Source: Verrucomicrobiia bacterium (lineage in GTDB: Bacteria > Verrucomicrobiota > Verrucomicrobiia > Limisphaerales > UBA11358). Taken from it: DNA of 64,000 nt. Made by a program: the position numbers and the translations under genes. The notes below the pieces were generated by a model. That model was not told where the DNA came from and ran no database searches. It saw only the letters and a program-made list of their open reading frames with translations. Location of the stretch: positions 1,718 to 65,717 of the forward strand of contig DASXED010000126.1 of the NCBI GenBank assembly GCA_036490295.1. Direction: 5' to 3'. Of this stretch, positions 1 to 64,000 are shown one piece after another. Numbering within the stretch: position 1 is the first letter of the stretch; every line of letters begins with the position of its first letter.

Positions 1-561
1 ACCTGTTTTGAATCCACGTTTCCTTTGATTGCAAAGGATATTTTTGCAAAATACATACCCTTTTTCAGCGGAGAAAAATATCTCCGCCACGTTGGTTATC
101 TATTCACTTATGCAGGTCTTTGGGCTGCGGCTGTGCAAGGCGTCATCGGCAAACTCGTCAAAAAATTCGGCGAGCCAAAATTGATTTTTATCAGCTTAAT
201 TGTTTTCGCCGTCGGCCTCGCCGGATTGCCGTTCGCAAATAATTTGCCGGAAATCTTGATTGTCCTCGCGCTTCTGGCAATTGGTTCGGGATTAAACCGC
301 CCGCCGGTTTTTGGAATGATTTCCTTGAGTTCATCGCCGCACGAACAGGGCGCAAACCTTGGCGTCGCCCAAAGCTTCGGCAGCCTCGCGCGGATTCTCG
401 GCCCGATTTTTGCCGGCGTTTTATTTTTCGTGAAACCGTCGCTGCCTTATTTGATTTGCGGCGGCATCGCGCTGTTGACCGCTTTGTTCGCGCGGCGATT
501 TCTCTGCAAAAACCGAACGCCTGAATCCTCCGAAGAAACGCAAAAGACGAACAACGCTTGA
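1..561 (+). CDS. MFS-type transporter, C-terminal part (5' end lies outside the window)
   Basis: Frame 1 is open from base 1. The product is several hydrophobic helices with the loop 'GLNRPPVFGMIS' typical of the second half of MFS proteins. Stop at 559-561. Confidence 0.65.
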   Translation, partial: TCFESTFPLIAKDIFAKYIPFFSGEKYLRHVGYLFTYAGLWAAAVQGVIGKLVKKFGEPKLIFISLIVFAVGLAGLPFANNLPEILIVLALLAIGSGLNRPPVFGMISLSSSPHEQGANLGVAQSFGSLARILGPIFAGVLFFVKPSLPYLICGGIALLTALFARRFLCKNRTPESSEETQKTNNA

Positions 562-657
562 TTTTTCACCTTGAGACTCAACTCAACTAAAATCACGCCT
601 CATGCGCTTCTCGCAGCCCGCTTTTCCGGGACAAGGCCAGTTTACTGATTTTGAAAA

Positions 658-3600
658 TCACGCCGCCGCCGGATTGGTTCCGGTTTGAACGGCCATTCGT
701 TTTGAGCGTTTGCGGGTCGTCCATTCGCGGAATTTTTCCATGTAAAGATAAATCACCGGCGTGATGTAAAGCGTCAGCGACTGCGAAACGATGAGTCCGC
801 CGACGACGGTCAGGCCGAGGATGCGGCGGGATGAGCCGCCCGAGCCGAGGCCGAGCGCGATGGGCAGCGTGGCCATGAGCGCGGACATCGTGGTCATCAT
901 GATTGGACGGAAACGCAACAGGCAACCTTCGTGAATCGCGTCAAAGGCTTTTTTTCCATGCTCGCGCTGCGCGACGATGGCGAAGTCAATCATCATAATC
1001 GCATTTTTTTTCACGATGCCCACGAGCATGAGCAGGCCGACATCGGCGTAAATGTTCAAATCAATGTGAAAAATCATCAGCGTCAACAACGCGCCAAACG
1101 CTGCGGACGGCAAACCGGATAAAATCGTGAGTGGATGGATGAAACTTTCGTAAAGGATTCCGAGGATGATGTAGATGATGAAAATGGAAGCGGCCAGCAA
1201 CATGCCCATTCCTTGAAGGGATGATTGAAAAACCTGCGCCGCGCCTTGAAAGCCGCCGGAGATGGTGTCGGGCAAATTCGTCTGGCTTTTGATTTTATTG
1301 ATTTCGTCCACGGCAGTTCCGAGCGAAACGCCGGGCGCGAGGTTGAAGGAAATGGTGACGGCGGGCAACTGGCCGACGTGTGAAATGGTGGTCGGGCCGA
1401 GATTGCTGGTGAGTTTGGCAACGGCGCTCAACGGGATTAATTTCGACATTCCGTTGGTGTCGGTGAATGAACTGGTGATGTAAAGCCGCGAGAGCGCGCC
1501 GGGATCGAGTTGAAATTGCGGCAGCACTTCAAACACGACCCAGTATTCGGCGATGTCGCTATAAATCGTGGACGATTGTCGTTCGCCGAAAGCGTCATAG
1601 AGCGCGTTTTCCACCTGCTCGGGCGTGACGCCAAGCGCGGCGGCTTTGTCGCGGTCAATGTCCACGTTGACCTGCGGGCTTTTGATCTGCAAATCGCTGG
1701 TCACATCCTGAAACACGGATTTGTCGGCGGCGATTTTATTCATCAAAACTGGTGCCTTTTGAAACAGTTCATTCACGTCCGTGTCCGCGAGGCTGTATTG
1801 GTAGAGCGATTTGGAGGCGTGGCCGCCGATGTTGATGAGCGGCGGATTTTGCATGAAGACGTTGATGCCGGGAAGCTGCGCGAGTTTCCCGCGCAATTCC
1901 TGAATGATCTGGTCGGCATTCAATTTGCGCTTTTCTTTCAGGCTCATGAACATCCGTCCCTGGTTCAAACTGGCGGACGAACCGCTCGCGCCGATGGCGG
2001 ACATGAAGCCGGCCACGTTGGGGTCGGCGGCGATTATTTTTGCGGTGGCCAGTTGATGTTTTTCCATCGCGTCAAAAGAAATGTCTTCCGACGCCTCGGT
2101 GGTCACGGAAATCTGGCCGGTGTCTTCGTTCGGAAAAAATCCCTTGGGAATGATGACGAACAAAAAGATTGTCAGGATCAAAATCACAAACGAAAGCATC
2201 AGCGTGGCGAAACGATGGCGCAACGTGACTTGCAGCGAGCGGTCGTAGCCGTCGCGCACCCGGTCGAAAAACCGCTCGAAGGCGTTGTAAATTTTGCTGT
2301 GCTTTTTTCCTTTTTCCGAATGCACAAAACGGCTGCACATCATCGGCGTGAGCGTCAGCGAAACAAAACCGGACGCCAAAACCGCGACGACAATCGTCAC
2401 GGCAAATTCGTGCAGCAGCCGTCCAAGCAGCCCGCCCATGAACAAAACCGGAATGAAAACCGCCGAAAGCGAAAGCGTCATTGAAACGATTGTGAAGCCG
2501 ATTTCTTTCGCGCCTTTGAACGACGCCTCCATCGGCGGCTCGCCCATTTCCATGTGGCGCACGATGTTTTCGAGCATGACAATCGCATCGTCCACCACGA
2601 AACCCACGCAGAGCGTCAGAGCCATGAGTGAAAGATTATCAAGGCTGTAATTGAGCAGCGCCATCACCGCGAACGTGCCGATGATGCACATCGGCAGCGC
2701 GAGGCTCGGAATGACGGTCGCCGACAAATTGCGCAGGAAAATAAAAATCACCAGCACGACGAGGCAGATGGCGAGGAACAAAGTGCTTTCCACATCGTCC
2801 ACGGATTTGCGGATGGATTGCGAGCGGTCGAACAAAATGTCCAGATGCACTCCCGCCGGAAGCCGCTCGTGAAATTGCGGCAGCATTTTTTTGATGTTGT
2901 CCACCACGGCCACCGTGTTGGCGTCCGGCTGGCGTTGAATGGCCAGCACAATCGCACGCGTGCTGTTTGTGCCCGCGTAATACCACGCGGCGACTTTGTC
3001 ATTTTGCACGCTGTCCAGAACGTTTCCCAATTCTTCGAGCCGCACCGGATTTCCGTTGCGATAGGCGACAATCATCGGGCGAAACGCCGCCGCATTTTCA
3101 AGCTGCCCGTTCGCCAAAACGGTGAACGCCTGATGCGGACCGTAAAGCGTGCCGAGCGGTTGATTGACATTGCCCGCTTCAACGGCCTGTTCGACTTGAT
3201 CAATTCCCAATCCGTAAGCCGCCAGTTTGTTCGGATCCACTTGAATCCGCACCGCGTATTCCTGCGAGCCATAAACGGAAACCTGCGCGACGCCGCTGAC
3301 CGTCGAAATTTGCTGCGCAAGCATATTTTCCGCGTAATCGTCCACTTTGGAAAGCGGCATCGTCGTCGAGGACATCGCCAGAAACAAAATCGGCGCGTCC
3401 GCCGGATTGACTTTCCGGTAACTCGGCGGCGTCGGCATATTCGGCGGCAATTGTTTCGCCGCGCGCGCGATGGCCGCGTTCACGTCTTCAGCCGCCGCGT
3501 CAATGTCGCGGTCGAGCGAAAATTGAATTGTGATTTGAACCGACCCCAGTGAACTGACGGACGACATGGAATCCACGCCGGGAATGATGGAGATTTGTTT

Positions 3601-3804
3601 TTCCAGCGGCGTGGCCACGGCGGCCGCCATCGTTTCGGGACTTGCGCCAGATAAACTGGCGGAGACGTTAATGGTCGGATAATCCACGCTCGGCAAGGCG
3701 CTCACCGGCAATTCGCGATAGCCGATGACGCCGAATAGCAAAATGCCGGCCATGACCAGCGTGGTCATCACTGGGCGGCGGATGAAAAGTTCGGGAACGC
3801 TCAT
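658..3804 (-). CDS. RND efflux transporter permease (AcrB/MdtB/HAE1-like)
   Basis: 1048 aa with a typical RND N-terminus 'ELFIRRPVMTTLVMAGILLFG..YRELPVSALP', a 12-TM layout and two large periplasmic loops. ATGA overlap with the upstream adaptor gene. Confidence 0.95.
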   Translation of the reverse strand: MSVPELFIRRPVMTTLVMAGILLFGVIGYRELPVSALPSVDYPTINVSASLSGASPETMAAAVATPLEKQISIIPGVDSMSSVSSLGSVQITIQFSLDRDIDAAAEDVNAAIARAAKQLPPNMPTPPSYRKVNPADAPILFLAMSSTTMPLSKVDDYAENMLAQQISTVSGVAQVSVYGSQEYAVRIQVDPNKLAAYGLGIDQVEQAVEAGNVNQPLGTLYGPHQAFTVLANGQLENAAAFRPMIVAYRNGNPVRLEELGNVLDSVQNDKVAAWYYAGTNSTRAIVLAIQRQPDANTVAVVDNIKKMLPQFHERLPAGVHLDILFDRSQSIRKSVDDVESTLFLAICLVVLVIFIFLRNLSATVIPSLALPMCIIGTFAVMALLNYSLDNLSLMALTLCVGFVVDDAIVMLENIVRHMEMGEPPMEASFKGAKEIGFTIVSMTLSLSAVFIPVLFMGGLLGRLLHEFAVTIVVAVLASGFVSLTLTPMMCSRFVHSEKGKKHSKIYNAFERFFDRVRDGYDRSLQVTLRHRFATLMLSFVILILTIFLFVIIPKGFFPNEDTGQISVTTEASEDISFDAMEKHQLATAKIIAADPNVAGFMSAIGASGSSASLNQGRMFMSLKEKRKLNADQIIQELRGKLAQLPGINVFMQNPPLINIGGHASKSLYQYSLADTDVNELFQKAPVLMNKIAADKSVFQDVTSDLQIKSPQVNVDIDRDKAAALGVTPEQVENALYDAFGERQSSTIYSDIAEYWVVFEVLPQFQLDPGALSRLYITSSFTDTNGMSKLIPLSAVAKLTSNLGPTTISHVGQLPAVTISFNLAPGVSLGTAVDEINKIKSQTNLPDTISGGFQGAAQVFQSSLQGMGMLLAASIFIIYIILGILYESFIHPLTILSGLPSAAFGALLTLMIFHIDLNIYADVGLLMLVGIVKKNAIMMIDFAIVAQREHGKKAFDAIHEGCLLRFRPIMMTTMSALMATLPIALGLGSGGSSRRILGLTVVGGLIVSQSLTLYITPVIYLYMEKFREWTTRKRSKRMAVQTGTNPAAA

Positions 3805-4946
3805 GGCGCGTTGGTGGACGAGTTCGCGCTCTTGACGCTGACCTTCACGTTCGGCGCAAGCCGCAACTGCCCGTCCGTCACGACCGTTTCGCCGGCCTTC
3901 AACCCTTTTTCAACGACCGTTTCGTCGTCATACGAAATGCCGATTGTCACCGGGCGTTCTTCAACCACTTGAACGGCGGCGTTCGTCGGGTTTGATTTCA
4001 CGACATAAATGAACTGGTTGGTCTGCCCCGTTTGCACCGCCTGCGTCGGAACGACAATGGCATTCGTCAATTCCGAAAGCGTCAATTCCACCGTCACATA
4101 TTGTCCCGGCCACAACGCGCTGTTCTCATTCGGGAAAGTTCCGCGCAATTGGATCGTGCCGGTCGTTTCATCAACGCTGTTGTCAACGAAAGTCAGTTCA
4201 CCCTGCTCCGGCGGCCCATCCATGTTTTGAAAAGCCGCCGACACCTTCAGCGTCTTCGTGCGCATTTCCTTTTTGATTTCCGGCAGATATTGCTCCGGCA
4301 CGGCGAACTGGACATAAACCGGATGAATCTGGTTGATGGTCAGCAGCGCGTCGTCCGGCGCTTTGACGACATTGCCCACATAAGATTGCAGGCCGCCCGT
4401 CACGCCATCCACGGGCGAATCAATGTGGCAAAACTCCAGGTTCAACGTCGCGTTCGTGATGGCCGCCTGGTCCGCCGACACCGTGCCGAGCAAAGCGTCG
4501 AGGCTCGCCTTGTTCGTGTCCAGTTCATCCTGTGAAATCAATTTCTGATCGAACAATTTTTGCTCGCGCGCAAAATTGATTTTGGCGTATTCCAAATTTG
4601 CCCCGTCACGTTCCAAGTCCGCCTTTGCCTGGTCCAGCGCCGCCTGCGTCGGGCGCGGATCAATCGTGAACAGCAAGTCGCCCTTTTTGACTTCCTGCCC
4701 TTCCTTGAAATGCACTTCGCTGATCATGCCCTGGATTTGCGAATGAACCGTCACCGTCGAATACGCCATCACATGGCCGTCCGGCGGCGGATCAATCAGC
4801 ACCGGCACGTTGGTCGCGAAGGATTTTGCGACGAGCACCGGCACGCCGGAAGGCGCGCTGTTTTTTTTGTGCGAACAGCCGCCGGTCAAAATGGCCGCCG
4901 CCAGCGCGAGCGCAAAGAGAAGGAATGTTTTTTTCATGGCAATCAT
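3801..4946 (-). CDS. RND efflux periplasmic adaptor (membrane fusion protein), lipoprotein
   Basis: Lipobox 'LTGGCS', coiled-coil hairpin region and beta-barrel motifs of the HlyD/AcrA family. Overlaps the TetR stop and the RND start by 4 nt each. Confidence 0.9.
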   Translation of the reverse strand: MIAMKKTFLLFALALAAAILTGGCSHKKNSAPSGVPVLVAKSFATNVPVLIDPPPDGHVMAYSTVTVHSQIQGMISEVHFKEGQEVKKGDLLFTIDPRPTQAALDQAKADLERDGANLEYAKINFAREQKLFDQKLISQDELDTNKASLDALLGTVSADQAAITNATLNLEFCHIDSPVDGVTGGLQSYVGNVVKAPDDALLTINQIHPVYVQFAVPEQYLPEIKKEMRTKTLKVSAAFQNMDGPPEQGELTFVDNSVDETTGTIQLRGTFPNENSALWPGQYVTVELTLSELTNAIVVPTQAVQTGQTNQFIYVVKSNPTNAAVQVVEERPVTIGISYDDETVVEKGLKAGETVVTDGQLRLAPNVKVSVKSANSSTNAP

Positions 4947-5590
4947 TTCATAAAATTGATTTTGACCTGCTGGCCCTGCGCAGGTCGAAACACTGCGGCG
5001 AATTTTTTCAAAAACGCCATCCGCTCCCTTTGAAACTTTGGATCAAAAACCGACCTGCCGGTGATGAGCCGCGTCAATTGCGGGAACGCGACGGGAAACA
5101 TCGTGAGCGACCGCATCGCCAGCATCACGTGGCGCGGGTCGAATCCGGCGGAAATCTGCCCGCGCGCCTGCCGCTGCCGGATGCGGTTCATTCCGCGCGC
5201 CGTCGCCGCGCGCCGCTCTTTTTCGTCAATCGGCTTTTGCGCGTCGCCTTGCAGCGCCTCCCATTCGAGCATCCGAACCCAGTCCACGTCCTTGCACGCG
5301 GCTTCGAACCAAAATTGCAAACTTTCGGCCGGGTCGCCGGACAAGTTGTCGGCCCACGCCTGGCGCTGGGAAATTTTCCGGCGCAAAACGGCCTTGAACA
5401 AGCCCTCCTTGTCGCCGAAATAATGGTAAAGCATCCGCTTGTTGATGGCCGCGCGTCGCGCGATGGCGTCCACGCGCGCGCCGGCAAAGCCGTGCGCCGC
5501 GAATTCCTTGAGCGCGGCGGTCAAAATGCGCTCGCGCGTGCGTTCGGGATTGCGCGTCGCGCTGCTGTCGGTTTTGGCGGGTGCGGTCAT
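4943..5590 (-). CDS. TetR/AcrR-family transcriptional regulator
   Basis: N-terminal HTH 'RERILTAALKEFAAHGFAGARVDAIARRAAINKRMLYHYFGDKEGLF'. It is the first gene of the efflux operon. Confidence 0.9.
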   Translation of the reverse strand: MTAPAKTDSSATRNPERTRERILTAALKEFAAHGFAGARVDAIARRAAINKRMLYHYFGDKEGLFKAVLRRKISQRQAWADNLSGDPAESLQFWFEAACKDVDWVRMLEWEALQGDAQKPIDEKERRAATARGMNRIRQRQARGQISAGFDPRHVMLAMRSLTMFPVAFPQLTRLITGRSVFDPKFQRERMAFLKKFAAVFRPAQGQQVKINFMK

Positions 5591-5599
5591 GCGTTCCGG

Positions 5600-5623
5600 T
5601 TAAGTAACCATCAAGTTACTTGG
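5600..5623. promoter_or_regulatory. Putative TetR operator palindrome
   Basis: AAGTAAC (5602-5608) and GTTACTT (5615-5621) are perfect 7-bp inverted repeats with a 6-nt spacer, lying 12 nt upstream of the TetR start codon. Confidence 0.35.
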
Positions 5624-5663
5624 AGCGCAAGCGTATTTATTCGTTCAAATTCCGGCCAGTCCG

Positions 5664-6482
5664 TCATGGCGGGTTTGGCGGCGCATGGGATTTCTGGATT
5701 TCCCGCACCATTTTCGACGCCGCTTCCTGCGACATCCCGTGCGTGACGGAGAAGCCAAAGCGGCGATGCAGGTATTCGTCCATGCGGATCCATTCGCCCT
5801 CATGTTTCACCTGACCGGTCCAGGCGCAAACCGTGACGATTTGCTGCAATTTTTCGAGCCGGATCAGGATGAACACAACGGCGACCAGCGCCATGGCGGT
5901 CAGTCCCACAAGAATGAACGACGCGGTCTGGTTGAAAAGAAATTTGGCCTCGGCGTCTTGCTGCCGCGCCGTCAGCAAATCCGCCTCGTGCGCGCGCATC
6001 TGGAACAACACGCTGCGGATTTGGTTCATGGTGTCCCAGCCCTGGTCGGTCAAGGCCACCGCCAGCGAGCTGGCGGAATTGGTTTTGCCGGAGGCAGCAA
6101 TTCCGGGATCAAGGGATAATCGCCGGGTGACCATATTTTGCAGGTCATTGAGGTTGGTCTGTTGAACCGGGTTGTCGCGGAGAATGGCTTTCAACTGCTG
6201 GATGTTATTGTTGACGTCTCCGATGGCAGTGTCGTAAGTGGCGAAATAATCCTTGCGTCCGGTCAGAAAATAGCCGCGCTGGCCGGTTTCGGCGTCGGCG
6301 GCGTGCGCCTGGGTATCCTCGATAATGTTCAGGACTTTGTAAGTGCGGGTCACCAGGGCAAACGTGCCGTTGAACTGGCCGCTCGTTTCATGCGCGAGCC
6401 AGCTCGTCGCCAGCAACCCGGCCGTGGGCACGGCCAGTCCCAGCCAAAACACAGCTTTACGGATGCGTTGAGCCGGCATCAT
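5664..6482 (-). CDS. CHASE3-domain membrane sensor with no recognisable output domain
   Basis: N-terminal TM helix, then a periplasmic CHASE3-like block ('ETGQRGYFLTGRKDYFATYDTA'), a second TM helix and a roughly 65-aa cytoplasmic tail. Confidence 0.65.
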   Translation of the reverse strand: MMPAQRIRKAVFWLGLAVPTAGLLATSWLAHETSGQFNGTFALVTRTYKVLNIIEDTQAHAADAETGQRGYFLTGRKDYFATYDTAIGDVNNNIQQLKAILRDNPVQQTNLNDLQNMVTRRLSLDPGIAASGKTNSASSLAVALTDQGWDTMNQIRSVLFQMRAHEADLLTARQQDAEAKFLFNQTASFILVGLTAMALVAVVFILIRLEKLQQIVTVCAWTGQVKHEGEWIRMDEYLHRRFGFSVTHGMSQEAASKMVREIQKSHAPPNPP

Positions 6483-6497
6483 ATTGGTTTTTCTGAT

Positions 6498-7964
6498 TCA
6501 AATTGTGGCGGGCCTTTCCTTATGCCACGACGTATTTTTCTCAAAAGCATGGGCGATGCGCAAGAGCGTTTCCTCGCCGAACGGCCTGCCGAGCAATTGC
6601 AAGCCGACGGGCAGTTTTGGCGATTTGGTGAATCCGCACGGAATACTGATGCCGCAATTGCCCGCAAGGTTGCATGAAATCGTGAAAATGTCGGACAAAT
6701 ACATTTGCAGCGGGTCGTCGGATTTCTCGCCGATTTTGAAAGCGGCGGTCGGCGTGGTCGGCGTCACAATCGCGTCCACGGTTTCAAACGCCTTGAGAAA
6801 ATCGTTGCGGATCAAAGTGCGGACTTTTTGCGCGCGCAGATAATAAGCGTCGTAATAACCGCTGCTCAAAACGTAAGTGCCCAGAATGATCCTGCGCTTC
6901 ACTTCGTCGCCGAAGCCCGCGCCGCGAGTTTTGCTGTAAAGTTCCGCCGGATCATTTCCGTCCACGCGCAGGCCGTAACGGATGCCGTCGAACCGCGCAA
7001 GATTTGCCGACGCCTCTGCCGTCGCAATGATGTAATATGTGGCGACCGCATAATCCGTGTGCGGCAAAGAAATTTCCACAACTTCCGCGCCAAGTTCCTG
7101 AAATTTTTTCACGGCGGCGTCCACGGCGGCTTTCACTTCCGCGTCAAGTCCGCCAATCATGTATTCTTTCGGCAAACCGAGTTTGAGGCCGCGAATGTTT
7201 CCATCGAGCGCGGCGGCATAATTTGGAACCGGCTGCGGCACGCTCGTTGAATCGCGCGGGTCAACGCCGCTCAAAACTCCGAGCAACGTCGCCATGTCCG
7301 AAACATCCTTTGTCAACGGACCGACCTGGTCTAGCGATGATGCGAATGCGACAAGGCCGTAGCGCGAAATACGGCCGTAACTCGGCTTCAAGCCGACACA
7401 GCCGCACATCGCCGCCGGCTGGCGGGTTGAGCCGCCGGTTTCCGAGCCAAGGGCAGCGATGCACTCGTCCGCCACGACCGCCGCCGCCGAGCCGCCGGAC
7501 GAGCCGCCGGGAATCCGCGAAATGTCCCACGGATTTTTTGTCGCGCCAAACGCGGAATTTTCAGTCGAACTGCCCATCGCAAATTCGTCCATGTTGCACC
7601 GGCCAAAAACAATTGCGCCCGCCGCCTTCAATTTTTCAACAACAGTTGCGTCGTAGGGTGAAATGAATTTGCCGAGGATTTTTGACGCGCAATTAAGCGG
7701 CTGGTTTTTGACGGCCAGAACGTCTTTGATGGCGACTGGAATTCCGAGCAGCGGCTTTTGCGCGTGAGTTGCGCCGGAAGAAATTTCCTTGTCCGCCGCA
7801 TCCGCTTGCGCGAGCGCATCCGCAGAATCATAACTGATGAACGCGTGGATTTTCCCATCCACGCACGCAATCTGGTCGAGACACGACTGCACGGCTTCGC
7901 GCGCGGAAATTTCGCGGCCGGCCAGTTTCGCGGCAAGTTCGGAAATGGTGAGTTGATTTAACAT
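6498..7964 (-). CDS. gatA: Glu-tRNA(Gln)/Asp-tRNA(Asn) amidotransferase subunit A
   Basis: Amidase signature '[11 protein letters not shown]' and full-length GatA-like sequence. Start placed at [10 protein letters not shown] (ATG at 7964) rather than the longer track ORF. Confidence 0.95.
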
Positions 7965-8091
7965 ATGAGACCTCTGCAAAAGGGGCGTAGCGGCTTTCGG
8001 CAGAAAGCCGCATTCTTTAATTTCCAAGGTTTTGCGGCGCTCTGCCGAGACGCCGCTACGGTGGATGGTTGGTTTTGCAGAGGTCTCATAT
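7963..8091. repeat. Foldback REP/MITE-like element, family 1, copy 1
   Basis: Perfect 19-bp outer inverted repeat ATATGAGACCTCTGCAAAA (7963-7981) / TTTTGCAGAGGTCTCATAT (8073-8091). It encloses an imperfect inner inverted pair CGTAGCGGCTTTCGGCAGAAAGCCGC (7986-8011) / GCGGCGCTCTGCCGAGACGCCGCTACG (8034-8060). A second copy lies at 44371-44492. Confidence 0.75.
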
Positions 8092-8113
8092 ATTCAAATC
8101 GCCGGCATAAAAT

Positions 8114-8896
8114 TCAGTTGTGAATTTGCGCGCGCAATTTTTCAAACCGGGCTTTCCCGGCCAGCGACTGGTCTTCCTCTGCCGACGGAAATTTGTTCAA
8201 GACCGCCTGCGCCGCGGCTTTTTTCCCGTCGGCCAGCTTAAGGGAGGCCACGATATAGGCCTGCTCGCTTTCCGTGACTTCGGCCTGCATATAGGGTTTC
8301 ATCCAGTCCGCCGCGTCCGCCGCGCGGTTCTCGTCCAAAAGCATGATCGCAAAAAGCTTGGTCGCGCTCCAAAGATATGTTCCATCAGCCGACGCCGCCT
8401 GAAGCAGCGGAACCGCGTTGCTTTTTTGTCCCTGGGTGAAAAAATACAATCCTTCATAAAAATTCTCAAAGGAAGTGCGGCTGCCCTTGCGCATGGACGC
8501 GGCCTTTGCAATCAATGACTCGCCGTCGTCCGGTTTTCCCAGATACAGCAGGCAAAATCCTTCTTCACCCAGCGTGTCGGGATTTTTCCAGTATTCCGAC
8601 GACGTTTCAAACAGCGAAAGCGATTGCAAAAGCCTGTTCTCGTGGAAGGCTTCCATTCCATAATGCGAATAAAGAGAAGCGAGGCTTTGACGCATGGAAA
8701 AATATCCGATGGCGCACGCGATTCCAGTCGCCAGGCAGGCCAGAAATAAATTCTTCAGTTTGTCCGCAGCGAAACCCTTCGTCTGCCTGCACCAGAGCCG
8801 GATCGCCAGGACGGCAAACAGCACCAGGGCGAAATACTTGCCCGTTTCGCCGAGAACCAGTTCCGTGGTCTCCGTGTAATTGGCTATGTCCGGCAT
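8114..8896 (-). CDS. Hypothetical membrane protein with a TPR-like helical C-terminal region
   Basis: 260-aa ORF with two predicted N-terminal TM helices and a helical repeat-like remainder. It lies between gatC and gatA on the same strand. Confidence 0.55.
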   Translation of the reverse strand: MPDIANYTETTELVLGETGKYFALVLFAVLAIRLWCRQTKGFAADKLKNLFLACLATGIACAIGYFSMRQSLASLYSHYGMEAFHENRLLQSLSLFETSSEYWKNPDTLGEEGFCLLYLGKPDDGESLIAKAASMRKGSRTSFENFYEGLYFFTQGQKSNAVPLLQAASADGTYLWSATKLFAIMLLDENRAADAADWMKPYMQAEVTESEQAYIVASLKLADGKKAAAQAVLNKFPSAEEDQSLAGKARFEKLRAQIHN

Positions 8897-8899
8897 GGT

Positions 8900-9187
8900 T
8901 TAGTCCACGATTTTTGGAACGATGAAAAGTCCGCTGACCTGTTTGGGCGCGTTGCGCATGGCTTCTTCGTGCGTAAGCGACGGGCGGATTTCGTCGGCGC
9001 GCGTGACATTGACCATCGGCACGGCGTGCGCGGTCGGCTCGACGTTCGTCACGTCAAGCTCCTTCAACTTTTCGATGTAGCCGAGGATGTGGCCGAGTTG
9101 CGCGGCGAGTTTTTTTTCCTCGTCGGGCGTGAGCGCGATGCGTGCGAGATGCGCGACGTATTTGATGTCTAAATCACTTGCTGCCAT
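8900..9187 (-). CDS. gatC: Glu-tRNA(Gln)/Asp-tRNA(Asn) amidotransferase subunit C
   Basis: 'VAHLARIALTPDEEKKLAAQLGHILGYIEKLKELDV..VEPTAH' is typical of GatC. Start placed at the ATG at 9187 (MAASDLDIKYV). Confidence 0.9.
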   Translation of the reverse strand: MAASDLDIKYVAHLARIALTPDEEKKLAAQLGHILGYIEKLKELDVTNVEPTAHAVPMVNVTRADEIRPSLTHEEAMRNAPKQVSGLFIVPKIVD

Positions 9188-9194
9188 TCGCGGA

Positions 9195-9228
9195 GTTTCA
9201 AGTTTCAAGTTTCAAGTTTCAAGTTCAA
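9195..9228. repeat. Tandem heptamer repeat (GTTTCAA x4 plus a partial copy)
   Basis: Four perfect GTTTCAA copies at 9195-9222 followed by GTTCAA. On the gene strand these read TTGAAAC x4 and end 7 nt upstream of the gatC ATG. Confidence 0.9.
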
Positions 9229-9271
9229 CCTGCAATTAAAAAACCCGGCGATGAAGCCGCCGCAACCGGAT

Positions 9272-10264
9272 TCAAGGCTCAAACTTCACGGCGGTCGGCA
9301 TTTCCTTTTGATTGGAAATCCGCTCGCCCGGCCAATGGCGCAATAGAAAATCATTCAGAAAATACGCCGCCGGGGCGAAGACGAAAGCGCCCACGACATC
9401 TATGAAATAGTGATAGCGCAAATAAAGGGTGGCGCAACACATGAGCGCAACATAGACGAGCGAAGGAATAAACGTTTTTTTCCGGTAATCACGCAGATAA
9501 AACGAGATCAGCAGCGGAATCCCGACGTGAAGCGACGGAAAACAATCGTAAGTGACGCGCCCGGCGCTTATGATATAGGCCACGCTCCGGCTGATCGCTT
9601 GTCCCTGCAAATCACGGGTGAATTGATCGGCAAAGAATTTTTCAGGGCCTGCGGCCGGAAAAAGTATGTAGCTGGCGATTCCCATCAGCATGAGTGTGAG
9701 ATAACCCATCATCAATCGCCGGAATGGTTTCATCTCCTTTTTCAGATAAAAATACAAGGCGACTCCCGGGAAAAAAAGCACATGGGAAAAATAAACAAGG
9801 TTTAGAAAGTCGGTGACCCATGAATATATCCATGGTTCCAGAAGAATGGACACCTGGTTTCCAAAAATGGCGGCGTCAATCTTTGACAGAAACGGATCCA
9901 CCACGCGGGGATTGACCCGTAAAATCAGGTTGCTATACAGGGAATAATAGCAGGCGCTCAACAGCAAAAACGGAAACCAATCATGGAAGATTTTCAGGAA
10001 GGGATGGAAAAAAGAGCCGAGATATTTTGCGAGTCCGGCGGTTTCTTCAGATTCCGGCTCCGATGCCAATAGAAGCTGCAAAAGGTTTTTCACGCCCAAG
10101 ATTCCAATGGGCAGCAGGATGAAACGAAAATCAAGCAGCATAAAACTAAATGACCGGAACAGGCGGGTGGTGCAGAAGAGGACCAGCAGCACGGTGGAAA
10201 CTCCGACGGCCATGACATCTTCCAGCCGGCAGCGCAGGATGAAGGAAAAACATTTTCGCATCAT
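9272..10264 (-). CDS. PAP2-superfamily integral membrane protein (lipid phosphatase / phosphotransferase-like)
   Basis: Polytopic membrane protein with PAP2-like motifs 'CFPSLHVG' and 'LRYHYFIDVVGA' near the C-terminus. Confidence 0.65.
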   Translation of the reverse strand: MMRKCFSFILRCRLEDVMAVGVSTVLLVLFCTTRLFRSFSFMLLDFRFILLPIGILGVKNLLQLLLASEPESEETAGLAKYLGSFFHPFLKIFHDWFPFLLLSACYYSLYSNLILRVNPRVVDPFLSKIDAAIFGNQVSILLEPWIYSWVTDFLNLVYFSHVLFFPGVALYFYLKKEMKPFRRLMMGYLTLMLMGIASYILFPAAGPEKFFADQFTRDLQGQAISRSVAYIISAGRVTYDCFPSLHVGIPLLISFYLRDYRKKTFIPSLVYVALMCCATLYLRYHYFIDVVGAFVFAPAAYFLNDFLLRHWPGERISNQKEMPTAVKFEP

Positions 10265-10351
10265 GCAGATTGGTCTGGCATTGTAATCCTGCCGCGCCGC
10301 AATCCGCCTTGCGAGAGCCGCGCTGTTTTATCCACAATCACCTTAAGCCGC

Positions 10352-10657
10352 TCATTCCTCGTCGAACTTCCGTTTGACGAGCGCCTCGATTTCGGTGATG
10401 GCGGCTTGCGCGTCCGCGCCGCTGGCGTGGATGGTCAGTTTGCTGCCCGGCCCGGCGGCGAGCATCATCAGTCCCATGATGCTTTTGCCGTTGATTTTTT
10501 CGCCGTCCTTTTCCACGAAGATGTCGCACGCAAAGCGGTTGGCGGTCTTCACAAACATGGCGGCGGGCCGGGCGTGGATGCCCAGTTTGTTCAAAACCGT
10601 CAGTTCCCTTGAAAAGGCACTGCCGTCGGTTTTTTTTGCGCTCATCGGTTTGTTCAT
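10352..10657 (-). CDS. ptsH: HPr-family phosphocarrier protein
   Basis: 'LNKLGIHARPAAMFV' (active-site His region) and 'INGKSIMGLMMLAAGPGS' (regulatory Ser region). The start may instead be the internal ATG at 10645. Confidence 0.9.
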   Translation of the reverse strand: MNKPMSAKKTDGSAFSRELTVLNKLGIHARPAAMFVKTANRFACDIFVEKDGEKINGKSIMGLMMLAAGPGSKLTIHASGADAQAAITEIEALVKRKFDEE

Positions 10658-10698
10658 GACAAGGCTAGATTATGTGAAGGCAAAGTGCCATTGAATTT

Positions 10699-11652
10699 TC
10701 ACGCCGGCGGCGGATTGCCCGGATTCATGTGGGCGATGAGCCGTTCGTTCAATTCCTGCGCCGCGTTGTGGCCGGACATTTTCAATTTCGTCTGATACGC
10801 CGCGACTTCAATCAACCGCGCTAGATCGCGTCCCGGACGCACGGGAATCGTGATGTGCGGGATGTTCACGCCGAGGATTTTCACAAATTCCTGCTCCATG
10901 CCGATGCGGTCCACGTCGGGAACTTCTTCCCACGGCTTGAGCGAGACGGCGAGGTCAATTTTTTTTTCATCGCGGACGCTTTTGATGCCGAACATCGCCG
11001 CGACGTTGATGATGCCGATGCCGCGAATCTCCATGTGGTTGCGCGTCAGATCCGAACTCCTGCCGATCACGTCGCGCCCGTCCATCAAAATCACGCGCGT
11101 CACGTCGTCGGAAACAAGGCTGTAACCGCGCTCGATCAGCGCAAGAACCGCCTCGCTTTTGCCGATGCCGCTGTCGCCGCGAATCAATGCGCCCACGCCC
11201 AGAATATCCACCGTGCTGCCGATTTCCGTGCCGCGCGGCGCGAACATCATCTCCAGTTCGAGCGTCGCGTTGTTGATGAATTTCATCGTCACCATCGGCG
11301 TTTGAAAAACCGGCACGTTCGCCTTTTCGGCGGCGGCGAGAAACTCCTTGTCCGGTTTCAAGCCTCGGCTGAAGACGGCGCAGGGAATTTTGTAGGCGAA
11401 CAAATAGGCGTAGCGCGTCTCGCGCTGCTTGGCCGAAAGCGACCGCAGGTAAAAATATTCCGCGTGGCCGAAAACCTGGATGCGCTTGTAGGCGAAATAC
11501 TGCGTGAACCCGCTCAACGCCAGGCCGGGGCGGTTGACTGTCGGCTCGCGGATGATGCGCTTGAAGCTGCCGTCGCCGCTGATGAGCCGCATTTGCAGCG
11601 CCTCGCCGTGCGCCTTGAAAAATTGTTCGACCGTGATGGACGATTGTTGCAT
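10699..11652 (-). CDS. hprK: HPr kinase/phosphorylase
   Basis: Walker A 'GDSGIGKSE', 'LVSDDVT' and 'HMEIRGIGIINV' motifs. It lies directly upstream of the HPr gene. Confidence 0.95.
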   Translation of the reverse strand: MQQSSITVEQFFKAHGEALQMRLISGDGSFKRIIREPTVNRPGLALSGFTQYFAYKRIQVFGHAEYFYLRSLSAKQRETRYAYLFAYKIPCAVFSRGLKPDKEFLAAAEKANVPVFQTPMVTMKFINNATLELEMMFAPRGTEIGSTVDILGVGALIRGDSGIGKSEAVLALIERGYSLVSDDVTRVILMDGRDVIGRSSDLTRNHMEIRGIGIINVAAMFGIKSVRDEKKIDLAVSLKPWEEVPDVDRIGMEQEFVKILGVNIPHITIPVRPGRDLARLIEVAAYQTKLKMSGHNAAQELNERLIAHMNPGNPPPA

Positions 11653-11723
11653 GACTCCAGATTAAAACTTCCCCCGCCAAAAGTAAGGGAAAAATGCAGC
11701 CCAAACCAGCGGTATTTTTTCCT

Positions 11724-11862
11724 GGGATTATGCACATGACAAACAATGAGACAAAACTGGTAGGGCGGGCAGTCCTCTGCCCGCCGAACGCGTGGATTTA
11801 CAACCGGCGGCGCGCACAGAGTGACGCGCCCTACCCAGATTGTTTGTCATGTGCATAATCCC
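11724..11862. mobile_element. MITE-like non-autonomous element (family 2) with TIRs and a target-site duplication
   Basis: Perfect 24-bp terminal inverted repeats GGGATTATGCACATGACAAACAAT (11724-11747) / reverse complement (11839-11862). Flanked by the direct repeat ATTTTTTCCT (11714-11723 and 11863-11872). The inner part carries a 'GTAGGGCGGGCAGTCCTCTGCCCGCC' / 'GGCGGCGCGCACAGAGTGACGCGCCCTAC' REP-like inverted pair. No ORF. Confidence 0.8.
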
Positions 11863-11946
11863 ATTTTTTCCTGAATAATTGTTGACAGAAATGTCGGTTT
11901 CAGATTATTTTCTTTCCATTCCAGTAATTTGCAACCCAATGAAACT

Positions 11947-13137
11947 ATGAAAAAAACTTTTTTAAGCGGGACAATGGCATTCAGCCTGTTGGTGCTTTCA
12001 GCGACGGTTTCCCATGCTCAATCCACTTGGAACGGCGGCGGCGGCACAGACGGCAATTTTGGCACCGCCGCAAACTGGAACACACCGCCAACATCCAGTG
12101 CAGCCAACACTTTGGATTTTGCCGGAAGCGTCGGTCTAAACGCGACCAATAACATTACGCTGAACAGTGCCGACCAAACAATCAATTTCAACGCTGGCGC
12201 GTCCTCTTTCACCATCTGGCCATCAACTACTGCTAGTGCTTTTTACATAAGACTTGGAGGCGTGGCCAACAATTCTTCAGTGATCCAAACCATCATGCCA
12301 TCAACGGAAATAAACGGGACGCGAACTATTAACGTCGGAACTGCGGGACTCATATTGGGAGCACCCATTGGTTCCACCTCCACCAGCGGTCGCACTGCAA
12401 CCATAACTGGCACTGGCAACTTGATCATTCTCGGCGGCACTACAGTTTCAGGCGGTTCCAGCTATAATGTCACACAGGGCGGGCTGGTCTTTTCCAATGC
12501 GACTGCAGCCACTTTGGGCACCGGTGCCAACGGCGTGAGCCTGACTGCCAGCGGAACGACGCTTCAGTTTGACAATTCTGGAACACTTTCGATGAGCAAT
12601 GCTATTACCACAGTTGCCGGTTCGAGCATAACGCTTAACAACAGCGCAAACGTCGCCGTCACCAATGGAATCACGCTTACCGGAGCCAGTCTTACGGGAA
12701 CGGGCCATTTGATCAGCGCCGTTTCATCTGTAGGCGGCAGCATTGCTCCCGGTAATTCTGGAATTGGCACGATTTTCGTCACAAGCCTTTCGCTGGATGC
12801 AGCCTCGACAACGACAATGGAAATCAACCGCGCAGGCGAGAGTTCAGATTTGATTTCAGCCAGTGGCGCATTGACTTATGGCGGCACTTTGGACGTTGAT
12901 AACATTGGTGCGGCGCTTGAAGCGGGTGATTCTTTCGATTTGTTTAGCGGGACAATCAGCGGCACCTTTGCTTCAACAAGCCTGCCTTCACTTTCGGCCG
13001 GTTTGTCGTGGGATACCAGCCAACTCAACAGCGCGGGCATTATTGACGTCACGGCAGTTCCCGAACCCGCAACACTCGCGCTTCTCGGAATTGGCGGGCT
13101 TATGGCCGGCTGGCAGATCCGCCGCCGCAAAGCGTGA
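11947..13137 (+). CDS. PEP-CTERM-anchored secreted protein with autotransporter-associated beta-strand-like repeats
   Basis: Signal peptide 'MKKTFLSGTMAFSLLVLSATVSHA', 'WNGGGGTDGNFGTAANWN' repeat motifs, and a C-terminal 'VPEPATLALLGIGGLMAGWQIRRRKA' PEP-CTERM sorting signal. Confidence 0.85.
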   Translation: MKKTFLSGTMAFSLLVLSATVSHAQSTWNGGGGTDGNFGTAANWNTPPTSSAANTLDFAGSVGLNATNNITLNSADQTINFNAGASSFTIWPSTTASAFYIRLGGVANNSSVIQTIMPSTEINGTRTINVGTAGLILGAPIGSTSTSGRTATITGTGNLIILGGTTVSGGSSYNVTQGGLVFSNATAATLGTGANGVSLTASGTTLQFDNSGTLSMSNAITTVAGSSITLNNSANVAVTNGITLTGASLTGTGHLISAVSSVGGSIAPGNSGIGTIFVTSLSLDAASTTTMEINRAGESSDLISASGALTYGGTLDVDNIGAALEAGDSFDLFSGTISGTFASTSLPSLSAGLSWDTSQLNSAGIIDVTAVPEPATLALLGIGGLMAGWQIRRRKA

Positions 13138-13153
13138 CAGACTTGAATTTTCC

Positions 13154-13189
13154 AAAATCCCGGAGCGTGAAAATGCTTCGGGATTTTTT
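13154..13189. terminator. Bidirectional intrinsic terminator between convergent genes
   Basis: Stem ATCCCGGAGC / GCTTCGGGAT (one G-A position) with an 8-nt loop. It is flanked by an A-run on the left and TTTTTT on the right. Confidence 0.6.
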
Positions 13190-13192
13190 GTT

Positions 13193-13942
13193 TCACATAT
13201 TAAATTCCGGCCCCAGATAAATCTCCCGCGCCTTCGGGTCATTTGCCAGAAATTCCGCCGAGCCTTCGACCAGCACCTGGCCTTTGTGGATGATGTAACC
13301 GCGGTCAATCAATTTCAAAGTCTCGCGCACATTATGATCTGTGATTAAAATTCCCAAGCCGCGTTCTTTGAGCCGCCGGACGATTTTCTGGACTTCATAA
13401 ACCGCAATCGGATCAATTCCGCTGAACGGCTCGTCCAGCAAAAGCAATTTCGGACTCGTCACCAGCGCGCGTGTGATTTCCAGCCGCCGTTTTTCGCCGC
13501 CGCTCAATTGATACGCCCTGCTTTTGGCGACCGGCGTCAAATCCAGTTCTTCCAGCAAATATTTCAGGCGAACGGCACGCTCGTCGCTGGAAAGTTTGCA
13601 CGTTTCCAAAATCGCCAGAATATTTTCCGCAACCGTCAGCTTGCGAAACACCGACGGCTCCTGCGTCAAATAACCGATGCCCAGCCGTGCGCGCTTGTGC
13701 ATCGGCAGCGTTGTGATTTTGCGGTCTTGAAATTTTACAAAACCTCCGTCCGGTTTCACGACGCCGACGACCATGTTGAACGTCGTCGTCTTGCCCGCGC
13801 CGTTCGGGCCGAGCAGCCCGACGATTTCGCCCGCGCCCACGCCCACCGAAACGCCGTTGACCACGCGCCGTCCGCCGTATTCCTTCGCCAAATTTTCCGT
13901 GGCGAGCAGCAGGCCGTTCGATTGTGACGCGGTCGTTTCCAT
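13193..13942 (-). CDS. lptB: LPS export ABC transporter ATP-binding protein
   Basis: Walker A 'GPNGAGKTT', signature 'LSGGEKRR', Walker B 'LLLLDEP'. It is followed by lptA/lptC-like genes. Confidence 0.95.
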   Translation of the reverse strand: METTASQSNGLLLATENLAKEYGGRRVVNGVSVGVGAGEIVGLLGPNGAGKTTTFNMVVGVVKPDGGFVKFQDRKITTLPMHKRARLGIGYLTQEPSVFRKLTVAENILAILETCKLSSDERAVRLKYLLEELDLTPVAKSRAYQLSGGEKRRLEITRALVTSPKLLLLDEPFSGIDPIAVYEVQKIVRRLKERGLGILITDHNVRETLKLIDRGYIIHKGQVLVEGSAEFLANDPKAREIYLGPEFNM

Positions 13943-13949
13943 TTGAAAA

Positions 13950-14492
13950 TTATTTTGCCGGCGGCGAATTTGTGCCCGCTTTCATGCTGTCCAGATTCTG
14001 CCGGAAAATCATTTTTTGGTTCATCGCGGACAGGCTGTTGTTCGCGCGGTTCCAGATGATCGGCTCGCCCGTGAGCCAGCCCTGCGCGTTTTCCACCTTC
14101 GCATTGCCCGTGAGCGTGACCGTCTCGTTCGTCGCGCCGTTTTGCACTTCATAAACATAAACGGCCTTGTCGCTGGTCGCGTGCATGGTCTGGCCTTTTG
14201 CATCCGTGAAATCAATGACCACGTTCGTTTCGGCGACAATGTGGTTCGGGTGGCCGGCGTCCGGCGGCAAGTCCACGACAAGCTGCGCGCAGGTCAGTTT
14301 CATCTGCGGATCGTCCACGCGCACGTTGCCGTGATAAACCGCCCGCCGCCCGGTCATGTCGAAATCCACGCTGGCGGATTGAATCCGCGTCGCCGGGCGC
14401 GGCGCAGAACTGGCCGCTGTATTTGCGTTCGTCTGCGCCCGGACAGCCGAGGCGCACAGCGCGGCAACCGCGATGAGATTGAAAACTTTCAT
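13950..14492 (-). CDS. lptA: LptA/OstA-like periplasmic LPS transport protein
   Basis: Signal peptide plus OstA-like beta-jellyroll sequence ('AVYHGNVRVDDPQMKLTCAQLVVDL', 'TLTGNAKVENAQGWLTGEPIIW'). Position between the lptC-like gene and lptB. Confidence 0.7.
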   Translation of the reverse strand: MKVFNLIAVAALCASAVRAQTNANTAASSAPRPATRIQSASVDFDMTGRRAVYHGNVRVDDPQMKLTCAQLVVDLPPDAGHPNHIVAETNVVIDFTDAKGQTMHATSDKAVYVYEVQNGATNETVTLTGNAKVENAQGWLTGEPIIWNRANNSLSAMNQKMIFRQNLDSMKAGTNSPPAK

Positions 14493-14956
14493 GGTGTTGT
14501 TTTCTTTTCCGTCATGGGCGCGTTTTCAATGATGGTTTGCACGTTGTTCGAGATGGTGAGAAATGCAGCGTCCCGCCGCCACAAAAAACCGTCGCCCTCA
14601 ACCCGGAATTTTCCGTCGCCCGACGCCAGTTGCAAATGCCCGGACGAACTCGCCGTGCCGTTCAGCGTGTCATAAACGCAGTCCGGCGCTTTCACGACCA
14701 CGTTCAACGTGCCGTTCGTGTCAAACATTTCGAGCTTGAGCTGCTTGATGACGAGCAATCCGCCCGCCAGCGGCTGCGCTTCCGCGCCCGCCAGCCGCGT
14801 TTTCATCTGCTTTTCATTCGGCGCGTCATAATACTCGACCGAGGTGAAATCGCTCGCGTGGCCCGCGCCGTTTGGCTGCGCGTGGATGGCGGCAAAAAAT
14901 CCCAACGCCATCAAAGCAGACAAAATTAAAATGGCGCGGTTCAATTTAATTTTCAT
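14489..14956 (-). CDS. LptC-like membrane-anchored protein
   Basis: N-terminal anchor 'MKIKLNRAILILSALMALGFFAA' followed by an OstA/LptC-like beta-rich region. ATGA overlap with the kdsC stop. The call rests mainly on gene order. Confidence 0.5.
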   Translation of the reverse strand: MKIKLNRAILILSALMALGFFAAIHAQPNGAGHASDFTSVEYYDAPNEKQMKTRLAGAEAQPLAGGLLVIKQLKLEMFDTNGTLNVVVKAPDCVYDTLNGTASSSGHLQLASGDGKFRVEGDGFLWRRDAAFLTISNNVQTIIENAPMTEKKTTP

Positions 14957-15495
14957 TCCGAATAATGTTCGACGAACGAATCCCATTTTCCCTGCGCGCG
15001 CAAAATCATTTCAACCACCTCGCGGATCGCGCTGTGGCCGCCTGCGGCGCGCGTCGTGAAATGCGCCGCCGCTTTTGCCTCGCTGACTCCGTTCGCAACG
15101 GCGACGGCGAGACCCGCGCGTTTCAACGGTCCTAAATCAACAACGTCGTCGCCGACAAAACAAACCTCGTTCCAGCTTAAATTTTCCTTTGCCAGAAGTT
15201 TTTCAATCGCGTCGGTTTTGCTCAAGCGGTCGCCTTGCTGGACGAGAAAATCAATTTTCAATTCCTTCGCGCGCATTTTGGTCGCGAGCGACGGACGCGC
15301 CGAAACCCAGCCAATTTTGATTCCTGAACGGCGCAATAAAACCAATCCAAGTCCGTCTTGAATGTTGAATTGTTTGAACTCGCGCTCGCCGCCGATGAAA
15401 ATTGAGCCGTCCGTCAAAACGCCGTCCACGTCGCAAAGAAATAATTTAATGCGCGCGGCGCGTTGTCGAATGGCGGCTGAAATTTTTGCAGGCAT
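14953..15495 (-). CDS. kdsC: 3-deoxy-D-manno-octulosonate 8-phosphate phosphatase (HAD family)
   Basis: 'LFLCDVDGVLTDG' HAD motif I and 'FVGDDVVDL' motif. Typical KdsC length. Confidence 0.85.
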   Translation of the reverse strand: MPAKISAAIRQRAARIKLFLCDVDGVLTDGSIFIGGEREFKQFNIQDGLGLVLLRRSGIKIGWVSARPSLATKMRAKELKIDFLVQQGDRLSKTDAIEKLLAKENLSWNEVCFVGDDVVDLGPLKRAGLAVAVANGVSEAKAAAHFTTRAAGGHSAIREVVEMILRAQGKWDSFVEHYSE

Positions 15496-15522
15496 CGGGG
15501 ATTCAAAGGTGAATAGTATAAA

Positions 15523-15720
15523 TCAAGCTTCAACAGGTGTTCCCATCCACTTGACAACCCGCAAATTGCTCTGTGGATACTTCTCACGAAGTTCTTTTAG
15601 GATAATCAACGCCCGTTCCTCGCCCGGTCTCATAATCGAGTGAAACATGACCCAGCCGACAGACGTCTCAATTTCTATTGTGAATTTCTCCATAATGTAT
15701 TGTGTCTCGTGGCTCAACAT
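15523..15720 (-). CDS. Hypothetical small protein (65 aa)
   Basis: ORF only, in a visibly more AT-rich segment wedged between kdsA and kdsC. No recognisable motif. Confidence 0.3.
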   Translation of the reverse strand: MLSHETQYIMEKFTIEIETSVGWVMFHSIMRPGEERALIILKELREKYPQSNLRVVKWMGTPVEA

Positions 15721-15762
15721 CTGATTGAACTACGCGATGTGAATTCTTTGGCGTTGATTTTT

Positions 15763-16578
15763 TCATTTCGCGGCTTCGTAAATTTTCAACAACGAGCGTA
15801 ACACCGTTGCCATTTCGGCCAGCGGAATCATGTTCGGCCCGTCGCTCAAGGCTTTGTCCGGCTGCGGATGCGTTTCGAGAAAAATTCCGTTCGCGCCCGC
15901 CGACAAGGCGCAGCGCGCAAGAACCGGCGCAAATTCGCGCTGGCCGCCCGATTTGTCGCCGCCACCGCCGGGCAATTGCACGGAATGAGTCGCGTCAAAA
16001 ACAATTGGAAAACCAAACGATTTCATAATCGGAATCGAGCGCATATCGGCGACGAGATTATTGTAGCCAAACGTCGTGCCGCGTTCGGTGAGCAAAATTC
16101 TTTTTGTGCCGCCGCGTTTCGCCTTTTCGGCGGCGTGACCCATTTCCGTCGGCGAAAGAAATTGTCCCTTTTTTAAGTTCACAATTTTTCCCGTCGCTCC
16201 GGCTGCGTGAATCAAATCCGTCTGTCGGCAAAGAAACGCGGGAATTTGCAGGATGTCCACGACTTCGCCCGCAGCGGCGGCTTGCACTTCATTGTGAACG
16301 TCCGTCAAAACCGGCAACTCAAATTCCGCGCGGACTTTGGCGAGAATTTTCAGGCCGTTTTCAATTCCAAGTCCGCGAAAGGATTTCGCGGAAGTGCGGT
16401 TGGCCTTGTCGAAGCTGGCCTTGAAGACGTAAAAAATGCCGAGCGACGCGCAGGTTTTTTTGAGCGAGGCGGCGACTTGCAGGCACAGCTTTTCACTTTC
16501 AATCACGCACGGCCCGGCGATCAAAAACAACCGGCGCGGCGAATTGAGGTTTTTCCAGATGGCGGCGGCGTTAAGCAC
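15763..16578 (-). CDS. kdsA: 2-dehydro-3-deoxyphosphooctonate aldolase (KDO8P synthase)
   Basis: Full-length KdsA-like sequence ('[10 protein letters not shown]', '[12 protein letters not shown]', '[10 protein letters not shown]'). Confidence 0.95.
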
Positions 16579-16686
16579 GCGGAATTTTTAGCAGGGAGTT
16601 TGCCCAAAGTAAATCCATGAAAGCCATTTGGCGAAAGGTGACAGTCTTTTTTAATTGTAGCGGCGGTCGAAGAACTTGCGGACGCG

Positions 16687-16899
16687 CTAGGACGTCAGCT
16701 CGTTCGAAGTTCTGATGGGCTGGAGCAATCTGGCTTGTTTGAGCAGGCGGCAGAAATCTTTTTTGCTGGTGACGTGCCTTGTGCCTTCCTTGCTGCCGGG
16801 GTTGGGCATGGATTTATATTCCACTTCGAGCCGTTCGAGGTGCACGATGCGGATGTATTCCTTGTCCTTTTTCCAGACCTGGCCTTGGCACAGTTTCAT
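16687..16899 (-). CDS. Hypothetical small protein (70 aa)
   Basis: ORF only: 'GQVWKKDKEYIRIVHLERLEVEYK...'. No recognisable family. Confidence 0.35.
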   Translation of the reverse strand: MKLCQGQVWKKDKEYIRIVHLERLEVEYKSMPNPGSKEGTRHVTSKKDFCRLLKQARLLQPIRTSNELTS

Positions 16900-16986
16900 G
16901 GGACGAATATACGAACCGGTGAAATTTTTGGAAGAAATCTGTCCCTCCTGATTTTTGCATCAGGAGAAACAGCAGGAAACGGACGG

Positions 16987-17112
16987 TTACTTTTTCTTGG
17001 CGGCGGCGGATTTGGCGGCGGCGGCTGCACTTTTCCTGGCGTTGTCGCCGCTGGTTTTGGATTGTTTCTGTGAGGATTTCTTCTGGTTGGATTTCGGGGA
17101 TTTATCGCCCAT
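16987..17112 (-). CDS. Putative 41-aa Lys/Ser/Ala-rich basic peptide (below the ORF-track length cutoff)
   Basis: My own translation gives MGDKSPKSNQKKSSQKQSKTSGDNARKSAAAAAKSAAAKKK*. ATG at 17112, TAA at 16987-16989. It is preceded by a three-segment alternative-hairpin motif. Confidence 0.35.
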   Translation of the reverse strand: MGDKSPKSNQKKSSQKQSKTSGDNARKSAAAAAKSAAAKKK

Positions 17113-17333
17113 AATTTTATTTTTCCGCAGGTTGACTTGCCTGCGGAATTTTAGTTTCTCCGCAGGAAACCCTGCATCATGCGCGCCGGACGGGTCATTG
17201 TAAATGGCGGACGCAAAATCATTTGGCGCGTGCGCGCAGCGTTTGCCTCCAAAAAATAGTTGCCGATAGTTGTGGCTATTCCGGCAAAGGGTGCGACAAT
17301 TGGAGCGTCTGTTGGATAGCTTGTTTCTTTCAA

Positions 17334-17436
17334 GGCATGGTAATCCTCAAGTGAACTTGTTTCAGTGATGATTTTAGACCCGGTTTTCGGGAACAGTCTG
17401 TGGAAAGCGCCGGTTTGTCGGACAGTAAAACATCAC
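17334..17436 (+). promoter_or_regulatory. Conserved 5' leader of RRM-protein gene, copy A
   Basis: About 100 nt upstream of the ATG aligns along its length with 19082-19186. Shared blocks are GGCATGGT, TCAAGTGAAC, TTCAGTGATGATTT, CGGGAACAGTCTG and GGACAGTAAA(A)CATCAC-ATG. Confidence 0.55.
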
Positions 17437-17757
17437 ATGAGCAATAAATTATTCGTAGGAAATCTTTCCTTCAATACAACCGAGAACAGCCTGAACGACG
17501 CGTTCGCCGCGTTCGGCACGGTCACGGAAACCAACCTGATGATGGACCGGGAAACCGGCCGTCCGCGCGGTTTCGGATTCATCACCATGAGTTCCGCCGA
17601 GGAAGCCCAGAAAGCCATCGAAGGCATGAACGGCAAGGACATGGACGGTCGCGCACTCACAGTCAACGTCGCCAAGCCGCGTGAAGAACGCGCGCCCGGC
17701 GGTGGCGGTGGAGGTCGTCGTGAATACGGCGGCGGTGGCGGCGGTCGCCGTTATTGA
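17437..17757 (+). CDS. RRM-type RNA-binding protein with a Gly/Arg-rich tail
   Basis: RNP2 'LFVGNLSF', RNP1 'RGFGFITM', C-terminal 'GGGGGGRREYGGGGGGRRY'. Start placed at MSNKLF. Confidence 0.9.
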   Translation: MSNKLFVGNLSFNTTENSLNDAFAAFGTVTETNLMMDRETGRPRGFGFITMSSAEEAQKAIEGMNGKDMDGRALTVNVAKPREERAPGGGGGGRREYGGGGGGRRY

Positions 17758-17776
17758 GCGCAAGTAAGTTTTCGCA

Positions 17777-17813
17777 GCGGGGCTTGGAGAAATCCAAGTC
17801 CTGCTTTTTTATT
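17777..17813 (+). terminator. Intrinsic terminator after RRM gene A
   Basis: Imperfect stem GCGGGGCTTGGA / TCCAAGTCCTGC with a GAAA loop, followed by TTTTTTATTTT. Confidence 0.6.
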
Positions 17814-17935
17814 TTCGAAAATGTTTTAGCTCTTGCGGATGTAAATATTTTTAGGAAAATTGAGTGATGGCCGAAGAAATAGTGTGGCCGATTGTCTCCT
17901 ATTGGAATTAGACAACACAGCTTCGGCTCAATACA

Positions 17936-18253
17936 ATGTATCCACGCTTTCGCATGAAAGAAACTTTGCAAGATGCCGCATACAAGCTAGCCAAAGAAAA
18001 TTATGGAGTTGCTTTGTTTGCGACTAGGGAGAGTCTTGAGCGGATGTTTTCGTCCGCTGGTTTTGATGCAGCATTTCATGCAGCGGAGCGTGGTATGCAG
18101 TTTCACTTAGCAGCCCATCGTTTCGCTGAAAGAGTTTGGGCGAAGGAGTTGCCATACGAGAAGGCCGAGTCTTCACTGCGAAAGCAGTTCCACGAGTTTT
18201 CCGAGAAGACTTGCCAGAAGGCATTCAGCGAGGCATACACAGAGACTCGGTGA
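17936..18253 (+). CDS. Hypothetical protein (105 aa)
   Basis: ORF only, in a more AT-rich segment between the two RRM genes. The predicted product is helical with no recognisable motif. Confidence 0.35.
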   Translation: MYPRFRMKETLQDAAYKLAKENYGVALFATRESLERMFSSAGFDAAFHAAERGMQFHLAAHRFAERVWAKELPYEKAESSLRKQFHEFSEKTCQKAFSEAYTETR

Positions 18254-18274
18254 CACGTCAGCCTAATACCCCAA

Positions 18275-18826
18275 TCATTTCCTCGACACGAACAGATTGC
18301 CCTTGATGTAAAATCGCAAATGCCGCCGCGCCCAATGCTTCGCGTAATCCACGCCAATGCGCGGACGTTTGACGATTGAAAATGATTCCGCTTCGTCCGG
18401 CTCGGCGATGAAAAAATTGTCGCTCAACAAATCATGGCCGTTGAGTTTCCTGTCAATTTTCATCGCGCGGCAAAGCAACCCCGGCCCGCAAGTCCGGCCT
18501 TCGAGATTTTTCACCGGCTCAATCGCGCGCAACAAAACCGCCGACGCATGGCCTTCGCGCTCCGTTACGACGTTCATGCAGAAATACATTCCGTAAATGA
18601 AATAAACGTAGGCGTGTCCCGGCGGGCCGAACATTATTTTTGTCCGCGCCGTCAATCCTTTGGAAGAATGCGCCGCAAGGTCGTGCGGGCCGAGATACGC
18701 CTCGGTCTCGACAATTTTCCCGACGCGCTCCATGCCGCGCGATTTGTGAACCAGAAATTTTCCGAGCAATTCCTTCGCGACGGCAATCGTGTCGCGGTCG
18801 TAAAATGCGCGCGGCAGTTTTTTCAT
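18275..18826 (-). CDS. mpg: DNA-3-methyladenine glycosylase (Mpg/AAG family)
   Basis: 'FYDRDTIAVAKELLGKFLV', 'IVETEAYLGPHDLAAHS', 'GHAYVYFIYGMYFCMNVV', 'VLLRAIEP'. Start placed at MKKLPRAF (ATG at 18826). Confidence 0.9.
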   Translation of the reverse strand: MKKLPRAFYDRDTIAVAKELLGKFLVHKSRGMERVGKIVETEAYLGPHDLAAHSSKGLTARTKIMFGPPGHAYVYFIYGMYFCMNVVTEREGHASAVLLRAIEPVKNLEGRTCGPGLLCRAMKIDRKLNGHDLLSDNFFIAEPDEAESFSIVKRPRIGVDYAKHWARRHLRFYIKGNLFVSRK

Positions 18827-19081
18827 TTCTGCAATAATACTCTTTGAAATAATTCTGCATGATTCTGCAAATTCTGTCTCTTGATTTTGCCGAAGAAAAT
18901 CCGGCAGTGCCCTGATTTCGGAACGCGGCATTTATGACGCTTCACCGTTCAAAGCAATTGGGGCGCTGAAACGGGCTAAAGTCCGCGTTCCATCCGCAAA
19001 TTAGGACGCCGCAGAAAAATCTTGCCATTTCCGCAAAAGCTGCGATTCTTCGCTTGTCTGTAGATAGCACAGAGCTACCAC

Positions 19082-19186
19082 GGCATGGTGAATCTTCAAG
19101 TGAACCTGGTTCAGTGATGATTTGAAATCCGATTAACGGGAACAGTCTGGTCAAAGCAAAGTTCGGTCTAGGACAGTAAACATCAC
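19082..19186 (+). promoter_or_regulatory. Conserved 5' leader of RRM-protein gene, copy B
   Basis: Paralogous to 17334-17436 (same conserved blocks). The short hairpin CCG-ATTAA-CGG occupies the position of CCCG-GTTTT-CGGG in copy A. Confidence 0.55.
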
Positions 19187-19537
19187 ATGAGCAATAAATT
19201 GTTTGTCGGGAATCTATCCTTCGACACCACAGAAAACGACCTGCAGGACGCCTTTGCGGCGCACGGCACGGTCACGGAAACCAACCTGATGATGGACCGC
19301 ATGAGCGGCCGTCCCCGTGGATTCGGTTTCGTCACCATGAGCACGCCGGAAGAAGCTGAAAAAGCCATTCAAGCATTGAACGGCGCCCAGCTTGGCGGTC
19401 GCGCCCTCACGGTCAACATCGCGCGTCCGCGCGAAGATCGTCCGCCCGGCGGCGGCGGTGGCGGCAGCCGCGGACCTCGTCGTGAATTCGGCGGCGGCGG
19501 CAGCGGTGGCGGCGGCGGTCGTCGTGATCGCTATTAA
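19187..19537 (+). CDS. RRM-type RNA-binding protein with a Gly/Arg-rich tail (paralog)
   Basis: RNP2 'LFVGNLSF', RNP1 'RGFGFVTM', and a GGGGG/RR tail. Confidence 0.9.
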
Positions 19538-19555
19538 GCAATAGACTTTTACACA

Positions 19556-19590
19556 GCGAGGCCCGGTTTTATCGGGCCTCGCTTTTTTGT
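19556..19590 (+). terminator. Intrinsic terminator after RRM gene B
   Basis: Perfect 10-bp stem GCGAGGCCCG / CGGGCCTCGC (19556-19565 / 19573-19582) with a 7-nt loop, followed by TTTTTTGTTTTTTG. Confidence 0.8.
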
Positions 19591-19763
19591 TTTTTGTTCC
19601 GGCCCTGTAAATTTCAGGTTGAAGCCGTTTCATTTTACGTCAACATCTTTGGCGGACAGCATGGCGGAATTGCTGGCCGGCAACACCATGCCACATTGTC
19701 CGTCGCTCGGCTTAAGCAGCAAACTGACGTGCTTCAATTTGCGGCGGGTGATTCCGTGAAAGC

Positions 19764-20864
19764 CTAATTTTTCGGCTGTTTCCAGTAAAAGCTCACAACT
19801 TCGACGTCGGTTGGCGAGTTGCGGAAGATGATGGCGACGAACTCGCGCTTGTAATCGCCGACTTGCGCGGTGACGTGGACTTCAAAGGTGCGGCTGTGCA
19901 CGTCGCAGAGACTGCCCAGGCTTGCCCGGGCTTGCGGCGGGACAAGGCCGTTCAACTGGCCGACAGAGCGGAACGGCGTGTCATCGTCGGTTCCATCCAC
20001 GCCGTCGGGCCCGGCGCGTTGCTGGACGATGCTGGCGGCGATCTGGGGATCCACGCCGGGAAGCAGTTGGAGCACGTTGGTGCCGGCGGTGTTGACATTG
20101 ATGCGCCCGGAGGAAATGGGCGTGAAGACATCCTTCAATCCGAACGGATAATCCGGCGGCTGGCCGGGAGAAGTTCCGAAGCCTAGCTTGTGTTGAAAGG
20201 TGGCGGGCGTGTGGTTCGCCGCGCTGCCGCCCCAGTAGATTTCCGGCTGGTCCGAAATTCCCCTGACCAGCAGCAATTCGGACAAGTCGTCAATCGGCGC
20301 GTTCTTGGCGTGATAAGGCGGATTCAATCCCTGATAATAATCGTTCTCCGCGCCGGCAAGGCGGGGCGCATCGTCGGCATCAATCCAGTCTTGGATTGAA
20401 TCGGACACGACGGAAATGTTATCCGCGTCCACACCCATGAGCGTGAGCGCCTGCTGGATTTCCGGCGTGTTGGCGGTGTTGATGTTTGCGAAGCGTTCGA
20501 GGTCAATGATTTTCCAGGAAACCGTGCCGTTTCCAATAGTGTAATTGTCCTGCGAAATTCCGGTCAGCACGCTGTTGCTTTCGCCCATGCTGCATTGCCC
20601 GCTGGCCCAAAACTGATTCAGCGAATCATAAGGCTCGTTTGGAATTGAGGCTGATTGCGCCAGAATCCAGCGTGTCAATTCCACGCCCGAACGGCCGAGC
20701 CAGAGCAATTGCTGGTCGGAATCCGCGTTTTGCGCGAGCTTGGTCTCGACTTTCATCGAATATGCGAAGCCCGCCGCCAGCATGGACAGCACCAAAATCG
20801 CGATCATCGCGATGATGAGCGCGATGCCGTCGCGGGAATTTTGGCGGGTGGAAAATTTCATCAT
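19764..20864 (-). CDS. gspK: Type II secretion minor pseudopilin GspK-like
   Basis: 'RDGIALIIAMIAILVLSMLAAGFAYSM' N-terminus, typical GspK size, C-terminal helix-hairpin-helix-like region. Last gene of the pseudopilin operon. Confidence 0.8.
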   Translation of the reverse strand: MMKFSTRQNSRDGIALIIAMIAILVLSMLAAGFAYSMKVETKLAQNADSDQQLLWLGRSGVELTRWILAQSASIPNEPYDSLNQFWASGQCSMGESNSVLTGISQDNYTIGNGTVSWKIIDLERFANINTANTPEIQQALTLMGVDADNISVVSDSIQDWIDADDAPRLAGAENDYYQGLNPPYHAKNAPIDDLSELLLVRGISDQPEIYWGGSAANHTPATFQHKLGFGTSPGQPPDYPFGLKDVFTPISSGRINVNTAGTNVLQLLPGVDPQIAASIVQQRAGPDGVDGTDDDTPFRSVGQLNGLVPPQARASLGSLCDVHSRTFEVHVTAQVGDYKREFVAIIFRNSPTDVEVVSFYWKQPKN

Positions 20865-21658
20865 TGGCCGGGCAGTTTTATCTGGTTAATCGGGCCACCA
20901 CGGTTCGCCCCCGGCATTTGCACCACTGACGGCAGCGTTTGCGAGGGCATTGAAACCACGCGCGTGACCGTCCGCACCGGGGCGGTGCCGCCAAAACTGT
21001 TGTTGTTGCCGCCGAGCGAAAGGCTGACGCGCACCATTGTCGGAATCGAATTCGTGTCGTCCCATTCATTGTCCCACGCCATTGCGTTCGTGTCCCAGCA
21101 CTCGACGACAAAGCTCTGCACGTTGCGCGCCAGCAGGAGCGGGGTTTGCTGCTCGTCCGCGTCCATGTCCATGAGGATCGGATTCTGGCGCAGCACCAAA
21201 TCTTTTTCCGAATCGGTCCCCGGCTCGACGCTGAACGTGACGCGCCGCACGTTGAAACCGCCGAATTTTCCGTTGCGGAGAAAATCATCCGGCAGCCGCG
21301 CGGTGAAACTTAACGACGGCAGGTCGCCGTTGGTGATGTCGAAAACGTAATACTGCATGGACGCCTGGAACGACTGGATGCACGTCAGCGAATCCTCGAT
21401 GGTGCGGATGGCGACGCGCTGGCGCTGCACCTGCGCGGCGGCTTCCTGCCCGACCCGCGCCGCGCGCATGATCATCAGCCACGTCGAGTAAATCGCCGCC
21501 ATCACGAGGCTGAAAACCGTGATGGCAATCAACACTTCAATCAGCGTGAAGGCGAGTCGTCGAGGGTCGAGGGCCGGGAGCCGAGAGCCGCCGCGCGCAA
21601 CGCGAAATGTTTTCCGCCCTCGACTCTCGGCTCTCGACTTTCGACAAAGAGTTTTCAT
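20861..21658 (-). CDS. Prepilin-type N-terminal methylation-domain protein, GspJ-like
   Basis: 'A|FTLIEVLIAITVFSLVMAAIYS' class III signal motif preceded by a 36-aa Arg-rich leader. The GspJ assignment rests on size and position. Confidence 0.7.
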   Translation of the reverse strand: MKTLCRKSRAESRGRKTFRVARGGSRLPALDPRRLAFTLIEVLIAITVFSLVMAAIYSTWLMIMRAARVGQEAAAQVQRQRVAIRTIEDSLTCIQSFQASMQYYVFDITNGDLPSLSFTARLPDDFLRNGKFGGFNVRRVTFSVEPGTDSEKDLVLRQNPILMDMDADEQQTPLLLARNVQSFVVECWDTNAMAWDNEWDDTNSIPTMVRVSLSLGGNNNSFGGTAPVRTVTRVVSMPSQTLPSVVQMPGANRGGPINQIKLPGQ

Positions 21659-22146
21659 CTTGCCACCGTTGCCCCTTCCAGGCTGCCCGCCGGCGACTGG
21701 GGCCGGTAAAACAAGACGCTCATTTTGGAAATGACGGCGGTATTGCGGTCCACTTCAAAATCCACCTGAAAAAGTTTGTTCGACTGCACTTCCGTGATGT
21801 CGCGCGTCCAGCTGTAGCCGCTGTAGGAATCGCCGAGCAGTTCGCCAAGGTCGCCGGATTCCGTGCCTTCGACGAGTTGATTGGTCAGCGAAAGTTCCGC
21901 CGCCACCAATCCCGCGTCCACCGTGGGACGCTGCAACCGGCGCGCGTTGTCAATGGATTGCGAAACCAGCGCCAGGATGGAAAACGACGCCGTGAAAAAA
22001 ATGACCACGGCGAACATGACTTCGATCAGCGTGAAGGCGCAGGCGCGTCGAGGGTCGAGGGTCGAGGGTCGAGAGAAATTGCGCGCCGCGCGAAATGTTT
22101 TCCGCCTTCGACTCCCGACTCTCGACTTTCGGCAAAGAATTTTCAT
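21655..22146 (-). CDS. Prepilin-type N-terminal methylation-domain protein, GspI-like
   Basis: 'A|FTLIEVMFAVVIFFTA' preceded by a 37-aa Arg-rich leader. Start at the ATG at 22146 (ATGA overlap with the upstream stop). No other in-frame start codon before FTLIE. Confidence 0.7.
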   Translation of the reverse strand: MKILCRKSRVGSRRRKTFRAARNFSRPSTLDPRRACAFTLIEVMFAVVIFFTASFSILALVSQSIDNARRLQRPTVDAGLVAAELSLTNQLVEGTESGDLGELLGDSYSGYSWTRDITEVQSNKLFQVDFEVDRNTAVISKMSVLFYRPQSPAGSLEGATVAR

Positions 22147-22706
22147 TTCATCGGACCGACGGATGCCAGGGCGGTGGTCACTTCGAGCGTGATTTTCCGC
22201 CACTGATCGCCGGAATGAAGCACCAGCGTCATTTCATCGCTCGTGCCGTTCGGAAAAAACCGCACGGGCGGCGCCTCGTCCGCGTCCTTGTATTCCACCA
22301 GATTGATGTCGAGCGCCTCGATGATGATGCTGTCGTCGAACTGCGCCGAATTCACCGGCTTTGAATTAATCCGGGTTGACGGCGCGGACGAATCCACGAC
22401 GCCGCTGAATTCAATCTGATGTGCCTGCGGGTGAAAAACCACCGTGGTCGTCTGGCCGTGCAAAATCGCCTGCGCGCGCGCGTGGCTGCAAATCTCCAGC
22501 GAGTCATTGACCGCCTTGCGCAGCGGTTCTTCTCGAAACGCGCTCAAAATGGATGGAACGCCCATGGCCGCGACGAGGCCGATGATGGCGGCGACCATCA
22601 TGATTTCAATGAGCGTGAAAGCGCTGGCGCGTCGAGGGCAGGAAAAATTTCGCGCGCGTGACTGCGTTCGACCCTCGACTTTCGACTCTCGACTGCTTCG
22701 CATCAT
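22143..22706 (-). CDS. Prepilin-type N-terminal methylation-domain protein, GspH/FimT-like
   Basis: 'A|FTLIEIMMVAAIIGLVAAMGVP' preceded by a 29-aa leader 'MMRSSRESKVEGRTQSRARNFSCPRRAS'. Overlaps the gspF stop. Confidence 0.7.
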   Translation of the reverse strand: MMRSSRESKVEGRTQSRARNFSCPRRASAFTLIEIMMVAAIIGLVAAMGVPSILSAFREEPLRKAVNDSLEICSHARAQAILHGQTTTVVFHPQAHQIEFSGVVDSSAPSTRINSKPVNSAQFDDSIIIEALDINLVEYKDADEAPPVRFFPNGTSDEMTLVLHSGDQWRKITLEVTTALASVGPMK

Positions 22707-23995
22707 TGTCCTCCCGCCGAACTGCCGATGCTCGAAACCATCGAGAACATCGCGCCCAGCACGGCCACCAGCAGGAAGCCGACCATCGCGGCAATGCCGA
22801 CAATCAGGATCGGCTCAATCGTGTTCATCAGCACGCGCAGGGCGATGTTCAATTCGTTTTCATAAGTCTGCGCCACGTTGTTCAGCGCGTCTGGCACGTT
22901 GCCGGTTTCCTCGCCGATTTTCACCAAATCTATCATGAGCCGGGGAAACACCTTGCTCGCCGCCAGCGGCTGCGCGAGCGATTTGCCGTCCGTCACCGCC
23001 TCGCGCGTCTTGGCCGTGGCTTCCTTGATGACGCGGTTGGGAATGACCTGCTCCGTGATTTTCAGCGCGGTGAGCACCGGCACGCCGTTTTGCAGCAGCG
23101 TGCAGAGCGTGCGCGCAAACTGCCCGTAAAGATTCAGGCACATGACCTTTCCAAAAATCGGAGCCTTCATTTTCCACACGTCAATTTTCCGCTTGCCCGT
23201 TTCCGTCGCCTGGAAACGCTTGAACAAAATCACCGCCACGATTGCGACCAGCGCCATCAGCCACCAATAATGCCGGAACGTGTTGCTGATGCCGATCAAC
23301 AGCATCGTCATCGCCGGCAGGTGGGTGAACCCGATGTCGCCGAAGAGCGACATGAATTTCGGCAGGATGAACGTCATGAAAAAAATCACCATGCCGATGC
23401 CCGCGCAAAACACGATGGCCGGATAAACCAGCGCGGATGTGAACTTCGCCTGCACCTGCGCGAATTTGTCAAAGTGATCTGCCATGCGCCGGAGCACGTC
23501 CACCAGCGCGCCGCTCTGCTCGCCCGCGCGCACCATGTTGACATACAAATCCGAAAACACGCGCGGCTGCTTGGCCATCGCGTCGGACAAACTCCTGCCC
23601 TCGGTCACTTCCTGCTTGAGTTCGCGGCTCACGTCCGACGGAATTCCCTTCGTCTCCAGATACGTCATGCTGTTGAGCGCCGTTGACAGCGGCATCCCGG
23701 CCTGGAGCAAATTCGCCAGTTGCTGCGTGAACGTCGCCAGCTCCTGCAACTTCGGCTTGCGCTTCTGCTGCATCTGCGCGCGCAACGTCGGCGGCAGAAA
23801 CGAAGCCAGGCTGAATTTTTGACCGTCGCGTTTTCCGGCGGCGATTGCCGCGCCGCCCTTGCTCGCGTCCACGGCGATTGGAAAAAGCCCGAGGCGCGTG
23901 ATTTGCGCCAGCGCCGCCGGACGGTCGGCCACTTCGAGGACGCCCTCGACCAGTTCGCCGCTGCGCCGGCGCGCTTTGTAGGAAAATTCCGCCAT
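22703..23995 (-). CDS. gspF: Type II secretion / type IV pilus platform protein (GspF/PilC family)
   Basis: 430 aa with duplicated GspF domains ('LATFTQQLANLLQAGMPLSTAL', 'QFARTLCTLLQNGVPVLTAL') and three TM segments. Confidence 0.9.
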   Translation of the reverse strand: MAEFSYKARRRSGELVEGVLEVADRPAALAQITRLGLFPIAVDASKGGAAIAAGKRDGQKFSLASFLPPTLRAQMQQKRKPKLQELATFTQQLANLLQAGMPLSTALNSMTYLETKGIPSDVSRELKQEVTEGRSLSDAMAKQPRVFSDLYVNMVRAGEQSGALVDVLRRMADHFDKFAQVQAKFTSALVYPAIVFCAGIGMVIFFMTFILPKFMSLFGDIGFTHLPAMTMLLIGISNTFRHYWWLMALVAIVAVILFKRFQATETGKRKIDVWKMKAPIFGKVMCLNLYGQFARTLCTLLQNGVPVLTALKITEQVIPNRVIKEATAKTREAVTDGKSLAQPLAASKVFPRLMIDLVKIGEETGNVPDALNNVAQTYENELNIALRVLMNTIEPILIVGIAAMVGFLLVAVLGAMFSMVSSIGSSAGGQ

Positions 23996-24180
23996 AACTT
24001 GATTATCATCTAAAACCGTCCGCCGGCAAAAGTTTCAATCAAGTGCGGTTCAAAGACAAACAGCCGGAACAATTTTCTTGCTCCGGCTGACGAGGCAACG
24101 CCACACCAACGTCTGGCCAGCCTTCAAAAGTATTCGTCCGTCCGTTTGACATCTCCTTGTTTTAAGGCAATGTGAGAACG

Positions 24181-25413
24181 ATGAAATTCTACACCTTTTG
24201 TCTGCTGGTCGCGCTGACAACTTTTGGTTGGTTGGCCGTTGAAGTCCAAGCGCAAACTTATACGAATTTTACGACGATTGATGAGCCGCTGGCCGAGGCG
24301 GGCAGTCTTTATGGCACTTATGTCGAAGGCATTTCAGGCAATGTCGTCGTCGGCTACTATTACAACAGCCAGGGCCGGCATGGATTTTATCACACGCTCG
24401 GCACGACGAATTACACGACGCTGGACGTTCCGGCCGGCACCAGCAGCACGTCTTTCAGCACCGCCGCTTATGGCATCTCCGGCAATAACATTGTTGGTTG
24501 GTATTCCGCGACCAATTTTACCGGCACTTATGGTTTTATCTACAACATCGGCACGGGCGCTTATGCGACATTGGATGATCCAGCCGGTGTCGAAGAAGGC
24601 GTGAGCAGCACGGAAGCTTATGGCATTGATGGAAACAATGTCGTCGGCTCCGAATCAGACAATAGTCTTCCCGCCGGCAGCGTCTTTGGTTTTTTATGCA
24701 CGCCGGCAGCGGGACAGCCTGGCGTGTATTCTTTTGCCTCGTTTTATATTCCCATTCCCTACCGCATCAATGTCAGCGAGTTCTCCACCACCAATTACAT
24801 CACGCTGCCCTATGGCATTTCCGGCGACAATGTCGTCGGGATGGCCAGAGATACGGATGGCTACTCTCACGGCTTTGCCTACAACCTCAACACGACCAGC
24901 CTCACGTTGCTGACGAATTCAGACGGCGGCTTCCTCTGGCCTTACGGCATTGATGGCAACAATGTGGTCGGCTATTTCTCCGACCCCAATAATGATTACA
25001 ACGACAGCGGTTTTCTTTGCGCCATCGGCTCGACTAATTTGACGACGCTGCGCGATCCTTTGGGTGTTGGCGGCACTTTTGCGCAAGGCATCTCCGGCAA
25101 TGCGATTGTCGGATATTATCGCGACACAAGCGGCGCGCCGCACGGCTTCGTGGTGGGAATGCCGACGGTTTCAATCTCGCCGCCAGTCATCAGCGCGTTC
25201 AGTCTGGCGGGAGAAGAATACACTTTGAGCGGAACCAACGGCGTGCCGGGCGCGCCTTATGCAATTCTGGCCACGACCAACGTCGCGCTGCCGTTGAATG
25301 AATGGACGATCGTGGATACCAATTCCTTTGATGGCAACGGCGCTTTCACTTTTTCCAGCGCGGTTGATCCAGCCGCGCCACAGATGTTTTACCGGTTGCA
25401 AGAATCGCAATAG
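24181..25413 (+). CDS. Secreted repeat protein (HAF-like extracellular repeats)
   Basis: Signal peptide, then about 8 repeats of the pattern 'A/P-YGISGNN-VVG-Y...-HGF-Y'. Start placed at MKFYTF (ATG at 24181). Confidence 0.6.
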   Translation: MKFYTFCLLVALTTFGWLAVEVQAQTYTNFTTIDEPLAEAGSLYGTYVEGISGNVVVGYYYNSQGRHGFYHTLGTTNYTTLDVPAGTSSTSFSTAAYGISGNNIVGWYSATNFTGTYGFIYNIGTGAYATLDDPAGVEEGVSSTEAYGIDGNNVVGSESDNSLPAGSVFGFLCTPAAGQPGVYSFASFYIPIPYRINVSEFSTTNYITLPYGISGDNVVGMARDTDGYSHGFAYNLNTTSLTLLTNSDGGFLWPYGIDGNNVVGYFSDPNNDYNDSGFLCAIGSTNLTTLRDPLGVGGTFAQGISGNAIVGYYRDTSGAPHGFVVGMPTVSISPPVISAFSLAGEEYTLSGTNGVPGAPYAILATTNVALPLNEWTIVDTNSFDGNGAFTFSSAVDPAAPQMFYRLQESQ

Positions 25414-25485
25414 GCGGCGCTCTTAAAAATGAAAATGCGAATCGTGCTTGACGCGGGCGGCGATTTTGATTGCACTGTGTCCATT

Positions 25486-25881
25486 ATGAAAACGAAAATT
25501 TTTGCGGCGTTTGCCGGGATTGCCATTGTCACCGCCGGTTGCGTCAGCACCGTGAGCGGGACGCACACGGCGGCTGTGCCGTTTGAAAAGGACAGCGTGT
25601 CTGGCCGTTATGAGCGGACGGTGGATCAGGTTTATCAGGCTTCGGTGCAGGTCGTTCAAAACAATGGCGTGGTCATCACGGAATTCATTCCGCACGACAC
25701 GACGAACAGCGTGCGCTCGCTGCTCGGCAAGGTGAACCAGGGCAAAGTCTGGGTGCGCGTCGAGGCGGTGGATCCGAAAATCACGCAGGTCACCGTCCAG
25801 GCCCGCACGCAACATGGCGGCAGCAACCTGGATGTCGCGCACCAGTTGGAGAAGGAAATCGCGCTACAACTGGCGCGGTGA
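25486..25881 (+). CDS. Small lipoprotein, function unknown
   Basis: Lipobox 'VTAGC' after 'MKTKIFAAFAGIAI'. 131 aa. Confidence 0.6.
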   Translation: MKTKIFAAFAGIAIVTAGCVSTVSGTHTAAVPFEKDSVSGRYERTVDQVYQASVQVVQNNGVVITEFIPHDTTNSVRSLLGKVNQGKVWVRVEAVDPKITQVTVQARTQHGGSNLDVAHQLEKEIALQLAR

Positions 25882-25890
25882 TTTCGCCCC

Positions 25891-26949
25891 TCATCTTTGC
25901 GGAATGATCCTGTCCGGATGCCGCGCGCGGCTGACCGCCGTGTCGTAGCTGATCTGGCATTTGCAATACAGGTCGTAAAGGCAATTGTCCATCAGCAGCA
26001 TTCCCTCCTTGCGCCCGGTCTGAATCGTGTTTTCCAAATGGTGAAGCTGGTTTTCCCGAATCTGGTTGCGGACGGCTCCGTTGGCGATCAGCAATTCATA
26101 GGCGAGAATCCGGCGCGACCTGTCCGCCGCCGGCAGCAAATCCTGCGAGATGATTCCCTGAAGCGCGTTGGCAAGTTGTAAAATAATCTGCCGCTGCGCG
26201 TTGCCGTCAAAAACGCCGATGATGCGCTCGACTGCGTGCGAGACGTTCGGCGAGTGCATCGTGGCGAGAACCAGATGGCCGGTTTCCGCCGCCGTCAACG
26301 CCGTGGAAATCGCCTCGTGATCGCGCATCTCGCCCACGACAATCACGTCGGGGTCCTGCCGCAAAACGTGGATGAGAGCGCGGTTGAACGAACGCACGTC
26401 CGTTAAAACTTCCTGCTGCACGACGATGGCGCGCTTGTTTTGGTGGACGAATTCAATCGGGTCTTCAATCGTGACGATTTTGCAGCGGCGCTCGCTGTTG
26501 ACGAGGTCAACGAGATAATTGAGCGTCGTGGTCTTGCCCGCGCCGGTCGGGCCGGTGATGAGGACGAGTCCATTCGGCTTGCGCGCGAGTTCCTCGATTT
26601 TTTTGGGAAGGCCAAGCTCGTCGCGCGTGGCGATTTTGTCGCCGCAAAAGCGGAAGCTCATTTCAGGATGCCCGTTGCGGCGGTAAAAAGTCATGCGGAC
26701 GCGCCCGGCCGCGCTGTGCAGCAGCGAAATGCAAAGCTCCCAATCCTGCTCGAATTTTTTCCTCTGCTGTTCGTTCAACAGGCTGTCCGTCATGGCCGTG
26801 ATGTCCTCGATGGTCAATGCGTCCTCATCCGCGATGATGATTTCTCCGTTGACGCGAAACGCGGGCGGAACGCCGGTCACGAGATGAAGGTCGGAGGCGT
26901 CAAAGTCATTGACGGCGGATAAAAGGCGGTCCAAAAGCGGCGTGCTCAT
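25891..26949 (-). CDS. PilT/PilU-family hexameric ATPase (352 aa)
   Basis: 'ASDLHLVTGVPPAFRVNG', Walker A 'GPTGAGKTT', 'IVTIEDPIEF', 'ALRQDPDVIVVGEMRD', 'TGHLVLATMHS'. Start at MSTPLLDRL (ATG at 26949; ATGA overlap with the TPR gene). The 445-aa track ORF is an N-terminal over-extension. Confidence 0.9.
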   Translation of the reverse strand: MSTPLLDRLLSAVNDFDASDLHLVTGVPPAFRVNGEIIIADEDALTIEDITAMTDSLLNEQQRKKFEQDWELCISLLHSAAGRVRMTFYRRNGHPEMSFRFCGDKIATRDELGLPKKIEELARKPNGLVLITGPTGAGKTTTLNYLVDLVNSERRCKIVTIEDPIEFVHQNKRAIVVQQEVLTDVRSFNRALIHVLRQDPDVIVVGEMRDHEAISTALTAAETGHLVLATMHSPNVSHAVERIIGVFDGNAQRQIILQLANALQGIISQDLLPAADRSRRILAYELLIANGAVRNQIRENQLHHLENTIQTGRKEGMLLMDNCLYDLYCKCQISYDTAVSRARHPDRIIPQR

Positions 26950-27725
26950 CGTTTGAAAAGTTGCCGCAACCAGTCGCGCGTGCGCGGCCAGAACCCGGCT
27001 TGGGAAAGCCGGACGAGCGCGAGGTCGGCTTCGCGGCAATTCCGGTTCAACTGCAACGCCTGTGTGAAAGAGGTCTCGGCGACGCTGACCAAACCGAGTG
27101 CCTGCTGGCATTGGCCGAGTTCGAGCCACAGCAGAAAATGGCCGGCGTTCCATTCGACGGCTTGTTGCAGCAATTTCAGCGCGAGCACAAATTGACTGTA
27201 ATAAAAACGGATGCGCGACGCCAGCCATGCCGTGAACCAGTCTTTTGGCGCGAGCAGCAGCGCTTTCTCAAAACAATAATCTGCGCGATGCTCTTTGCGC
27301 GCGAGCATCACGTCGCCGCGCGCGAGCCAGACGTAGGGCGTGTCGCCGCGCTCTTCAATCGAGGCGTCGGAAAATGCCAGCGCGCCCTGCAAGTCGCCGC
27401 TGCGCGCGAGGGCGACGGCTTTGGCGGCGAGCAATTCGGGATATTGCGGAAAGCGTTCCAGCGCCTTGTCCGCCCACAATTTTGCCTCGCGGAATTCTCC
27501 GAGTTCGACCAGCATCCGCACCTGCGCCGTCCACGCGGCGGCATTTTGCGGATTGTATTCCAGGACTTTCGAGTAAAAACGCAGCGCCTGCTCAAAGTCG
27601 CCGTTCTCAAACGCCGCGCGCGCCTCGCCGAAATAATAAGCCTCGTCCTTGGCCGGCAGTTTTTGTTCCTGCTGCCACTGGTCTTCGGACTCGCCGCCCA
27701 ATTCAAGATTTCCAAAACGGCTCAT
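26946..27725 (-). CDS. TPR-repeat protein
   Basis: Several TPR-like units ('AYYFGEARAAFENGDFEQALRFYSKVLEYNPQNAAAW...'). Start at MSRFGNLELGG (ATG at 27725; ATGA overlap with the upstream stop). Confidence 0.8.
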   Translation of the reverse strand: MSRFGNLELGGESEDQWQQEQKLPAKDEAYYFGEARAAFENGDFEQALRFYSKVLEYNPQNAAAWTAQVRMLVELGEFREAKLWADKALERFPQYPELLAAKAVALARSGDLQGALAFSDASIEERGDTPYVWLARGDVMLARKEHRADYCFEKALLLAPKDWFTAWLASRIRFYYSQFVLALKLLQQAVEWNAGHFLLWLELGQCQQALGLVSVAETSFTQALQLNRNCREADLALVRLSQAGFWPRTRDWLRQLFKR

Positions 27726-28609
27726 GGTAAAATTTGTTGCCGCCAGAACCAGTGTTTGAACGGTTTGCCGACAAATTGTTTTTCCGGAACATTTGCCATT
27801 TGCAGCATGGCGGATGAAATGTCCGCTTCGCCCACGTTCCAATTACCGCTTATGGCAATATTTGGCCAGATGAACCAGTGATTTTCCGGCACAAGCCAAT
27901 TTCCCGATGTCGGCATGTGCGGCAGAAGCGGCTGCGGAACGCCGTTCACGGTGAAACTATTCGTCGAAAATTCCACGCGGTCGCCGGCCATTGCCAGCAC
28001 CGGACCCAAGCCCAAACTGGTCCGGTTCAAAACGCCATTGCCTCTGTGGTTTGAAAAATAATATCCTGAAAGCCTGTAAGCGACCCGGTCGCCGCGTTTG
28101 ATGTCATGAGCCGGAACGAATTTTTCAACGATGACTGCATGGCCGTTCACGCGCAGAGGCAGCAGCCAGTGTGTCCGCAGCGGCGTATAAAGGAACAAGC
28201 CCAAAACCAACATCGCTCCGATTGTAAAAAGAATGCGGGATTGAAATGGTTCATGGTTCAGCCACGGGCTGCAATAATAAACCAGGCCGGTGACATGAAT
28301 CGAAAGCAAAAGTCCGAACGCGTAATTGCCAACTGGATAGCCGAGCCAGACAATGAAGCAAAGGAAAAGCAGCGCGCACGCGGCCAGCGCGGCCTTTCCG
28401 TAAAGTCGCGGGCCGCGAAGATAAACCGCAAGGCCGGGAACCAAAACGCCTCCGACGAGTCCGCCGACCGTGATTTCATTTGGAAGACGAATGCGATCCA
28501 GCGCAAGCCCGTGGCGCACCGCAGAGCCAAGATAAAAAATGCGGGCATACCATCGCGCGCGACGCGGATAGTAGGGCGAAGTCATTTTTTCGCTGGAGTT
28601 CAACGCCAT
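27722..28609 (-). CDS. Polytopic membrane protein with a C-terminal signal-peptidase-I-like (S26/S24 fold) domain, copy 1
   Basis: Four or five TM helices, then 'IKRGDRVAY...GPVLAMAGDRVEF..FTVNGVP...VPENHWFIWPN...VPEKQFVGKPF'. This follows the S26 sequence pattern, but I see no SM/K catalytic dyad. Confidence 0.5.
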   Translation of the reverse strand: MALNSSEKMTSPYYPRRARWYARIFYLGSAVRHGLALDRIRLPNEITVGGLVGGVLVPGLAVYLRGPRLYGKAALAACALLFLCFIVWLGYPVGNYAFGLLLSIHVTGLVYYCSPWLNHEPFQSRILFTIGAMLVLGLFLYTPLRTHWLLPLRVNGHAVIVEKFVPAHDIKRGDRVAYRLSGYYFSNHRGNGVLNRTSLGLGPVLAMAGDRVEFSTNSFTVNGVPQPLLPHMPTSGNWLVPENHWFIWPNIAISGNWNVGEADISSAMLQMANVPEKQFVGKPFKHWFWRQQILP

Positions 28610-28659
28610 TGGTCAATGTTGTAATGCGCCGCCAATCCAAGATTTCCAAAACGGTTCAT
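28600..28659 (-). pseudogene. Chimeric duplication-junction ORF (TPR-gene 5' end fused to DUF2997-gene 3' end)
   Basis: Translates to MNRFGNLGLAAHYNIDQWR*. The first 7 codons match the TPR start MSRFGNLELGG (27725 downward). The last codons match the end of the DUF2997 gene '..RYNIDQRH*' (29548-29588). The ATGA overlap with the upstream stop is retained. Confidence 0.65.
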
Positions 28660-29501
28660 GGTAAAATTTGTTTCCGAAAAAACCATCGTTTGAACGGGCG
28701 TCCGACAAATTCCTCGCGCGACACAATCGTCGGCACAATCGTCATTTGCTGGGTGACATCGCCTTGGGTTGCAAAGATTCCAAACGTTGCAAAGATTCCA
28801 AACCCTTCATGTCTATAATATCTGGAAAACTGCGCCCGCATGAGCCAGTGCTTTTCCGGCACGTCCACGGAATCCACATGGTCGCCGCCAAGCCCGATCA
28901 CGGGACCGAGAATAAACCCGGCATCCTTCACTTCATGGCCGCCGAAGCTGGCGGAACTTCTAAACGCCGCCCAATCGCCGAGCTTGAGCGAATCCGGCGT
29001 TGTCCTGACTGAAACAACTATCACGCGATCGCCCACGCGCAACGGCATCAGCCAGTGATTTTGAATTGTGCCGCGCAGTGGCGTGTAAATTGCCAGACCC
29101 AAAATCAGCATCGTTCCGACGGTAAAAAGAATCCGGTAACGAAACGGCTCATGGTTCAGCCACGGGCTGCAATAATAAACCAGACCCGTGGTGTGAATCG
29201 AAAGCATCAGGCCGAACGCAAGGTTCGCGGCGGGATAACCGAGCCATACGATGAAAATGGTCAACAGCAGCGCGCAACCGGCCATCGCCATCTTTCCCCA
29301 AAGTCGCGGCCCGCGAAGATAAACCGCCAGGCCGGGAATCAAAATGCCGCCAATAAGCCCGCCGATGGTAATTTCTTTTGGCAAACAAATGCGATCCAGC
29401 GCGAGCCGGTGGCGCACCGCGAGTCCCAAATAAAAAACGCGGCAATACCATCGCGCGCGGCGCGGATAGTAAGGCGAGTTAAATTTTTCGCTGGAGTTCA
29501 A
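28656..29501 (-). CDS. Polytopic membrane protein with a degenerate S26-like C-terminal domain, copy 2 (tandem paralog)
   Basis: The N-terminal roughly 150 aa are almost colinear with copy 1 ('SPYYPRRARWY..FYLG.AVRH.LALDRI.LP.EIT.GGL.GG.L.PGLAVYLRGPRL'). The C-terminal domain has diverged. The apparent start is TTG at 29501. Confidence 0.5.
   Translation of the reverse strand: MNSSEKFNSPYYPRRARWYCRVFYLGLAVRHRLALDRICLPKEITIGGLIGGILIPGLAVYLRGPRLWGKMAMAGCALLLTIFIVWLGYPAANLAFGLMLSIHTTGLVYYCSPWLNHEPFRYRILFTVGTMLILGLAIYTPLRGTIQNHWLMPLRVGDRVIVVSVRTTPDSLKLGDWAAFRSSASFGGHEVKDAGFILGPVIGLGGDHVDSVDVPEKHWLMRAQFSRYYRHEGFGIFATFGIFATQGDVTQQMTIVPTIVSREEFVGRPFKRWFFRKQILP
28768..28803. repeat. Perfect 18-bp tandem duplication inside paralog copy 2
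   Basis: GTTGCAAAGATTCCAAAC x2 (28768-28785 and 28786-28803). It is in frame and gives 'FGIFATFGIFAT'. Confidence 0.9.
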
Positions 29502-29547
29502 GCTTCAGCCTGTTTGTTTCGGACAAGCTGAAGCTTGGACTCCGGCT

Positions 29548-29748
29548 TCAATGCCGCTGGTCAATGTTGTAACGCACCACTTCTTCCGGCTCATAAAATT
29601 CGCCCGTCTTCTGTTCTGATTTCAGTTCGCCGACGATCTGCTCGAACATTTTCATCGCTTCGAGGCAGCCCTTGCCTTTGTAGCCCTTGACGTGCAACTC
29701 CACGCTGCCGTCCTTGCCGATGGTGATGTCAAATTCGCGCTGGGGCAT
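29548..29748 (-). CDS. DUF2997-like small protein (66 aa)
   Basis: 'MPQREFDITIGKDGSVELHVKGYKGKGCLEAMKMFEQIVGELKSEQKTGEFYEPEE' matches my recollection of the DUF2997 pattern (I-x-x-DG-x-V-x-x-x-V-x-G-x-x-G-x-x-C ... T-x-E-Y). Confidence 0.55.
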   Translation of the reverse strand: MPQREFDITIGKDGSVELHVKGYKGKGCLEAMKMFEQIVGELKSEQKTGEFYEPEEVVRYNIDQRH

Positions 29749-29910
29749 AAAATTAGTTTTGAAAACTGATCTCTGGATAATGTTTGGATAAAAAGTGGCG
29801 GCATGAACTGCGATTACCCGGACAAATATGCTTCGAAAGCTGGCGCGCGTGTTCAACAAAATCCGCTGGCGACGCGCCAGCCTTGATGAGGCGAGAAATG
29901 CAAGTAGGCA

Positions 29911-30312
29911 TCATGGCTTGGCCTTTTGTAAAACCATGTCCTTATCTATACCATCCCACCTCACAACCAAATCATCATTGTTCAAACTAACAATGCGCCC
30001 ATGCAAGCCGTGCGCCATCAATGTCGCGTTTGTCCGGCTGTCGTTTGTAACCGTGATAATCAAATCTCCATCTTTGGCCAGCAATGTCCCTTCTTCTTTG
30101 ACCGTAATGCCATTCGTGAGGCCGGTAATCTCGAAATCGAAGTTGCCGGATGGACTCACAGCTCTCGTGCTTCGGAAACTGTCGCCCTTCTCAACCCATG
30201 TCCCTGTCAATTGCCGCTGAATCTTTGCATCGCTGCGACCGCATCCCGTCAATAGCAAACCCAAGAATATAAATATGAAACAGTTGAATGTTGAATGTTC
30301 GATGTTTTGCAT
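29911..30312 (-). CDS. Lipoprotein, function unknown (133 aa)
   Basis: Lipobox 'LLLTGCG'. The gene is more AT-rich than its neighbours and lies 4 nt downstream of the DUF1257-like stop. Confidence 0.6.
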   Translation of the reverse strand: MQNIEHSTFNCFIFIFLGLLLTGCGRSDAKIQRQLTGTWVEKGDSFRSTRAVSPSGNFDFEITGLTNGITVKEEGTLLAKDGDLIITVTNDSRTNATLMAHGLHGRIVSLNNDDLVVRWDGIDKDMVLQKAKP

Positions 30313-30316
30313 AATT

Positions 30317-30790
30317 TCAATTCTCCCAATGCCGGACTTTCAACCGTATCGAACGGTCTTGATTTGTTTCTTCCTCGACGACGTTGAATCCTTTTGCCCG
30401 CATCTCATCCATCAGCTTTTGATAAACATATTTTTGGACGACGCACTGGCTCATTTCCTCGCCCATCGCTCGCAACTCATCATTGCTGTGGCCGTTGCCC
30501 GTCACGCAGAGCGCCGCCTTGCCGCGCGCGTCGCGCGAAAACGTGATGGTCACGCCGTCGCGCGTCACGGCAATGCGCTGTTCGCGGCCAAGCTGGTTCG
30601 TGACGACCTCGCTGTTCTCGATTTCAAGCTGAACCTTGTTGGAACTTTTCTCCGCAACCGCATTTTTGGTCAGATCAGCGGCTTCAGTGGCAATTTGATA
30701 GCCGAGCGACGCCGATGCCGCCACTACCGCCGCGCTGAAGGCCGGCCACGCCGCGATCACCACCGGAGTCAATATGCAGACACAGCTCAT
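30317..30790 (-). CDS. DUF1257 (Ycf35)-like protein with an added N-terminal hydrophobic segment
   Basis: The C-terminus 'VVQKYVYQKLMDEMRAKGFNVVEEETNQDRSIRLKVRHWE' resembles the DUF1257 C-terminal signature. The N-terminus 'MSCVCILTPVVIAAWPAFSAAVVAASASL' is hydrophobic. ATGA overlap with the upstream gene. Confidence 0.5.
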   Translation of the reverse strand: MSCVCILTPVVIAAWPAFSAAVVAASASLGYQIATEAADLTKNAVAEKSSNKVQLEIENSEVVTNQLGREQRIAVTRDGVTITFSRDARGKAALCVTGNGHSNDELRAMGEEMSQCVVQKYVYQKLMDEMRAKGFNVVEEETNQDRSIRLKVRHWEN

Positions 30791-31101
30791 CTTTTGCTTT
30801 TGTTCACCAGTTTTGACCGGGCTTTGCGGATTTCGTCACGCGACATTTCCTGCCGCTGGAATTTGTTCCTGCGCCGCGCCCGCGTCTTGCGGATTGCCCG
30901 CCAAACCAGCGCAATGATGAGAATGCCAACTCCCGGCAGCACCTGTAGAAAATATGCCTGGATATTGGAATCGTCGATCATTCCACAAACGCCCGCCACC
31001 AAAACGATCAAAATGAGCGAGGCAAAAAATGTGGCGAAAAAAAGAAACGCGTAACGGCGGTCTTTGAAACTGTCATACAAATTGCTCCAGATTGAATTCA
31101 T
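30787..31101 (-). CDS. Small two-TM membrane protein with a basic C-terminal tail
   Basis: 'YAFLFFATFFASLILIVLVAGV' and 'VLPGVGILIIALVW' helices, then 'RKTRARRRNKFQRQEMSRDEIRKARSKL'. The ATG at 31101 is preferred over the TTG at 31116. Confidence 0.5.
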   Translation of the reverse strand: MNSIWSNLYDSFKDRRYAFLFFATFFASLILIVLVAGVCGMIDDSNIQAYFLQVLPGVGILIIALVWRAIRKTRARRRNKFQRQEMSRDEIRKARSKLVNKSKR

Positions 31102-31112
31102 CGGGTATTCAG

Positions 31113-32678
31113 TCAAAATTCCATCCGCCGCACGGTGTCGCCTTTCTTGGCGTCGCGCGCCACACTGGCGTTGCGCGCGCGGCCTTCGGCCCAGCTTCGC
31201 AGCCGGTTGATTTGTTCGTCCATCGTTTTGGCCAGCGGCACGGTTTGCGACAATGCCGTTTTCACATCGTCCATCGTCATTTCCTGCTTGGCGTAAAAAG
31301 CGTCGTAAAGCGCGCTGTTGATCGCCTCCTCGATTTCCGCGCCGCTGAATTCCGCGCTGCCATTCGCCAAAGTTTCCAAATCAAACTTCGTCGCGTCGCG
31401 CTTGCGCTTCGTGATGTGAATCCGAAAAATTTCCTTCCGCTCTTCGGGACTCGGCAAATCCACGAAGAAAATTTCGTCCAATCGTCCTTTGCGCAGCAAT
31501 TCCGGCGGCAGTTGCGAAATGTCATTCGCCGTCGCCACGACAAAAACCGGCGCGGTTTTTTCCGAAAGCCACGTCAGAAAAGTTCCGAACACGCGCGCCG
31601 TCGTGCCGCCGTCCGTCGAGCCGGAGCCTTGCGAACCCGCGAACGCCTTGTCAATTTCGTCCACCCACAAAATCGCGGGCGCGACCGATTCCGCCACCGC
31701 AATCGCACGGCGCACATTTTCTTCCGACGAACCGACCAGGCTGCCGAACATCCGCCCCATGTCGAACCGCAGCAGCGGCAATTGCCACAAGTTTGAAACC
31801 GCCTTCGCGCACAAACTTTTTCCGCAGCCTTGCACGCCGAGCATCAAAATTCCTTTCGGAAACGGCAGGCCGAACGCGCGCGCCTCGTTCGTGAACGCGA
31901 TGGAACGTTTGCCCAGCCAGTCTTTCAGCACGCTCATGCCGCCGACATTCGTGAAGCTTTCATCCGTCGCGTAATACTCCAGCAGGCCGCTTTTGCGGAT
32001 GATCTGCTGTTTCTCGGCAAAAACGTCGTTCACGTCCTCGGCGCTCAACCGCTCATCCTTCACGATGATTTTTGCGAAAACATTTTCCGCCTCGCCGAGC
32101 GTCAGGCCGAGCGCGGCTTGCAGCAACCGTTCGCGCCCCGCGTCGTCCAATTCGATTTTCACCTGATGAAACTGCTTCACGTCAGCGATGATTTTGTCGA
32201 GCAACACGGCGAGGTCGTCGCGCGACGGCAGCGGATGATTGAGCAGCGTGATTTCCTTTTCCAATTCCGTCGGGATTTCCATCACGGGCGAGACCAGCAC
32301 GATGGTCTTGAAACTGTTCTTCAAGTGCAGCGCGATCTCCTTGAGCTTGCGCGTCACGGCAAAATTATTTTTCGTCAGGAACGGGTGAAAATCCTTGAAA
32401 ATGAAAATCGCCGGCTCGACCTGCTCGATGACCTGATCCAGCGCCATCAACGGGTCTTTCGTCGCCGCGTTGCGATGCTTTTGCGACTGGATGGAAGTCC
32501 CCGCCGGCACGATGCCCGTGCTGTAACTCCACTCAAAAACTTTTTTCTGGCGCTTCTGCGCGATCTCGACGATCAGGCTTTGGACGCGCGACTCCTCGCT
32601 GCTCAAAATGTAAAGGATCGGATAGCGCGCGCGGATGAGCGTTTCGAGTTCGGTTTGGAAATTTACGATTGTTTGCAT
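31113..32678 (-). CDS. AAA+ ATPase, Ycf46-like (single AAA module with a long N-terminal domain)
   Basis: Walker A '[14 protein letters not shown]', Walker B '[11 protein letters not shown]', '[29 protein letters not shown]'. The N-terminus '[13 protein letters not shown]' is typical of the Ycf46 group. Confidence 0.9.
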
Positions 32679-32863
32679 ATTTTTTGACCCGAGTTTCGCC
32701 GGCTGCCAATTCCTGCGCGCTGGCGCATCAATTTATCCTCTGGATTCAATTCCGACAACAATTTGGCCATCGTCGGCGTGATATTTTGCGCGAGGATTCT
32801 GCCGTCTGGCAAAATAAGCAATTCGGACAAACCGATTTCAGCCTCACGATGTTTGTTTTTCAT
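32663..32863 (-). CDS. Hypothetical small protein (66 aa)
   Basis: ORF only. It fills the gap between the 318-aa gene and the AAA+ gene and overlaps both (by 20 nt and 16 nt). Confidence 0.35.
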   Translation of the reverse strand: MKNKHREAEIGLSELLILPDGRILAQNITPTMAKLLSELNPEDKLMRQRAGIGSRRNSGQKICKQS

Positions 32864-33800
32864 ACTTTATTCCCAAGCTCTTATTTTTGGCCTCAACTTC
32901 TTCTTCGGTCATCCAAGCCAAGCCTGCATAAGTAGGATGTCCGCTGTAAGGGAGATTAAGGCGATACCGCGTGTCGGTAATGCGCGTTTTCTTCGTTAGT
33001 TCCGGCACAAATGAAAAGTTTTGCAAAGGATGAACAGCCTGAATCTTGGCCTCAACTGTATAACTTACGGTGCACTTGGCTTCGCCCCCTACCGGCCAGT
33101 TGGGGCCAAACACCGTTAATTTGAAACCACTTGGCATACGCATTTTGGAAAAACTGATCCAATCTGTCGTTTCAAAATTGGCATGAAGAAAACCAGCATC
33201 AAATGGCGGCGGATATTTTTTCAGCCGACTACCACCTTCGTTCACATGGAGATATATGCCTTCGGAATGCCAGGCTATTTCGCTGATGAAATTTGAGTCA
33301 TTTAGTTTCCATTTGGCGGGCAAAGACAACGTCGTCGGAACGGCATCGAGAAAAGAATTAATTATGATAAACAGTGGAGCGGCGATTCGATTGTCCTTCC
33401 GAGAAAGAAAGTAGCTGGACGAGCAATAGGCAATCCAGAGCGGATAGATAAAATCTAAATTCAAACCCACGAGCGCATTGCCATGTCGCACTCGGCCTTG
33501 AGCAGTGAGAATGTCTTTAACATTGGAAAATTCCGGGTTGTTTTCGTCAAAACTTTTTAGTTCATAAATTGTCGCTCCATCACAGCCCATCTCATCATAT
33601 TTAATGCCATTTGCAACCTCATCCTCATGGAGATTTGTCGTCCGAATTTTCCACTGCTGTCCTTTTCTGGCGACGACGAAGTGTCTTGAATGTTTAACCT
33701 GTTCTGTCCCGAACTGGCTGCGACATTCAGTCAAATAAACAATGTTCCCTTCCATTTGGAACTCTGGCTCGTAGCCGTTGGTTTGATTTGGAATTTTCAT
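32844..33800 (-). CDS. Hypothetical protein (318 aa), no recognisable domain
   Basis: Long ORF in a visibly AT-richer segment. ATGA overlap with the radical SAM stop. No signal peptide or TM helix obvious. Confidence 0.6.
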   Translation of the reverse strand: MKIPNQTNGYEPEFQMEGNIVYLTECRSQFGTEQVKHSRHFVVARKGQQWKIRTTNLHEDEVANGIKYDEMGCDGATIYELKSFDENNPEFSNVKDILTAQGRVRHGNALVGLNLDFIYPLWIAYCSSSYFLSRKDNRIAAPLFIIINSFLDAVPTTLSLPAKWKLNDSNFISEIAWHSEGIYLHVNEGGSRLKKYPPPFDAGFLHANFETTDWISFSKMRMPSGFKLTVFGPNWPVGGEAKCTVSYTVEAKIQAVHPLQNFSFVPELTKKTRITDTRYRLNLPYSGHPTYAGLAWMTEEEVEAKNKSLGIKYEKQTS

Positions 33801-34666
33801 TCAATTAAATTTAGTCCGCATTCTTTGGCAATCTCGTTGGCGCGTTCCGTTTCGGCTCTCGAAATCGGGCTTGATAATTCTTTATGCCGCCGCGCATGCC
33901 GCGCCGGCCAGAAACCGGAGCGCAAGTTCACTTTGACGCCGGGCAGATTTTCCGCGATCCATTCCGCAACCGGCCTCCAGCAGCAATCAATGTGTCTAGG
34001 CATGAGCAGATGGCGCACAATCAATTCGCTGTGCTCGTTCGCCCAAAGTAGATTTTCCTGAACGACGCGGACGTAATCTGAAATTTTCGCCAGCCGCCGC
34101 GCGCAATCGTCGTTGCCGAATTTGAAATCCGCCAGCCAGACATCGAACATTCCGTCGAGCAATTCGCGCGCCTGCGCCGAGCCGTGCGCGTTCGTTTTCC
34201 AAATCAAGCGCGCCGAGTCCGGCAATTCGGCGACCAATTCCAGCGCGGCGGGCAGATGAATCGTCGGCTCGCCGCCGAGAACCATGATTGTCCGCGCGCC
34301 GTTCCGCAAAGCCGCTCTTGCTTTCGCCGCCATTTCATTTGCATCGAAATTTTCACCGGCGCGCGGATTCCAGCTTTCCGCGCCGGTGATGCAAAAATCG
34401 CAGCGCAAATCGCATCCGCTCAACGCGATTGCAAACGTCGGGATCAATTCCAGTTCGTCCGAGACTTCCAATTGCGCGGAAAAAAATCGCGGCGCGGCTC
34501 CGGCGCGGCACAGGCCAAATTCTCCCGCGAGCCGGTTGACGCCGCAATCGTGCGCACAAAACCGGCAGTCGGCCAGCATCGCGCGCGCAATCGCCGCGCG
34601 TTCCCGCGCGATGGAAGCGCGGGTCAAAATCTTCGCCTCCGGTTGAATTGTTTCAGCGCAAATCAT
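33797..34666 (-). CDS. Radical SAM enzyme, PflX/activase-like (COG1313-type)
   Basis: CX3CX2C 'CDLRCDFC', an additional N-terminal Cys cluster 'CRFCAHDCGVNRLAGEFGLC', 'WLADFKFGNDDCA', 'LIVRHLLMP'. Confidence 0.8.
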   Translation of the reverse strand: MICAETIQPEAKILTRASIARERAAIARAMLADCRFCAHDCGVNRLAGEFGLCRAGAAPRFFSAQLEVSDELELIPTFAIALSGCDLRCDFCITGAESWNPRAGENFDANEMAAKARAALRNGARTIMVLGGEPTIHLPAALELVAELPDSARLIWKTNAHGSAQARELLDGMFDVWLADFKFGNDDCARRLAKISDYVRVVQENLLWANEHSELIVRHLLMPRHIDCCWRPVAEWIAENLPGVKVNLRSGFWPARHARRHKELSSPISRAETERANEIAKECGLNLIE

Positions 34667-34687
34667 TTCTAAATAAATGGTGGTGTC

Positions 34688-34804
34688 TTAATTTGAAAAC
34701 GAGCGTGCCAACAAATTCAGGTAATGCCCTTTTATGCAAAAGCTGGCGAGAACCAGTATGGCAATCAGCAGCCAAATCAAAATTTTCCATTTTTGGACCG
34801 TCAT
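34688..34804 (-). CDS. Possible 38-aa single-TM peptide (below the ORF-track cutoff)
   Basis: My own translation gives MTVQKWKILIWLLIAILVLASFCIKGHYLNLLARSFSN*. Its ATG is 12 nt after the preceding stop. Confidence 0.3.
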   Translation of the reverse strand: MTVQKWKILIWLLIAILVLASFCIKGHYLNLLARSFSN

Positions 34805-34816
34805 ATCGAAATAAAT

Positions 34817-43630: not shown

Positions 43631-44314
43631 TTAACTTTCCCTCGGCCTTTTGACGACGACTTCGATTGGGGATTTGTTTTTCGCGATCATGTTCGCGGGC
43701 AAAATGCCGCGCCAGAAGACGTTCGGGTAAATCACCGCGCTGCGGCCGAGGATGCTGCCGGGGTTCAGCACGGCGTTGCAGCCGGCTTCCGCGCCGTCGC
43801 CCAGCAGCGCGCCGAACTTCCCCAGGCTGGTGTCAAAAGGTTGCCCGTCAATTTCCACAAAAATATTTCCCGCCAGCAGCTTGATGTTGGAAATCTTCAC
43901 GCCCGCGCCGAGGTGCGCCTTGTGGCCGAGGATGGAGTCGCCGATGTAATTGAAGTGCGGCGCGGCGGCTTGATTGAACAAAATTGAATTTTTTATTTCC
44001 GTAGAATTTCCGATAACGCAATCGTCGCCGATGATGACGTTCTCGCGGATGTAGGCGTTGTGGCGAATCTGGCAATTCTTCCCGATGATGGCCGGGCCTT
44101 TGATCATCGCGCCTGGTTCGACAACCGTTCCTTCGCCGATGAAAACTTTTTCGCCGATGCTCGCGCCGGGAAATCTTTTGGGCGGATTTTGTTTCGGCGC
44201 GCTGGCGAGATAGCTTTCAATTTTTTTGAGCGCGTCCCACGCGAATTTGCAATCGGCAAAAATCGCGGCGTGTTCGGTTTGGCTCAAATCAAACAGGTCG
44301 GCTGGCTTGAACAT
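43631..44314 (-). CDS. Left-handed beta-helix (hexapeptide-repeat) transferase, GlmU C-terminal-like
   Basis: Consecutive hexapeptide repeats ('IGEGTVVEPGAMIKGPAIIGKNCQIRHNAYIRENVIIGDDCVIGNSTEIKNS'). Confidence 0.7.
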   Translation of the reverse strand: MFKPADLFDLSQTEHAAIFADCKFAWDALKKIESYLASAPKQNPPKRFPGASIGEKVFIGEGTVVEPGAMIKGPAIIGKNCQIRHNAYIRENVIIGDDCVIGNSTEIKNSILFNQAAAPHFNYIGDSILGHKAHLGAGVKISNIKLLAGNIFVEIDGQPFDTSLGKFGALLGDGAEAGCNAVLNPGSILGRSAVIYPNVFWRGILPANMIAKNKSPIEVVVKRPRES

Positions 44315-44370
44315 GACGCGAGGTTAATGAATTTGTGCGCGGCGGCAAAGTGAAATGGTCATTTTACAGT

Positions 44371-44492
44371 TTAAGACTTCCGCAAAAGAAGTGTGGCGGA
44401 TTTTGGCAGAAAGCCGCATTTTTCAATTTCAAAGGGTTGCGGCGCTCTGCCGAGACGCCGCTACGACACATCGTTGTTTTTCGAAGCCTCAA
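44371..44492. repeat. Foldback REP/MITE-like element, family 1, copy 2
   Basis: The inner core GGCAGAAAGCCGCATT.TT.AATTTC.AAGG.TTGCGGCGCTCTGCCGAGACGCCGCTACG is nearly identical to 8000-8060. The imperfect outer inverted repeat TTAAGACTTCCGCAAAAGAA / TTGTTTTTCGAAGCCTCAA is related to the copy-1 arms. Confidence 0.7.
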
Positions 44493-44564
44493 TTTTGCCA
44501 AAGACATAGTCCCGGTTCGCCGAAAAAAGTTGAAGAAACGCGGATTCAGTGGTAGCCAGACAGC

Positions 44565-45104
44565 ATGAGAATTGCGCTGTTATTTGTTTTTGCCGTTTTG
44601 TCCGCACCGGCACAGACGAATTTTGCCGCGCCCGCAAACGCATTGGCGGCAGTTTCCAGTTCACCTTCGGCTGCGCAACGCTTCGAAAAAGTCCGGCTGG
44701 AGTGCATTCAAAACCGCCGGATGATTTGCGGCAAAATCCTGAAGGTGCTGCCGGACGGACTCGTGGTGGACAGCGGCTACACCAATTTAATGCGCGCGCC
44801 GTTGAACCGTTCGTGGCTCATTCCCGGCACCGCCGTGGCGACGCGCGCAACCAATTTGGTCGAAGCCAGCCAGCCGGACGCTGTTTGCATCGGCCTGGTT
44901 TTTGTGACCGACCTGCCGAAGTCGCCGGGTGCCAAGCCCAAGGTTTTTGATTACGTCAACATCGAAGGTTTTCCCGTCGGCTTATACACCTATGCTTCCG
45001 TCGGCACGCTTCAGCGGACTGTCCGGGAATTTTCCCACAAACTTGACAAGGCCGCCCAGTGGAATTTTGACCAAAGCGAAGGGCAAAACGCGCCGATGAA
45101 ATGA
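44565..45104 (+). CDS. Secreted hypothetical protein (179 aa)
   Basis: Signal peptide 'MRIALLFVFAVLSAPAQT'. ATGA overlap with the downstream di-heme protein gene. Confidence 0.5.
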   Translation: MRIALLFVFAVLSAPAQTNFAAPANALAAVSSSPSAAQRFEKVRLECIQNRRMICGKILKVLPDGLVVDSGYTNLMRAPLNRSWLIPGTAVATRATNLVEASQPDAVCIGLVFVTDLPKSPGAKPKVFDYVNIEGFPVGLYTYASVGTLQRTVREFSHKLDKAAQWNFDQSEGQNAPMK

Positions 45105-46480
45105 CGCCTGGATTCCGATCTGCAAAAAGTTTCTCCCGCAATGTTTTCTTCGCCGGAGTTTTGATCGTGCTTGGCGCGGCAATCATTTCCTGCGCCACGG
45201 GGAAAAAATCTCCCGCAATTTACGGATTGAATTCGCGGCTGCCGGCAAAACCGTTTTTGCAAATGCCCGGACTCGCGGACGGCGCGTTGCCAAAGTTACT
45301 TTCGCAAACCGGCGCGTTCAAAGACACGGCAAACCTCGTGCCAAACGCCGCGTTGATTCCCTACGATGTCATCGTTCCCTTCTGGTCCGATGGCGCGACG
45401 AAACTGCGCTGGATTTCCGTGCCGGATGAAAAAATAAAATTCGCACCGACGGGCGAATGGATTTTTCCGCGCGGAACGGTTTTTGTGAAAACATTCGAGC
45501 TGGCGACGAATGAAGCAAATCCAAATTTGAAACGCCGCCTCGAAACGCGTCTGCTCGTCTGTGATTCGGCGGGCGGCGTTTATGGCGTCACTTACAAATG
45601 GCGCGCGGACAACAACGACGCGGATTTGCTCGAAACAAATCTGGCCGAGGCAATTTCAATCCAGACCGCAACCGGCATTCGCACGCAACAATGGTATTAT
45701 CCGAGCCGCGCGGATTGCCTCGTCTGCCACACGGCGAATGCCGGTTTGGTTCTTGGCGTCAAAACGCGGCAGTTGAACCGCGACTTCGCCTATCCGCCCG
45801 GCGTGACCGACAACGAATTGCGCGCGTGGAATCACATTGGATTATTCGACACAAACCTGGACGAAGCGGATTTGAAAAATTTTCCACGGCTCGCGCGCCT
45901 CGACGACACAACGCGGACTTTGCAGGATCGCGCGCGTTCATATCTCGACGCGAACTGCGCGAATTGCCATCGCCCGCGCGGCACGGTCGCCTATTTTGAT
46001 GCGCGCTACGACACGCCGCTGGCGCGGCAAGGTTTGATTGACGGTCGCGTTTTAATTGACGAGCGCGTTGATAATTCGCGCGTCGTCGCGCCGAACGACA
46101 TCTGGCGTTCGATTCTTTTCATGCGGACGGACACGACCGAGGCTTTCAAAATGCCGCCGCTCGCGCGCAACCAGATTGACGAACAGGGAATGAAATTATT
46201 GCGGCAATGGATTGAAAGTCTGCCCGGCCCGCCGGTTTTGCCGCCGCCGGAAATTTCGCCGCGCGGCGGAAATTTTGACAAGCCGGTGCAAGCAAGCTTG
46301 AAAAGCGAGCCGGGCGCAAAAATTTATTACACTCTCGACGGAACCGTGCCGACAACTTCTGATTTGCTCTACGAAAATTCAATTCAACTTACTAGCCCAA
46401 CAATTCTTCGCGCAAAGGCGTTCAAGCCTGGCTTCACCAAAAGCATCACGACGCAGGAAATTTTCATCGTTGGGCAGTGA
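45101..46480 (+). CDS. Lipoprotein with a di-heme (2x CXXCH) domain and a chitobiase/Hex C-terminal-like domain
   Basis: 'AIISCATG' lipobox. 'CLVCH' and 'CANCH' heme-binding motifs. C-terminal 'AKIYYTLDGTVPTTSDLLYENSIQL..LRAKAFKPG'. Colinear with the C-terminal module of the giant protein (about 60800-62030). Confidence 0.75.
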   Translation: MTPGFRSAKSFSRNVFFAGVLIVLGAAIISCATGKKSPAIYGLNSRLPAKPFLQMPGLADGALPKLLSQTGAFKDTANLVPNAALIPYDVIVPFWSDGATKLRWISVPDEKIKFAPTGEWIFPRGTVFVKTFELATNEANPNLKRRLETRLLVCDSAGGVYGVTYKWRADNNDADLLETNLAEAISIQTATGIRTQQWYYPSRADCLVCHTANAGLVLGVKTRQLNRDFAYPPGVTDNELRAWNHIGLFDTNLDEADLKNFPRLARLDDTTRTLQDRARSYLDANCANCHRPRGTVAYFDARYDTPLARQGLIDGRVLIDERVDNSRVVAPNDIWRSILFMRTDTTEAFKMPPLARNQIDEQGMKLLRQWIESLPGPPVLPPPEISPRGGNFDKPVQASLKSEPGAKIYYTLDGTVPTTSDLLYENSIQLTSPTILRAKAFKPGFTKSITTQEIFIVGQ

Positions 46481-47570
46481 CAATTTTCAGTGATGCACTG
46501 GCGGTTCGATAAATCAAATTCTCATTTGCATCGGATTCAGCCAGTGCCTCGGCGATCAAATTGTGTCTTGGTGAAAGCGAACAAGCCGGATCGGTGACGG
46601 TGGCGTCGCCGGCCAGTAAAAATGCCTGGCAACGGCAACCGCCAAAATCAATTTCCTTGCGCGGACAACTTTGGCACGGCTCCGGCAGCCAGTCCGTGCC
46701 GCGAAATTTGCAAAACGATTCCGATTCAAACCAGATTTTTTCAAGGGAACGCTCGCGCACGTTGTCGAATTTCAATCCGCGAATCTCTCGCGCGGTCTGG
46801 CACGGCAGCACCGCGCCATCGGCGGCCACGGTCAAAAAAACGCGTCCCCAGCCGTGCAGGCAGGCTTTTGGAAATTGCCCGAAATAATCGGGCAGCACAT
46901 AAAGAATTTCCATGCGACCTTTGAGCCGCTCGCTCGCGGCACGCGCGACGACCGCCGCATTTTCCACCTGCGCGCGCGCCGGCAGCAGCGCCGCGCGATT
47001 TTTCAAGGCCCAACCGTTGAACTGCGTGTTCGCCAGTTCCAGCCGTTCCGCGCCGAGTTCTTCCGCCAGCGCGATGATGGCTTCGATGCGCCCGATGTTC
47101 TGGCGTTGCAACACCACGTTCAGCGTCAGCGAAAATCCGGTTTTTTTGACGAGCCGCGCCGCGCGGATTTTTTTTTCAAACGACGGCGCGCCGCCGGCCA
47201 TGCGGTCGGAATTTTCCGCGTCCGCGTCCTGGATGCTGACTTGCAAACTGTCCAATCCCGCGTCGCGCAATTGTCCGGCCAGTTTTTCTGTCAGCAAAGT
47301 TCCGCCGGTGCTCAAGTTGGTGTAAAGTCCCAACTCGCTCGCACGCCGGATGATTTGCGGCGCGTCGGCGCGCAGCAGCGGTTCGCCGCCGGAAAAATGC
47401 GCCTGCACGACGCCGAGCGCGGCGGCTTCGGTCAAAACGCGCTGCCATTCTTCCGTTGTCAATTCAGTTTTGTGGCGGGCGAAGTCGAGCGGATTGCTGC
47501 AATACGGACATTGCAACGGACAGCGATAAGTCAGTTCGCAAAGCAGTGAAAATGGGCGCGGCGTTTCCAT
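46464..47570 (-). CDS. pqqE: PQQ biosynthesis radical SAM/SPASM enzyme
   Basis: 'LLCELTYRCPLQCPYCSNP' and the C-terminal SPASM Cys clusters. Last gene of the pqq operon. Confidence 0.9.
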   Translation of the reverse strand: METPRPFSLLCELTYRCPLQCPYCSNPLDFARHKTELTTEEWQRVLTEAAALGVVQAHFSGGEPLLRADAPQIIRRASELGLYTNLSTGGTLLTEKLAGQLRDAGLDSLQVSIQDADAENSDRMAGGAPSFEKKIRAARLVKKTGFSLTLNVVLQRQNIGRIEAIIALAEELGAERLELANTQFNGWALKNRAALLPARAQVENAAVVARAASERLKGRMEILYVLPDYFGQFPKACLHGWGRVFLTVAADGAVLPCQTAREIRGLKFDNVRERSLEKIWFESESFCKFRGTDWLPEPCQSCPRKEIDFGGCRCQAFLLAGDATVTDPACSLSPRHNLIAEALAESDANENLIYRTASASLKIVTAQR

Positions 47571-47575
47571 CGGGT

Positions 47576-47860
47576 TCAGTCATCCAGCGTCACGAAAGTT
47601 TTTTGCGACAGCCTTTGCAAAATTTCTTTCACGTCTGCGTCAATTGCGTTTGCTTCGACTGCATATTGCGTGGCAAGCGTCTTGACAATTTCAGCAACCA
47701 TGCGTTGGCCGTCGCAAAGTGCGAGCACGTCGTGCGCGGTTTTGTTCAGCACGAGCACGCCTTCGGGAAAAAGCAGCAGATGTTTTTCGCGCACGGCGTC
47801 CCATTTCAACCGCGCCTTGTCGGCGAGGCGCGGTTTGGAAATGTCGGCGATGGCGGTCAT
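47576..47860 (-). CDS. pqqD: PQQ biosynthesis peptide chaperone
   Basis: 94 aa. 'LLLFPEGVLVLNKTAHDVLALCDGQRMVAEIV'. Position between pqqC and pqqE. Confidence 0.85.
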   Translation of the reverse strand: MTAIADISKPRLADKARLKWDAVREKHLLLFPEGVLVLNKTAHDVLALCDGQRMVAEIVKTLATQYAVEANAIDADVKEILQRLSQKTFVTLDD

Positions 47861-47861
47861 T

Positions 47862-48590
47862 TTATTTTGCCGGAGTCAAAACATACGCGAGGTGCATGGC
47901 GTCGAGCATGGCCCAGAGCAATTCGCATTTGAATTTCAACGCCGCCACGGCTTGTTCCTGCAATTCGCGGCTGCGGCAGCGTTCCACCACCAAGCGCAAA
48001 GTAAAATCCGTGTCGCGCGGCGCTTGCGTCAATCGTCCGCGAAAATAGCGCAGGCCTTCTTCTTTCACCCACGGATAATGTTGCTCGAACGCGGCGATGC
48101 GTCTGGCCATCAGCGACGGCGCAAATAATTCCGTGAGCGACGAAGCCATCGCGATGATCCACGGTTGCGCGCGGCAGAAATTGACATACGCATCCACGGC
48201 GTAACGGACGCCCGGCAGCAAATGCGTTTGCGCGAGCAATTCTTCGCGCGCCAGCCCGACGGCTTCGCCCAGCCGCAGCCATTTTTCGATGCCGCCGATT
48301 TCGGCGTCCGTGCCGTCGTGATCCAAAATGCGGTGAATCCATTCGCGCCGGATTTCGCGTTCGAGACAATTTGAAAGAATCGCCGCGTCCTTGATCGGAA
48401 TTTGCGCCTGATAATAAAAACGGTTGGCCACCCAGCCTTGAAGTTGAAACCGATTTAATTTGCCTTCGTTCATCAAGACGTGAAACGGATGCTTGTCGTG
48501 GTAAGTTTGATCGCCAACGGCGCGAAGGCGCGCAGTAAATTCTTCTGGCGGCCAGATTGAATCGCCGGAAATATTCCCGGAATTTTTCAT
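47862..48590 (-). CDS. pqqC: Pyrroloquinoline-quinone synthase
   Basis: '[32 protein letters not shown]' and full-length PqqC-like sequence. The overlapping 286-aa ORF in another frame is rejected. Confidence 0.95.
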
Positions 48591-49459
48591 GGGCGAATGT
48601 CCATTCCGTCGCGGGAAATTTCCACGCCCGCTCGCTCGACCATTTTTCGTTCGCGCGAGTTTTTTTGCAAAATTGGATTTGTATTGTTGATATGAGTGTA
48701 AATTTTACGCGGAACATTCAAGCTGCGCAACCATTCCAGGCTGCCGCCTGCGCCGTCAATTGGAACATGGCCCATCTCGCGCGCCGAGCGTTTGGACAGG
48801 CCGGGTGAAATCATTTCGCGCTCTGACCAAAATGTGCCGTCCACCAGCAGGCAGTCGCAGTCCTCAATGAAATCATTCACTGCCTTGTTGATCGCAGGCA
48901 GGCCGGGAAGATAAACAAAACTCTTGCGATTTGCTTCAAGCCGGAGGCCGACGACTTCGCCGCGTCGCACCGGACAGCGGGAATATGGTGGTGCTTTTTT
49001 GGTTTTCAATTCCAGCGCTGAAATGCGAATCCCCGCAATCTGAACCGGAAAAGTTGAATGACGAATCCGGCAATACTTTTCCAAAGTCGGCAGCAATGGA
49101 AACTGGCGGGTCAGTAAATTTTTAACCGCGCCTGTGCAAATCAATCGCAAGGATTTTTGCTCGCGCAACGAAAGAAGCCCGGCGACGTGATCCATTTCTC
49201 CGTCGGTCAAAATCACGGCCTGAACCGCGCTGCCGCGCAGTTTTCCGCCATGTTGCGTGAGTGATGGAAACGTGGCGAACTGAAAAACCAAATCCGGCGA
49301 GGCGTTGAGCAGCAGCCAATTTTTACCGTCACTGGAAACAGCCGCTGAAGATTGAGTCAGGAAATTTCCGCTCTTGCGGGCGGCACGGCAATTTTGACAG
49401 TTACAATTCCATTGCGGAACGCCGCCGCCCGCCGCAGAACCAAGCACTCGAATTTGCAC
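48587..49459 (-). CDS. pqqB: PQQ biosynthesis protein B (metallo-beta-lactamase fold)
   Basis: '[22 protein letters not shown]' N-terminus, '[13 protein letters not shown]'. 4-nt overlap with pqqC. Confidence 0.9.
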
Positions 49460-49517
49460 GGCTGCTAAAGAAGTCGGCTTTGAATTGCGCCGCAGTTTCT
49501 TTCAGCGGCTGCGATCC

Positions 49518-49595
49518 TTATTTGCCGGCGTTCACATAGGCCGTGACTTCCATGCTCAAGCTGATTTCTTCAAATTCAGGTTTGATCCAGTTCAT
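49518..49595 (-). CDS. pqqA: PQQ precursor peptide (25 aa; not in the ORF track)
   Basis: My own translation gives MNWIKPEFEEISLSMEVTAYVNAGK*. It has the conserved W near the N-terminus and the E-X3-Y core (EVTAY). It lies 58 nt upstream of pqqB. Confidence 0.85.
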   Translation of the reverse strand: MNWIKPEFEEISLSMEVTAYVNAGK

Positions 49596-49701
49596 ATTTT
49601 TATTTTTGTTTGATTGTTCGGCAAAGAATATCAGTCCTGCGTTGTTAATTCAAGAAAAATTTTGAGTTTCGGGTTTCAGCGGTTGCTGTTAGCCTGATTT
49701 C

Positions 49702-50778
49702 ATGCGCGTGCAATCTTTGGATTTTCTGCGGACTTTGGTCAACACCCCAAGCCCGACCGGATTTGAAACCCGCGGCCAGCGGGTCTGGCTCGATTACGTC
49801 AAATCATTTGCCGGCGAAACTTTTTCCGACACCTACGGAAACTGCGTCGCCGTGCTGAACAAGGGCGGCTCGCCACGATTGATGCTCGCCGCGCACGCCG
49901 ATGAAATCGCCATGACGGTCAATTACATTGACGACGCGGGATTTGTTTATGTGCGCAAAATGGGCGGCGTGGATGCGTCCATCATGCGCGCGCAACGCGT
50001 GGTCATCCACTCGCGGCGCGGCGAGGTCAAGGGCGTGGTCGCAAACATCGCGCCGCATTTGACGCGCGAGAATGACAAGGAACCCAAGCCGCCGAAAATT
50101 CACGAACTGTTTTTGGACATCGGCGCGGCCAGCCGCAAGGAAGCGGAAAAACTCATTCAGATTGGCGATCCGATCACGCTCGACAGTGAATTTGCCGTGC
50201 TGCGAAATGAGCAGGTCGTGGCGCGCGCGCTCGACAATCGCGTCGGCACTTTCGCCGTGGCCGAGGCGTTGCGGCTGTTGAAAGAATCTGGAAAAAAACT
50301 GCACGCGGAAATTTGCGCCGTCTCAAACGTGCAGGAAGAAGTCGGATTGATGGGTGTGCGGCAGATCGCCTATTCGCTCAAGCCTGATATTGCGCTGATC
50401 GTGGACGTGACGCACGCGACGGATTGCCCGACGATCAGCAAGCCGCAACATGGCGACGTGAAAATCGGCGGCGGCCCGGCGATCACCCACGGCGGCTGCA
50501 ACCAGGCGGAAGTCGTCGCGCGGATCGAGCAGGTGGCGAAGGCGAAAAAAATTCCGCTGCAACACGAGGCTGTCTCGACTTCAAGCGGCACGGATGCCAG
50601 CGCGGTTTATTGGACTCGCGGCGGCATCGCCAGCGCGCTGATCGGCCTGCCGTGCCGTTATATGCACTCGCCGGTGGAAATGGCCAGCCTGAAGGATTTG
50701 GAAAAAATCCCCGAATTGCTGTCCGGCTTCGCGCAGTCCTTGAAGACGGGCGAACAATTCAAGGCGAACATTATTTGA
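49702..50778 (+). CDS. M42-family metallopeptidase (glutamyl aminopeptidase / endoglucanase-like)
   Basis: 'LRTLVNTPSPTGFE', 'MLAAHADEIA', 'ALDNRVG', 'SNVQEEVGLMG'. 358 aa. Confidence 0.85.
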   Translation: MRVQSLDFLRTLVNTPSPTGFETRGQRVWLDYVKSFAGETFSDTYGNCVAVLNKGGSPRLMLAAHADEIAMTVNYIDDAGFVYVRKMGGVDASIMRAQRVVIHSRRGEVKGVVANIAPHLTRENDKEPKPPKIHELFLDIGAASRKEAEKLIQIGDPITLDSEFAVLRNEQVVARALDNRVGTFAVAEALRLLKESGKKLHAEICAVSNVQEEVGLMGVRQIAYSLKPDIALIVDVTHATDCPTISKPQHGDVKIGGGPAITHGGCNQAEVVARIEQVAKAKKIPLQHEAVSTSSGTDASAVYWTRGGIASALIGLPCRYMHSPVEMASLKDLEKIPELLSGFAQSLKTGEQFKANII

Positions 50779-50822
50779 CCGTCAGCAAACAACGAAATGC
50801 CGATGCCAGCAACGTATGACGT

Positions 50823-51509
50823 ATGCAAAAGCCAAGCCTGCTCCAAATCAGTTTTTGCGTTTCGATTTTGTTTCACGTTGTTTTGTTGGGCGCGCTTGGG
50901 GTTTTTGGATTTGGCGCGAGCAAGCCTGCGCTTCAACAGGAAGACAATCTTGTCACGCTGACTTTGGTTGCCGCGCCGGATGAACCTGTCGCGCCCGCGC
51001 CGGTTGTCAAAGTTGTCGCGCCGGCAATTGTCCAACCATTGCCGGTGGAAAAAATTATTCCTGTCGAACCAATCAAACAACCAGTGCCGGAAATAAAACC
51101 AATAATTCCAATTCCGCAGCCAGTTCAAGTTGTCCTCGTCGCGAAGCCGGTTTCGAAAACGGAATCTCAAGGCGACGCGAGTTCGGCCAAGCCGGGAACG
51201 GATGCCATCACCGTGCAAGCGCAGCCGGACGTGGAGGCAAAACCGAATTACCTGAAAAATCCAGAGCCGGTTTATCCAGAATTGGCGCGACGCCGCCATC
51301 AGGAAGGTTTGGTTTTGCTGGCGGTGAAAATAACGGCGCAAGGCCGCGCCGGACGCGTCGAAATAAAAAAATCCTCCGGGTTTTCGCTGCTCGACAACGC
51401 CGCCGTTGAAGCCGTGCGCGACTGGGAATTTCAACCCGCCAGGATCGGCTCGCTCGCGCTTGAATCGGAAATTGAAGTGCCAGTGCGTTTTGAATTGAAA
51501 TCGCAATAA
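50823..51509 (+). CDS. TonB-family energy transducer
   Basis: N-terminal anchor, a Pro-rich spacer ('PVPEIKPIIPIPQPV'), and the C-terminal TonB domain 'PEPVYPELARRRHQEGLVLLAVKITAQGRAGRVEIKKSSGFSLLDNAAVEAVRDWEFQPA'. Confidence 0.85.
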   Translation: MQKPSLLQISFCVSILFHVVLLGALGVFGFGASKPALQQEDNLVTLTLVAAPDEPVAPAPVVKVVAPAIVQPLPVEKIIPVEPIKQPVPEIKPIIPIPQPVQVVLVAKPVSKTESQGDASSAKPGTDAITVQAQPDVEAKPNYLKNPEPVYPELARRRHQEGLVLLAVKITAQGRAGRVEIKKSSGFSLLDNAAVEAVRDWEFQPARIGSLALESEIEVPVRFELKSQ

Positions 51510-51613
51510 ATCGCAATCCGCCGACAATTTTTAGCAATTCACCGTTAGCAGTCGTTGGAACAGTTTTGCTAGTTTGTCAGGGTTTCCGCATTTCCCGCAT
51601 AACCTGCGTAATT

Positions 51614-53785
51614 ATGAAGGCCAGATTTGCATTTCAACAACTTGCCGCGTTAATCGTCGTGCAGAGCCTGATTACCATCGCGCACGCGCAATCCACCAAC
51701 CCTCCGCCCGCAAAGATTGCGAGCACGAACGCGATGACAACGCTTCCTGAAATTACCGTGGTCGGCCAGCCGGTGCCGGATTCGCTCACTTCGCCATCCG
51801 CCGAAAAAGCAGCCGGGCAAAACAAGGAAATCCCCGGAGGCTTCACGGTCAAAACGGCTGATGAAATGAAAAAAGGGCGCACGTCAAATTTCATGGATTT
51901 GCTTCAGGACGTGCCCGGCCTGTTCATGCAAAGCGAAAATGGCGTGGAAATTTCCAAGGTTTCCATTCGCGGTTCGGGCATTGAATCGGACGACGAACCG
52001 CTGGGCGTGGAATTTCTGCTCGACGGAATCAGTTTTGACCAGGGCGACGGCGAGACGATCATTGAAGACTTTGACGTGAGCACGCTGAAATACGCGGAGG
52101 TTTATCGCGGCGCGGATGCTTTCAAATACGGTTCGTTGACGATGGGCGGCGCGATCAATCTCGTGCCGTTCACGGGTTACGATGCCCCGCCGTATCAAAT
52201 CCAGATGCAAGGCGGCAGTTACGGTTTCGTGCGCGGCGAGGCCAGCGCCGCCGGCGTTGACGGGCCGGTTGATTATTATGCCTCGGTGTCGGGACGTTAT
52301 CGCGACGGCTATCGCGCGCACAGCCAGGAGAACACCGAGCTTTTATTCGCGGACTTGGGATATAAAATCAACGACAACCTTGAAAACCGTTTTTACCTGA
52401 CGGTGGATCAGGAGAATCGCCAACTGCCCGGCGGATTGACGCAATCGCAAATGCAGGCCGATCCGCAGCAGGCCGATCCGCTGGCCGCTCCGCAGGATTA
52501 CAGCAAGCAATGGTATTATATGCGGCTCGCCGACAAAATCAGCTACGAAAAAGACGGCCACGAACTGGACGCCTCGATTTATTGGTGGCATCGCGAGTTG
52601 TTGGAGAAAGGTTTTTTTGACCCGAGCGATTATGAACAGGGCATCCAGAACTATCATGCGGACGATGGAGGTATCAACTTGAATTCCGTCACCCACGGCG
52701 AACTTTTTGGGCAGCAAAACATTCTCACAGTGGGCTTCAGCCCTGCGTTTGAAACCGAGCAGGATCACAATTATGCAAATAATGGCGGTCAAGAAGGCAT
52801 GACCATCGCCAAGGATCTTGAACTGGCGGTCAATGTGCCGCTGTATTTGGAAAACCAGCATTATCTCACGGAAAAGCTTTCGTTGCTGACCGGCGTTCAG
52901 GCGATTTATGTGGTGCGCCATTTTTATGACTACTTCAACAATACTTTGGACGGCGACCAATCCCACAAAAATGTTTATCTCGGTTTGGATCCAAAAATCG
53001 GGTTGCTTTACGAAATCACTGATGACAGCCAGCTCTTCGTTAATTTCAGCCGAACCTTTCAGCCGCCTTCATTCGACAACATGGTTGATTTTGACGATGA
53101 CAACGATCCCGGCGGCAGCCTCGCTTATACACCTCTGGCGCCGCAAAGCGCCTGGACAATCGAACTCGGCACGCGCGGCAAACAGGGACGTTTTGACTGG
53201 GATTTGGCGCTTTACCATTCCTGGGTCCACGACGAACTGCAGGACCTTTTCGATGATGTGGGACAAGACCGTGGTGATGTCAATGTCGCCCATTCTTACC
53301 ATCAGGGCATTGAAGCCGGCCTCGGCGTCGAATTGTGGAACTCAAAAAAAGTCGGCGACGAAACCGGACAATCGCTGAAATTAAACCAGACTTACACGCT
53401 CAACGATTTTCATTTCGTGAACGATCCGGTCTACGGCGACAATCGGCTGGCCGCAATTCCCGTCCACGTTTATGAGGCGGACTTGATGTATGAAGCGCCG
53501 TGCGGTTTCTACGCCGGGCCGAATGTCCAATGCAATCTTTCAAGCTATCCGGTTGACCAGGCAAACACGCTTTACGCCGGCGCTTACGCGCTGCTTGGAT
53601 TCAAAATCGGTTATGCCACCGACTGGGGAAAATCAAAAATTTCAGTTTTTCTCGAAGCGAAAAATTTGACGGACGAAAATTACGCCGCCGCAGTTGACCC
53701 GATTGGAGACGGCGACGCCACTTCGCAAGTTTTTCACCCGGGCGACGGACGCTCCTTTTACGGCGGCGTGACGTGGAGATGCTGA
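51614..53785 (+). CDS. TonB-dependent outer-membrane receptor
   Basis: Signal peptide, TonB-box-like 'LPEITVVG', plug motifs ('LLQDVPGLFMQS','IRGSG'), and a roughly 600-aa beta-barrel region. Start at MKARFAF (ATG at 51614). Confidence 0.9.
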   Translation: MKARFAFQQLAALIVVQSLITIAHAQSTNPPPAKIASTNAMTTLPEITVVGQPVPDSLTSPSAEKAAGQNKEIPGGFTVKTADEMKKGRTSNFMDLLQDVPGLFMQSENGVEISKVSIRGSGIESDDEPLGVEFLLDGISFDQGDGETIIEDFDVSTLKYAEVYRGADAFKYGSLTMGGAINLVPFTGYDAPPYQIQMQGGSYGFVRGEASAAGVDGPVDYYASVSGRYRDGYRAHSQENTELLFADLGYKINDNLENRFYLTVDQENRQLPGGLTQSQMQADPQQADPLAAPQDYSKQWYYMRLADKISYEKDGHELDASIYWWHRELLEKGFFDPSDYEQGIQNYHADDGGINLNSVTHGELFGQQNILTVGFSPAFETEQDHNYANNGGQEGMTIAKDLELAVNVPLYLENQHYLTEKLSLLTGVQAIYVVRHFYDYFNNTLDGDQSHKNVYLGLDPKIGLLYEITDDSQLFVNFSRTFQPPSFDNMVDFDDDNDPGGSLAYTPLAPQSAWTIELGTRGKQGRFDWDLALYHSWVHDELQDLFDDVGQDRGDVNVAHSYHQGIEAGLGVELWNSKKVGDETGQSLKLNQTYTLNDFHFVNDPVYGDNRLAAIPVHVYEADLMYEAPCGFYAGPNVQCNLSSYPVDQANTLYAGAYALLGFKIGYATDWGKSKISVFLEAKNLTDENYAAAVDPIGDGDATSQVFHPGDGRSFYGGVTWRC

Positions 53786-53791
53786 AAACTT

Positions 53792-54883
53792 TTACTTCAC
53801 GTCCGGCACGGCGACGACGCCCCACGGACTGCCGGGCGATTTGACGCGGGCGACTTCCTTTTCCGTCGCGAGGTCAACCACCGAGACATCATCCGACGGG
53901 CCGTTGGCGGCGAACAGATATTTTCCATCCGGCGAAAAGCAGATTCCCCACGGACGCTTGCCGACCGGAATCGTGTTCAGCACTTCGTAAGTGTTCGCGT
54001 CCACGACGACGACCGTGCCGCCGCGCCCGGTGCTGGCATAGACTTTTTTTCCGTCCGGCGAAACCAGCACGCATTGCGGGCGCGAACCTTTCGGCAGCGT
54101 GATGACTTTCAAAAGTTTCTGGTTCACCGTGTCAATCACGTTCAATTCGCCTACCGATTCCGACGGGACAAACGCGCGCGAACCGTCCGGCAAAAAAGCG
54201 ATGCTGCGCGGGCGCGGATGAACCACGATGTGGCCGATGATTTTGTAAGTTTCCGCGTCAATGGCGAAAACATCGCCGCCGGTTTCGCAGGTGATGTAGA
54301 AAACTTTTCCGTCGGGGCGGACGCCCGCGCCCTCGGGTTCGCGGGTGACGGGAATGAACGTCAGATTTTTTCCGGTCTCTGCGTCCAGGACGGTTGCGGC
54401 GCCAACGTCCTCATTGGAGATATAAATGCGCTTGCCATCCTTGCTGACGGCGAACTGTTCCGGGTCGGAGCCGACTGGGATTTTCCGCAGGAATTTTCTT
54501 TGAGCGACGTCCACGATGCCGAGACCGTCGGCGGCCTTGTCCGATTTCGCGTTGTCGTCGTCATCGTCGTCGTGGCCTTTTGCAAAAATCGGATTGCCGT
54601 TCGCGTCAAGTGTCGGCGGCGGTTCAATCGGCGTGCCGCTCAATGCGACATAAACCGTTTTGCCATCAGGGCTGGCATGGATGCCGCGCGGCCTTTTGCC
54701 GGCGGGAATGGTCGCGGTGACTTTGAAGTCGGCGCCGTTGATGACGGTGATGGTGCCGGAATGTTCGTTGGAGACAAAAATCTGGTAGCCGCCGCCCGTC
54801 TGGCTTTTGGCGGGGGCAGCCCACAAAAAGAGCGCGATGCAAAAAAATGTTGCCGGAAGAATCTGCCGAAAATGGATTTTCAT
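53792..54883 (-). CDS. YVTN-type seven-bladed beta-propeller protein (PQQ-associated beta-propeller-like)
   Basis: Repeated 'G..P.G...SPDGK.vYv' blades. There is an unusual Asp run 'GHDDDDDDN'. It resembles the family I recall as the 'PQQ-dependent catabolism-associated beta-propeller protein'. Confidence 0.75.
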   Translation of the reverse strand: MKIHFRQILPATFFCIALFLWAAPAKSQTGGGYQIFVSNEHSGTITVINGADFKVTATIPAGKRPRGIHASPDGKTVYVALSGTPIEPPPTLDANGNPIFAKGHDDDDDDNAKSDKAADGLGIVDVAQRKFLRKIPVGSDPEQFAVSKDGKRIYISNEDVGAATVLDAETGKNLTFIPVTREPEGAGVRPDGKVFYITCETGGDVFAIDAETYKIIGHIVVHPRPRSIAFLPDGSRAFVPSESVGELNVIDTVNQKLLKVITLPKGSRPQCVLVSPDGKKVYASTGRGGTVVVVDANTYEVLNTIPVGKRPWGICFSPDGKYLFAANGPSDDVSVVDLATEKEVARVKSPGSPWGVVAVPDVK

Positions 54884-54977
54884 GGGAACATTTATCTCAA
54901 AAATTTTTGCAAATGACCAGCGGGAATTTTTTGTCTTCAGTTGTAACTAAATAGTGACTAAAAACCCATTTGCGCGG

Positions 54978-55006
54978 TTGACCTGAAATTGAACCCATGA
55001 TAAACT
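54978..55006 (+). promoter_or_regulatory. Candidate sigma-70-type promoter of the giant surface-protein gene
   Basis: TTGACC (54978-54983), a 17-nt spacer, then TAAACT (55001-55006). This would give a roughly 190-nt 5' UTR containing the hairpin CCGGCTT...AAGCCGG. Confidence 0.3.
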
Positions 55007-55200
55007 GCCAGTGACCAACAGAGGCATAATTAAATGCTCAAACCGGCTTCCGAACACGATTGTGATTGTAAGCCGGGCGGCAAATTACTGGTTAAAATTT
55101 CATCGTGATTCAAGCGATTGTTTTTCAAAAATTGCCCGGCGATTCGTGTGACGCGAAACGGGAACGCACGTCCGTGCTGGATCGTGGCTTTCGGAAGGTG

Positions 55201-58200
55201 ATGAAAATCAAGTCCAGTTTCCTGCCTGTCCTTGCCGCAATCTTTGCCGCCAGTGTCAACCTCCATGCCGCCAGCGCCACTTGGAACGGCACGGCGGATT
55301 CGACTTGGGCGAACATTGCGAACTGGAGCGCGTCGCCGGTTCCGGGCTATACCGACACCGCCACGTTCAACAACGCAGGCGATGGCCGCACAACCATCTC
55401 CCTGGGTTCTGGCGTGCAGGTTGAAAACATCATCTTCAACACGGCAAATGGGGCGGCTTATACGATTGGTTCGGGAGCGGCCGGAAGCCAGACATTGAAC
55501 ATGAATGGCTCGGGCGAGTTCTCCGTGAACTCCACCGTCGTCAACAATGAGTTGTTCAATGCCAATCTCATCTTGAGTGCCGCCAACGGCGCCCGGACGC
55601 TGGCCTTTACCAACAACAGCACCGCCGCCGGCCAGAACCTGACCTTTGCCGGCGGGATGACCACCACCAACACCGGCACGAAAACGGTGGCGATCGGCGG
55701 CAATGGCAACACCACTATCAGCGGCAATATCACTGACGGTTCGGGACAACTGGCCTTGACCAAGAACGGCGCCGGCACGCTGACCTTGAGCGGCGTGGCG
55801 AACAATTACAGCGGCGCAACGATTGTCAATGCCGGCACGCTGGCGGTTGCAAGCATGGGTGGCAACACCGCAGCCCTGACGGTGGGCAACTTGGCGGGCA
55901 GTCCTGCCATCATGGACATTTTGACGGGAGCAAATGTCACCTACAACACTTTGGCGATTGGCGAAAATGCGACCGCTCCGGGCGCGGTGTTTCAAAGCGG
56001 CGGAACATTCACACTGGCTGACGCTGCGAACATAGCGGATTTCCGGATTGGCGATGGCACTTCGGGGTATGGTTACTACCAGCTTTCCGGCGGCGCATTG
56101 AACGCGAACGAAGTCGGCGTGGGCGGCGGCAATGGCGGCAACGCCACCGTGGGCGTCATGGACATCACCGGCGGCACATTCAACGACGCCGGCTGGATTA
56201 CCGTTGGCCGCGGCGGCACAACCAGTTCCGGCGTCCTGAATGTTTCCGGGAGCGGTTCAATTGTGTGTGCAGGCACGGTGGGCGGTTCGCACATCTCCTT
56301 CAACTGGGGCGGAACGGCGGGTGAAATTTCGGTGATTAATATCTTCAACGGCGGCGCAATTTACGGGCCGGCCAGCGCAACCTATGTGCTTGATTTGGCT
56401 GCGGCCAACACTGCGGGGACAATGGGCGTCGTCAATCTCGGCGGCAACGGCACGCTGGCCGTTGGCGGCGTTGTTCCGTCGAATCCAAACTCAACGTCTT
56501 TGCTTGATTTCAACGGCGGCACGCTGACGGCGACGATCAACAATGCCAACTTCCTGACGAGTGCGAATATTGATGGAGTCTACATCTACCCCGGCGGGGC
56601 GACAATCAACGATGGAGGTTTTAACATCACTGGCAGCGTCCCGTTGCAATCACCCGCAGGTTATGGCGTCAGTTCCATTGCAATGGCGGATGGCGGTTCG
56701 GGCTATGTCGGCGTGCCGCTGGTGGAAATCACCGGCGGCAGCGGCGTCGGCGCAACGGCGTCGGCGCAAGTCAATTTTGCGAGCGGAATCGTCACCAACA
56801 TTTTAATCACCAATCCGGGCAGCGGTTATGCCGGCGGCGACATTCTTGCCGTCACCTTCATCGGCGGCGGCGGCAACGGCGCTGTCGCCAACACTCCGGT
56901 CCTGGCCGCGAACAGCAGCGGTGGTTTGATTAAAACAGGCGCTGGCACATTGACTCTTTCCGGTGCGAACACTTACACCGGCGGCACAACGGTCAGCGGC
57001 GGCACACTGGCTTTGGACTTGGGCGGTTCACTTGCCAGCACAAACATCAACGTGAACAGCGGGGCGACGTTGGACGTGTCCGGCATCAGCTTTGCGTTGG
57101 GCGGAAATCAAAGTTTGTCCGGCAGCGGCACAATCACGGGATCGGTGAATGCGGTTTCCGGTTCAAAAATTTACGCGGGGACGGACGGCGGGTTCGGGAC
57201 GAACACTTTCAACAACAATCTGACCTTCGTTCCGGGCGCGTCCTGCTATTTTGACTTGGGCAGCACGGCCAGCGGTGCGAACGATGAGATCATCTTGAAT
57301 GGCGCGAACAGCGTCCTGACTTGCGGTGGCGCGAGCATCGGCATCAAGTGTGGCGCGACTTTGGATCAGACGAATGATTATACGCTCTTCAACCTGACCG
57401 GCGGATCAGCCGGCATCGCGGGCAGTTTCAATGCCACGCCGGTCTGGACGGGAACGACGCCGGCCAATGCCGGCGCCTTTTCCATCGTGACCGTGGGCAA
57501 CAAGGTCATCCTCCACTATTCCACCGGCGCCACGAATCTTCCGGCGGTGACGAATCTCGCCGCGTCAGCCGTTGCGTCCACGACCGCGACGTTGAACGGC
57601 CAGATGCTTTCGAACGGCGGACAATTTCCAACCGTCAAATTCTATTACGGCACGACTGATGGCGGAACAAATCCTGCGGCGTGGACGACGAATGTGTCGC
57701 TGGGTTTTCAAACCGGTTCATTTGCAGCGGCGGTTTCCAACCTGACTGCCAACACAACATATTATTTCGCAGCCGTCGCCACGAATTTGGCGGGCGCGGC
57801 CTGGGCCACGCCGTCGAGGTCGTTCACCACGCTGTCGCCGAATTTGGCGGTGGTGACGAACTTGCCGGCTTCAAATGTGCAGGGCAGTTCGGCAATCCTG
57901 AATGGCCGGGTGCTTGCGATTGGCAGCCAGACGCCGTCCGTCACTTTATATTACGGCACGAGCAATGGCGGCACGAACGCCGCCGCGTGGGCGAACAATA
58001 TTTATATCGGCCAGCAAAGCGGAAGTTATGCCATCACCGTCACCGGCCTGGCCACGAACACGGCATATTACTACACCGCCGCCGCCGCAAATCCCGATGG
58101 CACGGCGTGGGCGCAATCCGCGCAAACATTCACCACGTTGCCCACGGCTCCGGTGGTGTCGGTGCTGACCTATCACTATGACAATTTCCGCACCGGCGCG

Positions 58201-61200
58201 GACACCAACGAAACATTGCTGACACCGGCAACCGTCAACACCAACAACTTCGGGCTTTTGATTAAATATGTGACGGACGGGTATGTTTATACCGAGCCGT
58301 TGTATGTCCCAAGCGTGACCGTCCCAGGCCAGGGCACGCATAACATGGTGATCGTGGCGACCGAGCATGACAGTATTTATGCTTTCGATGCGGACAGCAA
58401 TGCGGGGACCAATGGCGGAGTGTTGTGGCATACCAATTTCGGCGTTTCGGCCATAAGCGCCAATCAAAATGAATTTGGCGCGCGATATTGCGGAGATTGT
58501 TATCCCGACATCGTCCCGGAAGTTGGCATCACCGGCACGCCGGTCATTGATCCCGCTACGGGGACAATCTATGTGGACGTGTTCACCCACGAAGGGGCGA
58601 ATTTTTATCATCGCATCCACGCCCTGAACATCACCAACGGAATGGAGCAACCCTACAGCCCGGTCGTCGTCAGCGGTTCAGTTCCGGGAACCGGCCGGGA
58701 CAGTTCTGGCGGCGTGATGACTTTCAACCCCACACAAAACAACCAGCGTCCCGCGCTGACGCTTGCCGGTGGAATTTTATACGTCGCCTACGCCGGTTAT
58801 GCGGACACCGATCCGTATCATGGCTGGGTCATCGGTTACAACGCCGCCAATCTCGCGCCGTTGACCAATTATGTTTTCAACAGCACGCCGAACGCGACGA
58901 CGGCGGCCTTTGGCGCCAACGCCGCTGAAGGCGGGGTTTGGATGGGTGGCAACGGATTATGCGTGGATGCAAACACCAACCTTTACTTTGAAACGGGCAA
59001 CGGAAGTTTCAGCGCGAACACCAACGGCGGGGATTATGCGGACAGTTTCATCAAACTTTCCACCACCAACAAGCTGGCTCTGTCCGACTATTTCACACCC
59101 TACAATCAACTCACGCTCGCAAACGACGACTTGGATCTCGCCGCGTGCGGCCCGGTGTTGCTGCCTGACTCGGTCGGGAGCACAAATCATCCGCATCTGC
59201 TTGTCGGAACCGGCAAGAGCGGGACGCTTTATCTTTTGGATCGCGACAACATGGGACGTTACAATGGCACCGATGGCGTCAACGGGAATGACAGCCAGAT
59301 CGTGCAATCCGTTATCGGCGCGACCGCCAGCACTTGGAGTTCACCCGCTTATTTTAACAACCAGATTTATCTGCAGGCGAGCAGCGCCGCGATGAAGGCG
59401 TTCACGATCACCAACGGACACATCGCCACCACGCCCGCCTCCACCGCCACGGCATCGGTTGGCACATACAACGGCGGGCCGGTCGTTTCCGCCAACGGCA
59501 CGAACAACGGGATTGTCTGGGTGCTGGATGGCGCCAGCGGCACCGGCACCGGGGTCTTGTATGCCTGCAACGCCACCAATCTCGCGCAGCAATTGTATAA
59601 CAGCAGCCAGCTTTCGCGCGACATTCCCGGCAGCGGGATCAAAATGACCACGCCCACGGTGGCCAACGGGAAGGTCTATGTCGGGGCGCAATATGCGCTG
59701 GCGGTCTACGGACTGACAACATTCCTGGCGACGCCGGTGATCACGCCCAACGGCGGGAGCTATGCCAATTCGGTGACGGTGACATTGTCGGACGCGACGC
59801 CTGGCACCGCCATCTACTACACTTTGGACGGGACCGTGCCCGGCACCGGTTCCACGCTTTACACTGGTCCGTTCGCGGTGACGACCACGCTGAATCTGCA
59901 AGCCGTCGCCGTCAAATCCGGCGCGGTCAACAGCGGCGTGGCCTCGGCGTCCTTCATCAACACCGCCGCCGCCGGGAATGGCGCTGGATTGCTGGGACAA
60001 TACTGGACGAACACCACCAGCACGGCCTTCACCAATGCATCGTTCAACACTCCGGCAACATTGACACGCACGGACGCCGTCGTGAATTTCAACTGGAGTT
60101 CAACCGGCCCGGCAACCACCATCGGCCAGAGTAATTTCACCGCCCGCTGGACCGGCGCGGTGCAGCCGCAATACAACGAGACCTACACCTTCACGACCAT
60201 CGCTGACGACGGCGTGCGCCTGTGGGTCAACGGCCGGTTGCTGGTGGATGACTGGACAACGCATTCATCTGCGGCCACCAACAGCGGCTCCATCACGCTC
60301 AACGCGCAGCAACTCTACAACATCCAGATGGATTACTTTCAAAGCAATGGCGATGCCGTGGCTCAATTGCTGTGGAGCAGTCCGTCCACCGCGCAGTCCA
60401 TCATCCCGCAAACTCAACTTTATGTTTTCACCAATCCGCCACCGACAATTGTCATGGCGAGTCCCGCCGCCGGTTCGACTTACACCGCCACTGCCAGCGT
60501 GACCATCGGCGCGAATGCCGACGCGCCCTACAACCCGGTCGGCAAAGTGGATTTTTACGCCAATGGCAATTTGCTTGGCTCATTGAGCAACAGCATTGAT
60601 GCGCCGCTTTATACGCTCACGGCGACTGGCTTGACCAACGGTGGTTATGCCCTGACCGCTGTCGCCACTGATGGCAGCGGCTTGAGCAGCACTTCAGCAC
60701 CGGTCAATATCATTGTCATCGCCGGCAGCGGACTTCCCTACGGCCTGACGAACAACGGCACGGTGACGGCATTTCTGAATATGCCCGCAGCCTACACCGG
60801 CACACTTCCGCCGCTGCTCTCCGGCACCGGCGCGTTTGCTGACACTCCCAACCGCACGCCGGCCGGCGGACTGATTCCGTATGCGCCCAACACGCCGTTG
60901 TGGTCGGATGCGGCGGTCAAGAGCCGTTACATGGCGTTGCCCAACAATGGCGGAACGATCACGCCTGACGAACAGATCGGATTTCTTCCGACAAACTCAT
61001 GGACGTTCCCGGCGGGAACCGTGTTCGTCAAAAATTTTGATCTCGTCGTGAATGAAACCAACGCGGGCGTTCCGCTGCGGCGACTGGAGACCCGGCTGCT
61101 GGTGCGCGACATCAACGGCGCGGTCTATGGCGTGACCTACAAATGGCGCGCGGACAACAGCGACGCCGACCTGCTTGATTCCAGTTTGAATGAAGACATT

Positions 61201-62247
61201 CTCATCACCAACGCCACCGGCGTGCGTACGCAGACGTGGTATTATCCAAGCCCGCAGGATTGCCTGACGTGCCACACACCCGTGGCCGGTTATGTGCTGG
61301 GCGTCAACGCGCGGCAGCTCAACGGCAACTTGAATTACCCCGCGACCAGCGTCACGGACAACCAGTTGCGCACGCTGAACCGGCTTGGGCTTTTCAATCC
61401 CGCCATCAATGAAGCGAACATCGCCAATTACGAGCGCCTCTCCGCGCTCACCAATTTGAGCGCGTCGCTCGAAGAACGCGCCCGCTCTTATCTGGACGCC
61501 AACTGCGCGCAGTGCCACCAGCCGGGCAACTCCATTGAGGCAAACTTTGACGCGCGCTACGACACGCCGCTGGCGCAGCAGAACATCACAAATTATCCGG
61601 CGCAGCATAATCTGGGAATTGACGGTGCCTGCGTCGTCAAGGCAAAGGACATCTGGCGTTCCGTGCTTTTGTATCGGATCAACACCAACGATCCATCCAT
61701 CAAAATGCCGCCGCTGGCGCGCAATGTCATTGACACCAACGCCGTGCAGGTCTTCACCGACTGGATCAACAGCCTGCCCGGCACGCCCGTGCTCGCGCCG
61801 CCGGCCATCACGCCGAACGGCGGCGGTTACATCGCCTCGGTTCACGTCACGTTGCAGTCGCCCGACACGAACGCGGCGATCTACTACACGCTTGACGGCT
61901 CGCTGCCCACGACCAATTCGTTCCTGTATTCCGGCGCGTTCAATTTGTTCACCAACGCCACCGTTTCGGCGAACGCCTTTGAAACCGACTACAACAACAG
62001 CATCGCCGCCACCGCGCTCTTCAACGTGCAGCCGCTGTATTTCACCTCGATGGGTTTTCTGGCGAACCGGCAGTTCCAACTCGGCTTCGCCGGCGTGGCC
62101 GGCAGCAATTATGTGCTGCAGGCGACGACCAATTTCTCGATCTGGACGCCCATCAGCACCAACACGGCGGTGACAAACCTGTTCAACCTGGTTGATCCCA
62201 ATGCGGCGAATTTTCCATATCGCTTCTATCGCGTCCTGCAACAATGA
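55201..62247 (+). CDS. Giant multidomain secreted surface protein (2348 aa)
   Basis: Signal peptide 'MKIKSSFLPVLAAIFAASVNLHA'. Autotransporter-associated beta-strand repeats ('GAGTLTLSGANTYTGGTTVSGGTL') to about 57500. Two tandem FN3-like units (about 57530-58140). A PQQ-like beta-propeller ('YHYDNFRTGAD..', about 58160-59720). A chitobiase-C-like domain (about 59730-59960). A PA14 domain ('GLLGQYW...DDGVRLWVNG', about 59985-60420). An Ig-like domain. A di-heme module (CLTCH, CAQCH) followed by a second chitobiase-C-like domain (about 60800-62030). Confidence 0.85.
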   Translation: MKIKSSFLPVLAAIFAASVNLHAASATWNGTADSTWANIANWSASPVPGYTDTATFNNAGDGRTTISLGSGVQVENIIFNTANGAAYTIGSGAAGSQTLNMNGSGEFSVNSTVVNNELFNANLILSAANGARTLAFTNNSTAAGQNLTFAGGMTTTNTGTKTVAIGGNGNTTISGNITDGSGQLALTKNGAGTLTLSGVANNYSGATIVNAGTLAVASMGGNTAALTVGNLAGSPAIMDILTGANVTYNTLAIGENATAPGAVFQSGGTFTLADAANIADFRIGDGTSGYGYYQLSGGALNANEVGVGGGNGGNATVGVMDITGGTFNDAGWITVGRGGTTSSGVLNVSGSGSIVCAGTVGGSHISFNWGGTAGEISVINIFNGGAIYGPASATYVLDLAAANTAGTMGVVNLGGNGTLAVGGVVPSNPNSTSLLDFNGGTLTATINNANFLTSANIDGVYIYPGGATINDGGFNITGSVPLQSPAGYGVSSIAMADGGSGYVGVPLVEITGGSGVGATASAQVNFASGIVTNILITNPGSGYAGGDILAVTFIGGGGNGAVANTPVLAANSSGGLIKTGAGTLTLSGANTYTGGTTVSGGTLALDLGGSLASTNINVNSGATLDVSGISFALGGNQSLSGSGTITGSVNAVSGSKIYAGTDGGFGTNTFNNNLTFVPGASCYFDLGSTASGANDEIILNGANSVLTCGGASIGIKCGATLDQTNDYTLFNLTGGSAGIAGSFNATPVWTGTTPANAGAFSIVTVGNKVILHYSTGATNLPAVTNLAASAVASTTATLNGQMLSNGGQFPTVKFYYGTTDGGTNPAAWTTNVSLGFQTGSFAAAVSNLTANTTYYFAAVATNLAGAAWATPSRSFTTLSPNLAVVTNLPASNVQGSSAILNGRVLAIGSQTPSVTLYYGTSNGGTNAAAWANNIYIGQQSGSYAITVTGLATNTAYYYTAAAANPDGTAWAQSAQTFTTLPTAPVVSVLTYHYDNFRTGADTNETLLTPATVNTNNFGLLIKYVTDGYVYTEPLYVPSVTVPGQGTHNMVIVATEHDSIYAFDADSNAGTNGGVLWHTNFGVSAISANQNEFGARYCGDCYPDIVPEVGITGTPVIDPATGTIYVDVFTHEGANFYHRIHALNITNGMEQPYSPVVVSGSVPGTGRDSSGGVMTFNPTQNNQRPALTLAGGILYVAYAGYADTDPYHGWVIGYNAANLAPLTNYVFNSTPNATTAAFGANAAEGGVWMGGNGLCVDANTNLYFETGNGSFSANTNGGDYADSFIKLSTTNKLALSDYFTPYNQLTLANDDLDLAACGPVLLPDSVGSTNHPHLLVGTGKSGTLYLLDRDNMGRYNGTDGVNGNDSQIVQSVIGATASTWSSPAYFNNQIYLQASSAAMKAFTITNGHIATTPASTATASVGTYNGGPVVSANGTNNGIVWVLDGASGTGTGVLYACNATNLAQQLYNSSQLSRDIPGSGIKMTTPTVANGKVYVGAQYALAVYGLTTFLATPVITPNGGSYANSVTVTLSDATPGTAIYYTLDGTVPGTGSTLYTGPFAVTTTLNLQAVAVKSGAVNSGVASASFINTAAAGNGAGLLGQYWTNTTSTAFTNASFNTPATLTRTDAVVNFNWSSTGPATTIGQSNFTARWTGAVQPQYNETYTFTTIADDGVRLWVNGRLLVDDWTTHSSAATNSGSITLNAQQLYNIQMDYFQSNGDAVAQLLWSSPSTAQSIIPQTQLYVFTNPPPTIVMASPAAGSTYTATASVTIGANADAPYNPVGKVDFYANGNLLGSLSNSIDAPLYTLTATGLTNGGYALTAVATDGSGLSSTSAPVNIIVIAGSGLPYGLTNNGTVTAFLNMPAAYTGTLPPLLSGTGAFADTPNRTPAGGLIPYAPNTPLWSDAAVKSRYMALPNNGGTITPDEQIGFLPTNSWTFPAGTVFVKNFDLVVNETNAGVPLRRLETRLLVRDINGAVYGVTYKWRADNSDADLLDSSLNEDILITNATGVRTQTWYYPSPQDCLTCHTPVAGYVLGVNARQLNGNLNYPATSVTDNQLRTLNRLGLFNPAINEANIANYERLSALTNLSASLEERARSYLDANCAQCHQPGNSIEANFDARYDTPLAQQNITNYPAQHNLGIDGACVVKAKDIWRSVLLYRINTNDPSIKMPPLARNVIDTNAVQVFTDWINSLPGTPVLAPPAITPNGGGYIASVHVTLQSPDTNAAIYYTLDGSLPTTNSFLYSGAFNLFTNATVSANAFETDYNNSIAATALFNVQPLYFTSMGFLANRQFQLGFAGVAGSNYVLQATTNFSIWTPISTNTAVTNLFNLVDPNAANFPYRFYRVLQQ

Positions 62248-62290
62248 ACCGCCATTCAAAACAAGTTGATTCAAAAGGACGGCTTTGGAA

Positions 62291-63061
62291 TCATCTGTTT
62301 TTCTTCCGGTAATCTCCCCGGCTGAAGTATTTTTCCAGCCAGATGTAGAGGCAGATGAAAAGGTAACGGCTGCCCATTTCGCGCATCATCAGTTTCGCCT
62401 CGCCGGAACGGCGGTTGCGCCAGGTGACGGGAATGACGATCCATGAAAATCCGCGCACGACGGCCTTGAGCGGCAGCTCGACGGTGAGATTGAAGTGCGG
62501 CGAAATCAGCGGACGGCAACCGTCAATGACTTCGCGCCGGTAGGCCTTGAACGCGTTCGTCGTGTCGTTCAGGCGGATGGCAAAAAGGGTTTTGAGAAAA
62601 AGATTGGCGATGCGATTGACCATCCATTTGATTTTTGGATAGTCAACCGTGCCGCCGCCTTTCATGAAGCGGCTGCCGAACACACAGTCCACGCCTTTGT
62701 TCAATTCGTCCCAATAGCGGACGACGTCGCGGCAATCGTCGGATTCATCCGCCATCATTATGACCACGGCGTCGCCCTTCGCATGGTCGAGGCCGCAGAC
62801 AATCGCGCGGCCAAAACCGTGCAGGTTTTCATTTTTTATCGGAACGAGTTGGGACAATCTGGTTTTAAGATCGGCCAGCAATTCCCACGTCCGATCAGTG
62901 CTGCCATCGTCAACGACGATGATTTCGTGCGGCACATTGCGCAACCGCAGTTCAACATGAAGATGCTCGACGGTGGAACAGATGCAACCTTCCTCGTTGA
63001 GTGCAGGAATGACCACCGACAACAGTGAAAGCGGGCGCGGTTGTGGAGCCGGAGAGTTCAT
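62291..63061 (-). CDS. Family 2 glycosyltransferase (dolichol-phosphate mannosyltransferase-like)
   Basis: 'LSVVIPALNEE', 'IIVVDDGSTDRT', 'VVIMMADESDD', and a C-terminal TM helix. Start at MNSPAPQ (ATG at 63061; ATGA overlap with the upstream stop). The 411-aa track ORF is an over-extension. Confidence 0.85.
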   Translation of the reverse strand: MNSPAPQPRPLSLLSVVIPALNEEGCICSTVEHLHVELRLRNVPHEIIVVDDGSTDRTWELLADLKTRLSQLVPIKNENLHGFGRAIVCGLDHAKGDAVVIMMADESDDCRDVVRYWDELNKGVDCVFGSRFMKGGGTVDYPKIKWMVNRIANLFLKTLFAIRLNDTTNAFKAYRREVIDGCRPLISPHFNLTVELPLKAVVRGFSWIVIPVTWRNRRSGEAKLMMREMGSRYLFICLYIWLEKYFSRGDYRKKNR

Positions 63062-64000
63062 GCGCCGTTGGACAAGTCCAGCCACTCTGGATGCGATTCC
63101 GCGTGGCGGGCGATTTCGTCGAGAATGTTTTCCAGTTTCACAGCCGGACGCCAATTCCATTCCGCCGTCGCGCGCGCGGAGTCGAGCACGAGCCAAGGCA
63201 CATCGTAACGCCGCACGGCAGAATCGCTTTTTATTTTGTGCCGGCCAAAACGGCTGGCGCACCATTTGCTCAATTGCGCGAGCGACATACTGTTCGCCAA
63301 ACCGCCGCTGACGTTGAGCACGCTTCCCGATTTTTTCGGCTGGCGCATTTGCTTCGCAATCAGTGCGGCCAGATCGCGCGGATGCAGGCAATCCCGCACC
63401 TGATGGCCCATGCCGCCAAAGCCGATATATTTCAACGGTCGCTTCCAGCGGCATGAATGAATCCAAAATGTAAAAATTCCTTGATCGGGTTTTCCAAATT
63501 GTCCCGCGCCCGCGAGGACGCCGCAACGGTTCACAAATGTCGGAAAATCGAATGCGAGTCCGTATTCGAGAATTAAAATTTCCGACGCCAGCTTCGCGCT
63601 GCCATAAAGCGACAGCGGTGGCTGGGTCGAAAAATCTTCCGTCAAACCCGCCGGTGAAAATCCCGGCTCGCGCGCCCCGGCAAATTGCGGAACGAACGCT
63701 TCGTTTTTCACCTTCATCGGCAAAGCCGAAAGCCGTGCGGCGGAATAAACGCGGCTGGTGCTGACCATCACAAAACCCGCGCCATGCCGTTTGCAGTATT
63801 CGAGAAGGTTGATGGTGCCGATGAGATTATGCTCCATCAATTGCCGGCTGCTCGTCGCGCCTGAAACTCCGGCCAGGACGCTCGGATTTGCCGCCGCATC
63901 AATGACCCAGTCCACTTTCGGCAAATCTTCAAGGTCGCTCGGATTGCGGATGTCGCCGTGCCGGAAAATAATATCCGACTGCTTGAAACGATGACGATTC
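63058..64000 (-). CDS. NAD-dependent epimerase/dehydratase (SDR family), 5' end outside the window
   Basis: 'VIDAAANPSV', 'STSRVYS', 'YGSAKLASE' (YxxxK). The frame stays open to base 64000. Confidence 0.8.
   Translation of the reverse strand, partial: NRHRFKQSDIIFRHGDIRNPSDLEDLPKVDWVIDAAANPSVLAGVSGATSSRQLMEHNLIGTINLLEYCKRHGAGFVMVSTSRVYSAARLSALPMKVKNEAFVPQFAGAREPGFSPAGLTEDFSTQPPLSLYGSAKLASEILILEYGLAFDFPTFVNRCGVLAGAGQFGKPDQGIFTFWIHSCRWKRPLKYIGFGGMGHQVRDCLHPRDLAALIAKQMRQPKKSGSVLNVSGGLANSMSLAQLSKWCASRFGRHKIKSDSAVRRYDVPWLVLDSARATAEWNWRPAVKLENILDEIARHAESHPEWLDLSNGA

Follow-up and report, generated by a model that had tools for sequence, protein, structure and literature searches.

A candidate accessory-gene slot beside a small core gene in a conserved operon of Verrucomicrobiota

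The AT-rich segment at positions 32663-33800 of the analysed window, i.e., the whole stretch of 64,000 nucleotides from a Verrucomicrobiia bacterium, appears to combine two genes of different nature. Its small open reading frame (ORF, 66 aa) would be a core gene of a conserved operon, and its 318-aa gene (p318 in the following) would be an optional, old cassette gene that is exchanged between lineages. We give this two-part reading a probability of about 0.7. The following features are relevant, listed from low to high coordinates:

29911-30312, minus strand, second accessory insert: 133-aa putative lipoprotein in the slot between DUF1257 and DUF2997, GC 0.468
31113-32678, minus strand, AAA+ ATPase gene, 521 aa, right flank of the slot (Pfam AAA, 2.3e-27)
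32663-32678, minus strand, 16-nt overlap of small-ORF stop and AAA+ start (from ORF coordinates and sequence)
32663-32863, minus strand, small ORF, 66 aa
32844-32863, minus strand, 20-nt overlap of p318 3' end and small-ORF start (read from the sequence)
32844-33800, minus strand, p318, 318 aa
33797-33800, minus strand, ATGA overlap of radical SAM stop (TGA) and p318 start (ATG) (read from the sequence)
33797-34666, minus strand, radical SAM gene, 289 aa, left flank of the slot (Pfam Radical_SAM, 2.5e-12, and Fer4_12)

The three overlaps listed in an earlier note on this DNA are all present in the sequence, and the AT-richness it described is borne out by a GC content of 0.449 in 32663-33800 compared to a mean of 0.551 (sd 0.030) for equal-length windows. 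Together with its immediate neighbours, the segment shows the lowest GC within the 64 kb when windows of about 1.1 kb are used. This is also reflected at third codon positions, i.e., the GC3 of p318 (0.455) is below that of both flanking genes at this locus (radical SAM 0.659, AAA+ 0.745) and the 4th-lowest among 54 long non-overlapping ORFs. The compositional and overlap observation is thereby confirmed as real and far beyond chance. Within this layout, the variable slot is bounded on the left by the ATGA at 33797-33800, and the cassette on the right by the 20-nt overlap plus the first ~12 codons of the small ORF (MKxKxRKxE). That is, the p318 slot would span the sequence from the radical SAM stop codon to the conserved core of the small gene.

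The surrounding operon is ordered as ECF sigma factor, a protein of ~73 aa, an optional rhomboid, radical SAM, small protein, AAA+, a TM protein, DUF1257 and DUF2997. It is highly conserved in Limisphaerales-type Verrucomicrobiota, and the same array is found at loci with differing outer flanks. A scan of the genome collection revealed five loci, all of them in MAGs of Verrucomicrobiota. The AAA+ protein is 79-98% identical across about 95 loci, and the radical SAM protein, which is PFL-activase/NrdG-like, is 78-81% identical across the loci L008-L011. The latter has no NCBIfam equivalog, with all its NCBIfam matches far under their cut-offs. When comparing the array proteins with the PADLOC models, none could be assigned to an anti-phage defence system: the radical SAM protein matches pVip with an E-value of 0.0035 and the AAA+ protein matches IetA within the generic AAA domain only.

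The small ORF belongs to a family of 836 clusters (E<=0.01) with the conserved core SELLILPDGRILxxNxTPxxAxLLxELNPxD, for which 18 columns are invariant over seven loci. It is always located directly upstream of the AAA+ gene, whose start it overlaps (in locus L001, e.g., the small ORF covers 8956-9144 and AAA+ starts at 9128), and it is retained in arrays without p318. An AF2 model of the small protein alone, i.e., without the p318 part found in a fusion described below, shows a core of a β-hairpin and two helices (residues 11-50) with a pLDDT of ~90, such that a folded, conserved core is framed by variable termini. The best Foldseek hit of this model in the PDB reaches an E-value of only 0.39, and the only PADLOC match of the small ORF, to Cas6, is at noise level (E 0.02). 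Given the 836 clusters, the invariant core residues and a dN/dS of 0.19-0.42, we consider the 66-aa ORF a real protein-coding gene and, as far as comparative sequence data tell, a genuine and widely conserved core gene of the operon. The label "orphan" assigned to it earlier is thus not supported. Neither is its inclusion in the variable element, since only its first ~12 codons move with the insert. The small gene would be translationally coupled to the AAA+ gene, and its product may act as partner or adaptor of the AAA+ ATPase.

We then compared the position between radical SAM and small ORF over ~95 related loci. As the earlier note had suspected, it is variable, i.e., some orthologous arrays have no gene there and others a different one. 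In a sample drawn with the AAA+ N-domain and blind to p318, the slot is empty in ~57% of the arrays, filled with small genes unrelated to p318 in about one third, and occupied by p318 in ~8%. In numbers, ~32 arrays are empty, 19 have extra sequence (13 distinct with a called ORF), and 4-5 carry p318. In the loci L013, L014 and L015, which lack p318, ATGA joins the radical SAM gene straight to the small ORF. All arrays of the window type, where p318 precedes an unfused small ORF, share one junction structure, and the N-termini of the small ORF differ in arrays without p318. Several occupants are predicted membrane or envelope proteins, namely two-TM proteins, a prepilin-type protein and a TonB_C lipoprotein. 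The sharpness of the slot is best seen in close pairs: L028 and L029 differ by an insert of 598 nt with flanks that are 97.6% nucleotide-identical on either side, and L007 (p318) and L018 (a two-TM protein) have flanks of 95% and 94% identity with unrelated content in between. All loci are metagenome contigs or MAGs, with peat and soil among the sampled habitats, for which occasional chimeric joins in conserved regions are possible; the slot pattern was seen repeatedly, on contigs of 50-440 kb and in samples independent of each other. Taken together, gene order over these loci indicates that p318 is an optional accessory cassette gene in a variable slot of a conserved operon.

A scan of the whole window for repeats found no significant inverted or direct repeats and no attC-like structure at the cassette borders, and none of the examined arrays contains a recombinase or integrase gene. 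The p318 insert thus lacks the combination of attC-like repeat and integrase that characterises an integron gene cassette. Promoter- and terminator-like sites occur in the window at shuffle level only, such that p318 shows no own promoter and terminator as expected for a phage moron or an independent transcription unit. No Rfam family was found in the window. Two further candidates were rejected. A target-site duplication was considered for the insert of L029, which is bounded by TGAAAACA, but this equals the common ATG-AAA start context and is absent from the other inserts. Programmed frameshifting over the 20-nt overlap was discarded given that the A-run is not conserved in other loci. Expression of p318 might be ensured via its coupling to the operon.

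In accordance with the earlier note, no domain is recognised in either of the two proteins (no Pfam, NCBIfam or PADLOC match above noise). For p318, Pfam and NCBIfam provide zero matches at E<=0.1, including the LolA clan models (LolA, LolB, MucB_RseB, DUF1329), and the PADLOC defence-system models provide no match either. Profile searches of PDB sequences with the p318 and small-protein families found nothing. Still, the 318-aa gene is not the orphan it was taken for: we found 57 clusters of close relatives (39-100% identity) and, by profile search, 1,197 representatives of remote relatives. For ten of the latter, the homologous region has no Pfam or NCBIfam match, and a larger protein search with a mixed alignment, which aimed at named remote relatives, returned essentially the same set. 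Within the p318 clade, identities range from 37 to 100%, with a deep divergence down to 37-43%. The open frame is intact with ~300-332 aa (most 316-332) in 32 aligned full-length members from different clusters, and a dN/dS of 0.08-0.28 shows that p318 is under purifying selection.

The AF2 model of p318 (pLDDT 82.5, pTM 0.85) consists mostly of β-strands. Its top Foldseek matches in the PDB belong to the LolA superfamily or DUF1329 with E-values of 1e-4 to 1e-3 and probabilities of 0.99-1.0, although the TM-scores are only 0.31-0.48 and the rmsd exceeds 11 Å; the best are NE2245 (3buu, 1e-4), P. gingivalis LolA3 (9tp6) and DUF1329 (4z48). A Foldseek search against viral structures found nothing. 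Based on the model, p318 is thus probably a soluble, β-rich, open β-barrel protein of an unnamed family, with the LolA superfamily as closest fold. The superfamily of LolA, LolB, RseB-N and DUF1329 comprises open β-barrel binders of lipids and lipoproteins, and the remote relatives of p318 resemble the LolA superfamily in being envelope proteins. In contrast, p318 has 318 aa instead of ~200, its gene is optional, and it shows none of the export signals of LolA/RseB-type envelope proteins. Hydrophobic segments at the termini are found in 0/51 full-length clade proteins (including P0001, the window's own), which agrees with the earlier note, where no signal peptide or TM helix was recognised in p318. 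Among the remote relatives, a C-terminal TM segment is present in 111/125 and an N-terminal hydrophobic segment in 79/125; in some of them, an ECF sigma factor and a TM segment precede the p318-like part within one protein. Such fusions recall RseB, which acts in the sigma-E pathway. The sequence comparison shows a clade that has lost both the signal peptide and the C-terminal membrane anchor of its envelope-anchored ancestors, and without signal peptide p318 is predicted to be cytoplasmic. That is, p318 would descend from a large family of envelope-anchored proteins with both targeting signals lost.

To what extent p318 follows its flanks can be seen from pairwise identities. Arrays with p318 are scattered over the AAA+ tree, and p318 identity is uncorrelated with AAA+ identity (Spearman 0.005, 66 pairs). 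For instance, the AAA+ N-domain (250 aa compared) is 100% identical between L022 and L023 with a p318 identity of 42%; L007 and L011 show 98.4% for AAA+ and 41% for p318, and L001 and L023 show 78% and 74%, respectively. The dS values between L004 and L044 are 0.24 for AAA+, 0.03 for DUF1257 and 0.80 for p318. The identities of radical SAM and AAA+ are also poorly correlated (Spearman 0.12), partly because short contigs cover radical SAM only partially, such that some of the discordance may be noise. Low GC3 is a general property of the cassette: all 13 p318 genes range within 0.43-0.53, compared to 0.65-0.75 for their radical SAM and 0.75-0.80 for their AAA+ genes, and 13 of 14 other inserts have a GC3 below both flanks. 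Of the suggestion that p318 is a recently captured gene, the capture is thus supported by lineage exchange and patchy distribution, but not its recency, since p318 has diverged to 37-43% identity and both deep allele types keep a GC3 of 0.43-0.53. On the other hand, a foreign origin does not fully explain a low GC3 that persists over deep divergence; this would require an AT-rich pool from which exchange goes on, or else selection or relaxation that is specific to the gene.

Several other explanations have to be weighed against these observations. The interpretation of the earlier note, i.e., that an orphan gene was recently acquired as the variable subunit for specificity or effector function in a radical SAM/AAA+ system, fits the variable slot, the strong differences of p318 alleles between near-identical backgrounds and the composition that departs from the flanks. 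Nevertheless, we consider it unlikely: p318 is no orphan in view of its 57 clusters of close relatives and its 1,197 remote representatives, recency disagrees with the clade identities of 37-100% and the low GC3 in every p318 examined, and the genes found in its place encode unrelated proteins instead of versions of a single module. In addition, p318 is not an obligatory specificity subunit, since the slot is empty in more than half of the arrays. The slot may instead encode a client or substrate of the operon's machinery, with the radical SAM enzyme carrying out a modification or the AAA+ ATPase driving unfolding or export. Such a role would explain why a normally secreted domain is found here without signal peptide, and it is in line with the tight coupling of all occupants to the radical SAM gene, the predicted membrane or envelope nature of several of them, the derivation of p318 from an anchored ectodomain, and the fusion of the small protein to p318 in P0049. 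We rate a client role as quite improbable all the same, given that the slot is unoccupied in most arrays, that the occupants share neither a recognisable leader/core architecture nor a conserved modification motif, and that the radical SAM protein has no equivalog assignment. Similarly speculative is the extended version in which radical SAM, small protein and AAA+ together with the downstream TM, DUF1257 and DUF2997 proteins form a machine that would modify, unfold or export the envelope-type protein encoded in the cassette and for which lineages swap clients; if true, the LolA-like ectodomain would have dropped its Sec signal as it is delivered by the operon's own route.

If p318 were an ancestral core member with gene-specific codon usage and many losses, its divergence would be due to fast vertical evolution. 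The single junction structure of all window-type p318 arrays, which suggests a single origin, and the purifying selection on p318 are compatible with this. We regard it as very improbable in view of L022 vs. L023, where 42% identity of p318 is found beside a flank of 96% nucleotide identity, of the zero correlation between p318 and flank divergence, of unrelated genes at the same site, and of the p318 dS that exceeds the flank dS for L004 vs. L044. Least credible, to the point of being nearly dismissed, is a decaying insert with a chance small ORF, i.e., that both ORFs are non-functional. Only the AT-rich composition and the missing database annotation point that way, against dN/dS values well below 1 for p318 and small ORF, the intact frame of p318 in 32 aligned full-length members, confident AF2 models of both proteins, and the 836 clusters with invariant core residues of the small ORF. 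Within the favoured two-part reading, lineages have exchanged deep p318 allele types, for which homologous recombination in the very conserved flanks would be the simplest route, and p318 retains, like other inserts, the AT-richness and low GC3 that mark mobile accessory genes. It may then serve as an optional ligand- or peptide-binding module that works with the small protein and the radical SAM/AAA+ machinery. A physical link between the two proteins is supported by a natural fusion (P0049/L098), where the gene order is radical SAM, small core fused to p318, and AAA+.

We also related the locus to known systems. Integration hotspots, flexible genomic islets and phage "morons" represent accessory genes of deviant composition between conserved genes. 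Similar to these, close relatives have either nothing or unrelated genes in a fixed gap between two core genes, the GC content of the inserts is below that of their flanks, and alleles are exchanged through conserved flanks. In contrast to hotspots and morons, the p318 slot lies inside a translationally coupled ATGA operon junction, the insert comes without own promoter/terminator, integrase, attC-like site or repeat, and it supplies the start context of the gene that follows. A radical SAM gene directly followed by a small conserved ORF is also reminiscent of RiPP-type clusters. However, conservation is distributed differently: in RiPP precursors it concerns the leader while the core varies, whereas in the small protein it concerns the folded core while the termini vary. 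Furthermore, the radical SAM protein has no SPASM, RRE or PqqD signal and its peptide-maturase matches in NCBIfam (E>=0.0035) are far below cut-offs. Based on maturase family and leader/core layout, we thus rejected a RiPP precursor with radical SAM maturase. A conserved DUF2997-ycf35-fed7 cluster is known from cyanobacteria (PMC4284462). The operon resembles this cyanobacterial and plastid pair of DUF1257 (Ycf35) and DUF2997 in that both genes are found downstream of AAA+, but no radical SAM gene, small protein or variable slot is described for the cyanobacterial DUF2997-ycf35 cluster. A literature search on DUF1257, DUF2997, Ycf35 and Ycf46 provided no functional information. The operon's AAA+ may be comparable to the Ycf46-type AAA+.

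The locus provides a quantified case of an accessory-gene slot that is located inside a very conserved operon, at a junction with translational coupling, with deep p318 allele types that appear shuffled between near-identical backgrounds. An AT-rich gene that looks like an orphan can thus be at once old, selected and mobile. Two unannotated families are defined, i.e., that of the small core protein (836 clusters) and a family with a probable LolA-like fold (>1,100 representatives), most of which have an envelope anchor, with ECF sigma fusions in some cases. For the uncharacterised operon of ECF sigma factor, radical SAM, small protein, AAA+, DUF1257 and DUF2997, the slot and the fusion of small protein and p318 offer testable handles. 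A second position of the array also accepts additional sequence: DUF1257 and DUF2997 are separated by 5-12 nt in 24 loci, by 572 nt in the window, where the 133-aa putative lipoprotein is located, and by up to 1,450 nt elsewhere.

The segment between the radical SAM gene (rSAM) and the AAA+ gene consists of two ORFs, of 318 aa (p318) and 66 aa (small ORF):

33797-34666, minus strand, rSAM
32844-33800, minus strand, p318
32663-32863, minus strand, small ORF
31113-32678, minus strand, AAA+ gene

The earlier note had described this segment as AT-richer with overlapping termini, and both features are found in the window sequence. The stop codon of rSAM and the start codon of p318 lie within a shared ATGA. 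Overlaps of the small ORF with its neighbours measure 20 nt (p318) and 16 nt (AAA+ gene). Segment GC is 0.449 compared to a mean of 0.551 (sd 0.030) for same-length windows, and the lowest same-length GC in the 64 kb is that of the segment with its immediate neighbours. The deviation is greatest at synonymous positions, i.e., GC3 is 0.455 for p318, 0.659 for rSAM and 0.745 for AAA+; p318 ranks fourth-lowest among the window's 54 long ORFs. The lowest GC3 belongs to 43083-43616 (minus strand; GC 0.429, GC3 0.388), which encodes a stand-alone 177-aa protein built from Clp_N repeats (Pfam 1e-33); a 177-aa gene close to the operon in the related locus L001 bears no relation to it.

Scans of p318 and the small ORF with Pfam, NCBIfam and PADLOC gave no match above noise. 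Still, neither is the orphan that it had been taken for, and two protein families without annotation are brought out here. For p318, homologues form 57 clusters (39-100% identity), all from metagenomes or Verrucomicrobiota MAGs, one of them identical to a protein of an NCBI 'Verrucomicrobiae bacterium' MAG. With a 32-member profile and E<=1e-3 the family grows to 1,197 representative clusters (439 at E<=1e-10), and pairwise dN/dS is 0.08-0.28. The small-ORF profile retrieves 836 clusters with the near-invariant core SELLILPDGRILxxNxTPxxAxLLxELNPxD and dN/dS of 0.19-0.42. Its AlphaFold core is confident (residues 11-50, pLDDT about 90) and forms a beta-hairpin and two helices, for which searches of the PDB by fold and by sequence found no relative.

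Gene order is constant in all loci fetched via p318 homologues, namely ECF sigma, a ~73-aa protein, an optional rhomboid, rSAM, p318, small ORF, AAA+, a ~100-aa TM protein, DUF1257, optional inserts, DUF2997, an S26-like membrane protein, TPR and PilT. Loci fetched via the small ORF (L013, L014, L015) show the same array minus p318, with an ATGA overlap joining the rSAM stop directly to the small-ORF start. The small ORF is hence a core gene of the operon, coupled to the AAA+ gene, and does not belong to the variable element with which it had been grouped.

To sample the slot, i.e., the position between the rSAM stop codon and the conserved small-ORF core, independently of p318, 80 loci were drawn with the AAA+ N-domain. 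About 32 of them hold the small ORF alone (rSAM-to-AAA+ distance about 160-205 nt), 4-5 carry p318, and 19 show extra sequence, part of which are mere small-ORF extensions, such that other ORFs are present in 13 distinct loci. An 86-104-aa two-TM protein without a Pfam family and with N-terminus MSDFLFQPRSPLIGWFILME recurs:

L018:1181-1441, two-TM protein
L019:5546-5818, two-TM protein
L025:3220-3492, two-TM protein
L059:1617-1931, two-TM protein

Other occupants are proteins of 92, 123, 159 and 189 aa without family, a related pair (107 and 124 aa), a 175-aa multi-TM protein, a prepilin-type protein (N_methyl), and a TonB_C lipoprotein followed by a TM protein. Since arrays are empty, p318-bearing or otherwise occupied, the position is a variable slot. 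This and the capture of p318 support the earlier note's reading in part, and p318 is shown to be an optional, selected and exchanged cassette. The slot amounts to an intra-operon version of the behaviour known from integration hotspots and moron-like genes.

When closely related loci are compared at the nucleotide level, the slot contents have sharp boundaries. An empty locus (L028) and one with a 189-aa insert (L029) are 97.6% identical in nucleotides on each side of a 598-nt indel, and L007 (p318) and L018 (two-TM protein) enclose unrelated content between flanks of 95% and 94% nt identity. When the AAA+ N-domains are placed in an NJ tree, arrays with p318 lie interspersed among empty and otherwise occupied ones, and p318 and AAA+ identities do not correlate (Spearman 0.005, 66 pairs).

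Identity of the AAA+ N-domain (250 aa) and of p318 in pairs of loci
L022 vs L023: AAA+ 100%, p318 42%
L007 vs L011: AAA+ 98.4%, p318 41%
L001 vs L023: AAA+ 78%, p318 74%

The downstream flank of L022 and L023 (p318 3' end into AAA+) is 96% nt identical, and between L004 and L044 the dS of p318 (0.80) is far above that of AAA+ (0.24) and DUF1257 (0.03). A caveat is that these data all stem from metagenomic assemblies, although the pattern does recur across independent samples and in long contigs. In every array of the window type, i.e., with p318 followed by a separate small ORF, the junction is the same: within the 3' end of p318 the small ORF starts anew as MKxKxRKxE. Small-ORF N-termini are diverse in arrays without p318. 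The simplest history would start from one original p318 insertion, with two or more deep allele types arising by divergence, and go on with repeated transfer, replacement or loss, presumably via homologous recombination in the conserved flanks. Inserts may conceivably land in the start region of the small gene and duplicate it. The L029 insert (L029:1330-1930 vs L028) has TGAAAACA at each end, once in the start of the cassette ORF (ATGAAAACAGG) and once in that of the small ORF (TTGAAAACACGG); this repeat falls on the common ATG-AAA start context and is absent from other inserts, so that it is no evidence of a target-site duplication. The p318 N-terminus MKIPNQTNG also resembles small-ORF N-termini outside the window-type arrangement (MKTGQTKN in L013, MKTTTTIPNQ in the fusion P0049).

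The AT-richness had also been read as a sign of recent capture, which the wider comparison contradicts. All 13 p318 genes examined have a GC3 of 0.43-0.53 (own rSAM 0.65-0.75, AAA+ 0.75-0.80) although p318 is deeply diverged, and 13/14 other occupants have a GC3 below both flanks. AT-richness is therefore a property of the slot contents and no sign of recent arrival. Had the signature been foreign and acquired once, it would be expected to have ameliorated over such divergence. Its persistence needs another cause, which might be ongoing exchange within a pool of AT-richer accessory genes or, for accessory genes in general, weaker selection or biased gene conversion. One remote relative (P0110) also exceeds its neighbouring genes in AT content, in a genome of 44% GC.

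The AlphaFold model of p318 is confident (pLDDT 82.5, pTM 0.85) and nearly all beta. Its best PDB fold matches are the LolA-superfamily protein NE2245, LolA3 and DUF1329 (E 1e-4 to 1e-3, probability 0.99-1.0, TM-scores low at 0.31-0.48), such that a LolA-superfamily fold is likely; the model matched no viral structure and the profile no PDB sequence. Remote relatives are typically 350-430 aa long, with a signal or anchor at the N-terminus and, at the C-terminus, a TM helix and then a basic tail; most of those that stand alone end in this way. A C-terminal hydrophobic segment is present in 111/125 of them, whereas 0/51 p318-clade proteins have one at either terminus. p318 would therefore be a soluble protein derived from a domain that is located in the envelope. 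In some relatives (among P0066, P0118, P0097 and P0169) the p318-type domain is part of a fusion: it follows an ECF sigma factor with a TM segment, or HEAT repeats, or it precedes a Wzy_C O-antigen-ligase-type domain in a protein of 1,089 aa.

In L098 and L099, a single 386-aa protein lies between rSAM and AAA+:

L098:1602-2762, natural fusion P0049 (also in L099)

Its N-terminus is the small-ORF core (SELLILPDGQILVHNLTQPFAEIL...) and its C-terminus the p318 domain, again with low GC3 (0.515), i.e., it is the same two modules differently arranged. By the Rosetta-stone argument, this suggests that the small protein and p318 may act together. Tentatively, translational coupling could lead to co-expression of p318 with the operon, driven by its ECF sigma, and p318 could bind ligands or peptides as an accessory module that works with the small protein and the rSAM/AAA+ machinery. 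That the slot encodes clients of this machinery we consider improbable.

The operon has a second variable slot between DUF1257 and DUF2997, which are 5-12 nt apart in 24 loci, 572 nt in the window and as much as 1,450 nt in further loci; the long spacers of L003 and L014 contain a redoxin and small ORFs. Many arrays have a ~218-aa rhomboid-family gene (e.g., L004:6458-7114), with only weak matches to GlpG and rhombosortase models, placed after the ~73-aa gene and before rSAM; the gene is absent from the window (34667-34816) and about a dozen other loci. The window's further features are:

29911-30312, minus strand, 133-aa putative lipoprotein in the second slot, AT-rich (GC 0.468)
29865-29881, terminator-like hairpin after the putative lipoprotein gene
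28656-29501 and 27722-28609, minus strand, adjacent ORFs of 281 and 295 aa
25891-27228, minus strand, PilT-family ATPase (TIGR01420, 379 bits), end of the conserved block
36155-36176, strong bidirectional hairpin upstream of the block
36202-39915, minus strand, 1,237-aa ORF with LTD and Ig domains, upstream of the block
39557-40402, minus strand, DUF1559 prepilin-type protein, upstream of the block

Both adjacent ORFs match what in other loci is one membrane-protein gene of ~298 aa, so the window carries a tandem duplication; one copy has a borderline Peptidase_S26 match. In other loci, the array is flanked by T2SS/T4P genes.

Follow-up and report, generated by a model that had tools for sequence, protein, structure and literature searches.

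Type II quinohaemoprotein ADHs, such as Comamonas testosteroni qhEDH (PDB 1KB0) and ADH IIB and IIG, are secreted single chains in which an eight-bladed PQQ propeller is followed, on a short linker, by a single class I cytochrome c. Lanthanide-dependent XoxF and ExaF/PedH, together with the membrane-anchored Gcd, carry Asp-x-Asp at the catalytic-base position. In MxaF, Glu177 and Asn261 are metal ligands, Asp303 is the catalytic Asp and Arg331 binds PQQ, and XoxF has an extra Asp (ligand roles from PMC8028316). In fungi, the AA12 PQQ pyranose dehydrogenase CcPDH combines a cytochrome b, a PQQ domain and a CBM1 (PMC4332668, PMC5960967). BamB, a cofactor-less lipoprotein of ~390 aa, shares the eight-bladed PQQ-like fold. 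The SO2930 family of dihaem cytochromes c (TIGR03806) has no known function; by its TIGRFAMs description, members may adjoin a TIGR03805 parallel beta-helix protein. Our literature search found SO2930 merely listed in one paper and nothing on TIGR03806.

We analysed a 64,000-nucleotide stretch of DNA (the window) from a soil Verrucomicrobium that encodes a secreted protein of 2348 residues, here called the giant protein, which probably represents a novel, self-wired type of oxidising enzyme and not an adhesin. A single ORF is uninterrupted from 55105 to 62247, and the ATG chosen at 55201 gives 2348 aa. A scan for promoters and terminators was uninformative because its counts equalled those expected from shuffled sequence (11 versus 8.8 and 38 versus 34.4, respectively). 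The gene and its domains, in order, are as follows.

55201-62247, + strand: gene of the multidomain protein (2348 aa), with its stop codon; single ORF, GGAAGG before the ATG, signal peptide
55201-55278, + strand: Sec-type signal peptide, aa 1-26 (MKIKSSFLPVLAAIFAASVNLHAASA), assigned by eye from the sequence, with cleavage read between MKIKSSFLPVLAAIFAASVNLHA and AS
55279-57537, + strand: Gly/Thr/Asn-rich N-terminal region, a variable extension in which the PATR (autotransporter-associated beta-strand) repeat occurs twice, at aa ~186-216 and aa 576-605 (PF12951/TIGR02601)
57538-58140, + strand: two tandem FN3-like units, aa 780-980; weak matches, two ~100-aa copies seen in the sequence
58141-59730, + strand: putative catalytic domain with PQQ and metal, aa 981-1510, an eight-bladed propeller from an unclassified family (AF2, Foldseek, hhalign)
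59746-59943, + strand: first CHB_HEX_C / Fn3_assoc domain, aa 1516-1581 (PF13290, PF13287)
60019-60414, + strand: PA14 domain of carbohydrate-binding type, aa 1607-1738 (PF07691, E 2e-25)
60442-60660, + strand: Big_7 Ig-like domain, aa 1748-1820 (PF17957, E 4e-10)
60808-61776, + strand: SO2930-like dihaem cytochrome c module, a beta-sandwich and then a helical cytochrome part (TIGR03806, E 1e-60)
61261-61275, + strand: CXXCH 1 (CLTCH), aa 2021-2025, conserved motif
61504-61518, + strand: CXXCH 2 (CAQCH), aa 2102-2106, weak PSCyt1 match
61705-61707, + strand: Met2169 (KMPP), likely axial ligand of the CXXCH 2 haem
61813-62004, + strand: second CHB_HEX_C / Fn3_assoc domain, aa 2205-2268 (PF13290, E 1.5e-16)
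62020-62244, + strand: unclassified 75-aa C-terminal domain ending RFYRVLQQ, without a family match at E<=10

The original prediction, a 2348-aa protein with most of these domains, was borne out. The ORF is intact, and the domains were identified with Pfam and NCBIfam, the FN3-like units weakly (Pur_ac_phosph_N, 30.7 bits; fn3, E 0.0045) and the propeller by structure prediction and profile-profile alignment. The second CHB_HEX_C domain and the 75-aa tail, both after the haem module, are additions to it. The W...FYR tail also closes standalone propellers. By tblastn, a similar N-terminal region occurs in only 10 of 82 related ORFs. A classical (type Va) autotransporter was ruled out: PATR repeats are present, no C-terminal beta-barrel translocator family was matched, and the C-terminus consists of a CHB_HEX_C domain and the unclassified 75-aa domain.

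The architecture is no isolated case; it proved to be a multi-copy family. Among the complete ORFs with the close dihaem module in GTDB genomes (Verrucomicrobia subdivision 3), 61 of 65 also hold the propeller, often with several copies per genome. The propeller precedes the dihaem module by a fixed distance of 2.55 or 3.7 kb, and each of these relatives, like all 82 related ORFs, has exactly two CXXCH motifs. This retention in one ORF, with fixed spacing and two CXXCH motifs, argues that the fusion is under selection. Of 146 representatives of propeller clusters, 14 also have the cytochrome core. We ruled out an artefact of assembly or annotation, since the fusion is intact in 61 independent genomes; split ORFs were found only in nanopore-derived MAGs in which other genes were broken as well.

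The two-CXXCH module was present as predicted. Its 323 aa matched TIGR03806 from end to end (model positions 2-314 of 314) with both CXXCH motifs, at 205.7 bits against a cutoff of 313.3; unlike SO2930-family proteins, it sits in a giant protein after a propeller. In 39 aligned sequences both Cys and the His of CXXCH 2 and the Met-Pro of KMPP were invariant, as was the first Cys of CXXCH 1, whose second Cys and His were at least 90% conserved. The AF2 model of the module (pLDDT 88) had no fold match in the PDB (Foldseek E >=0.14, probability <0.2), and a PDB sequence search was also non-significant. This lack of a structural precedent counts against a redox reading of the giant protein. A paralogous module, overlooked in the earlier analysis, lies at the far end of the pqq operon.

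45101-46480, + strand: 459-aa paralogue with an SO2930-like dihaem module, a CHB_HEX_C domain and a lipobox-like N-terminus (TIGR03806, E 7e-69)

This gene is convergent with pqqE. Its dihaem module covers the whole TIGR03806 model (232.5 bits, cutoff 313.3), has CXXCH motifs at 206 and 286, and is 53% identical to that of the giant protein; many loci hold both types of gene. Such a standalone form would suit a reading in which the dihaem module is itself catalytic. In the beta-sandwich, a five-coordinate haem of P460-like or c'-beta-like type would act on a small molecule (H2O2, NO or hydroxylamine) beside a His/Met electron-transfer haem, and the propeller and sugar-binding domains would position the module or feed it electrons. 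In keeping with this, haem 1 directly follows the beta-sandwich, no distal His or Met is conserved except the KMPP Met, and the module faintly resembles cytochrome P460 and beta-sheet cytochrome c'. However, these structural likenesses fall within the non-significant Foldseek range given above, and a catalytic dihaem module would leave the propeller's conserved catalytic-type residues and its link to pqq unaccounted for. We regard this reading as very unlikely, although it is compatible with a PQQ-dependent oxidoreductase and does not exclude one.

For the predicted PQQ-like propeller of about 520 aa, the fold stood, but no sequence model recognised the domain. As a single sequence, aa 981-1510 had no match in Pfam (E<=10), NCBIfam (E<=0.01) or PDB sequences. 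It was undetected by the curated PQQ-dehydrogenase models TIGR03075, TIGR03074 and PF01011, by the BamB models TIGR03300 and PF13360 and by GSDH-family domain models (Pfam, NCBIfam), and PDB HMM searches with close (A1) and broad (A3) family profiles gave chance matches only. Distant members of the family, which comprises 14,142 50%-cluster representatives, showed sub-threshold matches to PF01011 or PQQ_2. Assignment as a propeller rests on structure prediction and profile-profile alignment. The AF2 model (pLDDT 79, pTM 0.86) yielded 496 Foldseek matches at E<=1e-3. Eight-bladed PQQ-ADH, BamB and tetrathionate hydrolase headed them, and type II and III quinohaemoprotein ADHs, PedH and methanol dehydrogenases were included; BamB was the top match (TM 0.70-0.76, normalised to BamB). 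In hhalign, the family aligned with four PQQ-ADH/XoxF5 sequences plus E. coli Gcd over 435 co-linear columns (Prob 86%, E 5e-6). The four ADH/XoxF5 sequences by themselves scored 40.6, compared with at most 19.6 for column-shuffled and 33.7 for block-shuffled controls of this template. A single BamB sequence gave E 7.5e-4, an unequal contest in which the PQQ dehydrogenases scored higher because a five-sequence profile was set against one sequence. With single-sequence templates BamB scored 32.6-36.0, level with Gcd and ADH, and one run gave scores of 18-33. The propeller aligns over its full length with PQQ dehydrogenases, but profile comparison alone does not separate these enzymes cleanly from BamB, and we therefore do not claim on score alone that it groups with them. 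By predicted structure and profile alignment, the propeller is homologous to PQQ dehydrogenases and has the PQQ/BamB-class eight-bladed fold.

The prominence of BamB, which leads the Foldseek matches and equals single PQQ dehydrogenases in hhalign, fits a reading in which the propeller has no cofactor and serves as a BamB-like or lectin-like binding module in a giant surface adhesin or S-layer-type protein. The nearness of pqq would then be inherited synteny without function, the cassette serving other enzymes. Surface and binding proteins typically carry PATR, FN3, Ig, PA14 and CHB_HEX_C domains, and 'empty' quinoprotein families are already in NCBIfam (TIGR04528, seen here as a weak match). 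In contrast to BamB, the propeller of the giant protein is 530 aa long and internal, with long loops, conserved acidic, Asn and Lys residues and a link to pqq. Alignment with PQQ dehydrogenases placed five near-invariant residues at candidate metal-ligand, catalytic Asp-x-Asp and PQQ-binding Lys/Arg positions, the Glu equivalent being alignment-dependent.

58804-58806, + strand: Asp1202 (propeller D222), candidate metal ligand, MxaF Glu177 equivalent by alignment with the ADH Glu in one hhalign run
58999-59001, + strand: Asn1267 (N287, ETGNG motif), candidate metal ligand, MxaF Asn261 equivalent, aligned with the GTGNP Asn
59128-59136, + strand: Asp1310-Leu-Asp1312 (D330-x-D332), candidate catalytic base and extra metal-binding Asp, from the Gcd alignment
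59215-59217, + strand: Lys1339 (K359, GKxG motif), equivalent of MxaF Arg331 and Gcd Lys493 in all hhalign runs

D222 paired with the ADH Glu in one hhalign run and not in the other, and N287 with the GTGNP Asn in both. D330-x-D332 matched E. coli Gcd D466-M-D468 exactly; in the ADH-profile alignment the WDxD motif was offset by 5 residues from D330/D332. The active-site roles of Gcd D466 and K493 are ones that we presume, having found no paper for them. Conservation among 156 family members was 152 for D222, 153 for N287, 145 for D330, 154 for D332 and 156 for K359. The residue spacings (43, 2 and 29) resemble those of MxaF/XoxF (42, 2 and 27-28). The Cys-Cys pair of ADH/MDH enzymes is missing, as the family has no conserved Cys and the ADH CC pairs with Tyr-Pro. 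To our knowledge, Gcd-type enzymes also lack vicinal Cys-Cys. Where the original prediction had allowed for a BamB-like propeller without PQQ residues, we found a full-length PQQ-dehydrogenase alignment with D, N, DxD and K at candidate metal-ligand and catalytic positions. All five residues are kept among members down to 23-30% pairwise identity, which a cofactor-less binding module leaves unexplained.

The genes around the pqq operon were assigned as follows.

44565-45104, + strand: 179-aa secreted protein, conserved partner, with a 4-nt overlap with the 459-aa gene
46464-49595, - strand: pqqABCDE operon; B, C and E exceed the cutoffs of their NCBIfam equivalogs, D that of TIGR03859
49518-49595, - strand: pqqA, peptide MNWIKPEFEEISLSMEVTAYVNAGK with an E-x3-Y motif
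48587-49459, - strand: pqqB, NCBIfam equivalog
47862-48590, - strand: pqqC, NCBIfam equivalog
47576-47860, - strand: pqqD, TIGR03859
46464-47570, - strand: pqqE, NCBIfam equivalog
49702-50778, + strand: M42 peptidase, a companion of the pqq cassette (PF05343, E 7e-84)
50823-51509, + strand: TonB (PF03544)
51566-53785, + strand: TonB-dependent receptor (TBDR), distantly PqqU-like (PF00593 and Plug)
53792-54883, - strand: seven-bladed YVTN propeller, conserved beside the giant gene (TIGR03866)

The giant gene had been placed about 6 kb from pqqABCDE, behind an M42 peptidase, a TonB/TBDR pair and a YVTN propeller of the PQQ-catabolism type. As predicted, the operon is complete, the distance is 5.6 kb and every intervening gene was confirmed, although the YVTN propeller scores below cutoff with its best match, TIGR03866 (PQQ-dependent catabolism-associated; 253 bits versus 287). 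PqqU is the best NCBIfam match of the TBDR (163 bits, cutoff 1200). No other PQQ enzyme was found among the ORFs scanned in the window. Eight loci hold the M42 peptidase and pqq together. In 29 of 83 loci the YVTN propeller gene neighbours the fusion gene, and in two loci it lies beside pqq and a standalone propeller. Homologues of the 179-aa protein, which has no Pfam or NCBIfam match, adjoin propeller-dihaem genes in about 45 of the 83.

Association with pqq held for the propeller family but is weaker for the exact fused architecture, which is near pqq in only about 6 of 80 loci; close relatives have the same gene cluster minus the pqq-M42 cassette, and six orthologous clusters lack pqq. By comparison, among the 22 pqq loci whose sequence continues for at least 2.5 kb past pqqE, 10 have a propeller-family member next to pqqE, usually within 600 bp. 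These members represent at least five lineages with mutual identity of at most 43%. One, in Candidatus Udaeobacter GCA_036499375.1, is 200 bp from pqqE, and another, which carries CBM6/CBM35, directly follows pqqE on the same strand in one of the eight M42-pqq loci. A literature search on Udaeobacter and PQQ enzymes found nothing. The absence of pqq near most fusion loci favours an adhesin. However, an adhesin leaves unexplained both the pqq adjacency in at least five divergent lineages, including the same-strand gene after pqqE, and the invariant dihaem cytochrome that 61 of 65 relatives carry; it is not obvious what a c-type cytochrome would do in such a protein. We therefore consider the adhesin reading rather unlikely.

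We favour, with a probability of roughly 60%, a Sec-exported multidomain quinohaemoprotein-like oxidoreductase in which a PQQ propeller is wired to a dihaem module; most likely it would be a dehydrogenase acting on glycans or sugars. The PQQ-dehydrogenase alignment with its D/N/DxD/K residues, the conserved CXXCH pair and the family-level pqq adjacency uphold this predicted redox reading, and the PQQ-catabolism-type YVTN neighbour also favours it, whereas pqq linkage of the fusion itself is a minority state. The silence of the curated PQQ-dehydrogenase models, the missing Cys-Cys pair, the equal single-sequence scores of BamB, the alignment-dependent WDxD and Glu placements and the few fusion loci near pqq count against it.

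Domain order, fold class, homology, conserved residues, the recurring fusion and the gene neighbourhoods are observed; cofactor, chemistry, substrate, electron path and location we infer as follows. Outside the cytoplasm, the propeller (aa 981-1510) would bind PQQ, supplied by the neighbouring pqqABCDE cassette, and a Ca2+ or lanthanide ion, with Asp1202, Asn1267 and Asp1312 as proposed metal ligands. A hydroxyl-bearing substrate would be oxidised, Asp1310 serving as the base while Lys1339 polarises the quinone. The likeliest substrate is a sugar or glycan, which the PA14, CHB_HEX_C and Ig domains would hold. Electrons from PQQH2 would pass singly to the SO2930-type dihaem module of the same chain and leave it for an external acceptor, for which the co-located 459-aa dihaem lipoprotein paralogue is the most plausible candidate, before reaching the respiratory chain.

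In this design the giant protein resembles type II quinohaemoprotein ADHs, as one secreted chain with an eight-bladed PQQ-class propeller and a C-terminal c-type haem domain as would-be electron acceptor; these ADHs are Foldseek matches of its propeller, and the Asn and Lys/Arg active-site positions align. It differs in that the propeller falls outside the curated PQQ-dehydrogenase models, lacks Cys-Cys and has Asp at the Glu-ligand site. The single cytochrome c is replaced by a dihaem module with a beta-sandwich, and a 980-aa PATR/FN3 extension precedes the propeller. CHB_HEX_C, PA14 and Ig domains of ~330 aa separate propeller and haems, a spacer that counts against a redox reading. With XoxF, ExaF/PedH and Gcd the propeller shares Asp-x-Asp at the catalytic-base position, aligned exactly in Gcd, and the XoxF-like ligand spacing, but identity is <20%, TIGR03075 and TIGR03074 do not match, and the Gcd-type membrane anchor is absent. 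The TBDR in the pqq cassette here is PqqU-like, a type for which lanthanide import has been proposed. CcPDH offers a functional analogy only: it shares the logic of a secreted PQQ domain with a built-in cytochrome, a carbohydrate-binding module and sugars as substrates, whereas AA12 is six-bladed and sGDH-like, sequence-unrelated, eukaryotic and equipped with haem b, and the giant protein has eight-bladed matches and covalent haem c motifs.

A broader proposal, which we hold only tentatively, is that the propeller founds a very large unrecognised clade of PQQ enzymes. In abundant soil Verrucomicrobia, including Candidatus Udaeobacter, these would act outside the cytoplasm as oxidases of polysaccharides or sugars in the broad sense of oxidising enzymes. 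The clade may be of lanthanide type, a possibility raised by the Asp-x-Asp motif and the lanthanide-TBDT-like receptor in the pqq cassette. Propeller-PA14-dihaem giants would then be self-wired bacterial counterparts of fungal cellobiose and pyranose dehydrogenases. A novel dihaem domain, with its first haem in a beta-sandwich, could let them pass electrons to acceptors in the respiratory chain or outside the cell.

If the propeller uses PQQ, the census of PQQ enzymes misses a clade of thousands of protein clusters that is invisible to curated models and concentrated in hard-to-culture soil Verrucomicrobia. The active-site variant, with Asp replacing the Glu ligand and no Cys-Cys pair, would offer a case for studying metal selectivity, and the uncharacterised SO2930 dihaem family would gain its first functional context. 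The pqq operons of these Verrucomicrobia would acquire a likely purpose, as the Candidatus Udaeobacter gene near pqqE suggests, and the fungal cytochrome-tethered sugar dehydrogenases, which drive the oxidative breakdown of polysaccharides, may have a bacterial analogue in the giant protein.

The giant gene near pqqABCDE occupies a single unbroken open reading frame (ORF) on the plus strand (55105-62247, from an ORF scan of the window). Its ATG at 55201 is preceded by a Shine-Dalgarno-like element (GGAAGG) and followed by a typical Sec signal peptide, in agreement with the 2348-aa product of the original prediction. The domains named there (PATR, FN3-like, CHB_HEX_C, PA14, Ig-like and two CXXCH motifs) were confirmed with Pfam and NCBIfam, the FN3-like units weakly; a second CHB_HEX_C domain was missing from that list.

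Domains of the giant protein (Pfam/NCBIfam matches unless stated)
750-aa Gly/Thr/Asn-rich N-terminal region: includes two PATR repeats
Two FN3-like units in tandem: weak matches only
aa 981-1510: propeller
aa 1516-1581: first CHB_HEX_C
aa 1607-1738: PA14
aa 1748-1820: Big_7
aa 2021 and 2102: CLTCH and CAQCH of the dihaem module
After the haem module: second CHB_HEX_C
62020-62244: C-terminal 75-aa tail without a family match, ending RFYRVLQQ

Because many 600-aa standalone propellers end in the same W...FYR(L/V) tail, the 75-aa tail may be a domain for sorting or anchoring that is specific to the lineage.

The propeller-dihaem fusion is a family and not a one-off. GTDB species genomes were scanned with an alignment of the cytochrome module, which yielded 335 loci. 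The best 80 of the 335 could all be assigned to Verrucomicrobia subdivision 3 (Limisphaerales/Pedosphaera type), and one genome often had two or three of them. Of 65 complete stop-to-stop ORFs, 61 contained both propeller and module, with the propeller 2.55 or 3.7 kb upstream; the four ORFs without a propeller look frameshifted, three of them in examined long-read MAGs with other split genes and the fourth at L009 (L numbers label related loci in other genomes or contigs). The related ORFs encode 1220-2899 aa, with exactly two CXXCH motifs in each, and share an ordered core of propeller, CHB_HEX_C, PA14, Big_7, dihaem module, CHB_HEX_C and tail. The PATR/FN3 extension is variable, as a tblastn match to the N-terminal region of the window's protein was found in 10 of 82 ORFs. 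Among propeller cluster representatives, the cytochrome core was present in 14 of 146.

The haem module matched NCBIfam TIGR03806 (SO2930 family diheme c-type cytochrome) end to end (E = 1e-60), its 205.7 bits lying below the cutoff of 313.3. In the module alignment, the first Cys of motif 1 was invariant and its second Cys and His were at least 90% conserved; the three residues of motif 2 that bind haem were invariant, as was Met2169 (KMPP). The haem 1 region (60808-61275) also contains an invariant YGVTYKW motif. In an AF2 model (pLDDT 88), the first CXXCH ends a beta-sandwich and the second lies in the helical part after it. A PDB fold search with this model gave no significant match. No distal His or Met for haem 1 was conserved across the module family, and haem 1 may be five-coordinate. 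This lack of a distal ligand, the position of haem 1 directly after the beta-sandwich, and weak, non-significant structural resemblances to cytochrome P460 and beta-sheet cytochrome c' would fit a decidedly improbable alternative in which the beta-sandwich haem is itself catalytic.

The propeller belongs to a large family (more than 7,800 matches among 90% clusters; 14,142 50%-cluster representatives at E ≤ 1e-3) that is annotated at best as 'pyrrolo-quinoline quinone' or 'PQQ-like domain'. Residues 981-1510 had no match in Pfam, NCBIfam or PDB sequences even at E ≤ 10, and HMMs built from close and broad family alignments found no solved structure in the PDB. Thus, no standard model confirms the earlier 'PQQ-like' label, but it gained support from structure comparison and from profile alignment to PQQ dehydrogenases. 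An AF2 model (pLDDT 79, pTM 0.86) matched eight-bladed propellers in Foldseek, including BamB, type II/III quinohaemoprotein alcohol dehydrogenases (ADHs; 1KB0, 8GY2), PedH, methanol dehydrogenases and tetrathionate hydrolase. As all of these matches were only 12-16% identical, the fold alone cannot tell BamB from PQQ dehydrogenases and the others.

Profile comparisons were made with hhalign against four authentic PQQ dehydrogenases of the methanol/ethanol family, one of them an XoxF5 (plasmid records), and against E. coli Gcd and BamB. A 156-sequence family alignment matched the four ADHs with a score of 40.6 (E = 3e-4) over 272 co-linear columns, compared with scores of at most 19.6 in 20 column shuffles of the ADH template and at most 33.7, over at most 85 columns, in 20 shuffles of 12-column blocks. 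With Gcd added to the ADHs, the match extended over both proteins end to end (435 columns, Prob 86%, E = 5e-6). An independent 26-sequence family alignment agreed (Prob 86%, E = 5.4e-6, score 54.9). With single-sequence templates, BamB, which was compared in this form and not as a family profile, a point that we count against a dehydrogenase reading, scored equal to Gcd or ADH. This result would fit a propeller that serves as a cofactor-less binding module of an adhesin, a reading that we regard as unlikely. Given the equal scores, it is the residue pattern, not the overall score, that argues for a PQQ site.

Asp466, Asp468 and Lys493 of Gcd are taken here to be active-site residues; we found no paper on the roles of Gcd residues. 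Ligand roles of the MxaF/XoxF residues have been described (PMC8028316).

Residue correspondences (propeller-domain numbering; add 980 for the full protein)
N287 (ETGNG): ADH Asn ligand (GTGNP; MxaF Asn261), aligned in every run
K359 (GKxG): ADH Arg (MxaF Arg331) and Gcd Lys493, aligned in every run
D330-x-D332: Gcd Asp466-Met-Asp468, exact in the Gcd alignment and displaced by five residues from WDxD in the ADH profile
D222: ADH Glu ligand (MxaF Glu177) in one alignment, unaligned in the other

The family spacings (Asn to Asp, 43 residues; Asp to Asp, 2; Asp to Lys, 29) match those of MxaF/XoxF (42, 2 and 27-28). Conservation in the 156-member alignment, among the highest in the family, was 152 for D222, 153 for N287, 145 for D330, 154 for D332, and 156 for both K359 and W267. 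The five candidate site residues (D222, N287, D330, D332 and K359) were also among only 32 invariant columns of the 26-sequence alignment, which extends down to 27% identity with the window propeller. The Cys-Cys pair of ADH/MDH is missing from the family. Asn replaces the candidate catalytic Asp D330 (codon 59128-59130) in 9 of 156 members; these may be paralogues that have lost activity or changed function.

The pqq, M42, TonB, receptor and YVTN neighbourhood described earlier was borne out by Pfam and NCBIfam matches, to which we add two genes beyond pqqE.

Other genes of the window
19764-20864, 22703-23995 and 25891-27228: type II secretion system (T2SS) genes for GspK-like protein, GspF and GspE-like ATPase
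44565-45104: 179-aa secreted protein, overlapping the 5' end of the next gene
45101-46480, convergent with pqqE: 459-aa protein with SO2930-type dihaem module and CHB_HEX_C, absent from the original prediction
46464-49595, minus: pqqA-E, NCBIfam equivalogs above cutoff
49702-50778: M42 aminopeptidase, after pqq
50823-53785: TonB and TonB-dependent receptor (best NCBIfam match PqqU, 163 bits versus a cutoff of 1200)
53792-54883, minus: seven-bladed YVTN propeller (best match TIGR03866, 'PQQ-dependent catabolism-associated beta-propeller', 253 bits versus a cutoff of 287)

The PqqA peptide is MNWIKPEFEEISLSMEVTAYVNAGK. Unrelated genes elsewhere in the window encode an AcrB-type RND pump and the associated membrane-fusion protein (658-4946), a 1237-aa lamin-tail and Ig-domain protein (36202-39915) and a PIN-domain toxin (42250-42639). 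The 459-aa protein has a lipobox-like N-terminus (AAIISC) and a dihaem module 53% identical to that of the giant protein, and is a conserved part of this gene cluster across many genomes. The 179-aa protein had no family match at E ≤ 10; in about 45 of 83 loci a homologue adjoins the propeller-dihaem gene, frequently starting less than 300 bp past its stop codon, and the 179-aa protein is a conserved partner of these genes. The M42 gene accompanies pqq in every Limisphaerales-type pqq locus (the window, L002, L007, L008, L065, L068, L078, L084 and L096, where M42 and pqqB share a strand, with M42 immediately upstream) and is absent from the Udaeobacter pqq locus (L170); its product could be the PqqA-processing peptidase of the Limisphaerales-type lineage. 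The TonB/receptor pair lies inside the pqq cassette only in the window, L065 and L055.

Co-occurrence with pqq, proposed earlier as a check, held for the propeller family but only rarely for the fused form. Only six distinct loci among the 80 with the fused architecture have pqq no more than 10 kb away (L002/L076, L007, L008, L065, L068 and L078). The orthologous cluster consists of the 179-aa, 459-aa dihaem, YVTN and giant genes. A pqq-M42 cassette is inserted between the dihaem and YVTN genes in the window, L002, L068 and L078; the cluster is rearranged but still linked to pqq in L007 and L008, and lacks pqq entirely in L001, L006, L011, L064, L070 and L071. In the reciprocal scan, which was the more informative, metagenome contigs were searched with the window's PqqC and loci extending at least 2.5 kb beyond pqqE were kept (n = 22). 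Ten of these contained a full-length propeller-family member, 26-56% identical to the window's and usually 80-600 bp from pqqE. The pqq-linked members represent at least five lineages, are at most 43% identical to each other and all retain D222, N287, D330, D332 and K359; none matched TIGR03075 or TIGR03074. A YVTN gene accompanies the pqq-linked propeller in L105 and L162. One pqq-linked clade of standalone propellers belongs to Candidatus Udaeobacter; GCA_036499375.1 carries its propeller gene 200 bp from pqqE in convergent orientation, together with pqqCD and pqqB. Divergent members lie directly after the pqq genes on the same strand at L096 (12168-14978; 936 aa, directly after pqqE) and L153 (5484-7937). 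One of the two, that at L096, carries CBM6/CBM35 and a Y_Y_Y domain, an observation that suggests carbohydrates as substrates of the propeller family.

What is observed for the giant protein is its composition, homology, conservation and synteny, and a quinohaemoprotein-like dehydrogenase is their most economical reading (probability about 0.6). Besides the BamB comparison, points that speak against it or that it leaves unexplained are the spacer of 330 aa that separates the haems from the propeller, the uncertain alignment of the Glu and DxD positions, and pqq linkage in only a minority of fused loci. Type II quinohaemoprotein ADHs are the closest in the way they work. The giant protein departs from them in matching none of the curated models, in lacking the Cys-Cys pair and in which type of cytochrome it carries and where. 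Fungal AA12 pyranose dehydrogenase, which combines a cytochrome, a PQQ domain and a CBM (PMC4332668, PMC5960967), is comparable in function alone. A 2026 preprint catalogues eight-bladed and six-bladed PQQ enzymes, with a custom HMM for known PQQ dehydrogenases, and the parts of it covered here contain no mention of the window's propeller family (10.64898/2026.07.10.737718). These parts also propose that PqqU-misannotated receptors beside pqq, which cluster with lanthanide importers and also occur in Verrucomicrobia, import lanthanides; the window's PqqU-like receptor and the family Asp-x-Asp motif are therefore a lanthanide lead.

For the dehydrogenase reading, we infer cofactor binding, substrate, electron path and location as follows. 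The propeller, with PQQ and a metal, would be the catalytic domain and would pass electrons to the built-in dihaem module, from which the 459-aa dihaem lipoprotein paralogue could plausibly receive them next. Haem c attachment needs the periplasm, and the T2SS exports folded cytochromes in other bacteria. To leave the periplasm, the giant protein would depend on a secretion route of the T2SS kind; T2SS genes are present in the window and have only that location in common with the giant gene. The glycan-binding domains would carry the propeller and haem assembly.
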